Source: Amphiscolops sp. MND2022 (taxonomy: Eukaryota). Taken from it: a stretch of DNA of 64,000 nt. Of the stretch, positions 1 through 64,000 are shown in pieces (position 1 is the stretch's first letter; every line of letters begins with the position of its first letter). The position numbers and the translations under genes were made by a program. Location: the NCBI GenBank assembly GCA_964187785.1, contig OZ076409.1, positions 44,146,001-44,210,000 on the forward strand. Direction: 5' to 3'. The notes below the pieces were generated by a model. The model searched no databases, had not been told where the DNA came from, and worked only from the letters and a program-made list of their open reading frames with translations.

Positions 1-422
1 ATTTTGTTCGGCAGTGAGTATAAGCGCGAGATTTAAATTTCTGAAGCTGCCGACGACAATTCGTTTCTCGTGCGATGAAACGAGCGAGTGGTAATTATGC
101 ATTCGTCGCTGACGCCATAGAGTTGAAGCGAGCGAATGTTCGCAATTATGCTTTCGTACGTCGATTTATTGAGATGAAGCGAATGCGTGTTAAATATTCG
201 TTCGCCGAGAGCTTCGCCTGCATTCAAATGCGAATGCGAAACTTCGTCTACGCTTAGCTATATTTCCTTTAGTCCGAGATTTAGAGGCAAAATAAACTGG
301 TATAGTGGTTACTCGTGCGCTAAATAATAATTAAACAGGAGTGTAATGGTATTCCTGATATGATTCTTTTATTAATTAAAGATTGAAGCAGAAATAATAG
401 TGTGCCCCGAAGGGCCTATTTT
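1..422 (+). mobile_element. Repeat family A, copy 1 (~440 bp non-autonomous element with 3' GC hairpin; Helitron-like, 5' end cut by window edge)
   Basis: Aligns by eye with 6153-6601 (+) and 57573-58032 (-). 5' stem TCGGCAG...CTGCCGA; 3' hairpin GCCC-CGAA-GGGC followed by CTATTTT. No TIR or TSD seen. Confidence 0.75.
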
Positions 423-1021
423 CCATTTGGAAAAGTAGCATAGCATTTAGCTCTTCACTGAACCTACTGGACAAGGAACTCTTCCCTTGTTGACCCTTTT
501 CAACGTTCCAATCCACGAATTCTGTCGAAAATTTGATAAAACTTGCATAATATCTTTGAAAGTTGAAAGTGTTGTCATTTCCGGTGTCATTTTGAGATAT
601 TTTTCTTTTTAAAAACCGACATCATCTCTTCGAGAAAGTACTGGACAACAAGGTTTTACCTTGTTGAACGTTTTGAACCTTGTATTTCACGATATTGGGA
701 TTTTGTTGAGCACAATTTGCGAAGCTCAAATTTTTTTGAATCTTGATTGTCTATCTTATTCGGCTAGCCAATTAATTTCAAGATTCTGAAAAGGACACTG
801 ATTTTGGAAAACAATTTGGAATGTAGTTTTGTAAATTTGAGCTTTTGTACTATACTGCAATGAAGCAGACGTTGAACCAAATCTTTGGTTACCCAAGTGT
901 TTGACCTTGTGATCTTTGAGAGTCTTGCACTGAGGGTCTCAGCGGCTGTTTTGAGTTTTTTGTTGTTCCAGAATAATAGGCAAGAAAACTAGTTTCTGCC
1001 ATTTTCTACCATGATTTATAT

Positions 1022-1526
1022 CAGGGGTTTTCAAAAATTAATTGATGAAAAATTAATTGCAATTAATTGAGTAAATAATTGATTTGAAAGCCCCAATTAA
1101 TTAAAAAGCGGATTTACTCAATAGCAATTAATTGCAATAATTGGCCAATTTTTGACTACCTAAAATAAGACTAAAAAACGCAAGAAAACCGGCAAGAGCA
1201 GCCTCTATATATCTCCCAACTTCATTTTACCAACTTCTGATATGGTAGAACGATTTTTCAGCAATGCCGGATTTGCTTTTTCTGATTTTCGCCAAGCATT
1301 ACTGCCAATAAACTTGGAAATGCAACTCTTTTTAAAGGTTAATCACCGATTTTGGGACGATCATACTGTCGATACTGTGAAAAACTCAGTAAATATCAAT
1401 GCCGAACAATTGACCAATTAATTGCAATTAATTGGTTTTAAGCCAATTATATTGGTATTAATTTTTGATTTAACAATTAACTGAAATTTAATTTTTTGTT
1501 TGAAAATTAATTTTTCAAAACCCCTG
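1022..1526 (+). mobile_element. Internally deleted hAT DNA transposon
   Basis: 22-bp TIRs CAGGGGTTTT(C/G)AAAAATTAATT (1 mismatch). Perfect 8-bp TSD ATTTATAT at 1014-1021 and 1527-1534. From ~1221 it translates as FILPTSDMVERFFSNAGFAFSDFRQALLPINLEMQLFLKVNHRFWD, a hAT C-terminal dimerisation motif. Confidence 0.92.
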
Positions 1527-1800
1527 ATTTATATGAGATTGAATTTCAGCTGGAAATGGGCTGAATTATAAAGTTGGAATAAAACGAACAGGCAGAATGA
1601 CAGGCAGAAATTTTTATAGTTTTTCTCATACCTTTTCCTACAAAAGTAATGTGTGGTTATTCGTTTGGTCTTTCATCTGAAAGGATACCAAGTTAATTTT
1701 TGTCGGTATAATGGAAGTGCAAGTTCCGTCATAGCATCATTGAAACTAAGCATGATTTGTATTCTACAGAGATGTTTGCTGAACGCTGAATTTCGGTAAG

Positions 1801-1890
1801 CCAATGTCTAATATCCAATTATTTTAACCTGACGTCATATTGCATCATACTGGAGAACTATTTGATTGGTCTCCGAGGTTTACGTCATGC
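1801..1890 (+). promoter_or_regulatory. Candidate RIOK3 proximal regulatory region (CRE and CCAAT motifs)
   Basis: TGACGTCA at 1830-1837, TTACGTCA near 1880, CCAAT at 1801 and 1815, ATTGG near 1865; 100-190 nt upstream of the ATG. Motif presence only. Confidence 0.3.
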
Positions 1891-1990
1891 TGACAAATGT
1901 AAAAATATGGTAGCACCTTCATGCAACTATTTTTCAGATTAGAATAGCAATCGGAACGTCGTGTTGATTCGCTCTTTTTTCGTGTAAAAA

Positions 1991-4442
1991 ATGTCTAATT
2001 CGACTCGAATGATGTGGAAAAATTGTGGAAGTCCCCCTTCGAACCAAAGCAATGTCACAATGAACATGGCAAGTTACGGCAACGTGGAAGGCGTAGGCTC
2101 ACCACCAGGTGGTGTCGTGAGTCTGGAAGAACTGATGAGTGAACAGCTGGCGCGAGAATTGCAGGTACTGTTTGAGTGCTTTTTCTCATTTTAAGGACCA
2201 ACAAGTCAAAGAATATCTTGCTACATCATATTAAAAATTTATTTTTGCCTTATAAAGGTCTTGAAACCTTTTTGCAGCCTAACATATTTTGAAACATTTA
2301 AACCGCGCGCACCGAAACCACAGATCGATTTCTCGATGATGTTTTATGTACCCATGCTACGCAAAAGGCCTTTTGCAAGATTATAGTGTTTTGTATTGAT
2401 ATTAGATAAGAATTAAGTTTTTAGCTTCAAGCCGGCCATTGCTTGACCGCATAGTTTCAAATATGGTACTTTACCCTATATATGAGATATATATAGATGA
2501 TATAAAGGGCGCCGACTTAAGCAGGATTGCATATTCGGCGTCCAGTCGCACAATTGGGGAAACAATTTTTATACTTTTTAATGAGCCATGTATCGTCCAA
2601 GTCATGACTGAAAATTATTTGAGCTATCTGAAAATACGTTGATAATCATCAAGTGATGATACAATTCATAGGAAGAAGAGAACCTACAGGCGGGTCTGAC
2701 CCCCACAGCTCCTGACCTGAATCAGTTGGAGGGAATTGACGAGCAGGATGTTGGTCCAATTTGTTCCAATCTGGATTCGTTCACATTCGATGGCAACGAT
2801 GTGTCTTCTGATTGGCTAATGGCTCAAATGCTGCAGAAGGAGTACGACCACGAGTTTGATAGAGAAATAGGAAGAATTGAAAAGGTTCGAAAATTCATCT
2901 GAAAATTATTTCTTCAGACTACTTAGCATTCAAAATGGTTCGTATTTCATTTTTCCTTTTCATAATTTGATGTTGATTCATCATAATAAAGTTGAAAAAC
3001 GTTCCTATTTGAGTTATATCGATCAATAACTTTGCCGTTTCCGTTGTCAATTAAATGCAGATCAAAATTCAATTTTTACTGAGTGAATGCAACTAGACGT
3101 AAGTTGGTTACTTACATATGTTTTAAGGAGACACTTTTTATTTTAGGCAACAAACAAGAATAGCAAGATTTCGATGTCATATCAGCATTATAAGCTAGCT
3201 CCCGGGAGGTATGACTCAAGCTCTTCAAGTGACAGTGACGTCGAAGCTACGGAGAAATGGGAGTTGTATTCCAAAGCGGAAAAACCCGTTAGAATCCAAT
3301 CTAAACGCGCTTGTGTGAAAAGCGCCGATGGTGCCCAGGTAACGAAACATGACTCAGCTATCTGTGGTAAACGAAACGTGTGTAAGATGGAAAACTTTGG
3401 GCCCACTTTCAGCAGCGGAGATGGAACCGGTATGGAATTGAAGCTTTCCAATAAAGTTTACAACACGTTGAAGAACCATTCATACAGCCAGGAAAATAGA
3501 GCTGCGAAACTTCATGAGAAAAAAGACAACTCCACGGCAGAAAACGCAATGGATGCTAAAACTAAGCTGATGATCCTCAAATTGGTTAACAATGGGTTGC
3601 TTGACAGTGTGGGGGGTTGTGTAAGTGCGGGTAAAGAAGCCAATATTTACCACGCTTTTGGAGGCGAAGGTACAGAACGCATACCAGTAGTACCCCCTGA
3701 AATAGCTCTCAAAGTTCATAAATCAACATTGAACGAATTCAAAACTCGTGATCAATACATTGCCGATGACTACAGGTTCAGGAAACATTACAGCAAACAG
3801 AATCCTCGCAAAATAGTTGAGCAATGGGCCCTGAAGGAGTTTCTGAATCTTGAAAAGATGAAAAAATCGGACATTGTGTGTCCAAAAGTCATCAAAGTGA
3901 AGAAGAATCTTGTGATAATGGAATTTCTTGGTGAAGAAGGAATCCCAGCTCCTACTTTGAAAGCTGCCACCCTTAGCCAAAAAGACCTTCTTTCAGCTTT
4001 TGAACAATCAACTAAATGTATCAAAGATTTGTACAGAAAGTGTAAACTTATCCACGCTGACCTCAGTGAATACAATCTACTTTGGCACCAGTCAGAGGTT
4101 TATGTGATAGATGTAAGCCAAGCTGTTGATATATCACATCCAAAAGCTCATCATTTCCTGTTTCGAGATTGTAGAAACCTCACCTCATTTTTCAAGAAAC
4201 ATCTCGCCGATGTGACAATTCCTGAAACTTTCGAGCTTTTCAACAAAATCACCGGTTATAATCTACAAGAAGGAAAAGAAGGCGAATTGGAATCCCAAAT
4301 TGACGCTTTTGGAAATAACCAAGAACTGATTGAGTATCAGACAAGCAGAACAAACTATCCTTTTGATTATTTGTACGATAAGTCAGCACTGGGATATTCT
4401 TGGGTTGCCAGTAAGGAAAACGCAGTAGTTGTCGCAAACTGA
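1991..4442 (+). CDS. RIOK3: RIO kinase 3, ~560 aa; join(1991..2164,2672..2884,3147..4442)
   Basis: Phase-0 GT-AG introns join in frame. RIOK3-type N-terminal motifs SLEELMSEQLARELQ and SSDWLMAQMLQKEYD. RIO kinase motifs SAGKEANIYHA, LIHADLSEYNLL and VIDVSQAV. Confidence 0.93.
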
Positions 4443-5863
4443 AATTCATCACGATTCAAACATGAAATGAATGGTATTTTCTAATCCTCAATCTTTTCAG
4501 TGGTGAAAGTGTTCCTTACGCCTTTCATACTTTAAATTGGATATAAAATTATTAGTTAAAAATAATAATCGAACCTTCAGTTTTTTCTGATGGCTAAAAG
4601 TTATGACTGTTGATCGATGATGAATCCAGTTGTTTCCGTAGTGAATCAGCTAATTGAGGGCAAAATTAAGTCGAACATACTTATGTTACATTTACGTATT
4701 GAAGAACGGACAAGCTGCCAATGAGTAAACATTTGGTTTTTTCACACGGTTTGTAATTTTCCTGCAGTGATTGATTCGATGTTCTGCGCGCCGAGAATTT
4801 AGCTTTTCAGTCAAAGAAATTATTCAACCGAACATTGACGGTAAACCAAATTACTGCGAGGAGCGAATATCCTAGATTTGAGGTAAATTGAAAAACGCAA
4901 AAGTTACAAGTCACAGCTTTTGATGGCGAGTGCACTATATAAAGATCTCGATTGCGGACAATTTTGCGTTAGCTGGAATATAAATGAAACCTGGCTTGTG
5001 CACCTTTTTCTTTCAGGGGTTGTGCTATTTCGGCAGCTATTTTGTTCTTGGAAGCTTAACAATCGATTTATTCCATAACTTCCGTTCACAGCCGCAGTTT
5101 TGATCGAGATTCAATGATGATGACCATCCTGACTTATTATACGCACTAGCTTCAGAGGAGTGAGTCTGAAAGGTCATTATCACTTACTTTCCCTAAGTCA
5201 AGTCAAAAAGGGCTGATTGATTTTAGTAGGCGCTTTATTTGGACAGTTCAGACTATAGTTGTGACTTTTGCAGGATGCGTGAACTGACGAGTTTATAAAT
5301 ATATTTCCTACGTTTGGTCACTTCCTTCCTGTAGTCGCGGGCAATTGTGAAACGCTACAAAAAGTTCCTCTTCCAAAGTTGTCTTCTTACATCCCTGAAA
5401 CACTAGAGGAAACCATTATTTGTTCCTTTTGGCATTGTATGACCCTCCTCGAAAACTTTATTCCTCCAAAAAAACCTTCTTCGGCGTTTTTGAGATTTTG
5501 GTCAATAAGAAGTCCTGAATGGTCCTCGTTTTGAAATCTTTTTGGCCATGTTAGATTTTTTGGAGTTTTCCCAATAACTGTCCCTAAGCATTTTTTTAAA
5601 GACTTGCTTTTTTTGTCTTCAGCTGTGCGCCAACTTGGGTCGCTTTCGGTTTGTTTGATACTTCAATCAAGAAAGCAATTGTTGCTGGCTGTGGATTCTA
5701 TGTGTAATTTTTCGGAGTTTTTCTACACAGATTTTTATTAGTCTTTCTCGACAGCCTTTTAATCGAATAAGCTTGTGTCGATTTTAGAGAACATTTCGGA
5801 ATTACGGGAATTTCGTTTTCATTTTTAGTCGGCGCATTTTAACAAAATGAGCCCGACTATCAT

Positions 5864-6128
5864 AGTTGACTGAAAAAAGTTGCAAAGTTCAGATTCCAAA
5901 ATTATTACGGTCCAGTAGTTTAGCAGTTCTGTAGAAAAAGTGTCCACTACGCATACATTCTGTGGTCTGACGAAAAAAAACTTGCCACTGTAATGATTAC
6001 AGTGGCAAGTTTTTTTTTTCGTCAGACCACAGAATGTATGCGTAGTGGACACTTTTTCTACAGAACTGCTAAACTACTGGACCGTAATAATTTTGGAATC
6101 TGAACTTGGCAACTATTTTCAGTCAACT
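5864..6128. repeat. ~265-bp near-perfect palindrome (arms ~131 bp, 1-nt loop at 5995)
   Basis: Centre CACTGTAAT-G-ATTACAGTG. Arms are reverse complements apart from an A8/T9 run and a few differences at the outer ends. Confidence 0.95.
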
Positions 6129-6152
6129 TTTTGTACGCGATTCGAGTACCTA

Positions 6153-6601
6153 CTGAAAAATTCAGATATTTTGTTCGGCAGTGAGTATAAGCGTGAGATT
6201 TAAATTTCTCAAGCTGCCGACGACAATTCGTTTCTCGTGCGATGAAACGAGCGAGAGGTAATTATGCATTCGTACGCCGAATCCATTGAGATGAAGCGAG
6301 CAAATGTGCGTAATTATGCTTCTGTACGCCGAGTTATTGAAATGAAGCGAACGAGTGTTAATTATTCGTTCGCCGAGAGCTTCGCCTGCATTCAAATACG
6401 AATACGAAACTTCGTCTACGCTTAGTAGTTATATTTTCTTTAGTCCGAGAAGAATTAAAGGCGGTGTAAACTGCTACATTGTTAATTGTGCGCTCTATAA
6501 TGATTAAACACGAGTGTTTAGTTATTTCAGATATGCTTCTTTCAATGAACATGAAAGCCTAAAAAGCAGAAATAATACTCTGCCCCGCAGGGGCCTATTT
6601 T
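6153..6601 (+). mobile_element. Repeat family A, copy 2
   Basis: Homologous to 1-422; ends GCCCC-GCA-GGGGC CTATTTT. Confidence 0.75.
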
Positions 6602-8111
6602 GAGACACCGGGAATCTTTCGAAATCCTTGAAAATTTTGTGTTCATAGTCAATTAAACTGCCATAGGAACAAAGTTGGTCCGTTTGGGTTATACTGTAAG
6701 TACTTACTTTGCGAAAAAAAACTTTCTTCGGTATCACTCTTCTCTAACATATTTTTCTTGAAATTTCGGTTGTCTCAAGTTTGTGTTTATATATTAAAGC
6801 ATCTTACTGGGGCAAGTGAGAAAACGTTTTTGTTAAATTTCCAGCTTCGAAACAAGGGTTCGAATCCCAATTTCTGTTATCTTGTAGAAGTAGAAAACTT
6901 TGCCACACGAGTACTCATGATACTCCACTGTTGAATTCTTCCATAAAATCTCGATTATGGACTAGTTCCTGGGTTTTTAGTTTTGTGGTCTTAGAAAGTT
7001 TTTTTCAAGAATCAGAGTTTTAATAATCGTTTCGTGATTTACCAGAATCTTCATGAAACCCAAATTTTTCATGGGCTTAAGTTATTTTGACATTTTGCAT
7101 CCTGTGCAAGTCCTAGTATCCCAATGTATTTTAGTACCCTTTGCATTTTAGTGAAGCTGACTTGATTTCGAGTGACATTTGATGTTTTTAATCGAATCAT
7201 CCAACTCAAGATTCTTGTACCATGATACGAAAATACGCTGTCATTGCGCCTCCATGTCTTTCTATCTATCGAATTTACTTCGGCTGATTTCATCACGTTT
7301 TATCGCATTTTACCAGCAATCAAATTGTTCGACTAGAAATCATTGGCTAGCAATCAGTAGTCAGTCAGTCATAAAGCAGTTTTTCACTGGTATACAAAAA
7401 ATTGCGGTTGCCTTTAGTTTGATTTTTATGTCAATTGAATTGGCTACTTGTCAGAGAAACTCTTTGATAATCAGTTTCAAGTATGGACGTCTTTTTCCAC
7501 TCATGTACTTCATGATACATTATCTAAATATACTCTGGTAGTTGAGTGCTTTTGCACCACAATTGCGAATCTTCAGTAAAGCATTCTATTTGAAGTATTC
7601 ACGGAATGACGGTTTTGAAGATAGCTAATTATACACGTTGATAATCGCACACCTAATTTTGAAACTTCAATACTAATGCTAATAAATAGAAGATTATCTA
7701 CTAATAAATAGAAGATTTGGAATTAAATCAACTTAATCAGCATAATGTACGACCGCCTTCATATCGATGTATACCTTGAGATTGTCGAACCACATACCTG
7801 TAATATCAGTCATGAATTGTTTCCAATTTTCGTGATCAAAACATTGTTATTTCTTGTTAACTGCAAATACAAATTCCACAGATTTGAAAACATTTCAGAC
7901 TTGATGTAACCACGTGACGTTTAATTAAATTGTACAGTGACCCTTTCATCTTCGACGTGACTTTCTTAGCTCTTTCAGACGGTTGTCGTCGTCGTCATTA
8001 TTATCAACTCATGAACTGATATTTGAGACGGTAATGCATCAAATGGCAATGGCCGGGAATGGCTGATACATATAGTTAATTTATGTCGAAACCAGTTTAA
8101 TTCGAAAGTAT

Positions 8112-8513
8112 AAACAAGACGAGAACGTCCAAAGCTGGCGCCTCGCTCAGGGCTCAGAAAGCGAAAGCATGTAATAAATAGAAAGTATGAATATGTAAAT
8201 TTTGAAAAATCTCAGTGTCGAAAGATATTCACAGGGGTTCCAGTTAAGTTTTTAAACCCAACCTGAAAAGATCAAGCAAACCAAAGGGGGTGCCCTTTGT
8301 TTAAATGAAAAATTTTCCGAAAAAATCGCACTGTGGCGAGAAAAAAACAAGGGAAAATTCGAAGGCAGTATCCTTTGGCCTCTCTGATTACACTTCAGAT
8401 TTTAGGCGTGAAGTCTGCAAAATGACCATTCGATGTGAGCTTTGTGGCCTGGAGAAAAAACTAGTGACGGTATTATTCGGGCGTATTTTGTTACAAAATG
8501 CGCCGAGTAAAAA
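8112..8513 (+). mobile_element. Repeat family B (Helentron/HINE-like non-autonomous element), diverged copy
   Basis: Head AAACAAGACGAGAACGTCCAAAGCTGGCGCC; tail hairpin GCGTATTTTG-TTA-CAAAATGCGC followed by CGAGTAAAAA. Confidence 0.6.
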
Positions 8514-8694
8514 TATCAAACTAGTGTGAGGATTTGAAGATGAAATCGTGCTTATGATTTTGTCCACTTCATTGATGTAAATCACGCATAGTCTTTTCGG
8601 GTGAATTGTTAGAATTGAAAATTGAGAAACTTTTCATACTAGAAATAATTATATCTAAAACATATTTGCCATGCCTGTTAGTTAATGGTGAGAG

Positions 8695-11600
8695 ATGGAT
8701 CTTGATGTGATGCTGAACCCGGCAGTGAACAACTCTGCCGTTGGCGCTTACACGCCTTCCTCCTCGGCCGCTTCTTTGCTAGGTGGCACTTCAGGTACCA
8801 ACTCTACTGTGTCCTCTTCCTCAACCTCTTCCAACACAAACAACCTCAACACATCAAGTGGCGGTGGCCCCAGTGGCACTGTCAATGTCCTGTTCCCTGT
8901 TTCACCTTCCTTCTGTGGGTTAGTAGTTCTTTTGGGACGTCCAACTGACGAAATATTTACAGAACTGTCTATTTTGAATCGGTCACAATTCTCTATTTTC
9001 TTAGTCTTGACTATTACTATCCTTGGGCTTGCATTGAATTCTATCAGAATTGGCCTTATAATTTGAAGCATCATGCCACAACTATTTGACGAATAAGAAC
9101 CGCTGTTTTTTGTCCCCGGTAAAAATCTAAAAATGATCTTATATTTGAAAACAATACTCCCGAAGAGAAAATTTTTTAATCAGTGTCCTTTCATTCACAA
9201 TGCACATCGAAAACAATTTCCGTGTTAATCGGGTGTTTAGAATGCTATATACAGTCGGCTTTTGATAATCGAATGTCGGCTCCTCGAATATTCCGATTAA
9301 ACAATCATTTTGTTCCAGTTACGCCAGTATAAAAGGGTTTTTTGGAGCCCAAAGTTCTTGGCACTTTGAAATCTGAGATTTTCTCAAAAACCATCCTGAA
9401 CATTTTAACGGGGGCATACTTTGGTCGTTATAGAAACATAAAATTGCTTAAAAGATTTTCTAAAGGGTTTCTTGAATCGGTCAAACAGTTGAGCAAAAAC
9501 ACTGAAGTTTTTATTAGAAGTAATTTTTTTCATATATTTTCTTTTTGATGAAGGTTTATCACTGATTTTCCCTGTTGGTCTCCATAAAAAATACAAAAAT
9601 TTCAATAGTGCCATTGAAGTTTGGCCGGTATAAAAAGAAGTTTCACCTTTCTGCACAAGGTCTTGTTTTGGAAGGTTATTTGGTTGCTTTTTTTTCATGG
9701 ACCAAGGACGTTTGAAAAAAGTGGATTTTGCCAAAAAGGTAATTTTGGAAAAATATAACCATTTTTGGCTAGAAAACCCCATTTTTTGCAGCTTTGGAGC
9801 AATATTCACTTCAACTAATGCTTGTGCAGTTGAGACCAAACACGGTACCAAGAACTTGTCGAATAAAAAATGTACTGGAGAATATTGTCTTCTGGCAAAA
9901 CGGATCAGAGAATATTGTCTTCTGGCAAAACGGATCAGAAGTTGAAAAGGAAGACTGCTTTAAAGTACCCATAGGCTATTTAGAGTTAAGATTGTGAAAC
10001 AAAATTTGTAATTTCCTTTACGGAACCTGAGTAACCTTGTGACTTATATATAAAAAGGTACTGCTAAATTTGGTTCTCGAAAAAACTACTGAAACGACGG
10101 ATGCTTTTTGATTTTGTAAGAAACACAAAATGAATAACACGATTGGTTTTAATGATCTTCGATCAGAAATTTAAAAATGGAAAGACTTCCATAGAAAAAC
10201 AGTCGTTTCTTTGTACCTGAGCACCAGGTACTCTTTCCGGTTATCAAAATGATCAATTTCTTCTTGTCTTTTCAGAAATCGAGGCAGCGCCTCTTCTCGA
10301 CACGTTTCGGGAGGAAATGCTTCGAGCTCCTCGGCGGCACCGGGAGGAAATGCATCTGCTAATTCTGCTGCTGCCAATTTTGGCTACAATCTGTCCAAAA
10401 ATATTTTCAACATTCAGGGAACATCTGCTCAGGAAGTCACCACAAACATCCACGAATCGGCTTCCGATGAATTCCTTAAGGTAATATCTACTACATGTTT
10501 TTTTTATTTTCGATCGGTTTCTACAGGCTTTCGTTTGTGTCGTAATCAAACTCATCCGGTAGAAAATATATTTTTTTAAAAAATCACCGCTAATATAGAT
10601 CTTTAATTATTTTCGCATTGGATTAATGTATGTAAGCCTGTTTCAGTCGCTACTGGAAATGTACAAGCACGAAGTACTCTGTGACGTTGAACTCATAGTT
10701 GGCTCTCACCATATTAAAGCACACAAAGTGATACTTGCTGCCTCTTCTCCATACTTCAGGTGAGCTGAGCCTTGACTACCTCGTCCTGCAAAGTATTTTG
10801 ATCTGCTTTCAATTTCTTTTTCAAAAAATGAACCTCGCTTTGAACACCTTGTCAATATATCAGAGAAATATGTTATCTATGAACCAGAGTTTGTTGAAAA
10901 AGATATTGCGCTGAAACATGCAAAAAATAGTATAATTTTTGATAAATGTTTAGAGCCATGTTCGCGGGTAATATGAGGGAAAGTTCTCAGACGAAGATCG
11001 AGTTGCATGACATGGATGGGCAAGCAGCCCAGCTATTGATTGACTTCGTGTACACTCACGAGATCTCTCTGTCGCCTCAGAACATCTTCGGTGTGCTCTG
11101 CGCTGCTAACCAACTCTCCTTCATGCAGGTCATTGAAGCGTGCACAAAGTTCCTCAAACACGGCATGAACTTCAACAACTGTGTCGTTGTCAGGTAGTGG
11201 CATTGGCTTTTTCCATAAAAATTCAATTTTTTTCCAACTTGAACAGACTGCTCCACTGACAATCGAAATAACTAGAAACTCGGGATATTGCAATGCAAAG
11301 GTTTACTTAATTCATGTAATAAATTCAAAATAATTCATGTATCATTCGCAATTGTTTCAAACCTTACGAAAAACAAAGTATCAACTTACTAATTTGAAAG
11401 TAGTATTGGAAAGTTTCGTGAAATGATGATTTTCTCGATTTAAAAATAGGTGGAAACTTAAACACAATCAACGGGTGATGGACATTCTATCTTAATACAT
11501 ATAAAGACGTTATCCCGAAACTCTTCTAATTTTTATTCTAGAAGTTTGATAAAACACCAAAATGCTCTAACAGAAATTTCAAGGAACTTTTTTACTTTAA

Positions 11601-14600
11601 TGATTTTTCCGAATCCTTGTTGGTTTTCGATAATTCCGAAAATAATCATCTTTTTTGCACAAATCACACTATTGTACAATAGGGTAGCATAGAGCATTCG
11701 ACGTGTAATGGGTCGGAATAATGGTCGAATCTCACCATTGTTGAGTCTTGAAAAAATCCTTCATCCTTGACACTAAGTGTTATGATCATCACAAAAACGC
11801 CGAGCAGTCAGACCTTTGTGACCTTGAGCAAGTCACTGTTAAACCACATCTTGAAGGCGACCATTGCTTGACCACTTGGCTGCAAGGTATCCGAAAAAGT
11901 GCCTACTTAAAAGCAGAACTGCTTATTCGACGTCCACCCCGCGGAATGAAATTTCTATCATTCAATATATTGGAAATTGTTTATATGTTCTCAGTTTTTT
12001 TAAAAACCTACGAGTTTTTTCAAACCTTAGGCTTGAATATTTGTTTCAGAAACTGGGCTGAACATTTGAACATTGGTGCTTTGATCGAAGCTTCCGACAC
12101 CTTCATCTCCAATAACTTTCTACAGATCTCGGGAAGCGAGGAGTTCAATATGCTTCCATACAATGCTATCAAAGCCATTGTGGCCAAGTAAGTTTTAAAA
12201 CAACTTGAAAAGGCATTATTTGAATTTCTATGCCAAGTGAAATTGTTTCCATCGTCGCGAATATGTTTAAATCAATATAATTCTAGGAATTTGACAAATT
12301 AATTGAAATTATAATTAATTCTTGATTCGATATAAATAAAATTTATTGCACTGTTAACACTGGTCTCAGAATTTCGCTGAAACCCTTTCTTTTCATAATT
12401 GTGCAATAAATGAAGTTTTCACCGGGTTTATAACTTGAAGCAATTCAATTACTGAATGAGGTCTTTGTTTTCAGCCCTTCCTTGAACATAACATGTGAAA
12501 CTGAAGTATTCGAAGCTGTCCTGATGTGGGTCAAGTCCGACTTAGAAGCGAGATCGGAGCAGCTGTATCCAATCATGCGTGACGTCAGACTGGCCATGAT
12601 TCCGAAGCATTACCTGATATCCACCCTGGAAACAGATCCAGTTTTCAAAGCTGATGCTGGCTGTCGAGAACTGCTGAACCAAGCCAAGAGCTACCACCTC
12701 ATGGACCCTGGAAGCAGCAGTGGCATGAACGTGGCAGTCGCTCTCGGAATGAGTCCTGATAAAATTGTTCCCCGACATGCTACAGCAGGTTCGTGTAGTT
12801 TCATTGCGCATTGTCTTGTCTTTTGAATGGTTGCAAATTTTTGAAATGATGTAAATGCGTTATATCAACAAGATTTATATCGTGCCGTCAATGCTGAAAT
12901 GACAGCATTTGAGAGTATTCGAAAATAATTTCTTATGAAATAATGATTTTGTTTTCAAATCCACAGAATTTAAATTATTCAGGTTGGATTTTTTGTGACC
13001 AGGAACCGATTAGGTTTTTAATCACAAGATTTATTTGTAATATAATATATACGTGCACCACTGTTTATCCCTATTTAGTGGTGTTTGGAGATGAGAACAT
13101 GGAAAATAATTTGATTGTAGTCTGCCTGCTCCAAAGGTGTTATCAATTGATTTTTCATTGAATTAGTATTTTGCAATGATGATCTTTTTCAGGCGTTCTT
13201 TTCTGTATCGGTGGCAGAGGCGCGACCGGTGACCCGTTCCGTACCACTGAAGTGTACAACCCCATCAGCCGCAAATGGTTCCATATCGCCGAAATGAGCA
13301 CCAAAAGGCGCCACGTTGGAGTCTGCTCTATCAACGGTTATTCTTGTTTCTACTTGAATCTATCTTTTTCTTATCCATCAAAGTGAACATAGGCTTTGAA
13401 GATATGAAAAATATTCTTCACTTGAAAAGATCCTTTTTGGCTGAATTTTCTGTACACTTGCTCGATCAAATCATTTCCATCAGTCCCGCAATATATTTGC
13501 CCGTAGTATTTTACGGGAACTTTCTTGGGGAACCAAGCTGACTTCCTTGGCGTTAACTGTGGGCAGTTTGTTTGTCCATCCAGGCAGTTTTTTATCTATA
13601 GTTTTCGTTCCTAGTGGATGATTTGTTTAGTCTTCGTATATTTTTGTTTCAATTGCAGGCAAAGTGTATGCAGCTGGAGGCCACGATGGAAAGAGACACC
13701 TGAAAAGTGTGGAGATGTATGACACCCAGTTGGGCCAGTGGTCCATGCTCAGTCCCATGCAGACCCATCGGTGAGAACTTATCCATCATCATCCATCTTT
13801 CTTCGAGCGTCATGTCACGAACATAGTTGAATCATTCAGTAAAATGAGATTGGCGCTGTAGATAAACAAGCCGGGACCGGCCCAAGTCGGCGCCATATCT
13901 AAGGCTCAAAAATAGCAAAAGGACTTCAAAAAGTCGAAGTAGTGGTGAATTGGGGACCCTTTTATGAGTTTTTTTTGAAAAAGTCTCACAATGCCGAAAA
14001 AACTGAAAGGGGGGACACTTTGGGATTTTTCAACATCCATTCTGTCGCAAAATTCCAAAAAAATTGAAGGGGACCCTTTGGGTGAAAAATTTTCCCCGAA
14101 AAAAGTTGCAATGGCGAAAAAAGCAAAGAGGGAACCCTTTGGTGTCGTCCGGTATTGTATGTTACTCGGAAAACCTTTTTGGTTCAGTTCCTTAGGCCAA
14201 CTGGTAGAATTTGGCGTCTTCTTAGAATTTTGTAGAACTTTTGGGGTAGAACTATTTTGGTTACTTCAGATGTATCGAAAAAAGACACTGACGAAAAGCC
14301 ATGACTATAGTCGACTCTTTTCTCTAGTAAAGCGCCGACTAAAAAATAACTGTTGATGGCAGAAAGGGCAATTGCATTAGTTGAAAAGCAGTCAAAGTGA
14401 AAAAGCCCAGCTCTAAATTAAATTAGATTTCGATGAAAAACAAGTATGAACAAAGGTAATTCTAAAATTAAGACAACAACAAAAAATGTTAACGGAGTTT
14501 CTAATGCATTGCTGCATTTCGAAAATTCAAGTAGTTTTCTCTGTCTTAGGAGAGGCCTGGCAGTTGTATCTCTGGGCAGTGCTATTTTCGCCGTGGGTGG

Positions 14601-17600
14601 TCTCGACGACTCCTCCTGCTTCGACACAGTAGAGCGATACGACACAATGGAAGACCAGTGGACGAGTGTGGCCAGCATGAACCACCGCAGAGGAGGAGCC
14701 GGTCTCGTTGCTCTCGAAGTAAGTCTATACACTAGACGCGTATTTACTGGGGGTATGCCCGTAAGGGGCACGGGCGTCATCTACGGGCAACGGTCGCGCC
14801 CCCTACGGGCATTTCTTGGGGAGAAAATGTCTCGATCGATCATCAATTTCTTGAAAGGATACTTATGTACTTTCAACATCAATAGGTGTGAAAGTTAAAA
14901 TGTCTCCAAAGTTTTTTTGTGATTCTATCTTATGAAAAGAAGGTCGTCGACCACCTCATCGCGTAGGTTACCCCTCAGGATTAAAGCCTGAGGGTGTTTC
15001 TGACTCAAATGCAGTTTAAGACTGTTCGTTCCTGTTGTTTGGGCATTGTATATAAAGCTGGCATTACATTGCTTACAATTCGCCTTCCCGTTTGTAAAAT
15101 GAAAAAAGGAACCATAAGTAAAATTGCCGTAACGAATTATAAAAAGCATTTGATTATCGTTCCAATCAAAACTTGACTTTTTTGAAAATATACTACGCAA
15201 TGAGAACACTGAATTATACCTTTGCTATTAAAAACAAAATCAACTTGGTTTTAAAACAAAGCAGTGTACTACGCTAAATGAGATTCATCTTAATCATAAG
15301 TATTGAAAGTCATGTGAATCGACATTTTAAAAAAGCAGGGGTTTCATGAAAATTGAAATCTTTCCAACACTTTGTTATATTCGGGAAGGTTTATTTCGTT
15401 TCTAAATTTTTCTAGAAAAAACTTTCGTTTTCGCTTTTATTGTTTGATATGAATGTCGTTCCGTTTTCTAATTTTTCGGTTAAGGTATTTCATATTGGGA
15501 CCACTTTGCTGAAAAAGCTATTTTCAATAAAGATACTGTCGCCTTTGACATTGCGATAGATTTGATCGGCTCGTTTATGTTCTCTAATAACAGCAGCCGT
15601 TGGTCTATTGTCATTCGTTAAAGAAGGAACGATGTGACAGAACTTTCAAAAAATAAAGCCTATTTCAATTTCAAGAAGTATCGTATAGGTAACATATCAT
15701 GTAAAAGTTTCAGAACCGCTGAGTGATCACATTTTCTATTAAAAAATGCTTTAACCGCCCAGCTCAGTTGTTTTTCCAAAATTGTCAATAGATTTTCGGA
15801 AATTCCATTGCGCAAGATGGCAGAATAATGAACATGACTGATAACAAGTGCATATAATATCATTATCCGAGTTTTCTCGGGAAATGATTCTCGTAGTGTG
15901 CATAATGTTTTGATTCCGCATGCCATTTTTTTTTTCAAAAGATTCTTGACTTCATTTTGAAAATTTAAGTTCTGATCAAGAAAGACTCCAAGGTAATTAA
16001 CACAGTCCGAAGTTTTGATTGTTTCATTTCTCACCATCAATTCTTGATTTTTCATTTAATTGTTTTCGGATGGTTTGCAGAAAATTATGAATTCAGTCTT
16101 ATCTGCGTTGATAGTCAGTCTTTGGCATTAAAAAAAAGTGCACTGGTTTTTTTTACTTTCGAGATTTTGTATCACTTGGTTTTTATCTTGATGGGCTGAA
16201 TATATCATGGTATCATCAGCAAATTGTATAAGTTGACAATTATTAGAAACCGATTTTCTCCTACTATTGACGTAAATATTGAAAAAGAGGCCCCAATACA
16301 GTGCCTTGTGGAACACCTTGATATATTTGAATCCAATCCAATTTACAAGTGGTGAGCATCACTTTTTTAGATAATTTTATCAATGAGACTGCATGGTTAC
16401 CAAAATTTAGTTCTCGCAATTTGTCCAGCAAATTAGAGTGAGAAATCGAATCAAACGCTATGAGAAATCGAATCAAACGCTAATGTGACAATACACAGAC
16501 TGATGATTTAAAGAACAGTGTATAGTATGTGTGTACAGTGTAAAATGAGAGATGAACTAAAAGTAACGCAGTAAATAGGAAACTGTGGATGCATGCCACG
16601 CCGCGGCTGTGTGAACAAATTAATGTAAACAAATCAAATTGAAATGTAAGCATCTAATTTACGGGCCAGTTCTTCTACGGACGGGCATTTTCTAGTTACG
16701 GACGGGTATTTGGCCTACGGGCAACGGACGGGCGTTAAAACGGGCTACCCCCATCTTTTTTATACACTCTGACATCATATTCATCTTTGAATAAACGAAT
16801 CAGTTTTTCATCTTTTCAAAAAATCTGATTTTAACCGCTAAGCTAACAAGATTGGTGTAGCTTATACTTTTAACCAATGGATTCAGAGTTATTTCTGTCA
16901 ACGTGGCTTCAGTGTAAGTATTTTCAACCAAAAAAAAATGTTAAACCGTTATCTGGACCGCAAAATTTTGTCCGCTGTGTCCAGTGTTGGCTGATTTAAA
17001 TCAACAGTCAGAATCCGATTTAAATCAAGAGTTGAATGAAAGTCTTTTTGGTTGATTTATTCCTAGTGTATATTTGTATATAGTGAAGGAAAAAATTGTG
17101 TACACTCCAAGGAGCGCAATCGCCTAGGAGTGGAAAAATCAGCAAAGCTGGTTTTCGTTCTGAAAACCCTGAACATGTCCCGATGATTGTTAAGAATTAT
17201 ATTATGCTTTCTAAGTTGCGCAGTAAAAATCTTTTCAAACTAACACAGTAGGTGACTTTGATTTAATTTTTTTTAAAATCCGATTTAAATAAAAATATCC
17301 GATTTTCTGATTTTTAAAATAAAAACCCGATTTTTTTCCAACACTGGCTGTGTCCAATTTTCGTTTCAACCAGAAGCTTAGTGACAAAGTGATTTTTCGC
17401 TCCGCTGAAAAATGATATAAACTAGATATATTACAGCCAGTAGTTGAGAAATTAGCGGACGATTTTCGTGAATTTAGCAGTTTGTCATTGCTTGACCTCC
17501 ATGCTTTTCAGTAACTCCAGTGAATGTTTCAGGGCAATCTTTATGCTATTGGTGGCAACGACGGCGTCTCCTCTCTGAGTTGCTGTGAGAAATACGACCC

Positions 17601-19508
17601 CTACTTGAACAAGTGGATCGAAATCAGCTCCATGACTGTACGCAGAGCAGGAGCTGGAATTGCTGTTTACGGCGGTCGCATCTTCGCTGCCGGTTCGCAT
17701 AATTTTGTATGATTAATTCGTCTGCTGGTAACTTTCTGCAAGTGAAACGTCTGGTACTTCTATCTAGCATGCAAAATTCATTGATCGAAGTATACATTAT
17801 TGAGCTAGTTTTCAATTGAATGCCCGGTTTGTTTCCAGGCGGCTTTGACGATAATGCCCCTCTGAAGTGCGTGGAATGCTATGACCCTGAGACCAACTCC
17901 TGGACCTCTCTGTCCCCTATGTTGTCCAGTAGAGGCGGGGTCGGACTCGCTTGTCTGGCAGGAAAGTTGTATGCCGTTGGGGGCCACGATGGAAGCAATT
18001 ACCTTGACACTGTTGAAACTTATGACCCGTTGAGAGACGTGTAAGTGGAAACTGTCATTGCAATACTTCAATGATGAAATTAGTTTTCAATTTGATTTCA
18101 TGATCCCAAAATCAGGAATGATGAAAATCATGATTGTTTTGAGAAAATTCAAACGAGAAAATCCAATTTCCGAAAAAAAATCACGATCGGATTTAGGAAT
18201 GGGATTCACTCAAAAACTTCAAGTGTATAACATCAAAACTATGGTGTAAAAATGCGAATGAACTGTAAAGTTTGTGTTTCGGAGTTATAGATTCAAAATT
18301 TTGGAACAAAATAACAGATGGAAGGCTTTCTCCGACCACAATCGATTTCGGTGATCGCTATGAATCCATCCAAAGGATGAAAACTTGCTCCGTTTTATGC
18401 GGTCGATGAAATGCATGAATATAGAGATAATGCGCGTTTTTAGTCGGCCTTTTAGGAGAAAAAGCACGACTCTTACAATAGCTAGTTTTTTTCGTCAGTT
18501 CAACGCGATCAGTTTTTTCTGCACTGTGCACTTTTACCATAAGTACTTAGTACTCGTTTTTGAACGCATCCAAAGCCTCTAACATGAAATACAAAACCAT
18601 TCCAAAGCAGAAGGGTCCCCCTTTCCACCATTTTTCGGCACATAGAGTTCCCTTTTTTCGGCTTTGCGAAACGTTTTTCCTAAAAATGTTTTAAATGTCT
18701 CCAAAGTGCCCCTTTCAATTTTTTGATATTTTGCAGCAGAATGGATGTTGAGAAATCACAAAGGGTCCCCCTTATAAATTTGTTTCGCCAAGTATTGTTT
18801 CTCCAAAAAACGTGAATCTAACAAAAATGTTAGAAAATGTGTTAGGGCGAATACATTTAGCGACGGTTAACGGCATGACCTCGTTTTTCCGGAGTCATTT
18901 TTCGGTTAATTTTATCAGCTAACTTATGCCGGGCCATTTTGTCTAGGGCTTTGCCGATTGGTGAAAGTTGCTCCCAATAATGCTAAAAGTTTCTTTTGAG
19001 TCCGAAATCCAAATTGTTGATAGCATCGCTCGGAATCTCATATTGATGTCCTTCGGCAACTAACTTTTTGGGATTTGATTTACCTTCGGAAATTGTTAAA
19101 ATGTATTTATTGCGAGAAGTTATTTGGAATTAGTAGAATGTTTTAGAAATTTATTTACAAGTCTTTCGTAGTTGCAGAATAGTGAGCCCCAAAGGCCTTT
19201 CATAGTGATCCTACCTTTCGAAAAAGTTCCGTATCACATAATTGGTTTCCCAAAATACCAAATAAGTCAACTTTAGGCTTAGAGCCATTCGTTATAGTTA
19301 ATTAAACCAGTTTGTGTTTGAAACCTTTTTTGTGTTTTATCCACGTCCTTAGTTGTTGATGGTAAGTATCGTGTGCTGTTTCAGGTGGGAGCCAAGCAGT
19401 GATATAAATGTTCCTCGAGCAGGAGCTGGCGTTGTTGCCGTCAACTGTCTGGTGTCCCGACTACAGGAAACTACGCACAAAGTGGCAAATGTACAAAGCT
19501 ATGTGTGA
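8695..19508 (+). CDS. KLHL8: Kelch-like protein 8 (BTB-BACK-6xKelch), ~714 aa; join(8695..8918,10276..10480,10647..10759,10954..11193,12050..12187,12475..12788,13193..13336,13659..13770,14550..14718,17533..17692,17839..18040,19385..19508)
   Basis: All 11 introns are GT-AG with compatible phases. [55 protein letters not shown]. Kelch repeats in KLHL8 order: [58 protein letters not shown]. Confidence 0.9.
13864..14346 (+). mobile_element. Repeat family B, full-length copy in KLHL8 intron 8
   Basis: Head AAACAAGCCGGGACCGGCCCAAGTCGGCGCCATATCTAAGGCTCAAAAA; tail TAGTCGACTC...AGCGCCGACTAAAAAA. Subterminal AGTCGGCGC is inverted as GCGCCGACT at the far end; A/T runs at both ends; no TSD. Confidence 0.8.
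14734..16760 (-). mobile_element. Decayed hAT-type DNA transposon with BED zinc-finger remnant (KLHL8 intron 9)
   Basis: Inverted ends TGGGGGTA(T)GCCCGT at 14748 and ACGGGCTACCCCCA ending 16753; multiple ACGGGC subterminal repeats; candidate TSD TATACACT (14726-14733 and 16761-16768). ORF 14925-15209 has BED motif [14 protein letters not shown]...[14 protein letters not shown]. Confidence 0.7.
15320..16482 (-). mobile_element. 5'-truncated, frameshifted non-LTR retrotransposon (LINE) RT fragment nested in the hAT element
   Basis: [32 protein letters not shown] and [12 protein letters not shown] across ORFs 16264-16476, 16128-16316 and 15660-16055. 22-bp tandem duplication (16439-16482) at the truncation point. 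3' boundary approximate. Confidence 0.85.
16982..17346. mobile_element. hAT MITE
   Basis: TIR CAGTGTTGG / CCAACACTG; perfect 8-bp TSD GCTGTGTC (16974-16981 and 17347-17354); repeated GATTTAAAT subterminal motifs. Confidence 0.9.
18436..18775 (-). mobile_element. Repeat family B fragment (KLHL8 intron 11)
   Basis: Tail TTTTTAGTCGGCC...GCACGACT; body homologous to ~59190-59520. Confidence 0.65.
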
Positions 19509-22500
19509 AACACTAACTACTACTTTGATCAAAAATCTAAACGAAGAGAAATCTGATTGTGCTTGCAGTTTTTGCGCCCTTTTACTTTGATTGGATGGAT
19601 TCCAAATGATTCGCGCCGCAAGTCCCGCTGGTTTCTGGATGAAGCGTGAATTATCTTGGGTCTAAACTTTTCTCGACTGGGCGAGACCGTCTGAATGTTC
19701 TTAAAGCGTTTTCTACTGGACGAACTCTCAAACACAGGCATTCATCTCGCGTGCCTTCGAACTATTTTTATTGAAGACAAAACGTAGACAAAACTAGTTT
19801 AATAATAGGTGTAACAAATTTTCCATTTCTTGTGCAATTTTTGCATTCTCAATTTTGGGCGATGAGTAAATGGGTGATAATTGGAGAATTTAATTTGAGA
19901 ACGTTCAATTTTGGATCCATAATGGAGCCATCACCCAATCTGTTATTGCGTAAATTTTCTAATACACTCTGAATTATAAGAAATTTATTCTTTCTATTTT
20001 CCGTTTTCTATCAAGCCAGGCGAATTGTTTTCATTTACGAACAACAATTTTCAAGATAATGCATGATAGATTAAAAACTTGAGTCAAAACAAAACATACC
20101 CCTGTAATTCTAATCAAAAATTGAGAAAGTTTTGCTCCTGAGACTCAATTGACCGTAAACTTCATTACGATTTGGAACAGGTCGTTAGCTTTTTGGTACC
20201 CTAGTGTATTTTTACGTTCAATTCCAGTTTCGCTCATTTCTGCATTACCAAGCTTGACTAATATTTTTCCATTGCTCAAATTTTGTCTGCCAATGAACAC
20301 TGTACCAGAATTTTTATTGATATCAAATGTAGAACAATATAGTATGAATATAGTGTAGTAGGACATGAAAAACTTTTCAACTCGTTTCCTCCTTGCTCTA
20401 GATAAACAATTCCTTTGTTTCCAGCTAAAAGCAGCATTCCCTATCACTCAAAAAAAGTTCGAAAATGTCCAAATTGTCTGCGACTTACAGAATACTCAAC
20501 TTTCTCACGTTGTTTGATCATCCGATTGGTTCAACAAGTTTGAAGGCATAGAAATTCGCTTTGAACCAATTGTAACATTTAAAACATTTCAGAAACTTTC
20601 CTGCATGACAGTCATGAAGGTGGTTGCCGGTAAAAGGCCTTTTGCTTTTCACCTCGTGTTGTTATCAACGTTGATGTAAGTAGAGAGACGTACACGGGGA
20701 GTGTGATTTCAACTGCTTCAAAACCTCGCTCACATCCTCGATTATATGGAATTCAAGAATATTAGAATGTATCTTGTTCCCACAAAGGGATCTCTAGGTT
20801 TTCAAGAAAAATTGCACCAATGATTCAATACTGAGCTTTTTAAAAATGTTCCAATTTTTCATTTCTGGTACTGTCAAAATTTAGAAGACCATATTTTATG
20901 ACTGGTGTTACATTAGCTTAATGGAATTGAAGTAGAAATTTACGTTGAAACATGCGCGTCATTTTGCACGATAGTCCACAGAACTTGTTCAAGTTCTTGT
21001 CAGATAGTGTGAATGTTCCCACAATGTCGAATTTGTGTCCAAATCAATACACATAGACAGTTAATTTGTTACTGGTAACCCACTTTCTTAAATGTAAACT
21101 ATCGTCAAACAAGTCGCTAGTAGCATTACTGTTCAGGATATATATTGACGTATCATATGCAATAATGGTAAATTATTCCTTTCACCGCACTGTGGAACCT
21201 TGGTGAAGAAAACGCCGAACACCGAGACCTGATAAACACGGTTCTTCTATTTTTCAACTGGCTGTGTTTTTTGTAACAACGTGTTGTCAGTCAGCGAGTT
21301 AAGTTTTCATGATTTTTAAAATCGATCGTCGGTATCCATACTTCTGTTTTATCAATAGATTTCGATGATCGACTGTCAAATGCTTTTTGTATGTCAATGA
21401 AGCAGAAATAACCGTTCATTCGTGATTTTTTTGAGGATGTTTTCAATTTTTGCTTGTAGCCACAATGGATTTTTTTGTTTTCTTAGAGCACTAGGCTATT
21501 GACCCTTACATCTGAGACATTTCGATAAAATTCCAAAAGTGCCCTAAAGTGACAGTTAGAGAATGTCACACGAGAACGTCTAAAATTGGCGCCTCACTTA
21601 AGGCTCAAACAGCTCGAGATCTAAACATGTCCGGGGTGGTGTGTAGAAAAATTCCTATACGTAGGAGAGCCAGGAGGTCTTCTTTATAATGGAAAAGCCT
21701 GGTCGTAGTAAAATCTTAAAAATCATGATGAAAGAAAGAGAAAGTATATCTTTAACGACAAGTATATCTGCTGTAATAAATTTTATTTAATAAATGCAAT
21801 TTCAACATCCAATACGGACGCAAAATGAGCACAACCGCTCTTCTAGTTTGCGCCCTACCAATTAAAATACAATTGAAAGCACTTTACTTGAGAAGTGAAA
21901 ACTACCTTGCAGTGTTACAGAATAGACCTAAGAGTAGAACATCGAAAAAAGTTCTCTATTATCAACAACATAAATGATGAAAAAAAAACTTTTCGTAAAA
22001 ATGAACAGTCCTGAAAAACTAAAAAAGGATGGACCTTTTGATACTGTTGGGATTTACAATTCTCATTTGAACAGTTCTATTAGCTCTAAGTGCTCATTTG
22101 AAAATTGAGTTTTAACATGAATTTGAGAATGCATGAGACCAAAGGGTCCTCCATTGAGATTTTGAGACAAGGCGACATTTTTCTCCTCAAAATCAGCGTC
22201 GCAATGTTCTAAACACCACCCCAAGTTAGTGAACGCGTCAAAATTTGTTTCTCTTTTGTCGTATTGACGGGCTGAATTGAAATCCAAGAGAAGCTGTGGA
22301 ACTGTGATTTCGTATTCTGTTAAAAACGCAATAGCAAAAGATTCGGGCTTATAAAATTTTTCACCTGAATCCGGTTTTATGAATTCAAAAAAGCATACAA
22401 AGACGAAAAACTTCCAACATGGATTTTTTAGGGAAAAAGATTTTTTCAAGTGAAAATGTTTTTAAAATTAGATTTAATTTTTGAAATTTTTCCGAGAAAT

Positions 22501-25208
22501 ATTTTTTGGTCTAGAGTCTATGAGTCGCACAGTGCTCAAACTACGCAAATGTTTGACCTTCAGGTTTGAAGATTGTTTTCGTAAACGAAGACTTCGAGAA
22601 TAGATGTCTCCTTCATGCAATAGACATGAAATTGACAAAACATTTCAGGAAAAAAACATATAGTACTAAAATCCCGAGTTGTTTCTATTTGCTCAACAAA
22701 ATTAAAAAAAACTCTCATCAGTGTCCCAGTTTGGAAAATTCACTAAAAGTCCAACCTTGAGACTCGAAAACACTTTACGTTACCCCATTGGAATGAACTC
22801 TACTTTTGCAAAAATGAACAACTTTGGTCCATGCGTGACTCGAACCTGTACTCCTGCCATCCAGACCCTGTCATCTTGTAGAGTTAACCCGCATTAACCT
22901 TTCCGCCAAGTGAAAAGTACTTGAAGCAAAATCTGAAAACTATTGGCGAAAGTGATGGAAAGAAATTCAAATCTAGCTCTAATACAAAAAATACAAATGA
23001 AACGTTGTTAAAAAAGGTGGGGCCATGTAGCTTGACTTTCAATTCCCAATGTCGCAGCCTAGAGCTTACGTCGGGTCCGAAGTGCAACAATGATGGCAAA
23101 TGCTTCATACCGTCTTCAAAACATTCATTCAAAAACTTGTTACTTTCTAAAATTTCTGTCATAAAAATTTTTTTGAATGAAATTTTGATAACAGCGATGA
23201 TAGTTTTTGTTTACTGTGACATTTAATATTTTGACTTGGATGATACCGTAATTACGAATGAAGGCCGTACAGGAGAGGATTATTACACCCAATAAACAGG
23301 TGTATTTCTCGCCCCTTCATTAAAGGATCAACGTTTTTCAAAAACTATCAGCGAAGATTTTCAGGAAAACTTTTTTAAAATGAAGTGCCGAAAGAACAGA
23401 AGGGACCTTCGGGCCTCTAAACCTAATTTTGTGTTTATGCACAATTTAGTTGAAAACAGTGTGCAAAATATTTTACCAAGTAGCACAGTGTCGCAAAATT
23501 AGGAAGACGACGGTTTCCCTCTTGTAGCTTCGTACATTAGGTTAGAATGTGAAAACATCAGAGGAGGACCTGTTAGTGCACTTTCAGTTTTTAGACTGAA
23601 AGACAGTAGGAAGTGAATCTTCCACAGAGAAAATTGTCATGTTAAAAAAGAGAAGACTAGAAGGCTCAAATTGTGATGAACGAAACTAAAGCCTCTTTGA
23701 ATTTTTGTAAGTCCTTCAAACTGGTCAAAACCTTTGCAGCAGTTTTACCTGTTTTGTATGTAGCCAAGTTTCACTGGTAGACTTTTTGTTATCTATTCAA
23801 AAATTTTTCTTGTTAAAAGCAACGTTATAATCAGTCAAACTCTTACAAACTTGAGCGGACAAGAAAGACATTCAAAACGAAAAACCCGCTGTCTTCAATT
23901 TTTAGTCGTAGCGATAAAAAACGCAGACTATCAACATCAGTAGTGGCTTTGTTCAAGACCAGCGAACTGACATATTTCTAACGTTGTTGACTTTCAAAAT
24001 TTTGTAATTACCTTGCTCCTGCCTTCTAGCCTAGTGGTTACGGTGTAAGTGGCACTTTCTGGGAATCAGGTGTAAATGGGTCCAAACATTGCGCTGGACA
24101 CATTTTTTGGTTCCAAAAACGGCAGAGAGACCAGTGGGGTTTTCGGCACTGTGCATTGTTTTGAGTTATTCAATAGAGGAAGTTATTCGCCCTCTTTGAT
24201 ATTTAGCCAATACAAACTGTTTTACAAGCACAGAGGGCTCCTTAGGGTTTTTTGGCTCTCTGTTAACTCTTAAAGAGACCAATTAACAGCACTCTAGTGC
24301 CATTTGACTAAACTCACATCCAATTCAAATACTGTCCTAATTTTTTCGCCTATATCCTTTAGAGTAATCAATACTTCAACAATCTCTTTCCTCTGAGTTA
24401 CTGAAATAGAGAAAAAAGGTGACCTGCACTGATCATCCAATCAAATTAAGCACAACCATAATAAAAGTTTCTACAAACACTACTATAAAAAGCCTATCTG
24501 GCTGTTCGAAGCATGACATGGTGACAGGGGTCCTTTCTCTTTCATCATATTCCCGAACGGCAGAAAGTATTTCTCTCTCTCCAAGACAACTGACAAGCTG
24601 TATCCAAGTTGCCGGAGTCGCTAAGGCGGATCGTCATTCCCACCTAAACTTACACCTCAAAAGGGGCGCTTCGACATTTTTTGATCAATTGCTACGAGCA
24701 TCTCGAGAATACTATGATGACGCTATCACAGCCTTACGATCTCGCTATATAAATGATCAGCGAGTCCAGCTACAAAAACTGGTTTTTCAATTGCGGAAAA
24801 TGAAAACCTCAGATGAAATAGTCAAAACAATCTCACAGAACTACAACGCTAAGCCTTGGAAGCCTACCCGAATTTAAAATCTCGAACAGCTGCAGTTGGT
24901 CGCCCAGCAGTTGCAGCGCAAATCCGTGCCCAAGAACGTACTCGTTGGGTTCGACAAGCATTCCATCAATGGAATGCCTCCCAAACTAAATTTCTTCTCA
25001 CACAACCAGATGATACAAGAATAGATCTCTGCGCGGACGCTGCTAGTCGCTTAATTGTAGATGGTTTTTACCCAGAAGACGATAACACAGCTTTCAACGA
25101 ACTTCGAGGCAGTTCCTCCGAAGATTTTTTCACCGGAATCAAAAAAACTCACTAAGGGTCAGACCAATTTTCAATACGAAACAATAACAATTGTCAGAAT
25201 AACCAAAA

Positions 25209-28200
25209 TGTTCTATCGTATCGGAAGATCAGGATAAAGACATGTATGCTCGTTAAAATGTATTGTGTAACGTAACTCGTATCTTGTTCAACCTAACGTT
25301 GTCATTCATAAGACGTACAAGCATGCATAACAACTTAAAGGCTGAAAGGTACTCAGCTGTCTGTATGTTACTGTGACCTCTACGGTCTAACTGAATACAA
25401 GGACATATTGTCAGATTCCTCTTCTGTAAAGGTATAAAAAGTAAAGGTATAAAAGTATAAAATATATGAATAAATAAATTGCACGACTATTTTGAAAATC
25501 ACATGACAATTTTGAACAAAGTTTGCTGGTGATCATCTTTTTCAAAAGCGAGGTGTTTTTTCTACTTTTTTCCCATTGCTTGGTGATCACCGCCAAATGC
25601 ATGTTGTGTCTCCGTTTAGTTTCGTTCTCTCTTTCAGCTGGTTGCTCTGACAGTTCCACTTATTCACTATGTTTCCTGTAATTGTTAACGTGTTATTCGG
25701 TTACCATAACATATTATTGAGATTAACTGCGTTTATTCTTCCAGATTTTTTGTCGCTATGTCTATTCCCGTTATGGTGGTTTGTGTTCATACTTGTTTTC
25801 TACTGATCAATTTTTATTAGATCGGTATTACCGTTTCTATCCACCAATGCCATAGCGTTCGGGTTCTCTTCCGCTGCTTGTCATGCCTCTCTTGTTGGTT
25901 CTCTTGTCATATTTTCCAGGTACTTTCGAACATTGTTTTGTCCCGGTGATCATTGCTCAGTCGTGTTTCTAATCAGTTTCTTCCTTCCCTTTCATCATAC
26001 ACTTGGCTCATTTTATTGGGTCTTCCTTGTAGCATTTTAATGGGGCGTCGTTTCCAGCATACGTTCTTCTAGTAACGGAGTGCTTTTTCGCATTGGCTGT
26101 TCTTTTTTGGCTGTTGTTTCGGACTAGTTTAGTTGAATTTGTGTCAATCGATTGTCCGGTTCTCTTGAACTTTCTCCTCGTCTGGAGAGTGGATTCTGAA
26201 ATGTATTTGTTAACGGTTTGCTTACTCGTTTCCGATGTTTTAATTTTCTTCTTGTCCGTTATAACTGTGTTTTGTTCCAGCTACTGCCATTTGCGATTAT
26301 GTGTAAAATGCACTTTCAAATTTGTTTTTGTTTACGTTCTTGTCTAGATTGAGGTATAGAAAATTGTTACTAACGGCTTCTTCGTGGGGTCTTCGTCACC
26401 AGCTGGTCGTGGTTTCCTTTGCTGTTTGAGAACAAATACACCTGTAGTGTTTCTGGGTACGCTGAACTGATAAAGTTTCTGAGTTTGATAACAAATTTGA
26501 TTGATCATTTAGTTCCGTCCTCGGCTTTCTTCCGCAATGTCGTTTGAAAGGGGGTTCGTTAGTACTAGAGTGGACCGTTGCTCTAATTACGTTCAATGAA
26601 CGGCCCAAGTCTTCAATTAGGGCGTGTCCGACTAAAAAATTGATACGCGTATAATCCTTCATTGTTTTTATTTCCCTTTTATCTAAACCCATTGGTGTCG
26701 GTAGCTACATCGTTCCATATATTATATTATTATGTTCAGCTTCTTGCAGATATCTTTAATATCGTTTCCTATTAAGGTTGCGCCTTCATCAGTTCCAATG
26801 GTCTGTGGTATACCATTGAGAGTTATATATTGTTCCGAAAGACATTTTGCTCGTAGGTGTTTCGCAGATGCAGATGCATGCAGCTGGCCATCTGCTGTAC
26901 CGGTCTATTGGTACTAGTATTAACATGCCGAGAACAACCATAGTCGGCGCTATATCTAAGGCTCAAAAGTGTAGAAGAGGGGACCCTTAAGGCTTTGTGA
27001 AACTGTAGCTGGTTGCAAAATATAAAGAAAATTGAAGGCGGGACCCTTTGGTGCAATCCAGAAAATTTCAAAAAAAAGTCGCATAGTGCCGAAAAAAATT
27101 CGGGCTAAGATGGGATCCTTAGTGTGTTTTCGAGTTTCTGGACGTGTTTTGTTTTTTCCTTTCCTTTTGGACGCGCTTTTGATGTTCGAGTGTTTTGAAC
27201 CTCCATAGTTCAAGTTGTTGTGTAAATGAACAAAATAGTGGACCTTACGCGTCTTAAAAAAACTACCCACTGTAAGCGTCGACTAAAAATTGTCTTTGCT
27301 CAAATCTTATGGCTCCAATGAAATCCAATTGGATTTCTCAGTTTGGTTTTCCGGTTGTTGGTGGCAAGTAATTTATTTCTGTCAAAGGTAGTTGATGTTT
27401 CCAGCTCTTACCTGTCTTCTTCCATGGTATGCACTCGGTATGCACTTGTTGGATCTTTTTCCTGGACTTCGGCCATCAATGGTTTCTCGGCGGATGTCAT
27501 CTTGTTGATGGATGGGTGTCGTTTATGTAACAACTAAACGACTGTATTTCTGAAATATCTCGATACAATTACTTAGTCGTCATAAAATAACACTCCAAAT
27601 CTCGTCGATAAGTTTTTCGTGTATTGTATGTACTCCTCGAGTATTTGATTAATTGTCTGGTTTTGTAGACACATTAGAGTTTTAAGTAGCTTGTCTTCGT
27701 TCGTTATTTCCATTGCAATAGTTTTTATATCTATCGAGAATTTCTGATCCGCTTGTACCGTTTCTTCTGAGCTCATTCTTTATTTTCGCGGACGTGGCTC
27801 GCCTGTCCTTTTTGGATATATCTCAAACTGGTTGCTCCCGAACATTTTTTGAAGATTTTTGCCGGTAGGTCCAAAGAATTGTTCGAATTGGTTCACATAG
27901 TCTCGTCGCTCTGATGATCGGTTTCTTCTGCTTGTGTTGTTCCATTTGTCTCTTTTTCATTCTCATTGTTCGGACGTGGGCGTTTATTATCTTTTCTAAT
28001 ACTCTGAATTGTTCTTCTTTCCTGGTTTTTTATTTCGAGGTTTCTCGACTCTGCTCCTCTATTCTTTTCCAGACCACTTTGTTTGTTTTCTGGTGCAAAA
28101 CCATTTACACTCTTTGTTTTTCCATTCGATGAAACCTCGGTGGGTTATACTTTTTCCTGAATCTGTTTGTAGCTCTCTAATCATTTGGTTTTACTGCTCT

Positions 28201-30651
28201 TTCCATCTGTTTTTAACGGCTAAGACTTCCGCTGACAGATCTTCTCGTTTTACTTTTGCAAGCTTTTTGCTGTCCATGTTGATTTCGTTTCCTTTTTGTT
28301 TGCAAATGTTCACGTGTGATACTTTATGCTAAGTTAATAGCAACAAACTGCAATAGTTCACTGTTTTTCATGGTTGTGGTTTGTTTTGGTAGCTGACCTG
28401 TGATTGGTCGGTTTTTTGTTCACGCTTCTCTGAACGGTCCATTTGTTTTTTTTTCATCTTTGACTCGTTGATGCTGCCGTGGTTGTGAATAAGTTCATTC
28501 AATGGTATTGCGCAATTGATTACGTATTCTTCATTGTAATTTTCTATTGGTTCCGGTTTTGTCACCAGATGTTAGCTCAAGTAATCTGTTAGTTCCTGTT
28601 GTTCACCCGCAATTTGTTTTATTTTGATGTCAAAGTGTGCCAGTTTATCTAACTATCGTGTCAATCTTGTAATGTATGTCTTGTTTTTGATCTTTTTTTC
28701 ATAACTAATGGTTCTAACGCTTGGTGATTGGCCACTAGTTCAATTGGACTTCCGAAGATGTGAAGTCTGAAATATTCCAGTACCCACACTACAGCGAGTA
28801 GCTTGAGTTCATTTTTTTGCGTAATTGTTGGTGTCTGAAAGGAATCTACGTGCGTTTTAAATTACCGTCTTTCTGTGTTTGCCACCGTGTTGCTCCCAAT
28901 CTTTCGTACTGTCATCTGTTGTTATTATGTTTTCATTAGCTGCAATAATATGTGCTAAACAGCGAAAATTTGTAAAGTATTCCTTCAACTTGCTGAAACT
29001 GTTCGTATGTTTTTCTGTCCAATTCCAAACATTCGTTTCTTCACCAAGATATTGGTGTTAACGGATAAAATTTTGATGCAATATAAGAGGTACTGGATTG
29101 CTCCGAAGAAGTCTTCAGTGTCTTTATGTTTCTTGGGGCTTTTTTCAGTTACCGTTTAAACTTTATTCTGTAGTGAGTGTATATCTTGACGGTAAATTTC
29201 ATGACCAATCCATTTGATTTCGTTCTTGAAGAATTCGCATTTCTTTGGGTTTATTTTGTACTCCGCACTTTCTAGTTTTCTCATTGTTTCTCGGACTTCC
29301 GCTTCGTGTTTTTTCATGTCGTCAGATTGTTTACATCTTTGTGATAGTTAATTGTTGATTCTTTTTATCAGTCATTACATAGACCAAACATTTTGGAAGT
29401 AATGTTACTGCCTAACCGCTGTCTAATATGGAACTGATTGGTCCCTCGTTAACCAATAGCGTTGTGTTGTAAAATAACTTCTGATCGTTGCCGTTTGTCT
29501 TTCGAATTTTGTTGTATCTTGCTCCGCGATTTGCACATTTTCCCATAATGCCCTCTCTTTTTGCAGCCTCGACACACTGCGAATTTTACACGACAGTTAT
29601 GCTGTCTTGACCCGTTCGCAGCGCCACATTGTCCGCATCGGTTTTTTGTATTATATTTTCTGACTGTCCGATTTTTTTCTTGATCTTTCGTAACTGGATT
29701 TCTCGGACCATTGTAGTTTGGACTGTCGTTCTTGGACGTGTTGTATTCCTCTGCCGTCAATGGAATTGTTTTGACTCGTTAAGTCGGTTTTATAGTTTTT
29801 GATGTATCAGTTCCGTAATTTTCTCAATGGTCCTGTTGCTTTTTCGTATTTTCGACTTGGTTCGTAATCGCCTGCTGATCTTCCAATCAGTGACAAGAAG
29901 ATTAGGGTATCAGTTCTGCTGAGGTCACATTTGCGAATTCACAGTTCTTTTCTAAGTTTAGGATTCTTGTCCCTACATCTTCGGCTGTTTCCTTCTTCCC
30001 CTAGTTATTGCGGAGAAATTGGTGCGGCTGTGGAACTTGCTTCGATCCGGAAAAAAATGTAGTTGGAACAAAGAATAAAATCAATTTATATCCATTTTGT
30101 TTGGGTCGTTGTCTCTAACGGTTCTAGTCATCTGTGATTTTGCTGATTCTTCCAGTGCCCGTGTAAAAGGTCTTTCATTCGGTGTTCCAAATAGTTTCGA
30201 TAATGTTCCAAGGTCTCCCAGCTGTTTGTTTTTAAATTTAGATCAAGGTTTTGAGTCATTTTAAATGTACTGTGTAAATCTGCGCCACTAAGCTTGGCTT
30301 CTTGTGTAAACTTTTTGTCAATTGTTGGTAAGATGTTCTTCTGATGTGTTTTCTCGTTTTTTATTTTTCCGTGAGCTGATGCTTCTCCATTTGAGGAGCT
30401 TGTGCTTTCTGATATAGTGCTGTTTTCCTTTTTTTACTCTCACTGCTCCATGTTTTATCGTATCGAGAAATAAGGATGAAGTATGCTTGTAGGTGTGTAT
30501 TGTGTGAAGTAACTGGTATTTTGTTCAACTGGGTGTGTTCACCCATAAGATGTACAAGCATGTATAATAACTTGAAGGCTGACAGGTACTGAGCTGTGTG
30601 TATGTTACTGTGACATCTACGGTCCATTGAAAGCTATGACATAATGTCACA
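25209..30651 (-). mobile_element. Decayed, internally deleted Gypsy-type element 'Gypsy-3' with ~200-bp LTRs
   Basis: Diverged direct repeats 25209-25415 and 30451-30651. Purine tract GAAGAGGAA (minus strand, 25416-25424) and PBS-like TGGAGCAGTGAG next to 30451. Gag knuckle CRGCKKRGHYGKMC (29449-29760); RNase H and integrase-like fragments ~26350-29300. Confidence 0.8.
26921..27289 (+). mobile_element. Repeat family B copy inserted in Gypsy-3
   Basis: Head ...TAGTCGGCGCTATATCTAAGGCTCAAAAG; tail CACTGTAAGCGTCGACTAAAAA. Confidence 0.7.
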
Positions 30652-32383
30652 ATGACAGACAAGCTTTCATGAATGGAGTGCCTCTCAAGCTTGGGCAATT
30701 TTTTTTACTCAACCAGAGGATACAACAATAGATCTGTGCGCGAACGAAATCAAAGCGGCCACGAAAACCTTTAGGGAATCACCCTCAACCAACTTGACAA
30801 TAACAATCGTCACAATACACAAAACAAGAAGCAACGACAACGAAACAATAATGACAACAACTACAACCGAAATTAACCGCAACTCCGGATTCAATGGGAG
30901 CAAAATCCAACAGCGCTCACAAATCAACCAACAAAGCAACCGTATCAATAAACAGAATTGCAGCAACCGTAATTCGAATGGGCGAAACGACCAGAAGCAT
31001 TATAGAGCGAAATCAGGGTGTGCACATTGCAATATTTGAAACAAAAGTGGTAAACTTCAGCAGCATGTGGATTTCGTGCAACATACATAGGAGCTGCCCG
31101 CTCCCTTCATCACGTCTCTAGTGCCCCCTACTACAACCCAATGGTCTCACAGTATCAGATGCCGTCACCCCAACGAGCGATGCCACCACAAATGATGCAA
31201 CAATAGATGTACAACCCACATATGAACCAGAACTAAAAAAACAAGTGAGCCACACAGAGTCAACCTTCTACTCTAACTTTTGTTAATGTTTTATCTAACA
31301 AGCCTCAGATTTCACTTTTTTCTTAACCTTTAAATGCTCATTTCCTATTAGAGCTTTTGAAAATACTGGAGCCTTCTCTAGTGCCATGGCTTTATATAAC
31401 TTCCAGAGGCTACAACGCCTGTGTCCGTCTGTCATTGCTAACTATAATCCCCAAGAAAGCACTGTCAAAGTGACTAACGGTGCATTTGTACCGACCTTTC
31501 GAACTTTCAAAGGCGAATTTTCCATTGCTAGGGAAAAGTTACTTTACAGCTAACAGAACGTATAAATTCAAACAGAAAAAGTTCGCTGACTTCAAAAAAT
31601 AACTTGTTCTCACACTCCAATCAGTCTTAGCAAACGAACCTAACACGTCGGAAAATTTCGCATGTTCTCTGCAGCATATTACCTTCCCGGAAGATACAGT
31701 TGCTTCAGTGGAACCATGTCCAAAATTGGAGAAGAAACAGGTCCTTTCATACAAGTGCCATTGTGAAGATAGAAAAAGAAAATAAAATTTCATTCGGAGG
31801 TTACCATTTCAAATTTTTCACAAGATACCCGAATAAGCATACTCACACCAAAACAAACAGCTTATCTACAACCTGTTGATCCAGCGCTTATAACGAAATA
31901 TTTTAATGAGCAAGTAAAAACGCTGATTCATGACTCAAACACCAAAGTGTTGGCGAGTGAGGAGCCATTTTGGTTCCCCACTCCTGAAATTTGCTCAGAA
32001 ACGGGAAACCTTACTGGAATCCATAAAAGAAAAATGATGAATTCGCGAAACTCAAATTACAAGAGACATCTGATCCGATAAATCTGGAAAAAAACAGAAA
32101 ACAATTACTCCAACTGATTTTTTGGGAAAATTCAGTCTTCAATGACACCCAGAAAAGTACGGTAGAAGATCTACAATTTTATCAATTTTTTGCGTGTCCC
32201 CGACTTGACAAAGGTGCAAATCATGATCTCAAGATGAAACTAACACCCAAAAACAAGTATCCCTTCAAAACACAGGGTCCTCCGAACCCCATTCATTTGC
32301 CCGACGAAGTCCTAGTGGAATTAACATTTCGCCGTAGTAGGATATCATTACAACCCTCATGAGTATTAAACACTCCAGTCCCA

Positions 32384-32870
32384 TTTTTAGTCGGCACTTT
32401 TCTAGGGAAAAGTGCCCGACACTTACAGTGGCTAGTTTTTTTTCTTTTTTTTTCGTCAGACTACAATCTCACTCTGATTGCGCCACTTTTCTTACAATCG
32501 AAACTACTAAAACTACTACCAAAAGGCCAAGCCCGGTCAGCGGAAATTAGTGCAAAATGGTCCTCCCTTTCATTTTTTACTATTTTAACGTAACCTACAA
32601 AACCGGACGTGCCTAAAGGGTTCCCCCTTTGTATTTTTTTGGGCACTGTGCGACTTTTTTTCGAAAAATTTTTTATTGTCTCAAAAGGATCCCCCTTCGA
32701 GTTTTTTCATATTTTGCAACAGAATGAATATATGTTAATAAAGCTCAAAGGGTCCCCCTTTTTACGTTTTTTGGCACTATGCGACGGTTTCTGGAAGAAG
32801 AAAAATTCAAAGATTCCAAGTTTTTTTCCAAGTTAGATATAGCGCCGACTTTAGACGTTTCCGTCTTGTT
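32384..32870 (-). mobile_element. Repeat family B copy inserted in a T run of Gypsy-1 RT
   Basis: Removing it rejoins SSPIF|ALSKPS (the SPIFAxRKP RT motif); no TSD. Tail hairpin GCACTTTTC-TAGG-GAAAAGTGC. Confidence 0.85.
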
Positions 32871-33044
32871 GCCCTTAGCAAGCCTTCAGCAAAACAACGT
32901 TTGTCAGTTGATCTTCGTCGAATGAAGTATATTTTTAAAGACGTTTGTGACAATCATCAGTAGCCTATCGCCACTTTGGCTGATGTCAATGCCCATCTAG
33001 ATAGGAAAACGTTTTTCGCGAAGTTAGATTGTAGTCAAGCCTAT

Positions 33045-33577
33045 CATCACAATGATCGCGCAGTAATTATTAGTTCACTTAGCACAGTGGATCAGTCTTT
33101 GCCTTCGAACTGGTCTGCGCGAGTTCGAATCTGCGACAGTGCTCTTTTTTAGTTTCTTTGTCTATTTATTCTTTCACCTTCAATTTGATCAATCACTTTG
33201 CACGACAGCAATTACATTGCTCATTTGATGTACAATATTTACCACCCATTGCTCACTATTGTAAACGTTGTTTTTACATACATGTAAACAACCAGTTGAG
33301 ACCTTTTTGTTGCCCCTTTGGCTTTAAATGCCTAATTTGCTGGTTAACAACCTGCTAACAACCAGTTCCCCACTATTGTCTCTAAACTCACTCATTCATA
33401 TTCATACCGTTACCGTGATAAGAAATCGTCATAAAACGTTATCAATCTTAGTCTTCTTGTTTGAGAACAAGACCTCAATCTTTAGCTTGAACTCTATCTT
33501 TGAGTTCCCTCAATCTATCTAGTTTGAACTCTATCTTTGAGTTTCTCCGTATTAGCTTGAGAGCTACCCCCAAAACA
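33045..33577 (+). repeat. BEL-1 5' LTR (5'-clipped)
   Basis: Matches 37520-38052. Confidence 0.95.
33073..33150 (+). ncRNA. Putative tRNA-derived Pol III unit in BEL-1 5' LTR (second copy at 37548-37625)
   Basis: A box TAGCACAGTGG at 33080-33090, B box GAGTTCGAATC at 33121-33131 at tRNA-like spacing, T6 terminator at 33145-33150. Cloverleaf stems are degenerate. Confidence 0.5.
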
Positions 33578-33578
33578 T

Positions 33579-33596
33579 TGGTGACCTCGACGTGAT
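33579..33596 (+). promoter_or_regulatory. BEL-1 primer-binding site, tRNA-Trp
   Basis: TGGTGACCTCGACGTGAT, one mismatch from the canonical Trp PBS TGGTGACCCCGACGTGAT. Confidence 0.85.
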
Positions 33597-36500
33597 GTCA
33601 ACAGCAGATGCTCCAGGAGGTTCAGACGGCTCTGGTGGTGTGCAGAAGTTGGCTCAATTGAAGCGATCAAGAGGGGCTCATCGTGGTGTCCTCACAAGAC
33701 GGGCTACAGCAATCCGGCAAGCCGGTGGAGCACTCGAGGATGTGCAAGCCACATTGGAGTTCCTGATCGACCGTCGAAAGATGCTGACAGAGTTGGATTC
33801 ACAGATTCAACAACTCATTGAAGAAGACGATGAGCTAGACGCTGATGTGGATGAAGCTGCAGATGTGTTCCTGGCAGCAGAAAGGGCAGTGAAGTGGTGT
33901 CAGGCCAGGATCAAGGAGTTGCAGCCTTCAAGCCCAAGCGCCGCAGCGGCACCATCCTGTGGTAGCCTGACTACGAAACTTCCCAAGCTGACTCTTCCTT
34001 CATTCAGCGGCGAGTATACGCAGTGGGTCTCCTTCTGGGACCAATTTACAACATTGGTTGACAGCAAACGTGACATGACCAATGTTGAGAAGCTATCTTA
34101 CCTCAAGCTGGCACTGAAGGGTGATGCAGCTCAGATAGTTTCATCTTTGTTGGTCACTGATACCAATTACGATATCGCCAAGCGTAAGTTAGAGGAGCAC
34201 TACAACAACAAGCGATCAATCGTGAAGGCGCACTTGGCGGCAATTCATGCCCTACCAGCCATCAAGAAGGAGTCAAGTGTCGAGCTGCGCAAGTTACTGG
34301 AGTCGACCAATGAACATGTGCAAGCACTAGAAGCCTTAGGGCTTCCTGTCGATCAATGGGATGCAATACTTGTGTACTGGCTGCTGGAGAAACTTGATGC
34401 TGTGTCGAGGAAGCAATTTGAATTGGCTCATCCTGGCACAGATGTGTTAACATTCAAGGAGTTAACTACATTCATGGATAGACGAAGCCGTGCATTGGAA
34501 TCAAGCGGCGACCAGCATGAGGCTTCTGTCCCCAAGACGACGCCTAAGAAGGTGCTTCAAGAAGCATACTCCTCAACTGTTGAGCACTCAACAAGCTGTC
34601 GGATGAAAGAATGCAATGGGTCTCACTCAATTTCTCAGTGTGATCGCTACAAGCAGTTGGGCACACGTGAGAGAAAGGCAGTGGTGAGGAAGCTCAAACT
34701 GTGCATGAATTGTCTGGGGCGGCATTTCGTGGCTGATTGTCCATCGAAATTCAGCTGCCGCACTTGCAACGGAAGACATCATACATCACTAAACTTCGAT
34801 CGTTCAGTCGAGCAGCAAAGTGGCGTGACAAGTGGTGCAACATTCAGCGGTCCTTCTGTGCTTCTGTCAACAGCAATGGTTGGCATTGATGATGCAGCGG
34901 GAAAGACAATGATGTTTCGAGCCTTGCTGGACTCAGGTTCTCAAACATCCTTCATCACAGCAGATGCAGCATCGAAACTCAACATCGCCCGTTCAACAGT
35001 TGATGTGAAGATCTCAGGGATTGGTGGACGGCAACAAGCAGCAAAGGAGTCAGTCAATCTCGTGATTGGTCCTCAAAAATTGCCAGTAACAGCACTAGTG
35101 CTGAACTCAATTGCAGGTAATATACCCTCTCAATTCATTAATTTGAAACAATTGAAATCAATGAAAAGTGTAGCATTAGCTGACGAAAACTTCCATCAAC
35201 CTGGCCCCGTTCAATTGTTGTTGGGCGCGGATGTGTACGAGGATCTCTTTCTGGACGAAAGGCGGAAGGCTCATGGGCTTCACTATCGCAAGTCTATCTT
35301 CGGCTGGGTGGTCACTGGAGTGTTGTCCCAAGTGCGTGCCCACCAATGTCAATCATTCCATGTTGCAGTGGAACTGGATCTTGCTCGGTTCTGGGAAGTT
35401 GAAGAGATTCCTCGAGTGAAGCTGATGTCCAAAGAAAATCGTCAATGTGCGGAACATTACGATACGACGACCTATGTGGCAGATGACGGCCGCATCACAG
35501 TTCATCTTCCTTTCAAGACTGAGGCACGTCCCTCGAACAACTTTCAAACAGCCAAGCAGAGATTGTTCGCTTTGGAACGAAAGCTCAAGGATCACGGTGA
35601 TGTGAAGCAGCAGTATCGTGACTTCATCAAGGAATTTCTAGACATGGGTCACTTGGAAGAAGCTCGTCAGACTCCAGGGTTGTGTTACTACTTACCCCAT
35701 CACTGTGTGTTCAAAGATAGTACAACAACAAAGCTTCGTGTCGTGTTCGATGCTAGCAGCAAGTCCCCAAATAGCTATTCTCTCAACGATTGCTTACTGC
35801 TTGGACCTCGCTTACAAGACGATGTGTTCGACATCCTCATTCGCTTTCGCCTACACCAATATGCCTTGTCGGCAGATGTGGCAAAGATGTATCGGCAAGT
35901 GGCCTTAGACGAATCAGATCGTGACTTCCACCGAATTCTGTGGCGTGATTTCTTGACGGACGAAATCCGAGAACTGCGCATGACCCGTGTGACGTACGGT
36001 GTTGCCAGTTCCTCCTACCATTCAACCCAAGCACTTCAACAGAGTGGCAAAACAAACGGATCCAACCCCAACACAGTGAATGTGATTCTCAATGACTTCT
36101 GGGTTGATGATCTACTTAGTGGTGCTGATACACTAGAGGAAGCATGCCTGCTTCAAGACGATCTGATTGAAACCCTCAACAAGAATTGTATCCCACTACG
36201 CAAGTGGAGCAGCAATGAACCCCAATTGGTCACTCGTCTTCCGAAAGATCTTCAGGAAGCTGGTAAGGCCTATGAAATCAACGACAAAACCCATCAAATC
36301 AAAACACTTGGACTGACGTGGCACCCTCTAGAGGATCACTTTGTGTACGCATGTAGTACTCCAGTTCTCGTAGTAGCCAAGATCATCATTCAGTCGTGTT
36401 GGAAGCTGGATCTTGAGTGGAACGATACAGTCCCAGACGATGTGTCACGAGCATACACAAACTGGAAAGATGGCATGGGCTCGCTCTCACAACTCAAGAT

Positions 36501-37191
36501 ACCCAGGAAGGTGCTACCAACCCACTTGTACGATGAAGCCTCTTTGCAAGTCTTCTGTGATGCTTCCGAAAAGGCCTACGGTGCTTGTGTTTATCTGGTG
36601 TCAATCAAAGATGACGTTATATCTTCAACCCTCATCTCCTCCAAATGCAAGGTGGCGCCGATCAAACCATCAACTCTCCCTCGTCTCGAGCTCCTAGCAA
36701 TACACACTGGTGCCAAACTTGCAACAGCGGTCAAGGGGGCACTATCAAAATCAAAGCACGCACTGAACATCTCAGTGTTGTACTCAGACTCAACGATCGC
36801 ACTCTCCTGGATCAAAGCGGATCCCTCTCGATGGCACACATTTGTCTCCAACCGTGTCTCTCAAATTCAGTCAATGTTGCCAACAACTGAATTTCTTCAC
36901 GTGCCATCAGAAGAGAACCCAGCAGATCTGTGCTCATGCGGATTGCTAGCAACGCAGTTGGTGGCACAACAGAAATTCTGGTTTCAAGGGCCATCGTGGT
37001 TGGGATCATCCTTTCCTGATCAACCTCAGACTCTCCTCACAAAGGAGGAAGCACGCCAAGAAGTCAAATCCTTGACAGTGTTAACCTCACACAGTAATTC
37101 GTTAGTAGACTTGGACAATTTCAATTCACTAGTGAAATTGCTAAGAACTCTATGCATTTGCAAGGTAGCATTCAAGAAAGAGGAGGTTTAG
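33595..37191 (+). CDS. BEL/Pao Gag-protease-RT-RNase H polyprotein (no integrase)
   Basis: Gag KLPKLTLPSFSGEYTQWVSFWDQF (DUF1759-type) and three Cys/His knuckles; protease ALLDSGSQ; RT YLPHH, KLRVVFDAS, ADVAKMYRQV, FWVDD; RNase H VFCDASEKAYG, LPRLEL, SDSTIAL, ENPAD. Confidence 0.9.
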   Translation: MSTADAPGGSDGSGGVQKLAQLKRSRGAHRGVLTRRATAIRQAGGALEDVQATLEFLIDRRKMLTELDSQIQQLIEEDDELDADVDEAADVFLAAERAVKWCQARIKELQPSSPSAAAAPSCGSLTTKLPKLTLPSFSGEYTQWVSFWDQFTTLVDSKRDMTNVEKLSYLKLALKGDAAQIVSSLLVTDTNYDIAKRKLEEHYNNKRSIVKAHLAAIHALPAIKKESSVELRKLLESTNEHVQALEALGLPVDQWDAILVYWLLEKLDAVSRKQFELAHPGTDVLTFKELTTFMDRRSRALESSGDQHEASVPKTTPKKVLQEAYSSTVEHSTSCRMKECNGSHSISQCDRYKQLGTRERKAVVRKLKLCMNCLGRHFVADCPSKFSCRTCNGRHHTSLNFDRSVEQQSGVTSGATFSGPSVLLSTAMVGIDDAAGKTMMFRALLDSGSQTSFITADAASKLNIARSTVDVKISGIGGRQQAAKESVNLVIGPQKLPVTALVLNSIAGNIPSQFINLKQLKSMKSVALADENFHQPGPVQLLLGADVYEDLFLDERRKAHGLHYRKSIFGWVVTGVLSQVRAHQCQSFHVAVELDLARFWEVEEIPRVKLMSKENRQCAEHYDTTTYVADDGRITVHLPFKTEARPSNNFQTAKQRLFALERKLKDHGDVKQQYRDFIKEFLDMGHLEEARQTPGLCYYLPHHCVFKDSTTTKLRVVFDASSKSPNSYSLNDCLLLGPRLQDDVFDILIRFRLHQYALSADVAKMYRQVALDESDRDFHRILWRDFLTDEIRELRMTRVTYGVASSSYHSTQALQQSGKTNGSNPNTVNVILNDFWVDDLLSGADTLEEACLLQDDLIETLNKNCIPLRKWSSNEPQLVTRLPKDLQEAGKAYEINDKTHQIKTLGLTWHPLEDHFVYACSTPVLVVAKIIIQSCWKLDLEWNDTVPDDVSRAYTNWKDGMGSLSQLKIPRKVLPTHLYDEASLQVFCDASEKAYGACVYLVSIKDDVISSTLISSKCKVAPIKPSTLPRLELLAIHTGAKLATAVKGALSKSKHALNISVLYSDSTIALSWIKADPSRWHTFVSNRVSQIQSMLPTTEFLHVPSEENPADLCSCGLLATQLVAQQKFWFQGPSWLGSSFPDQPQTLLTKEEARQEVKSLTVLTSHSNSLVDLDNFNSLVKLLRTLCICKVAFKKEEV

Positions 37192-37292
37192 TGTGTAAAG
37201 AGAAGAACAAAGAAGCCAGCCAATATTTTAAATTTTTCTGCAGCTGCACACACCCAACTCAATTACCCGAAGTATACCCAATCCCTTTATGG

Positions 37293-37374
37293 ACGATGAT
37301 GGTGCAGTGGTGATTTCAATATTCCCTCATCAGAAGGTCTGGAGTTCGAATCCCCAAAACACAAAATTTATTTT
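37293..37374 (+). ncRNA. Second tRNA-like Pol III unit in the BEL-1 3' internal region
   Basis: A box TGGTGCAGTGG at 37300-37310; CTCAT...GAAGGTC-TG-GAGTTCGAATCCC resembles the 3' half of tRNA-Met; TTTT at 37371. Confidence 0.45.
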
Positions 37375-37506
37375 GTCTTCATTAAACTCAAATTCATGAC
37401 ATTTACTATTTGTATTATTATCGAGTGGTAGCATATTCCTTCAAACTGTATTAGCACGAGTGCTAACCATATACTCAATGAAGCTGATACTTCATGGCCG
37501 GCGGGA

Positions 37507-38052
37507 TGTTGGCGCATGACATCACAATGATCGCGCAGTAATTATTAGTCCACTTAGCACAGTGGATCAGTCTTTGCCTTCGAACTGGTCTGCGCGAGTT
37601 CGAATCTGCGACAGTGCTCTTTTTTAGTTTCTTTGTGTATTTATTCTTTCACCTTTAATTTGATCAATCACTTTGCTTGTCAGCAATTACATTGCTCATT
37701 TGATGTACAATATTTACCACCCATTGCTCACTATTGTAAACGTTGTTTTTACATACATGTAAACAACCAGTTGAGACCTTTTTGTTGCCCCTTTGGCTTT
37801 AAATGCCTAATTTGCTGGTTAACAACCTGCTAACAACCAGTTCCCCACTATTGTCTCTAAACTCACTCATTCATATTCATACCGTTACCGTGATAAGAAA
37901 TCGTCAATAAACGTTATCAATCTTAGTCTTCTTGTTTGAGAACAAGACCTCAATCTTTAGCTTGAACTCTATCTTTGAGTTCCCTCAATCTATCTAGTTT
38001 GAACTCTATCTTTGAGTTTCTCCGTATTAGCTTGAGAGCTACCCCCAAAACA
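37507..38052 (+). repeat. BEL-1 3' LTR (546 bp)
   Basis: TGTTGG...AAAACA; AATAAA at 37906-37911. Confidence 0.95.
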
Positions 38053-39787
38053 GCAAAGTTAGATTGTAGTCAAGCCTATCATGTGCCTCAGATGGCTGAC
38101 CCGTTATCTGTCCAACTACTCTCTTTGAACTTCCTTTCACGAATCTTTGCGTACTTACGCCTTGCACAAGGCCTTAGTTGTTCAATAAGAGCTTTAAGTT
38201 CGTTTATGCGAAAGTATTTTGTCCCTGCCAAGTTGATGACCAGCCTCTCCAATATGGAGACGTTCCGGGCAACGCTGCCGCTACATTTGAACACATTGTG
38301 GAAAAACTGCATCCTGAAAAAACAGCTCTGAATTTCACGTCCTCCAAGTGTGAGTTTGGTCTTAAGGAAATGACTTTCCTTGGCAGCACCATCTCAACCG
38401 AAGGAATGTCTCCGAATAAGACGGAAGTCTCTGACTTCAATTCGACCCTCAAATTTCTGAAAACTCCAAAACGGTTACACGTTCCATGGGCTTCATCAAA
38501 TATTTTCTGTCTTTCAATCCGAAATTGTGGAAAAACTCCTTGCTTTTTAAACAACTCCTCAGAAACGACACGGAATTTAAAATCACGGACGAACATCATA
38601 AATGCAATGCTGCCATCAAGAAAGATTTGGAACCGTTTTTGAATGCGTAACCATTATCACTCGTTCGCTTCATCTTGAATGCGCAGCCTGTCTGCTTAAC
38701 GATAATCAAGGTTTTCCGAGTCCTAAGGGTGGCATTGTAGGTCCTGAAGGACCGACAAGTTTTCTCTTTTTCTGTTGAAAACCACTACCGTTTTTCGGCA
38801 CTGTGTGACGTCGTTCGAAAAAAACATCATTTAATCAAACGTAAGCCCTTAATTTCAAAAAAAATTATTGCCTAGGAAAAAGCGTTGGCGAACCCAATGG
38901 GTCTTCTTTTGGGTTTTTCGGGAGCATATAAAAAGATTTTGTCATTTTTTGGTTTCGAAGACTCTTAACGGTGTTAAGACTTAAATCGGCCAGTCACATT
39001 GTGCCGAAAAAAAAAACAAAAGATGGCCGTCTATGCTCGCAAAACGCTTTGTTTCTGCTATTGATCAAGAAGGCATTTCGGTTTTAAAAACTTAGTATAG
39101 TAGCGACAAAACCTCCGTGGTGTACCCTTTGGTCTCCCCTCTACTTTTGCAAGTTTGCAAGCATAGAAGAGTTTGGCTTAGTGAGAGACTCAAACCCACA
39201 CACTAATCTTGCAATGAGAGTATAGACACTTCAGAAAACCTTATGGAAATCTGTCACTTCGCTGCTCTTTAAAAAAAGCTATTAATAAAGTCAGTTCTTT
39301 TCGAAAAGCGCCCACTTAGAAACGACACTCGACGAGGTGAAATTCTTTTGGTTCCCGAACCAGCGCTCTATCCACTAGGTCATCTTGAAGGATCTTGGTT
39401 CGAACTCACGACGTTCTGGTTTTAAAGCATGGACTCTTATCACCGAATCATACGGCGGCTGCTGCAGGAGTGTCTTGCGGAAATTGAACAAAAAGTGGAC
39501 CATTCAATATCGTCATGTGACAAGAAAGAACAAGACGGGAACGTTTAAAGTCGGCGCAACTCCTGAAGCTCAAAAAGCGCATACTTTTGAAATACGACCC
39601 GGAAGGTGATATGCAAAACTCCAAAAATCGTTTCGAAACACCCCAAGGGTGCCTTTCGTGCCCGGTAAACGCCTCAGAAGTTCAGATATAGCGTGCTGGG
39701 ACAAATGGGGGCAATTGTCTCCGAATTTCCGCCTCCTCCTTAGTAAAAGGCTTTATAGTTCAGATTTAACGTCAAACATTTGGATAT

Positions 39788-41848
39788 TGTTACGACTTAT
39801 ACATGGGTCGTTGTTTTGAGTACTATTTATCCTGACGGATTTAGTGGGCGTGCAAAAACTTCTCGTTTCATTTTCAAGAGTTGTTTCATTTCTTCGTTAA
39901 CACATTCTCCTGTTTTAGGTTTCAACATTTTAGGAAGTTCCCTCTGGGTTTCGGCTAGCAGATTCTTGATTCCAGAGGGTATTTCCTCTTTCACCGATGC
40001 CCTTAGACTTTCCAAAGAACAGTTTTAAACCCTAGGAGACTTGGTCCGGGAAGAATCCGCTGCCAAAACGTCCTAAATCTACGGGATTTTCATTTTCGAC
40101 TACAATTGGAGATACCAAGCTTCCACTTACGTTTTCACTGCTCTCTTGGGGGATATTTTGTTTGGCTTCTTGTAAAAAATGTCTGAAGGAAACTTTTGAG
40201 TTTGAAACTTGAATTGAGTATTGTCAGAAAATTGTGCCTCTTTTTCAAAATTGGGCAATATAAATACCCTCCTAGCATCATATGTTCACAATGGCGTGCC
40301 TAATTTATCCTCAAACGATTAATTATTTCCTGTCTTTTCGAGATAAAATTGATTTGAGTCCCCACTTTTACATCGACATTTAGTCAAAATCTAGTCATGA
40401 AATCCTGATTCTGACATTAGTCATCACCCATGCTCATATCATTTCATACCGGCGTCCTTTTATTTCCTCCGGAGCAGAAAGTAGATTTTACTTCGATCTG
40501 TCAAACTGGAAATGCTTTCCTGTTTCACTGCTTCGGTTGGCTGGAAAATCGACGCAGAGATGCCGCGGACGTGAACAACTAATGCCTGATTTTGAAATTC
40601 AACTCGAAATTTATTATGACTAATCTCCAAAATGACGATTTGGAATGATACTAGGAAAAAAGTCATCGATATGGCTGATATTACAATTATTCCTCAACTT
40701 CAGCCTAACATCATAGTAAAATATTTAGGTGGACATCTGTACGACGTTAAGTGGGCGTGAAAACTATGAACACTAGACCCAAGGTAGGTTAACCCAAATA
40801 TTGGTTAGCCCAATATTAACCTGCAACGAAAGGAGAGATGTTGTACTTGTATAAGCAACGAGCATTGAACTACATCTGGCAGACAACGGGGCATAGCAAC
40901 TGTTAGCTTCAAAGTTTTTGTCAATATAGTATGAATCTGACGACGTCGTGCCAACGTCGATTTGATCAAATAGTGGTATACGTTGGGTATAAAAACAAAC
41001 GTACAAAAATATCTTCAAGATACAAAGATACACAAATAAGATTTGTTATAACAAAAAAATGTGGCTTTCATTTGCTAATTCACACAATGTCTTAGTCTAG
41101 AATACACTCATGAAAATCGTTCCTAATCCGTTGACATTCAATTTTAATATTTTACTCTGAGAGTTAGACGTTAGAACTATGATTCTTTGATTCATTTTTT
41201 ATCAGAAGACGTACTTGAAACGTACGGTTAAACTCGATTTTGCCACAGATTCATTGTCAAAGCGATATTTTCTCGGTCTCAATATTGATTGAAACGCTTA
41301 ACTTTATAAATAGTGGACGTAGCGTGGTAGCGTGGACGTAAACTTGATGCTCGATCTAACTAGCCGCAAACCCGTTGGCATTCAATTATTTGATTTTGCT
41401 GTGTGAGTTAGGCGTTAGAACGAGAACTCTCTTATTCAATTCTTAATAGGTGACTTACCTGAAACGAACGGTTAAACTCGATTTTGGCGGAATTTCGTTG
41501 TGAATAAGATATTTTCATGGGCTCAATATTAAATAAAACTCTCAATTGTATAAATAGTGGACGTAGCGTGGACGTAAATTTGATGCACGATCTAACTAGC
41601 TGCTGGAGTGGTCGTAGTGCTGAAGTAAAATCAGAACTAGACTTGGCTAGTCAGCTAAGGAGTGACGTCACTCGGTCGTAATTTGGAATTTACTGGTTAT
41701 GCTACCACGAGACTGTGACGTCATAGGCAAATAGTGAAATCAGTTAGCGTAATTATAATTGTTTACCTAACGACGTAATATCGTCGTACTTTGCACTAAC
41801 TGCCTTTCAAAGTGCAATTAGGTTGCTTCTCGCAGAATAGGCGTAATA
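39788..41848 (-). repeat. Candidate ~2.06-kb 3' LTR of Gypsy-2
   Basis: Left end firm by homology to the PBS-adjacent LTR end. Right end inferred from CGTAATA (6/7 inverse of TGTTACG) followed by a pyrimidine-rich tract at 41849-41866 (PPT-like on minus). Confidence 0.4.
41161..41600. repeat. Diverged tandem duplication, period ~244 bp, with conserved TATA module
   Basis: Shared blocks ACGGTTAAACTCGATTTTG, TATAAATAGTGGACGTAGCGTGG and CGATCTAACTAGC; TATAAATA at 41305 and 41549. Confidence 0.8.
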
Positions 41849-42029
41849 CTTTATTCTTTGATTTCTGATGTGATTTTCAATATAGATTAGGCTATCACTT
41901 CCGGAAATGCTGATTTTAGTTAGGATTTCAGGTGGAGAAAGGACCTGAACTTGACGTAGCCTAAATGACTTAGCGGAAATGTGTGAAATTGTTATATTCT
42001 GATCATTTTTGTGTTAGTTTCCATTTTAG

Positions 42030-42439
42030 GTCTTTTAGAATCTGGTTGCTGTTTTCCTTTCAAGTCACCGTTGATTTTCACTAAAGTAGTTTGCGAGTTC
42101 ATTAGTACCAACTTTTTGATTTTGATGATTACCCATGGCCCCTTCTGGAATTCATTGTTCTTTAATTACAACACAGACCTGGAGCGGGCATGGGTTTTGT
42201 CCAATTCTACAGTTTCGAAACTCACTAACTTTCAATTTCATGCAGTCAGATTCCAAGGATTCTAGTGACAGCTCGAAACATTCTTCCTCGGCAGCAGTCG
42301 CTTCCACTGACGAATGCGATATCTCAAATATTATTCTCGGGTTATCTGGCTATTCCTAGGCAGCAGCTCTCTTGATCTGCCCTTCTTCTTCGCTCGTCGA
42401 CGATATGTCGATCAGTTCGTATATGTGTACATTTTTCAT
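42030..42439 (-). pseudogene. Decayed acidic ORF of unknown function
   Basis: MKNVHIYELIDISSTSEEEGQIKRAAA*E*PDNPRIIFEISHSSVEATAAEEECFELSLESLESDC...; several in-frame stops. Confidence 0.35.
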
Positions 42440-42790
42440 TGTTTTCTTCTTTTAGCTGCTGTTTTTTGCGTTCGATTGTTTAACAATGAATTTAGGATTT
42501 TTCCAGGATTGACCGGATATGTTCCTTTTTTCGGACTGGTTAATATTCTCTTTTAGTCCGTTCTCAATCCTTGTGGTTGACGTTTTGCCGACGTCGCGTT
42601 TTTATTGGCCGCAGGATTGATTTATTCCTGATAGCCGCAAATTTCAGTTTTTTGCTGACGTCAATATTCGACAGCGTTCTGCTATCGTCAATTCTATTGA
42701 TTAATTCTTTCTTTCGATCACTGTCGACGTCATAGTGGCGTCGAATCAGTGTTGGGCTGTTTTAACCCTGTCTTTGTTTTCTCTTTGCAG

Positions 42791-45700
42791 AGTGCTGTTC
42801 AGAAATTGACTTCCCCTCGCCGAGTAGATCCTGGCATGCTGAGTGGCAACGAGACTCAGTTCTTTTCCGAGGCTGACGCACGCGAGAGTGACGCCGATCC
42901 TGCTAGCGTTCAACCTGCTGTTGGTAAGTTCATCGTTCCCCAATCCATTTAACTTTTGTGGATAAATCTTCTCTGCAAACAGGACTTTTTGCGTTTTGTA
43001 CTTCCACAACTTAGTTTTCTTGACGCGTCTTTATCCGGAATGTGTTTTCAGTGCCTGCCTGAGAGCTTTCTACAGCTTCTGTCAAACCTCTCGTTGTCCC
43101 TCTTGCTGTGACTGTAATTCCTGCTGTTCTTGTTCCCGACACGGGTGCGTCTGCTTCTGCAGTGACCGCTGCTTCAAAAGAAGATTCAGATGTACCTCTT
43201 TCTGAGTTTCTTCCAAGCCAGATCCTGTTTGTGTTGTCCCGACTCACGGAAGTGAGGTCATCTCCCCCCCCGCAAGATGGGGCTGTGGAGGAGCCTCAGA
43301 TGGGTACCCCTGTGATAGGAGCTGATGGGAGTTGAACCCAATCTCCCCGATTGACCCGGTTCTTGCCTGATTTTGCCAAGACATTCGGCAGGTTGAAGTC
43401 TTCCCAGACTCCAAATCAAGGTGAGTGGTTTCCCCTTGTGGTTATTGTTTTTGTTTTGAATTTTGTTATTGGCGTTGTGACTCCTTTAGTTACAGTAAGC
43501 GAGTATTGCTTAAACGTTTTGTTGTTGTTGTTGTTGTTGTAATGTATCGTCTGTTCATGTTTGCAGTAGCGTCACTCAATCCTGATGTGTCTGCTGAGAC
43601 GACGTCTTTTAGGTAAGCGGCGGCGTACCGTTAAACTGTAAACTGCTCCTCTATCTCAAGCTTCCTAAATTGAGTGTACTGACGAAGAAAGGGCAGGTAC
43701 TGTGGCTGCGGCGTATACCTCAGAGCAAGCTCCCTTATTCGGGGAGGTTGTTGCCTCCGAGTTTGAGACGCGGACAGTTGAACCTTTCGTTACAAGTTGG
43801 TATGCATTATTTGGTTTCTTTGTTATTTGGTTAGGTAGACATATTATGGCGGTGTGGCATCGGGTTGGGTCGCTAATTGTATTTTGAACCTAACTTTGGT
43901 ATTTCTGGTATTTCTTCAAAGAATTGGTGACGCGTCTAGAAGCAAGTCTTGAAAGTGCTAGTCCCTCACGTCGGCGAATACGGGCACAAAGTTCGTGGAA
44001 TCGACTCCGTCACGACATGGTTCAGGGCCACCCTGTGTTCGTGCTCTTTGTGAGTGGACCCAGTTCTGGGACGGACACCGCTTTTTTCTGCACTATCTTT
44101 CAGGGAGACATATCGATTGCGACCAAAGGGGTGCACGAGTTTGGACCTCACTTTTCAAGCGACAAGCATCTGCTGTTGGATGTTGCTCATCGTGTGCCTC
44201 GAGGATTGCTGGTTTACAACGAACTGTTGGATCCAATGGAGTTGAGCTATGCACAGACGCTCGATTTCTTGACCCGGCCATTTAGGGAGAAGCCTGAAGG
44301 CTTCAGTTTCCCTGAGGATTTGTTGCCGTCATGTACCCGAAAAACTCGAGTGTGCCTTTGATGACTATAGTGAACTGCCTGGCCGAGTTGCTCCGAAATG
44401 GTGGGAGCTACTTTCTGCTGCAAAAGCTGTGGGGCCATATCCGGGCGCTTCTGTGTTCAAAGAGTCCACTGTACAGTTTGACGTGGAGTCGTGAAGATTC
44501 TTTGGTAAGTTTGGTTATTTGTGTTGATCGTGTAATTTAACAGTAACGGTTTTTTTGTTTAGGTGTTTTTGGTGGCTTTCCATCCCATTCATTATTTGTG
44601 TATTTCAGTCGCTGCTGTGCCAAGCTCCGTTTTCGCGTGTCCTCCGTTTGTCCCTCGCATTGGTGAGTTCAAGTCTGACAGCATGGTTTTTGTGGATGAG
44701 TCTGATGGGAAGGAATACGTTGTGTGGACTTGGGACAAGAATACCTTGCTGGAAACACGTGTGGATGTGCAGACTCTCGGCAAGAGTGTTCCCTTGGCAG
44801 AATTGGATTCGATGGCTTGCGTTTTCGGCGGTTTTCCGGGCGGTCAATTGCCTTTGTCTGTGGAGGGGGGTAGTACCTCTTCGTTGCCGGTGCTAACCGA
44901 CAATCGTGAGGATGGTCACTATTTTATCCTGAGCCGCAATTTCTCCGAGGACGTGTTGCTCAATTTTTACCATCAAGCCCATCAGGAAGTGCTGGGAATA
45001 ATGGAAGTGATACTGTGATTGACTATTTGATGCTCCGAAAAAGAGGGGCCATTCAAGAGCCGTGGCTCTAAGATGCAACTTTTCTGCGTCGTTGGGTTGT
45101 CGTTTGTCATGTGTCCTTCAGTGATCATCGTGATACTGCTTTCGAAGTGATTACTATGTGAAACTCTGTGAGGGAGTCGTTCGTTAGAATGGCCCCCAAC
45201 ACATAAAGAATGAGGCAGATATGGTTAGTGCCATTGTTGCTTTGTTTCTTTCAATCGTTTTGTTTTTCCCTTGAAAGTTATGGGGCGGGTGTTGGGTCAA
45301 TTGGCGTACTGGTGTGAGGTTTTGTAGTGTGTTTTAGATACGGGGTACGGACAGTCCTGTGTATTGTGACAATAGAAACCGTTTGCCGCTAGGACTTCTC
45401 GTCCATGTGCTTGATCTTTGTAAATGGACGTCGTCTTGCTGTCGCATGTTGGTAGTTTGAGGTGGGTCTTGTATGGGCTTGTTGTTCAGATCGCTGCACC
45501 TTTAAGAGACGGCTGTCTGGACGTGTGGATTACAGCTTCCATTGTTATATGGAGACTTGCCAGTTTGCATACTGTTTACTGTCCCGTACACGTCAGTTAT
45601 CTGATTTGCCCGATATGTCCGATTGGAAGGCCTGTATGGACACCTCAAACACTGTTGTGTTTAAGACGATAGACACTGCTGATTTTTTGTTAAGTCATGA

Positions 45701-46614
45701 ATTTGGTCAGGAGCTGCTGCGTGGTACGTTATGTGAGATGCAGGAAATTTGGAATCAATTCAGAGAGTTCATGGACCGTTTGGTCGACGTCTTCCTGTAG
45801 TCTAACATTGTGTCTTCAGATTTCCTGCAAGGCATATATCCTTTCTGTCTTAAACTACTGTTTGAGGGCAATGACCGTTACATCTTCCGCATCTTCAGCA
45901 AATTAGTACGGGTCCTTGAGAATTGCGGTTTTGACCAGTGAAGAATTAATGTCCGGGGTTGAGGAAGTTGTAACTTTTGTTGTGGACACTCGGTTACGCC
46001 CTATTGCCTCCGAGAATAGTGCTGAAAGAAAAGCTGACGTGATGAGGAACCTCCTTGCGGAATATAGTTTTTTGTGGTTTTAATGTGGATTTTGCTTTGA
46101 ATGGTTGTGTTGTGTCTGCCTCTGTGATTTCGTCTTGTTTGCGGGTGCAGAGCTACGCTGTTCTCCGGATTTCAAGTTGGGTGCTTTTTTCTCGAATCAC
46201 ACTATGGACTGTGTTCACAATGCCATAGCTGGTGCTCGAGAGTTTATGTACGCTGATAATGGTTTTGATTCTTCGAGTCGTATATGTGGTGGTGATCGTG
46301 CTGCTTTTGTTCAACGTTATGTTGATTTACTTGACGCTCATATGTCACGACAGGAAACTGTGTCCTACCAGCGATTTCGAGTCGCCAATCAACGTGTGCC
46401 TAGCAATGTTTCTGGTGTTGGTAGCAGAACTTCACCCTCTGTGCCTTCCTGTGGTCGTACTGCGCGGGGCGGTTCAGCTGTTGTCGGGGGTAGTTCCTCA
46501 AAGACGTCTGCAAAACGGCAATCGCAGCAGTCGACCAGGTCCACAAGAAGTTTGGTTTTGCTGAACGATGTGAAGAAGAATCCAAAGAAAGGGTCAACCG
46601 GCGCTTCAAGTTGA
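42791..46614 (+). pseudogene. Decayed multi-exon gene with C2H2/BED-like finger, possibly hAT-transposase-derived
   Basis: Acceptors at 42790, 43051, 43566, 44608 and ~45338; donors GTAAGT 42924, GTGAGT 43421, GTAAGT 44505, GTTAGT ~45224. Peptides AFFCTIFQGDISIATKGVHEFGPHFSSDKH and MVFVDESDGKEYVVWTW; basic Ser-rich C-terminus. Stops and frameshifts throughout. Confidence 0.55.
43519..43540 (+). repeat. (GTT)n microsatellite
   Basis: About 7 units. Confidence 0.9.
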
Positions 46615-49248
46615 GTTGAAAGAAATGATAACTTGCTTGATTACCATGGTGAACTTGTTTTTGATTTAGTATTTGTTCATTTGTAGTCTGTTATTTTTTT
46701 CCTGTCCGTATGGCCAGTTGATTGTGTTGTGGCTTATCAAAAATATTAGTGGCTCCTTCGTCAGGTGGTATGGATTCAAGAGATAAGAAGGAATGAAGGG
46801 TCTTAGTATTCTCTTAATTGAAAACTCGTCAAATCGGTTCCGTCTGGACTCTTGATATTGTCTTTTTCTCAGTGAGTCGAAGTCATAGCGTCAAGTCGTC
46901 TGAAGTCACGATTATCGTTAGGTTTAGGATTAAGTTCGTATGAAAGGATTGTCTTATGTGATTTGTTTATTGGTATTGGTTTCTGTTTCTTCGACCGTTA
47001 GTGTGACCTTTGATGTTTCTCTGTCGAGTGCAATTTGCGTTGCTTGTTCTTTTAGCAATAGAACTTCTTCCTCTGTTTCGATTGTTTCTTCTGGTAGGAA
47101 GAAGAGTTGTTCTTGATCAGCTACGTAGATTGACCTGAATTGTTCCGATCGTAATATCTTCTCTCAGTTTGAGTTTAACATTTTCTTTCATGTTTAATTG
47201 TTTTCTTGGGAAAACATGTGCAGCTGTCCGTCCGGCGTCCCAGCAACTTGCATTATGTGAAAAATGAATTTTAGGACATATTCACACGCAATCCATAATG
47301 TGGGAAGAATTGCTTTCGTTTGTAAGAAACGTGTGACTGACTTTTTGTATATTGCTAGGAAGTCTTTGCAGTAGATTGACATTTTTAGTTGCGCTGGGGA
47401 GAACACTTTTGATCCAAAAGTTACTGGTGCAAAGGTCTTTTCTTGGACTTTAGCTTCTTCTCATCGTTTTCATCTATCATTAGGACGTACCCCGAGGCGC
47501 GGTGGTTGGCATCCGTCATTAGGATGTGTGGCTGTTCAGTGAATGACTGTCTGATGGCCGATCCGCACACTTCCGCTAGCGCTGCGCTGATAGCTTTTTA
47601 GTTGTTAAGAAATTCTTCTGTGATCTTGATTTGTTTGTCTGCTTCTAGGAGTTCGTAGAAACCAGAAATGTTTTTCTGATAGGCGCGAGATGTAAATGCA
47701 GTAGTAATCATCTGAGATGAGCACATTCATTTTCCGTAGGTCGACGAGTAGACGCAATTTGCCAATTGGTTTCCGATGTGCAAAAATCGGGCTTGCATAT
47801 TTTGAAAATGGTAGAGTTGTTATAATGCCGTAACGATGCATAAACGCTAGTTCTATTTTCTTTCAAGTTTATTGGTACAGGTAGGCTTTCGGTGTATACT
47901 GGACTTTCGTCCTTCGGAGTTAATTTTATTTTACGAAGCTGTTATTAATCCCGATGCCCAGTCGGTAGCGGGCGAAGATGTCCGTGTATTCGACTATTGT
48001 TTGTTCGAGTAGTTCCTTCTCTTTGCCTTCTATCTGGGACCCTTCCCATTGGAACATGTCGAGCAACATTTTCCTTGATTCTGCAGTTTTGGTTGGGTGT
48101 AATTCTTCTTTTTTGATGAGTTCACGAAATTCATTCAATATTCGTTGTTGTATTGGCGTATGTTTCTCCCCAATGCCTGAATTTTACGGTGCGGGAAACC
48201 AGAAACTTTCTTCGTTTTCGTCATCTCACTTGATTTCATGAGTTCGTTGACATAAATATGTGTATCATCAGGTTCTTGAAGTATTTTTAGGGCGGCGGCG
48301 GCAATGGGTCGCATCTGTTTCGTATTGTTTGGTTTGAGGATTTGGAGTTCCGGTACTTTGGTATGGTTTTCGATGGTATACGGAAATTCTGTCAGATTGG
48401 CCATTCTGATATTCATTTGTTTATTGTGTGCTGTTGCCATCGCTGGTGCAACCATTATGCTTGCCGTTTCGTCGAATTTTGGTTGTGGTTGTACGTCGTT
48501 GGTTGGTTCCTGTGACGTCGTTTGTGTTGGTTGTGGCGACTATTGCTTTGGAGGTCGTCGTTTGTTGAGGGGTTCGTATTTGATGCTCTTCGGATAGTAT
48601 TTGGAGCTGTTTGAGGTTACAATTCTTCATTTCATCTGTCATTGCTAACGTAATTCGGAAGTCAGGGAAGTTGATCGTTTCGTTAGCTGTGTCGATCACC
48701 GCCTGATGGTTCCTCATGAAGTTTAGGCCTATTATGCGAAAGGACGTTTTCGAGCGGATGACAAACGTGACCGTGAATATGTAGGTTCCAAATTTGAATT
48801 GGATGCCGCTATGGCAACGGGTTGTTCCAATTGGGCGTTTGCTTATTCGATCCTGAAAAGCGGTTGTGGATCTTTAGTTTGCTAATGACAAATATTCCTC
48901 AGTTCATTTTGATCATGTTGTAGTCTGACCACGACATTGCATCGATGAATGCTCCTGAGTCTACTAACCTATGCATGGTTATTTCACCAAGTTTGAGGGA
49001 CAGGTAGAGCATTCGTCTACGTTTTTTGAGTACATTTAAGGATTGTAGGGTATACAAGCGTCGCCATCTTTGTCAGTTATGTATTCTTTGATGGAATTCA
49101 ACGAGACGGGGAAATCATCTGGGAATATAGATTCTTTTGTTGTATTGGAGCCGTTAGTATCTTCCTTGGGTGGTTGAGACGTGAGTTGTTCGTTGTGGGC
49201 GTTTTCGGTTTGATCCACAGGAGGAGCCAATGGTTGTGCTTTGAAGGT

Positions 49249-52200
49249 GAGGTCATCTACCACGAAGTCACGCAGGATCACTGGGCTTGCTAGCGGATGA
49301 TGATGATCGTGGGCAGCAGATTGAAGAGCCTTGACAGCTTGGTGAGCAGAAGATCGAATGCCGAACGTGACACGGGTCATGCGCCAGACCTCAATTGGTT
49401 CATCAGGCTGATCGCGCCATAGAAGTCGATGGTAGTCCCTGCTGCTTCGCTTCAAACACACTTGACGGTACATCTTCTCCACATCAGCACAGAGAGCTAT
49501 TGTGTGAAAGCGAAACCTAAGCAAAATATCAGTTAGATTGTCTTGAAGAGTAGGACCAGTCATAAGTGAGGCGTTGAGGGACCACCCAGATGAAGATTTT
49601 GCGGAGCCGTCGAAGACCACGCGAAGCTTGTGTGTTGAACTATCCTTCATCACATTGTGGTGGGGAAGGTAGAAAACTTGATGATGTGGTTTATCGAGAT
49701 CCTCAGTTGGGACTCGTTCCATGTGACCAGCATCCTTGTATCCATTGATGTAGTCAGCGTAGTCTTGCTTGAGACCAGTAGACTGTAGTCGTTTCTCCAG
49801 TGCCAGAAAGCGTCGCTTCGCCTGATTGAAGCTTTCACCAATTGGAGGTGCATCTGGGTTGAAGGGTAGTTCCACTTCGTAGCACCCATCAGCTGTCCTA
49901 GACGTCGTCTGAGTGAAGAAGTTCTCGCATTGCTGCTTTTCAGGGGTGAATTGCTTGGATCCAGCGCCAGGCACCTCCTCGATTTCCCAGAAGCGAGTCA
50001 GAAGCTGATCGACAGAGGAGACATCAGTTGATGTTGAGTGTAGAACGATGTGAAGTGATTGCTCAGAGCTAGAGTCAGAAGCTGTAGATGAGTGGCCTGA
50101 TTGAACCAGCTTAGGGTTGAGTGTACCGCTGAGAACCCAACCGCACATGGTTTCCCTGGCATAAAGCTTGGGTTGAAGCTGAAACTTGTTAGAAAGTATA
50201 ATTGATTCATAAAGATCAATACCAATGAGGATATCGATTGGACCAGGAGTGTGGAACATGGGATCGGCCATTTGCACACCATCTAATTGAGTGAGTTCAG
50301 CAGCATTGATGGGCTGTGAAGGTAGATCATAGGTGATTGTTTTGAGAACTAGAGCAGTTGTAGTTAGCAGTTGCTCCTTGTAGGGGCTGTAGAGGTCCAA
50401 GGTAACCACTGCTGAGGGACGAGGCATGCGCGTGCGCGCTATCCCAGTGTAGGTCGCTGCTGTCCGCTTTGTGGGTAGACCGAGCCGCTGGGCTGCCTGT
50501 GTGGTCATGACGTTCACCGTTGAGCCAGAATCAAGAAGTGCTCTGAGATTGACCCATTTATCATGCCTGTCACGAGCCATTATCTGAATAGTACTGAGGA
50601 TACCTTGAGTCGTTACAATGGGTGTAGAGTCATTGACATGCCCATTGCGTTCCAGTGGCTGGTCATTCTTTTGTAGCAGGCTATGATGTTTCCCACTGCA
50701 CGTACGACACGTCTTGTTGCTTGGGCAGGACTTCGGACGATGGCCAGAAGAGAGACAGTTGAAGCACAAACCCAGATCCCGAGCCTTGTCTGACCTCTGA
50801 ACAGTTGTCATCTCATTGAAGGCTGAGCACTTGTAAATCGGATGTCCAGAAGTGTTGCAGACTGCACAGGGTTTCGATTGGGCGCCAAGATAGGTTTGGT
50901 TGGTTGATTGTGGTTTCGTCTGGGTTTTGGAACTCTCAGATGTGGCCTTGAGCGTAGTTGCCTCTAGAGCTCGAACACGAGTTTCTAGAAAGGTAAGAAG
51001 ATCATCAAGTTTTTGCGGCTCAGAAATACTTACCTCGTTGGGTGCATGCAACTCCCAATGCTTCCTGGTTTCTTGATCCAGCTTTTCGGCAATGAGAAAG
51101 ACCAGTAGATGATCTTCATTGACGCCTAAATTGCGCAGTGCCACAATGTGTTCCATCATCGTTGTTTGCAACTTTCTCAAACCAGCTGCGTCCTCCGTCT
51201 TGAGGTAGGGTAGGTGTGAAGGGACTGGAAACGTGCTCGCATGATGCATCGCTTGTTCTCGAAACGAGCTTGAAGAAGTGCACGAGCTGCAGCGTAGTTG
51301 TCATCGGTGATTGAGAGCTCTGAGATCACCTTGGCATCCTCCCCCCGCAGTGCACGCTTCAAGTAGTTGAGCTTCTGCGAGTCGACCAGAGAAGGTTAGG
51401 CGTCAACGGAGGCATTGAACTGATCCCAGAATGAAGTCCATTCGGCATACTTACCGTCGAACAGAGGCAGGTCGAGTTTGGGGAGTTTCACACGAGTAGC
51501 TGATCCAATGACGGCAGCTGGAGAAGACACGGTAGGACCACGTATTTCACCTCCGCTAGCTTGTCCTGAAGCTCCTCCATGAGACACAAGCAAGAGTCCT
51601 GTTCCTCTGAGCGTTCATCATCGGGCAAGAGACTGAGCAGTTGTTGATCCAACCGAGACAAAAGAGCAATTTTGTCAACGAACCTCTCGTAGCAGCCACG
51701 AAGTTGTTGAACGGCAGTCAAGTTGTCGGTAGCATCTTGGGCCTGTTGAAGCAGTTCGTCTATGCGCTTCATGAGCTTTGTCGCGACCCCTCGTTGAGTG
51801 GAGCGGGATTGTTTCACTTTGGTGAGATCATCACCAGCAGTGGTATTTTCCATCTTTGAAGTGTCGTCACTGTTTCCACCAGTGCTTCTAGTTGCAGGCA
51901 TTGGGGAAGGGAAAGTAGTTCGAATGAATCGACAAAGGGTTCCAGAAGATCAGAGTTAAATCGTGAAGGAATAGTCAGAGGAGAGACTGATTCTGTAGTG
52001 AGTTCGCGGCACCATATGTTTAGTGATCAACTAAACTGTTGAACTAAGATGAAAACTTATTGTTGTAATAATGAATTGAAGGTGCTTGCTGCAGTGGTGG
52101 TTTTACAAAGAGTGAGAACGTTCAGGAATACAGTTAAAGAATCGAGTGTTTACATACAACACCAGTCAAATATGAGTTCTTCAAACTTCGAGTATGTAAA

Positions 52201-52306
52201 CAGACATATCAATCAATATGTGCACTTTTTGTATCATGTGAGTGTCAATCAAATAAAAATGTTTGTAAACAACAAATGTCAGTCAAACTAATTGTATCAG
52301 TGAACA
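49249..52306 (-). mobile_element. BEL/Pao element 'BEL-2', 3'-truncated in RT, inserted in Gypsy-2
   Basis: 290-bp LTR at 52017-52306 with imperfect TGTT(C/T)A(C/G)TGAT inverted ends. PBS TGGTGCCGCGAACTC (tRNA-His-like) at ~52000-52014. Frameshifted gag from 51901 (KLPKLDLPLFDGKYAEWTSFWDQF), ALLDSGS, YLPHH, KLRVVFDGS; ends at FVVDDL. Confidence 0.9.
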
Positions 52307-53137
52307 GGGAGGATTGGTCGTATAAGTGTGGTCTATCCCAGTGGTCTCATCTGTAGTCTTTGTCGAAGACTTAGACCCGTTCTTGGTTTGACTCTGGGAG
52401 TGCCTCTTTAGTAGTCAAGTATTGGTCTTCGGATTCAGTAATCAATTGAGGGTAATCCCTTTATTGTTCATTTTTGGTATTGTGTTTCATTTTGGCTGCG
52501 ACTTTTTGTCGTCCTTGCCAGTCCTCTGTTGGAGTTCCATTTCAATTTGTCGTCGAGCTTTGAGTGTATTCGATAGGGGATCTTCTACTGAGTACACTCT
52601 CGGGTCTACTGTTTCCCCGAAACACAGGCGCAGCGTGACTATTTTTTTGTTCTCGTTGATTGTCCTGTTTGCCGTTGGTTGGACGGGATTATCGATCCTT
52701 TGCTCTTGTTGTTGGTGATGCCTAAATCGTGGATCGTTGGCAGCGCAGCATTGGCTCCATTCCAACAATCTTCTGTTTTTGTGGGGTTTGCCGCATGTGT
52801 TGCATTTGAGCGTGTTGTCTTCGCGTTCTCTGGTTTGTCCGTTTTTTTTTCGAGTTTGATGCCACCTATCTCTCCTCATTTTCCTGCGTTCTGCTTAAAA
52901 GTGACCAAATTTATTACAATAAGAACAGTACCCCTTTTTGGTATTTTGGGTTCTGTCCTCTGACGGTTTTGCCTCGACCTGAAGCTGAGTGGTCTCAATT
53001 TTATTTAGGGGATCCAGAGTTTACGAAGACGAGAGTCACTTCATCTGGGTTTCCTAGGCCGTTGAGTCACTTTTTTTTCTCCAAATGGAGTACTCTGTCG
53101 TTATATGGTTTATCTTCCAGGTGCGCTCTGTTAAGTA

Positions 53138-53309
53138 CCGTGGATACCGGATATGTTCAACGTCAGGGAAATGACATTGGTGTTTCTCAAAATCGAAACT
53201 TCTTTTATCCGGGTATTAAAAGGAATGGAAATGCCAGTCCAGACCAAGATACGCCTTGACTATATGCGGATATTTCCTATAAGCGATTTTTTTGTATCCC
53301 GATCAACTG
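53138..53309. mobile_element. Tc1/mariner(pogo)-type MITE in Gypsy-2 gag
   Basis: TA on both sides; imperfect TIRs CCGTGGATACCGGATA / TATCCCGATCAACTG. Excision restores gag IKKI|LNRAHLEDKPYND. Confidence 0.8.
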
Positions 53310-54332
53310 TATCTTTTTAATGTGATCTGGCATTTTGGCGTATATGGTTTTGTCGATGAACTGTAGGGCTTCTGCCCCAAAAGCCTCTTTCGTGGTTTTT
53401 TCGAGTAAATCTAGGAATTCATGTAATCTTTGCGTTGTGGGATCGAATTTGAGAGCGTCCCTTTCGCATCGTGGTTTTGCCATAGACAGGTAGTCTCCAA
53501 AGGGAAGTTTGAAAACCGTCGTTATTTCGTCCAGTGAGTGCTTTTTAGACTCTTCTATATTGCAAAACGCTTCCAGGGCGTCACCACGGAGTAGAGAGTG
53601 GAAATAGTTTCTTTTTTGTATTTCCGCGAGATGTGGGTTCATCTTGATGTTATTACAAAAAAGGACCTCAAACAACCCGATTTTTTCAGATTTCCTATCG
53701 AAAGTTGGGAGTGACGATGTTAGTGCTTTTGGCATGGGTAGCGTAGAGTTGTCGTTTTTATCTGGCGCGAAAATTGTCCTATCAACTATGGGACCCTCTT
53801 TGGACGCTGATTGGCTCTACGACCTTGTTTTTGCAGTTTTGGGTTGGTTTGTGGAGTGATTTAAAAATCCTGTCACCATGTTACGACTACGAATTGTTTA
53901 TGCGTACACTATTTATCGGTCGTTGTTTCGAGTACTATTTATCCTGACGACGTGTAAAAGCTTCTTGTTTCATTTTCAAGAGCTGTTTCATCTTCTTAGT
54001 TAACACATTCTCCTGTTTTACGTTTCAACAATTTAGGAAGTTCCCTCTGGGATTCAGCAAGCAATTTTTTGAATTCAGAGGTTACTTCCTCTTTCAAAGA
54101 TGCTCTTAGACTGTCCAAAGATCAGCTTTCAACCTTGAAAGATTTGGCCCGAGAAGGACCCGCTGCCAAAACGTCCTGATCTACTGGACTTTCGTTTTCG
54201 ACTACGTTGGTGATACCACGCTTCCTTTTACGTTTTCACTGCTCTCTTGGGTGATATTTCTTCTCTTTTGGCTTCTTGTAGACATTGTCAGAAGGCAACT
54301 TCAGAGTTAGAAACATGTATTGAGTATATTGA

Positions 54333-54532
54333 NNNNNNNNNNNNNNNNNNNNNNNNNNNNNNNNNNNNNNNNNNNNNNNNNNNNNNNNNNNNNNNNNNNN
54401 NNNNNNNNNNNNNNNNNNNNNNNNNNNNNNNNNNNNNNNNNNNNNNNNNNNNNNNNNNNNNNNNNNNNNNNNNNNNNNNNNNNNNNNNNNNNNNNNNNNN
54501 NNNNNNNNNNNNNNNNNNNNNNNNNNNNNNNN
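54333..54532. other. Assembly gap (200 N)
   Basis: Run of N. Confidence 1.
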
Positions 54533-54837
54533 AGTCCTCTTCGGCATCGTCGAGAGCTTCGTATAAATCTATGTCATCTTCTTGCGTAACCTCAAATCTC
54601 CTGACTGCCCCAAGCGCCAGAGAGTTGTATCTCATGAACAACATCTCGACTAAGTCATTGGACAGGCACACTCGCATCTTGGTGTGAAGACTTGTGTTTG
54701 ACCTGTTGACTTCGTCAAAATAAGTATTCCAGCGTGTGTATCGTTCTTATTGTATAGCGACGGGCCATTTCTGAGAAAAGGCGGGCGGTGGGCCATAGTT
54801 GCGGGCCGCGGACCAAAACGACCCGCTTTCAACCCTA
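54533..54837 (-). mobile_element. hAT deletion derivative, one end visible
   Basis: Ac-like terminus TAGGGTTGAAAG on minus; GC-rich subterminal repeats; peptide HTKMRVCLSNDLVEMLFMRYN resembles the hAT C-terminus. The other end lies in the gap. Confidence 0.65.
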
Positions 54838-55001
54838 GCTAATAAATAACCTTAAAATTCAATACACAATTTCATTCAAATATGACTTGTATTTACTATC
54901 ACAGTGTCATCATGAGTCAGATTTGCCAAGTGCACACGTTCACACTATTTTTCTCCTCGAACAGAAAATTATATTTTTTCCAACGACAATGTACTTCACG
55001 T

Positions 55002-55316
55002 CAGCGGTGTCTCTAGAAATTTCTAAGGGGGAGGCGAAAACAATTTTTTAAGAGAAAACGCTTAAATTTATATGTTTTGAGTTTCAAAATTCGGGAGGAT
55101 TTTTCATCACTACTGAGAAAAAACACTAAAATCTTTCAGTTTTTTTAAAACCTTTTTTTATCAGCCCCCCCGGCCTTTAAAAATTGAAAAAAAAATAAAA
55201 GGAAATTTTCAAAAACTTTGATGTTTACCGTATCAAAAAATATCAACTGAACATGTGTAGTTGAATTTTTTCAAAGAAGGGGAACGGCCGCCCGTTACCC
55301 TCTAAAGACGCCACTG
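55002..55316. mobile_element. hAT MITE
   Basis: TIRs CAGCGGTGTCTCTAGA vs CAGTGGCGTCTTTAGA (3 mismatches); 8-bp TSD CTTCACGT/CTTCACAT. Confidence 0.8.
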
Positions 55317-55473
55317 CTTCACATTGAGCTCTTTTTACTCTTATTATATTAGGCTTTTAGGGAAACCCTCATTTCACTTGTCTGCGGCTTGTTAGATGTC
55401 AGAATGATAACAGAAACTGTCCTTAAAAATCACCACTGAGCTTGTCTGGCTAAGTTCCATTTTCCGATTTCTA

Positions 55474-57075
55474 TTAATCTGTGTTAACTCTTAATGAGAT
55501 TCGACAACATGGGTTGACAGAACTCACGACGCTGAGCTTGTGAATAAGGGAGCTGTCCAGCACAAAACTGTTGGTGCCCGACCCCAGTTGATCATTCTCT
55601 ACTGACCACTCCGTCTGTCCAGGGTCCAATATCACACACATTTTCTTGCCTCCATAGTTTGCGTAGATTTTCAGTTTTTTAGCGCTATAAGACTGAAACA
55701 TTATCGACCATGAAGTTTTGTTCAAGCGTTGAAAACTGGTTTAACTGGATAAAATTAAACAAAAAATACTTGTATTTTAGAAAATTTTCCCGGGAAAACG
55801 AAAAAAGATTTATTGCTGATCTACTTTTGTTGAATCTTTAGAAAATTTGCTTGGAATTTTTATCAAGCACCGTTGAAACAGCTACTTCAATAATCAAGAC
55901 TATTGAATTATTCGCACACTGGAATGTTCACATAAAGAGGCAATCAAAAGGTGTCGAGTGATAAATTGAAACTTTGAGACTGGAAAAAAACTAGTCAATT
56001 TTTTGGTGTCAGCTGATTTTAGACTACGAAAAACAGCGGTCGCAGTCCTAACCTCGGTGTTGGTTGTGAGTTTCAAATGAGTAATTTTGAAGGGTGTCTC
56101 GGCAAATCCTACTTTGAGGAGTTCCAGCTTGGACATTGTGTTGATTCCACTAGGAATATCTCCTCTGAACATGGCGCCATTAATGTTGAAATTTTCATTG
56201 AATACTTGGGTCCACATTTCACGGGTCAGTGCGTCTGCTTGCATCAGTTTGGAGCCTGTGTTGCGGTTGTTGACAGAGTCATCGTGGTTCAAAAGCTTGC
56301 CAATTAATTTTTCAGTATCAGCTTTGTACTTCAACGGGTGCTCTTGATGTGCGTGCCATACCACGTCGAAATCATAGCATGGCACCAAAAATGTGTTGGG
56401 GTTGTGGCTTTTGAGGAAACAATATTTTTTGTACCTCTGAACTGCTTTGTCGATGAAAACTCGGTCGAGATAATGGGGTAAGGAAACTTGATAAAAGAAG
56501 GTTTTCTGTCTCGAAGAAGCACTAGCAATGTCGTATGTAATCCTACTCTCGAAAGAGGACACTTCTTCACTCTTCGCACTGGTGGTTGCTGCATTTTTCA
56601 GGTCTATTTCGAAAGCTTCATTCGGATATTCTTTCTCCCAAGCTTTTTTAGCAGCACTTAAAGCTTTGGAGTACTCATTCATTGTTGTGAGTTCGTGGTC
56701 TACTATACAGCCCAAAAGGGCCATACAGTCTTTCTCGTAATAGACTGGTGCTAACATGTGCACATGCCACGCCCACTGAATATCCAGCGGGGCGACCCAT
56801 TTTGTGATATTAGGACCGGCTTTGGCCGCAAGAGGGAGCCAGAATTTCTCATAGCGATAAATTGCCAAATCTATCAGAGGTCGTTCGTAGAGCTGGGGGT
56901 ATCTGCTGACCAGTCGGAGAAAATCGATGCTGTTTCGAGATGCTTCAACTAAATTAACGGAGAACTTGATTTTCTTCTCATTGAATTTAGCGGTGATAAT
57001 TTTGCTCTCGCTGTAGGCAGGAGGAGGAGTATCAGCCTTAGAAGATTCAGGCAATGTCGATGATCCCTCCGCCAT
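55474..57075 (-). CDS. GRDP-like (glycine-rich domain-containing protein / DUF1399 family); main exon 57075..55918, probable next exon from 55692; 3' end uncertain
   Basis: Two homologous halves: AIYRYEKFWLPL...VAPLDIQWAWHVHMLAPVYYEKDC and AVQRYKKY...LVPCYDFDVVWHAHQEHPLKYKAD...LNHDDS...GAMFRG. Acceptor TTTTCTTTTCAG 6 nt before the ATG; phase-0 join AGT|GTGCGA...TTTCAG|TCT. Confidence 0.8.
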
Positions 57076-57572
57076 AACACCCTGAAAAGAAAAGACACGT
57101 CTGATCAAAAGCCGCTCCTTCGAGAATCATTATATTTCGAGAACTGCAATAAGTTTGGATACAAATCTCAAAAAGTTCAGTTTTCTGGGGTTCAATCAAT
57201 TACTGAAAAAAATCAGGATGTCTTCCAATCCCTAAAAATTTTGCGAAAGTAGCAAAATTGCAAAAACAGTAATTTTTAATGGAAGTTTTCAAATCTTGAA
57301 CTATACGCTCTGTTACTTGGATTGTAAATGGTGATGACCTTTTGCATTCGTAGTTGAAAGCAAGCTGAATCAATAGACACTCGTTCACTTTGTCAAAAAA
57401 AGTCATCCTTCCTACATAGCCGCTGAAAGAACAAGATAGGTAAATAATTGTAAGTAATCTGGGCAGAACCAAAGTTGACTGTCCGCGGCACATAAAATTT
57501 CAATTTACGCAGGAATATTTTTTAAGAGTCGACTTGTAAACTTTCCTCTTCTGGGGAAACACTCAAGTATCG

Positions 57573-58032
57573 AAAATAGGCCCCTCCGGGGCTCAGTACT
57601 ATTTCTGCTTTAATCTTTATTTTTTTTGAAACAAAAAAATCATTAATAAAAGAATTATATCTGGAATACCAATACACTCCTGTTTAATCATTACTTAGAG
57701 CACAATTAATCACTGTACAAGTTTACACCGCCTTTAATTCTTCTCGGACTAAAGAAAATATAACTACTAAGCGTAGACGAAGTTTCGCATTCGCATTTGA
57801 ATGCAGGCGAAGCTCTCAACGAACGAATAATTAACACTCATTCGCTTCATCTCAATAACTCGGGGCAACGAAAGCACAATTACGAACGAACATTCGCTCG
57901 CTTCATCTCAATGACGTCAGCATACGAATGGATAATTACCACTCGCTCGTTCCATCGCACTAGAATTGAATTGTTGTCGGCAGCTTTCCCACGCTTACAC
58001 TCACTGCCGAACAAAATATCTGAATTATTCAG
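57573..58032 (-). mobile_element. Repeat family A, copy 3
   Basis: Reverse complement of 1-422 / 6153-6601; ends GCCCC-GGA-GGGGC CTATTTT. Confidence 0.75.
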
Positions 58033-59134
58033 ATCGTCCGAAAAATTTGTACTGAAAAAAAAGTAGAAAGTTTGAGGTTACAATAATATTCCTGCTAAAG
58101 CAGAAATATTAAAAACAAAACTGAAGAAGCCGAGCTATCAATTGATGCCTCGAGCTTTTGAAAATGGGCTCCTTGCTCAAGTTTTCGAAGCCTTTTTAAC
58201 ACTTCCATAGAAAATCCACTGAGTGAAGTGTTTTCGATTGGTAGTATTGAAAGTAACGCGAAATTGACTATTGGTGGATTGAAAGTGAACGTTCGGTGGT
58301 GTCTTTTTCGTGAAACAATGTATGTTAAAATCACTGGATTTTAAAGCGTTTAAGAAGACTGAATTTCTGCTTTCTCGGAACTTAGATTCTCGTCAAGTCA
58401 CCACTATAAAATGGGAACGATGCAAAGTTGCGCTTCGCAAACACTAGCGATAATATCGCAAAAATCTAGAAAGGACAAAAATTAAATAAGAATATCACAC
58501 GAGCAGTAAAATCCCAATGAGCATTTTCCTTAGGAAAAAAGAAACCACAACAGAAACAACAGTCTCCTTTCAATCTACCTGAAAACAGCCCAGACAAAAC
58601 AAAACTTGAAGAGCTCAATTGTGTTGCATGGTACATAGAAACCGCGACCGCTCGTACACATAGTTTAAGAAGTGTTTCACAAAAACACAGCGCTTAAAAC
58701 AAATGCCGCACTGTGACAGTAAACGTAAATTGTTTAAAGCGCAGCTTGAATCGCTTCCTGAAATGGATATCGTTTATACGCAAACTTCCTATAAATTTGC
58801 TCCTTTATAATTTTAAACTCCAAAGTCAAATTGTTATATGATAATTAGAAGCCATGACTAATGTAATCCAACATTTTATAACTAGCGAAATAGAGAAATA
58901 TTGTGATGTTTCAGCACAGAAAAACCTTTACATAAGCCTCTGATATATACTTCATAAATAGAAAACTAAAGCAACTAGCGGAGAACTAATGACGTAGTGT
59001 AGAATTGTTGACAATTGTAGAGTACACACGTTTTTTTTTTTTTTAAAAAAAAAACGCTATAAGCAACGTAGGCTACAAATGCTCAAAAATTAAGCAACTT
59101 CTAAGCAATCCTGTGGGATAGAAAAACGATTGTC

Positions 59135-62100
59135 TTTTAGTCGGCGGAAAAAAGCCCGACTATTACAGTGACTAGTTTTTAGTTGGCGTTTTCGAAGGAA
59201 ATGCACGATTCTTAGTGGCTAGTTTTTTTGGCCGGTCGCGATCGGTCAACTTTTTATACACTGTGCATTTTTACCATAAGTACTTTGTAATTCATTTCGA
59301 ACGCATCCGAAGCATCTAACATGAAATACGAAACCATTCCAAAGCAGAAAGGTCCACTTTTTTGGCACTATGAGAATTCCCCCCTTTTCGGCTTTGTGAG
59401 ACTTTTTCCGAAAATTTTTTAACGCCCCCAATGGGTCCTCTTCATTTTTTTGATATTTTGCAACAGAATGGATGTTTAAAAAATCTCACAGGGTCTTCTC
59501 CCCTTTCACATTTTTCGGCACTATGAGACCGTTCAAAATACTCATTTTTAGTCGGCGCTTCATGAAGTGAAACGCGACTATTATAGTGGCTCTTTTTTTT
59601 CTATCCACACGAACTGACCAAAATAGTTCTTAAAAGTTCTACAAAATATTATTGCACCAAATTGCACTATTTGGCCTAGCGAACTGAACCAAAATGGTTT
59701 TACCTGTTTTTTCGCGTAACATGCCATACCGGGCGAGACCAAAGAGTCCCCCTTTCAATTTTTTTCGGCACTGCGAGACATTTATTTCGGAATTTTTTTT
59801 TCGGATTTTTTTTTCTATCCACACGAACTGACCAAAATAGTTCTTAAAAGTTCTACAAAATATTATTGCACCAAATTGCACTATTTGGCCTAGCGAACTG
59901 AACCAAAATGGTTTTACCTGTTTTTTCGCGTAACATGCCATACCGGGCGAGACCAAAGAGTCCCCCTTTCAATTTTTTTCGGCACTGCGAGACATTTTTT
60001 TTCGGAATTTTTTTTCGGATTTTTTCCCCAAAGGGTCCCCCCTGCATTTTTTGATGTTTTGCGACAGAATGGATGTTGGAAAATCCCAAAGGGTTCCCCC
60101 TTCCAGTTTTTTTCGGCATTGTGAGATTTTTCCCGAAAATGAAAATTTTTTTTCTTCAGTTTTTTCATGTTTTGCGACAGAATGAATAGTGAAAAACCTC
60201 AAAGGGTCCCCCCTTTCAGTTTTTCGGCATTGTGAGACTTTAGCGCGCCAGGGGCTCGCGCTAGCGGGACCCGGCGCGCCACTCGGTCCATTTTTTAGTA
60301 ATATTTTCAAAAAAAAATGTCGAAAAATTTTCGATTTTCGAGTACTGTAAAAGAATACTTGACACTTGGAAGTCCTTTTGCTATTTTTGAGCCTTAGATA
60401 TGGCGCCGACTTGGGCCGGTCCCGGCTTGTTCGTCTAATATTACGTTTTCTCATACATATCCACCAATATTTTTAGTCGGCGCTTCATGAAGTGAAACGC
60501 GACTATTAAAGTGATTTTTTTAGTCGGCGCGTTTTCCTTTTAAGGAAAAATGCCCGACTATAGCAGTGACCTTTTTTTTCTTCAGACTACAATCCTCACA
60601 CTGATCGGTCCACTTTTTACAATTCTGCGCAGAGCACCTGGCCAAGTCCGCCCAAGGCAAACTTTACTCCAAAGGGTCCCCCCTTTCATTTTTTACTTTT
60701 TCAAGGAAACATACAAAACCGGACGTGCCCAAAGGGTCCCCCCTTTGGATTTTTTTCGGAACTGTGCGACTTTTTTTCGAAAATTTTTTTAATGTCCCCA
60801 AAGGGTCCCCCCTTTGAGTTTTTTGATATTTTGCAACGGAATGTTTGTTAATAAATCCAGAAGGGTCCCCCCTTTTACATTTTTCGGCACTATGCGACTT
60901 CTTTTGAAAGAAAAATTTTTTTTCAAAAATTTCAATTTTTTTTTCAAAAAAAGTGTTTTACGCTTTTTGAGCCTTAGATATGGCGCCGACTTTAGACGTT
61001 CTCGTCTTGTTCAATCCACACGAACTGACCAAAATAGTTCTACAAATTTCTACGAAATTTTATAGTGTCAATTTGAACCACTCGGCCTAGCGAACTGAAC
61101 CAAAAAGGTTCTTCCTGTTTTTCCGCTTTCAATTTTTTCGGCATTGAGACCCAAAGGGTCCCCCTTTCAGTTTTTTTTCGGCATTGCGGGACCTTTTTTC
61201 CGAAAAAAATTCCCCAAAGGGTCCCCAAATTTTTTGATGTTTTGCAACAATGGATGTCAAAAAATCCGAAAAGGTCCCCCTTTTAGCGCGCCGGAGGCCC
61301 GTCAGTGGGCCCCGGCGCGCCAATTCGGTTCAACTTTTACGTTTTTTGAGTACTGTAAAAGAAAACTTGACACTTTGAAGTCCTTTTGCTACTTTTGAGC
61401 CTTAGATTTTCGGCACTGACATTTTTCAGATTTTGGAAAAAGCAGCCTTCTAACATTTCAAAATAACTTTCGCTTTCCAAACCGTAAGTTTTTACTTTTA
61501 TCCTGGAATGTAAAGCGCATTCAATTATAAAAAATCCACTTCAATTTTGAAGGTTTTACGTTTTTAGTCGGCGCGCCACTCGGTCCATTTTTTTTGAGTA
61601 TGTAATTTTTTCGAAAAATTTTTTTCAAAAAATTTTCGATTTTCGAGTACTGTAAAAGAATACTTGACACTTGGAAGTCTTTTTGCTATTTTTGAGCCTT
61701 GGATATGGCGCCGACTTGGGCCGGTCCCGGCTTGTTACCTCGTTACGGTGCAACAGCAATGTCCCAATTTTGGACGTTCGAAAATATTGCGGTTTGACCG
61801 AATTTTTGACGTTATATCCGAACTATAGTGCGTTTTACTGAGGAGGAGGCATATGATCAAAAAACCGCTCGTATTTGTCTCAGCACGCTATATCTTAACT
61901 TTTGAAGCGTTTTCCGAGCTGAAAAGCACCCTTTGGGTACTTCGAAACGGTCTTCCGAGTTTTGCATAAAAACATCCTAGGCATATATCAAAAAATTTTT
62001 GAGAATTAGGTGTGGCGCCGATTTTAGACGTTCCTGTCTTGCTATTAGTCGGCGCGCTTTCCTTTTTAGGAAAAATGCCCGACTATTACAGTGACTCCTT

Positions 62101-63585
62101 TTTTTAGTCGGCGCGTTTTCCTTCTAAGGAAAAATGCCCGACTATTACAGTGACTCTTTTTATAGTCGGCGCTTCCTTTTAAGGAAAAATGCCCGACTAT
62201 AACAGTGACTCTTACTTTTCTTCAGACAACAATCCTCACACTGATCGGTCCACTTTTTAGAAACAATCCTGAAACCACCTAAGGCCAAGGCAAACTTAGT
62301 CCGAAGGGTCCCCCCTGCATTGTTTTGATGTTTTGCGACAGAATGAATAGTGAAAAACCTCAAAGGGTCCCCCCATTCAGTTTTTCGGCATTGTGAGACT
62401 TTAGCGCGCCAGGGGCTCGCGCTAGCGGGACCCGGCGCGCCACTCGGTCCATTTTTTTAGTAATTTTTTCAAAAAAAAAATTCGAAAAATTTTCGATTTT
62501 CGAGTACTGTAAAAGAATACTTGACACTTGGAAGTCCTTTTGCTATTTTTGAGCCTTAGATATGGCGCCGACTTGGGCCGGTCCCGGCTTGTTCGTCTAA
62601 TATTACGTTTTCTCATACATATCCACCAATATTTTTAGTCGGCGCTTCATGAAGTGAAACCCGACTATTATAGTGACTCTTTTTTTTTCTATCCACACGA
62701 ACTGACCAAAATAGTTCTACAAGTTCTATAAAATATTATTGCATCAAAATGCACTATTTGGTCTAGCGAACTGAACCAAAAAGGTTTTTCCTGTTTTTCC
62801 GCGTAACATACCATACCGGGCGAGACCAAAGACTCCCCCCTTTCATTTTTTTCGGCACTGCGAGACTTTTCGAAAAAAAAATTTTTCCCCAAAGGGTCCC
62901 CCCTGCATTTTTTTTGATGTTTTGCGACAGAATGGATGTTAAAAAATCCCAAAGGGTCCCCCCTTTCAGTTTTTTTTCAGCATTGTGAGATTTTTTCCCG
63001 AGAATGAAAATTTTTGTTTTCTTCAATTTTTTCATGTTTTGCGACAGAATGGATGTTGAAAAACCTCAAAGGGTCCACCCTTTCAGTTTTTCGGCATTGT
63101 GAGACTTTAGCGCGCCAGGGGCTCGCGCTAGCGAGCCCCGGCGCGCCACTCGGTCCATTTTTTTTGAAAATGTAATTTTTTCGAAAAATTTTTTTCAAAA
63201 AATTTCGATTTTCGAGTACTGTAAAAGAGTACTTGACACTTGGAAGTCTTTTTGCTATTTTTGAGCCTTGGATATGGCGCCGACTTGGGCCGGTCCCGGC
63301 TTGTTTACTTTCTCAAAGAAACATAAAACCGGACGTGCCTAAAGGGTCCCCTTTGGATTTTTTCCGGCACTGTGCCACTTTTTTTCGAAAATTTTTAAAT
63401 GTACCCAAAGGGTTCGAGTTTTTTTGTTATTTTACATGTTAATTAATCCACAAGGGTCCCTTTCACATTTTCCGGCACTATGCGACATTTTTCAAAAAAA
63501 AATTTCAAGTTTTTTTTTCCAAAAAAATGTTTTGCGCTTTTTGAGCCTCAGATATAGCGCCGACTTTAGAAGTTCTCGTCTTGTT
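59135..63585 (-). mobile_element. Co-oriented head-to-tail array of family B elements
   Basis: About 7 heads (GATAT(G/A)GCGCCGACTT...CTTGTT) and about 9 tail motifs (TAGTCGGCG, most closing with CGACTA). Internal duplications: 59601/59815 (period ~214) and 60167-60508 matching 62329-62670. Confidence 0.85.
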
Positions 63586-63688
63586 TTAATTTATTGAGGA
63601 ATGAAGAGTCAAAACAAGTGTATCACTTGCAAAGAAAAAACTTCAACGTCATCAGTCATAATGCGAAATGAAGTCCATAGAATACCGA

Positions 63689-63770
63689 ATCCCAGTGGCT
63701 CAGTTTGTTAATGCGCATACCTGTGACACCGGGGGGTTGAGAGTTAGACTCCCGGACAGATCAACTTTTC
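63689..63770 (+). mobile_element. Degenerate tRNA-derived (SINE-like) head
   Basis: A box-like TGGCTCAGTTTG and B box-like GAGTTAGACTCC at tRNA spacing; no intact cloverleaf. Confidence 0.4.
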
Positions 63771-64000
63771 TAAGCAATTCCGAACAACAATTTTGCCTAA
63801 AATCCTGATTTTGCTAAGCAATTCTAGCCTACGGCCAGTCTCTGTGTGCTTATTAAAAATGAACGTAGTGAATAACATTCATTTGCCATTCGAACCAAGA
63901 CAGAAAAAACATTTCACACATTTGGTCGGTTTTTCTCTACCTTTTAACCCGATTATAAGAGTTTGAGTGAACGACAGAGGTTTATAGGTGCCCGTCACAA

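Follow-up and report, generated by a model that had tools for sequence, protein, structure and literature searches.

We found that a BEL/Pao retroelement in the window (the whole 64-kb stretch of DNA that was analysed) carries a predicted type 2 RNA polymerase III (Pol III) promoter and terminator within U3 of its long terminal repeat (LTR), an assignment supported by the motifs present, and that a second, different unit of the same kind lies in its 3' untranslated region (UTR). In both units the promoter (A box, B box, spacing and T run) is retained and the tRNA fold is lost. Judging from other copies, both units are native to the family. We tentatively favour the reading that two tRNA-derived type 2 Pol III promoters have been kept by the family for an action at the level of the DNA, which would keep the ends of the element open.

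The element is 5008 nt long and has the following parts:

33045..33577, plus strand: 5' LTR, in which the first 13 nt of the 3' LTR are missing (525/533 identical to 37520-38052).
33579..33596, plus strand: primer-binding site (PBS) for host tRNA-Trp (17/18 letters, by-eye comparison).
33556..37191, plus strand: gag-protease-RT-RNase H frame, 1211 aa from stop to stop, with DUF1759, Peptidase_A17 and Asp protease.
37496..37506, plus strand: polypurine-tract-like stretch before the 3' LTR, at the presumed position of the polypurine tract (PPT).
37507..38052, plus strand: 3' LTR, 546 nt, TG...CA, with U3/R/U5 borders placed from motifs only.

The domains are those of BEL/Pao elements (DUF1759, Pao peptidase A17, PR-RT-RH-IN), integrase being absent in this copy: compared with a 1689-aa family member that is 81% identical and has integrase domains, it lacks the integrase part and shows a 26-residue gap. 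Among the 120 relatives listed, 16 were 80–90% identical, all from ENA assemblies. The LTRs, PBS and PPT likewise agree with the profile of Belpaoviridae, which have LTRs of 0.2–1.2 kb, an 18-nt tRNA PBS and a PPT, although the primer there is tRNA-Arg or -Gly (PMC8742986) and here tRNA-Trp. The reference for the PBS was the tRNA-Trp PBS in Fig. S2 of PMC10886601, and the single difference from it permits a G-U pair. Pol II-type motifs of the 3' LTR comprise a TATA-like sequence at 37798, an initiator-like sequence at 37867 and AATAAA at 37906, and the LTR unit would accordingly sit in the upstream end of U3, some 250–320 nt upstream of the Pol II start. Two of the eight differences between the LTRs fall in the poly(A) signal (33432-33433 / 37906-37911), AATAAA being found only in the 3' LTR, and a 37-nt tandem duplication with hairpin-forming arms is located near the LTR 3' end (33473-33543, 37948-38018).

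The LTR unit had been recognized in a preliminary description of this DNA as a tRNA-like Pol III transcription unit with an A box and a B box at tRNA spacing, an anticodon-loop-like heptamer and a T6 terminator, lying roughly 40–120 nt into both LTRs. Its parts are these:

33080..33090, plus strand: A box of the LTR unit in the 5' LTR, exact match to TRGYNNARYGG.
33103..33109, plus strand: heptamer, read as an anticodon loop in the preliminary description; an arm of an inverted repeat, without an anticodon stem.
33122..33132, plus strand: B box of the LTR unit in the 5' LTR, exact match to RGTTCRANYCY.
33145..33150, plus strand: T6, resembling a Pol III terminator, 12 nt 3' of the B box.
37548..37625, plus strand: LTR unit in the 3' LTR (A box 37555-37565, B box 37597-37607, T6 37620-37625).

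Boxes, T6 run and position were all borne out. The stretch spans 33073-33150 in the 5' LTR and lies 42–119 nt from the LTR start in both LTRs, its boxes are exact matches separated by 31 nt, which is tRNA spacing, and the T6 recurs in the second LTR. Presence in the second LTR is not independent evidence, because the LTRs are identical at 525 of 533 positions; only one of the eight differences is inside the unit, and there is no signal in them.

For the pair scan, TRGYNNARYGG (with at most one mismatch) and RGTTCRANYCY were sought 25–69 nt apart on both strands of the 64-kb window, using consensus forms with A allowed at the first position of the B box after the sequence had been viewed. The published type 2 consensus, as given in PMC12498455, is TRGYNNARNNG plus GGTTCRANYCY with the boxes 30–60 nt apart, and the B boxes here agree with it at 10 of 11 letters. 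The scan returned only three pairs, all with exact A boxes and all inside the BEL/Pao element on its sense strand; at these three places the boxes are 30–60 nt apart, and a T run of at least four follows (T6 in both LTRs, T4 in the 3' UTR). Exact pairs were absent from dinucleotide-shuffled versions of the LTR (0/5000; 3/5000 when one A-box mismatch was allowed) and of the whole element (0/1000; 9/1000 with one mismatch). A solitary exact B-box match at 6857-6867, without an A box partner, was also seen in the window scan.

The third of these pairs belongs to a unit in the 3' UTR (37300-37374), which was overlooked in the preliminary description and differs in sequence from the LTR unit. It precedes the 3' LTR copy of the LTR unit by about 255 nt:

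37300..37310, plus strand: A box of the UTR unit, exact match; the codons of the boxes are unchanged in other copies.
37343..37353, plus strand: B box of the UTR unit, 32 nt after the A box; 4/5 pairs in the T stem.
37367..37374, plus strand: T-rich run resembling a terminator, with T4 at 37371-37374.

The interiors of the two units are unlike and have no common fold. A weak resemblance between their spacers was matched by 96 of 3000 shuffles. A third, degenerate unit with the same box spacing (37418-37470) was considered and not counted: it was picked post hoc, 50 of 3000 local shuffles reach its score, and that score is under those of the best unrelated tiles of the window. A 14-nt palindrome (about 37452-37465) lies within this candidate.

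Neither unit has the acceptor, D, anticodon and T stems of a tRNA gene. With the register set by the boxes, the LTR unit forms 0/5 Watson-Crick pairs (3 G-U) in its anticodon stem, 2/5 in the T stem and at most 2/4 in the D stem, and its acceptor stem reaches 5/7 pairs only with a 2-nt shift. Best-register cloverleaves contain 11/21 pairs in the LTR unit and 10/21 in the UTR unit, counts also reached in about 30% of 10000 trials in which the letters outside the boxes were shuffled. By comparison, 18 phage tRNA genes (16 Thr, 2 Gly), collected as a positive control by the exact A+B pattern in viral contigs and thus having the same two boxes, form 19–20 of 21 pairs. A tRNA search of the LTR had been proposed with the preliminary description; run as ARAGORN plus Rfam, it found no tRNA. 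ARAGORN called no tRNA genes in the 64-kb window, and at lowered thresholds it never called Arg-TCG and its other calls were inconsistent, while Rfam gave no tRNA or vault RNA match up to an E-value of 10. Rfam matches to TB11Cs5H3, snoR53, snoTBR5 and HOLDH were rejected as far under their thresholds. Accordingly, of the tRNA-like Pol III unit originally claimed, the boxes and their spacing stand, whereas the cloverleaf is at chance level and the anticodon reading fails: the heptamer CTTCGAA is present and falls at the anticodon position by spacing (TCG), with no Watson-Crick stem to hold it.

Other structures were no better supported. The LTR unit is predicted to fold into two hairpins, one of about 19 bp with bulges, and its longest perfect stem is 8 bp; an 8-bp inverted repeat joins 33104-33111, in the heptamer region, to 33122-33129, in the B box. 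No folding z-score (-0.70 and -1.68; +0.72 in the UTR unit) was better than shuffles, and the stable pre-miRNA hairpin ending at a U run that characterizes retroviral miRNA cassettes was not found. A vault-like three-way junction drawn by hand was rejected (-14.9 versus -24.8 kcal/mol, with pair probabilities near 0). Antisense matches to the units elsewhere in the element were no longer than 8–10 nt.

Six spurious protein predictions, each from one contig and running through non-coding DNA, gave a view of other copies of the family; they were aligned to the window with frameshifts allowed, so that only amino-acid changes are visible. One of them (P0002) is a polyprotein, 88% identical, that extends from pol into the UTR and ends where the A box starts; three short proteins span the UTR unit, one of them continuing through the PPT into the LTR start; and two (P0245 and P0246) span the LTR unit, one running from the PPT to the LTR end. 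Two of the four matches in the LTR-unit search (P0247, P0248) look like unrelated repetitive proteins and were excluded before counting. Because read-through proteins of other copies contain them, both units appear native to the family. An insertion of a SINE private to this copy, named in the preliminary description as an outcome that would count against the unit, is contradicted by the same proteins, which place the unit in the family LTR. Cluster look-up for five of the read-through proteins gave no further members, and family DNA was not found in viral contigs, in JGI metagenomes (searched with the full-length family protein) or in GTDB contigs (searched with a 26-nt stretch of the unit). 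Among sequencing runs, one was listed (share 0.07) and none of RNA; it yielded 26 short pieces (151 nt in the 8 that were listed) with next to no depth over either LTR unit, and so speaks neither for nor against them.

The conservation of the boxes relative to their flanks, a comparison likewise proposed at the outset, gave a divided answer. Across four copies of the UTR unit, box codons were unchanged in 32/32 cases, compared with 205/236 elsewhere (Fisher p 0.015). Taken singly, the most diverged copy gave 10/10 versus 36/55 for other codons (p 0.023), whereas the remaining three were individually non-significant (p 0.34, 0.79 and 0.85). In the spacer of the UTR unit the most diverged copy has four consecutive changed codons, and another copy lacks 9 nt. 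The LTR unit including its spacer is kept in P0245 (21/21 codons versus 40/55 downstream, p 0.004), apart from the loss of a single base from the heptamer region and another from the T run. In P0246, on the other hand, it is no better kept than the flank (19/26 versus 44/67 codons, p 0.33): the B box is broken, the A box has one change, and codons of the PPT and LTR start are changed too. P0246 may represent a decayed insertion, but it does not support selection. The heptamer region or spacer of the LTR unit has lost 1 nt in both P0245 and P0246. Since the copies behind these counts were picked by similarity, the regions were set once the data had been viewed and frameshifted copies were favoured, we read the counts as a hint of selection on the boxes rather than proof.

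Beyond the family, we compared 79 distant BEL loci from metagenomes, 31–47% identical. An exact A+B pair occurred in 0/79 of these loci, and in 0/79 did the flanks contain a pair on the sense strand whose A box had one mismatch or none (16 looser matches in all), in a set where a long direct repeat was present in only 20/79 and many loci may be without a full LTR. ARAGORN, run on 60 of the 79, found nothing. Minus-strand tRNA-like or SINE-like heads were seen in two loci (L064, about 6600-6690; L075, about 170-265), both antisense and probably outside the elements. As far as seen, then, the Pol III units would be specific to the family.

In the literature searched, with subscription papers and Repbase reports outside it, no BEL/Pao LTR is described as having a Pol III unit: the full text of the ICTV profile (PMC8742986) has none, and a term search of a BEL/Pao survey found neither 'tRNA' nor 'polymerase III' (PMC3118150). 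The absence of a precedent suggested in the preliminary description thus held within BEL/Pao, but not for LTRs in general, precedents being known in Helenus (PMC10886601) and foamy viruses (PMC3993851). According to PMC10886601, 'not a few' of the LTRs in Repbase include a portion of a tRNA, and only miniature terminal-repeat retrotransposons (TRIMs) were retained there; with the others set aside, coding elements with such units probably exist undescribed.

The closest parallels are Helenus TRIMs of fungi, animals and a plant, whose tRNA-derived LTR boxes mostly make no working tRNA (Kojima 2024, PMC10886601). Shared with them are A and B boxes in the LTR, a mostly non-functional tRNA fold, a unit without complementarity to the PBS and, by eye, short T runs that follow the unit, with some extra internal B-box-like motifs in theirs. 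Helenus elements are non-coding and 311–1263 bp long, have Gypsy or Copia partners and are thought to have their genomic RNA made by Pol III, whereas here a 546-nt LTR belongs to a coding BEL/Pao element of more than 5 kb, with one unit at the 5' end of U3 and an extra unit in the 3' UTR. Of the features that define Helenus and other TRIMp3 elements, the element therefore has the tRNA-like LTR sequence (boxes and spacing) and lacks the non-coding size of roughly 0.3–1.3 kb. That autonomous elements must use Pol II is argued in the same paper, in which the word BEL does not occur. The Cassandra TRIMs of plants, also invoked in the preliminary description, likewise have a Pol III promoter and terminators in both LTRs; according to PMC7215508, their promoter is a 5S-derived type 1 promoter and they are non-coding, with Pol III making the element RNA. 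Nearer in organization are the foamy-virus LTR cassettes and the bovine leukaemia virus (BLV) cluster, which are short self-terminating type 2 units in coding, Pol II-transcribed orterviruses (PMC3993851, PMC4992882 and PMC12498455) and lie, as here, within the LTR or as a cluster towards the 3' end (PMC3993851, PMC4992882). Those units belong to retroviruses, fold into long miRNA hairpins and are shown to be expressed, whereas here the host element belongs to Belpaoviridae and there is no significant hairpin.

Self-encoded primers form a separate comparison. BEL elements of the Cer7 type in C. elegans are reported to contain a tRNA-like stretch complementary to their own PBS, which has been proposed as the primer. 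A primer would be concerned there, whereas here neither unit is complementary to the PBS of the element, which fits host tRNA-Trp. The tRNA dimer at the PBS of a Gypsy element, described in PMC3286476, is also a different thing from the LTR unit here.

Known barriers offer a model for an action at the DNA level; an insulator was one of the two roles suggested in the preliminary description, an LTR-encoded small RNA of about 75 nt being the other. tRNA genes and TFIIIC-bound B boxes act as chromatin barriers. These resemble the units here in keeping their boxes without a needed RNA product and in lying at the edge of a domain, and are unlike them in that the known cases are host loci rather than parts of mobile elements. 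In the element, TFIIIC would bind the A and B boxes and recruit TFIIIB and Pol III, which would make short self-terminating transcripts of about 75–90 nt. Once integrated, the element would benefit from open, protein-bound chromatin at either end, which would guard the Pol II promoter of U3 from being overrun by silencing, while the genomic RNA would remain a Pol II product primed by host tRNA-Trp. In BLV, the Pol III cluster is occupied and active and has positive marks while the provirus is silent or latent (PMC4992882). A broader version, in which the LTR unit, bracketing the element, and the 3' UTR unit would be selected Pol III genes forming an accessory layer like that of retroviruses and countering host silencing, in cis by way of TFIIIC-built open chromatin and perhaps also in trans by means of short RNAs, seems to us possible, if doubtful.

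Retention at the level of the promoter is favoured because the boxes are perfect and the stems are at chance level, and this same combination is what makes a neutral history hard to set aside. One or two SINE heads or tRNA fragments captured into an ancestral 3' end, and copied since without benefit, would predict the same look in any one copy, since SINE heads own good boxes and have decayed stems by history; our favoured reading is weakened to that extent, and again because the 79 distant BEL loci do without such units. The restriction to one family, from which the second BEL-type element in the window is also excluded, and the loss of the B box in the decayed P0246 point the same way, and insertion of a SINE into an LTR is the origin proposed for Helenus by Kojima (PMC10886601). 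Against mere passengers stand the two different units, each with both boxes exact followed by a T run, the better retention of UTR-unit box codons than of their neighbours, the fact that neither unit was seen to be surrounded by a SINE body, a tail or a clear target duplication, and the lack of any other copy of a unit in the 64-kb window; we rate such passengers as somewhat unlikely. Less probable again, and in our judgement plainly unlikely, is that the RNA itself is the function, the short Pol III transcripts serving as precursors of trans-acting small RNAs or as decoys for the silencing machinery. The A box, B box and U run in U3 together with a cluster at the 3' end are the retroviral arrangement (PMC3993851, PMC4992882), the LTR unit folds as two hairpins, and the P0246 changes near the A box, as judged from codons, fall in the loop of the first hairpin; retention of the whole LTR unit in P0245 fits an RNA product as well as it fits a promoter. 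The folds, however, are no better than those of shuffles, with no perfect stem beyond 8 bp, no fold common to the two units, no longer antisense match in the element and no Rfam family.

The remaining explanations fare worse. In TRIMp3-type use, Pol III would start in the LTR and produce the genomic RNA, or else the unit would itself serve the element as primer of reverse transcription; this is the role proposed for Cassandra and Helenus (PMC10886601). Helenus LTRs too have short T runs after the unit (by eye), so that a T run alone need not prevent read-through. Here the LTR unit is about 450 nt from the PBS and separated from it by T6 and two T5 runs, because of which Pol III should be unable to make the genomic RNA. 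Unit-PBS pairing is no better than with shuffled PBS sequences (355/500 and 396/500 as good or better), and for both reasons the units would be neither primer nor genomic-RNA promoter. With the length and coding frame of the element, the Pol II-type motifs downstream and the fit of the PBS to host tRNA-Trp, TRIMp3-type use seems largely refuted by the sequence, and we regard it as very improbable. Chance matches to short consensus motifs, in a scan whose B-box pattern was widened to A at its first position after the sequence was seen, are more improbable still, given the shuffles, the two independent units on the same strand of one element and their box spacings of 31 and 32, as in real tRNAs; at this level of testing chance is refuted. 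A working tRNA-Arg(TCG) gene in the LTR, for which only the tRNA-fitting spacing, the position of the heptamer and the shifted acceptor stem speak, has practically no probability, being refuted by the missing stems, by ARAGORN and Rfam, and by the loss of one base from the heptamer region in each of the other two copies.

The explanation given for LTR Pol III units has been that they are promoters of tiny non-coding elements (Cassandra, Helenus). In a coding element with two units this promoter role would not be expected to apply and, if the units are selected, another job is needed, such as chromatin shielding or accessory RNAs as in foamy viruses and BLV. Selected units would make a testable device against silencing in a family of retroelements that has been little studied, and every solo LTR would leave one more TFIIIC site somewhere in the host genome. 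Such an anti-silencing cassette would be the first in Belpaoviridae, as far as the literature was searched, and would mean that LTR Pol III units are not confined to miniature elements needing them as promoters. If the units are passengers, the case would instead illustrate an intermediate step towards a TRIMp3.

The insertion site of this copy is unusual. Integrase-type insertion leaves intact TG...CA ends and a short target duplication. This copy, as distinct from the family, has a 5' LTR short of 13 nt and a 30-nt flank repeat:

33018..33047, plus strand: left copy of the 30-nt flank duplication, its last 3 nt common with the truncated LTR start.
38053..38082, plus strand: right copy of the 30-nt flank duplication, 29/30 identical to the left copy.

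These odd junctions possibly fit either cDNA capture at a break (integrase-independent insertion) or an assembly fault. The interrupted target (32850-33047, 38053-38700) reads, by its motifs, like what we take to be a decayed RT frame of another retroelement, and Pfam gave no RT match on two pieces of this flanking frame. Directly left of the target lies one copy of an abundant dispersed and tandem non-coding repeat family (32384-32870, 13859-14345, 18436-18810, 59175-63585).

Elsewhere in the window, the second BEL-type element is broken, lies on the minus strand (49036-51500, 53277-53816), is 38% identical to the family and contains no exact A/B pair. It sits in a long strand-skewed region (42000-54000), and an assembly gap (run of N) follows at about 54333-54360. 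A near-perfect inverted repeat (5864-6128) has 117-nt arms that are 98% complementary, and an intronless RIOK3 gene (3147-4442) is 42–52% identical to those of named animals of all groups.

Follow-up and report, generated by a model that had tools for sequence, protein, structure and literature searches.

Several lineages of Ty3/Gypsy retrotransposons carry an additional antisense ORF between pol and the 3' LTR (aORF-3R), among them the plant Retand (TRP28; PF04195), maize Grande (gene23), rice RIRE2 and the fungal Boty (PMC7264820; PMC11963269). Gene23 of Grande possesses a promoter of its own, and its product is nuclear; a role as DNA-binding regulator has been proposed for aORFs, which show no similarity to other transposable elements and whose origin and function are unknown (PMC7264820; PMC11963269). 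HBZ of HTLV-1 is likewise an antisense retroviral gene near the 3' end (PMC11963269). The locus described here belongs to the same layout class as the aORF-3R elements: it is Ty3/Gypsy, its antisense gene is conserved across the lineage, and its region between pol and the 3' LTR measures ~5 kb, compared with 2.9–6.6 kb in Retand. In contrast to aORF-3R, however, the antisense gene contains six introns, has a recognisable, likely donor class, and faces, in head-to-head arrangement, a sense ORF that extends into the LTR. To judge from its BEL/Pao elements, the host is probably an animal. No Pfam match to TRP28 (PF04195) was obtained in the antisense or other element proteins.

The window analysed is a stretch of 64,000 nt from Amphiscolops sp. 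MND2022 (GCA_964187785.1, contig OZ076409.1, positions 44,146,001–44,210,000), in which 39788–54332 is an old, broken copy of a member of this Ty3/Gypsy clade (Table 1). A previous sequence-only reading had described an LTR end at 39788, a second LTR copy from 53879 to an assembly gap, and a PBS just inside 53879; all are present, and the two LTR parts are 82% alike over 425 bp. No LTR sequence was found in the window to the right of the gap. The left flank, where one side of a TSD would lie, reads GATAT, and the sequence immediately before the first bases of the 3' LTR has been deleted, as have those bases themselves. The reported pol tail and the remnants of Gypsy gag, protease, RT and RNase H were also recovered, except that only the start of RT remains (most of it, pol residues ~598–791, is lost) and the whole integrase (~1042–1609) is gone. 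One assignment had to be corrected: the long gag-protease-RT frame at 49036–51300 belongs to a nested BEL/Pao fragment (~49250–52305) and not to the Gypsy. The non-Gypsy block of ~5 kb mostly stands, but the left LTR is ~2.4 kb long (39788 to ~42189), and therefore ~350 bp of this block are LTR.

Table 1. Features of the retroelement copy, in positions of the window.
Feature	Position	Strand	Remarks
3' LTR	39788..42189	-	~2.4 kb; 5'-terminal bases deleted; contains gag N-terminus copy (39810-40169) and end of sense ORF
Sense accessory ORF remnant	42030..42439	-	SUMO-interaction-like motif LIDISSTSEEE kept; internal stops and deletions; end inside LTR
Head-to-head gap	42440..42805	.	GACGTC at 42590, 42657, 42726; likely two-way internal promoter
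Antisense exon 1	42806..42923	+	start codon lost in window copy
Antisense exon 2	43052..43420	+	low complexity; one stop
Antisense exon 3	43567..43795	+	KRRR basic cluster in young copies
Antisense exon 4	43922..44504	+	BED-like C2H2 finger and helical region; one frameshift
Antisense exon 5	44609..45223	+	predicted RNase H-like core, start of helical insertion; frameshifted
Antisense exon 6	45338..45419	+	
Antisense exon 7	45490..46614	+	helical domain (aligns with Hermes 365-609) followed by Ser-rich basic tail; stops and a frameshift
Gypsy pol remnants	46875..49251	-	protease, RT start, RNase H, pol tail (46875-46979)
Nested BEL/Pao fragment	49250..52305	-	single LTR ~290 bp, PBS, gag-protease-partial RT; foreign to family
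Gypsy gag body and gag-pol junction	52306..53878	-	
PBS TGGTGACAGGA	53868-53878	-	complementary to tRNA-Leu(CAG) 3' end
5' LTR, 3' part	53879..54332	-	encodes gag N-terminus; cut by assembly gap

Beyond the window copy, the cargo block is a constant component of the elements of a Ty3/Gypsy clade and lies between pol and the 3' LTR. LTR and pol flanks were found at 43 of 45 cargo-anchored loci, cargo without such flanks being restricted to rare fragments at two loci; conversely, all 20 integrase-anchored copies contain the cargo, and none passes straight from pol to the LTR. The same three deep clades were recovered in trees of RT, integrase and cargo. As had been noted from the sequence, no TIRs delimit the block: an inverted-pair search for TIRs of the hAT-transposon type found no pair bounding it. 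Intact elements are 15–16.6 kb long, with ~11 kb between LTRs of 1.2–2.5 kb, and the cassette is kept in relatives, in support of the earlier proposal of an LTR element >11 kb with accessory genes of its own. The LTRs begin with TG and end with CA, the PBS matches tRNA-Leu(CAG), and exact 5-bp TSDs flank 30 of 40 LTR-paired copies. The families are abundant, young and recently copied, with LTR pairs 99–100% alike in many copies. In one copy (copy 5), pol encodes 1646 aa with the domains Asp_protease (weak), RVT_1, RT_RNaseH, Integrase_H2C2 and rve in that order; the purine-rich stretches before the 3' LTR are short, variable and located inside the sense ORF. Burro and Ogre are Gypsy elements that are likewise large and code for more than the usual proteins (PMC6431247). 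Ogre has an internal region of 11–13 kb and long LTRs, whereas Burro exceeds 30 kb (~16 kb here) and carries its extra domains mostly in a sense polyprotein. The label 'giant', used in PMC6431247 for internal regions >20 kb, was rejected, because whole elements reach only 15–16.6 kb.

The spliced antisense gene that had been proposed at 42791–46614 was confirmed; it consists of seven exons and ends with TGA at 46612–46614. Introns lying antisense to the genomic RNA escape splicing before reverse transcription. Splice sites are conserved, with GT/AG at 460 of 473 aligned sites from 40 copies and, by alignment, at 11 of 12 in the window copy, where the AG of the twelfth was read directly. Moreover, the intronless sister-family protein P0273 (880 aa) is collinear with exons 4–7 and confirms the last three splice junctions. 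The gene is under purifying selection (dN/dS 0.02–0.17 for exons 4, 5 and 7). That the block is merely a nested DNA transposon or host fragment, carried passively, is very improbable: nested insertions do exist in the window, and one cargo locus (L093/L094) has no pol within 20 kb, but the position of the block is fixed in three deep clades, it is under purifying selection, its splice sites are conserved, and it has no TIR.

Structure predictions point to a hAT transposase, whose cutting residues have likely been lost, as the likely ancestor of the antisense gene. The predicted order of a BED-like finger, an RNase H-like core, a helical insertion and a C-terminal helix resembles that of hAT transposases (Hermes; PDB 4d1q, 8edg, 8sjd) and domesticated ZBED proteins. 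The CxxC..H..H of the finger is conserved in 13 of 13 rows, and its leads in the Atlas are BED/ZBED clusters, ZBED5/GTF2IRD2-like ones among them, with scores of 0.84 or below that qualify them as leads only. The model of exon 5 has a clear RNase H-like fold, for which Foldseek placed Hermes chains at ranks 1, 2, 4, 6, 7 and 10 (best E 0.012, not significant); it aligned to Hermes residues 148–353, with Hermes 22nd by Z after generic RNase H-like folds. The exon 7 model aligned to residues 365–609. Apart from Hermes, no structure gave a long alignment with the two models, and they map onto it in order, although these structural alignments are weak and their scores not significant (Z 4.8 and 5.7, rmsd 6–10 Å). 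Catalytic columns were assigned from motifs and secondary structure against the Hermes alignment, not by residue-level superposition. Neither of the two columns so assigned to D holds it in any of 31 rows, and the column assigned to E holds it in 3 of 39; in copy 5, two of the three columns are occupied by Glu. A conserved D-D-E thus appears to be absent at the inferred positions, and the antisense protein likely cuts no DNA. It differs from hAT and ZBED proteins in this respect, as well as in the absence of PF05699 and of TIRs and in moving solely within a retrotransposon.

At the sequence level the hAT searches were negative. PF05699 was detected in none of the 96 members searched and not in P0273, the finger has no Pfam zf-BED match, and all other Pfam searches for hAT domains, as well as phmmer against PDB and profile searches for hAT similarity, failed to recover any. 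Comparison by hhalign with a 7-row hAT alignment (Ac/Hermes-type ORFs of the same genome) gave a probability of ≤0.2%, and 18 ORFs taken from 30 loci with PF05699 gave no match in hmmsearch. For exon 7, Foldseek gave no match to the model, the Atlas returned just helical-repeat clusters with low recognition, and longer homologues were not found. A genome search for a PF14291 donor had no match, its control being equally silent; a degenerate hAT C-terminal pattern matched once in the genome, and a metagenome scan with P0126 produced 598 pattern matches of which none was confirmed. The gene might instead stem from a domesticated host gene of the ZBED type, or from a non-hAT protein with a C2H2 finger and an RNase H-like domain. 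Such an origin would agree with the missing sequence-level match, with the ZBED5/GTF2IRD2-like clusters among the leads, and with the several introns and lost catalytic residues that are common in host genes. We consider it doubtful and indeed quite unlikely, however, as 43 of 45 cargo loci lie inside Gypsy elements, no host copy was seen among the top candidates scored in searches of the own genome, and the two models, made separately, fall on successive parts of Hermes. With hAT descent as the likely reading, the antisense accessory gene has a class II transposase as its likely donor, so that a mobile element of one class seems to have domesticated an element of another. In the open-access literature searched, no hAT-derived gene inside a Gypsy element was found.

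The second gene of the cassette had been read as a sense acidic ORF at 42439–42030. A remnant is present there, but several stops interrupt it, and it terminates within the LTR. Intact copies encode ~210–300 aa, and the ORF is conserved under purifying selection (dN/dS 0.09–0.18). At its start, 32 of 37 sense ORFs carry a putative SUMO-interaction-like motif; such motifs have a hydrophobic core followed by a Ser/acidic run. Among 127,996 translated positions of the window, a comparable pattern was met 3 times. In all 17 of 17 cases the ORF crosses the start of the 3' LTR in the same frame. A conserved ALSQ/VSQ near its end was rejected as a protein signal, because the LTR start itself encodes it, and so was an env-like role, as the five ORFs tested all lack a transmembrane segment (peak 19-residue hydropathy 0.48–1.52). 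Between the two genes, the earlier described CRE motifs were verified (TGACGTCA at 42656, GACGTC at 42590 and 42726), and GACGTC occurs three times in 361 bp of the gap versus 20 times in 63.8 kb of called sequence. We infer that the gap may act as a two-way internal promoter. As a lineage-wide feature the CRE repeats were rejected, TGACGTCA being absent from 5 of 13 gaps, all of distant families. An antisense gene near the 3' end, a sense ORF running into the 3' LTR and a probable internal promoter recall the 3' accessory genes of retroviruses. HIV nef overlaps U3, and foamy virus has an internal promoter. The element with the cassette, however, has neither env nor homology to these genes, and the analogy is one of layout only.

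On balance, we lean moderately towards a Ty3/Gypsy cassette maintained by selection, in which the antisense gene would be a disarmed hAT derivative and both products would work in the nucleus to sustain transcription of the element. A hAT transposase gene would have been taken up by an ancestor a single time, in reverse orientation, before the three deep subclades split, and the gap would have come to serve both genes as a two-way internal promoter. The BED-finger protein would bind DNA, probably the promoter regions of the element itself, and the acidic sense protein might engage SUMO-dependent chromatin machinery through its SUMO-interaction-like motif; together they could bring about self-activation or anti-silencing, the function that we infer for the cassette. 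That a conserved ORF with such a motif overlaps the LTR hints at a specific way for the element to oppose silencing by its host. The anti-silencing protein VANC of VANDAL/MuDR elements may serve as a model for such a function: it too is an accessory protein encoded by a transposon, and was likely captured and put to a new use (PMC13547354). VANC, however, is MAIN-like and resides in DNA transposons, and the comparison with the cassette is an analogy of proposed function. Conversely, the cassette could limit its element, either through a protein that represses its own promoter or through antisense RNA that feeds small-RNA silencing, as a form of copy-number control. Truncated transposases can act as repressors, which would count for such self-limitation. 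Silencing by dsRNA has also been raised as a role of antisense transcription (PMC7264820). Nevertheless, protein-level selection on both genes implies that RNA alone is not the point, and the families are abundant and young; we regard self-limitation as quite unlikely.

Elements that are otherwise nearly identical swap the antisense gene as a module: its alleles can be just 55–60% identical in elements whose LTRs and promoter are 94–100% identical. The swapped module takes in the C-terminal tail of the integrase, where identity drops to 78–92%, compared with 96–100% in the core. This would suit a disarmed transposase that acts as an integration cofactor and holds the cDNA ends or tethers integrase to chromatin. 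Transposases bind DNA ends, which also counts for a cofactor. The swap breakpoints, however, may merely fall where homology is highest, and the TSDs of the family, judged by eye, have no obvious sequence preference; a cofactor role seems unlikely. Returning to the transcription-based reading, its boldest version is possible rather than probable: an animal retrotransposon lineage would have domesticated a DNA-transposon enzyme and paired it with a SUMO-binding acidic protein under a two-way promoter. The pair would serve against silencing, and its DNA-binding half would pass from element to element like an allele as host and retrotransposon compete in an arms race. Many young copies and natural alleles exist, some versions have introns and others lack them, and natural exchanges have taken place in an otherwise constant backbone, which makes the accessory function testable by comparison and knock-down. 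Alleles 55–60% identical on LTRs and promoter that are 94–100% identical fit poorly with tight, family-specific LTR recognition. Altogether, natural antisense alleles span ~20% to 99% identity.

The two-gene cassette between pol and the 3' LTR is a real feature of a Ty3/Gypsy family in the Amphiscolops sp. genome. A DNA query with window positions 42700-46700 gave at least 85 genomic matches (40 of 840 candidates were scored), and 45 loci across the identity range were examined with 20 kb fetched around each. The order 3' LTR, sense ORF region, antisense gene and pol was found at 43 of these, as expected from the sequence-only reading, which took the block to be cargo of the element; the exceptions are one copy cut within exon 7 and one fragment without pol nearby (L093/L094). 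Conversely, all 20 loci chosen among the 150 best matches to a 110-aa integrase piece, close relatives only (96–100% identical), contain the sense ORF together with exons 4, 5 and 7, and none of these loci runs from pol straight to the LTR. LTR pairs of at least 1 kb occur at 40 of the 45 cargo-anchored loci, 30 of them with an exact 5-bp target site duplication; in the remaining 10 the ends were damaged or missed by the script. Intact elements measure ~15–16.6 kb, with LTRs of 1.25–2.5 kb (many pairs 99–100% alike) and the pol domain order of Ty3/Gypsy. The primer binding site TGGTGACAGGAG, common to all three deep clades, matches tRNA-Leu(CAG), which ARAGORN called in two of five loci. tRNA-Leu-like 3' ends also form a long tandem array with ~296-bp spacing (G000:C8:35587799-35639269; 849 pattern matches genome-wide). 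Four cargo copies at ~13.8-kb spacing (G000:C149:12622-54413) are probably a tandem array sharing LTRs, and a 2167-aa pol-containing open frame at G000:C89:75708 has about the length of gag and pol in a single frame.

The window copy itself is dead. Proteins of a young relative mapped onto the window locate, on the minus strand, gag followed by protease, the very beginning of RT, RNase H and the pol tail; residues ~598–791 and ~1042–1609 of pol are absent, so that most of RT and the entire integrase are gone. The long 754-aa frame is not part of the Gypsy element but of a BEL/Pao fragment nested in it; at another locus of the family, copy 2, Gypsy sequence joins 49252 directly to 52306. The sense ORF, previously read as open, is interrupted by stops. 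The left LTR noted earlier is present, but according to copy 3, a further locus, it is ~2.4 kb long, reaching ~42189 and overlapping the end of the sense ORF. No LTR sequence was found in the window to the right of the assembly gap. In all clades examined gag starts inside the LTR, so its N-terminal part is encoded by both LTRs.

In the young copy L005, the antisense gene comprises seven exons with 1087 codons, no internal stop and introns of 69–143 nt. Across 40 copies, counting the reference, 460 of the 473 splice sites in the alignment keep GT/AG. In a sister clade exons 4–7 form a single 880-aa frame (P0273), the intronless gene occupying the same antisense position at five of five loci. 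Because P0273, when aligned with exons 4, 5 and 7, has the space expected for exon 6, which itself had no BLAST match, this comparison of sequences confirms the last three predicted splice junctions without RNA. Introns antisense to the genomic RNA survive reverse transcription. The lack of introns between exons 4 and 7 in a whole clade (L141-L150; P0273, P0287-P0322), and a fused N-terminal part with an apparent extra intron within exon 5 in the L095-type clade, were also observed; such loss or gain is puzzling, as these introns cannot be spliced from genomic RNA. Where dS can be measured in the window's clade, dN/dS is 0.02–0.17; comparison with a distant intronless family, near saturation, gave 0.25 and 0.42. 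The exon-7 query retrieved 481 relatives (50%-identity representatives) at E 0.001 or better, and of the members inspected, drawn from 10 clusters, none is named. RT and integrase trees and those of exons 4 and 7 (20–22 copies; cargo trees flagged for long branches) share three deep groups, consistent with one old capture. For P0126 the best match in this genome reaches only 32%, so the cargo family may also occur in another species or assembly.

Exon 4 contains an invariant CxxC..H..H finger, for which Atlas gave BED and ZBED-like clusters (0.79–0.84, lead level only); a rival reading derives the antisense gene from a host ZBED-type gene. Descent from a hAT transposase, an idea formed by eye before the structure comparisons, is likely in our view, since two separate models fall in order on the hAT transposase Hermes, downstream of the BED-like finger. 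The exon-5 model (pLDDT 63) has an RNase H-like strand order, and Foldseek placed Hermes chains at ranks 1, 2, 4, 6, 7 and 10 (best E 0.012). In VIA, generic RNase H-like folds (Z up to 7.2) outrank Hermes (rank 22, Z 5.7, rmsd 10.5, 173 residues, chain 148-353), which is the sole match among those listed to span nearly the entire model. The exon-7 model (pLDDT 88) had no Foldseek match, and in VIA Hermes ranked third of 48,161 (Z 4.8, rmsd 6.1, 179 residues, chain 365-609). No single structural score is significant, and all sequence-profile tests of the antisense protein for a hAT link failed. At catalytic columns placed by motif from Hermes, the two Asp occur in 0/31 and 0/31 rows and Glu in 3/39; two of the three are Glu in copy 5. 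Given hAT descent, cutting activity has very probably been lost.

Sense frames of at least 150 aa were picked at 38 of the 45 loci, leaving 37 after one mis-picked gag start was dropped. These are acidic and Ser/Pro/Thr-rich; no membrane segment was found in five tested. A hydrophobic-then-acidic N-terminal motif occurs in 32 of the 37 (28 of the I/V-x-I-S-S-D/E type, four looser) and in the window remnant; we take it to resemble a SUMO-interacting motif. In the nine of 14 pairs for which dS could be measured, dN/dS is 0.09–0.18, and in 17/17 copies the reading frame enters the LTR in one and the same phase. The sense ORFs of L095, L097, L099, L101 and L109 have a C-terminal CxxC and a helical segment that were not observed in the clade of the window copy.

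The antisense gene is exchanged as a module. In 13 of the 20 integrase-anchored copies the sense ORF is 93–98% identical to that of copy 5, the antisense exons only ~47–70%. In DNA comparisons with copy 5, the identity of L158 and L164 is 92–100% across the LTR, the sense ORF and the greater part of the head-to-head gap, 96–100% across the integrase core and 44–71% across the antisense gene. The exchange probably arises by template switching between co-packaged RNAs. It shows diverged antisense alleles persisting within one backbone, and the swap in a near-identical backbone argues against strict allele-specific LTR recognition.

The head-to-head gap would likely drive both genes. Its CRE-like sites had been correctly located by the sequence-only reading, and such repeats are restricted to the window's clade. 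In the distant families the gap contains the motif CTGGCAGAC (L095, L097, L141 and L147; L109 differs from it by one base); the window copy has this motif within its LTR. The finger, basic clusters and lost active site would make the antisense protein a nuclear DNA-binding protein; the SUMO-type motif may direct the sense protein toward the chromatin silencing machinery. We infer every step from structure to function, and consider self-activation or anti-silencing the most likely role of the cassette, ahead of the rival readings of an integration cofactor and of self-restriction of the element.

Conserved antisense ORFs of origin called unknown are described in plant and fungal Gypsy elements (PMC7264820; parts of PMC11963269), and captured accessory proteins, among them VANC, in parts of PMC13547354; the criterion for size, together with the examples Burro and Ogre, comes from parts of PMC6431247. 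The portions of PMC5408684, PMC8220671 and PMC9341512 consulted contain nothing comparable. We found no report of the cassette arrangement in the literature; Repbase, Dfam or closed journals could hold one. New relative to known antisense accessory genes are the likely hAT donor, the introns, the conserved partner ORF and module exchange.

Elsewhere in the window, a BEL/Pao element is nested in an older Gypsy remnant, ~25 nt of which are present on both sides of it, and a 408-aa frame is probably a host gene.

Features of the window (positions in nt)
Feature	Position	Strand	Remarks
Older Gypsy pol remnant	~31800-38620		hosts BEL/Pao element
BEL/Pao element	33045-38052		533-bp repeats, 98.5% alike; 1211-aa gag-pol frame ending before an integrase
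LTR-type repeat pair	39803-40221, 53915-54327		82% over 425 bp
gag N-terminal part in LTRs	39810-40169, 53885-54282		
CTGGCAGAC in LTR	40876-40884		
Tandem duplication in 3' LTR	41125-41603		~240 bp, 77% alike
754-aa frame	49036-51300		nested BEL/Pao fragment
gag	54282-52646	-	
Assembly gap	54333		200 N
408-aa frame	55900-57126	-	GRDP-like domain PF07173, E 5e-46
Short-repeat family, cluster	59385-63585		nested and tandem copies
Short-repeat family, other copies	13860-14345, 18436-18790, 26920-27100, 32384-32870
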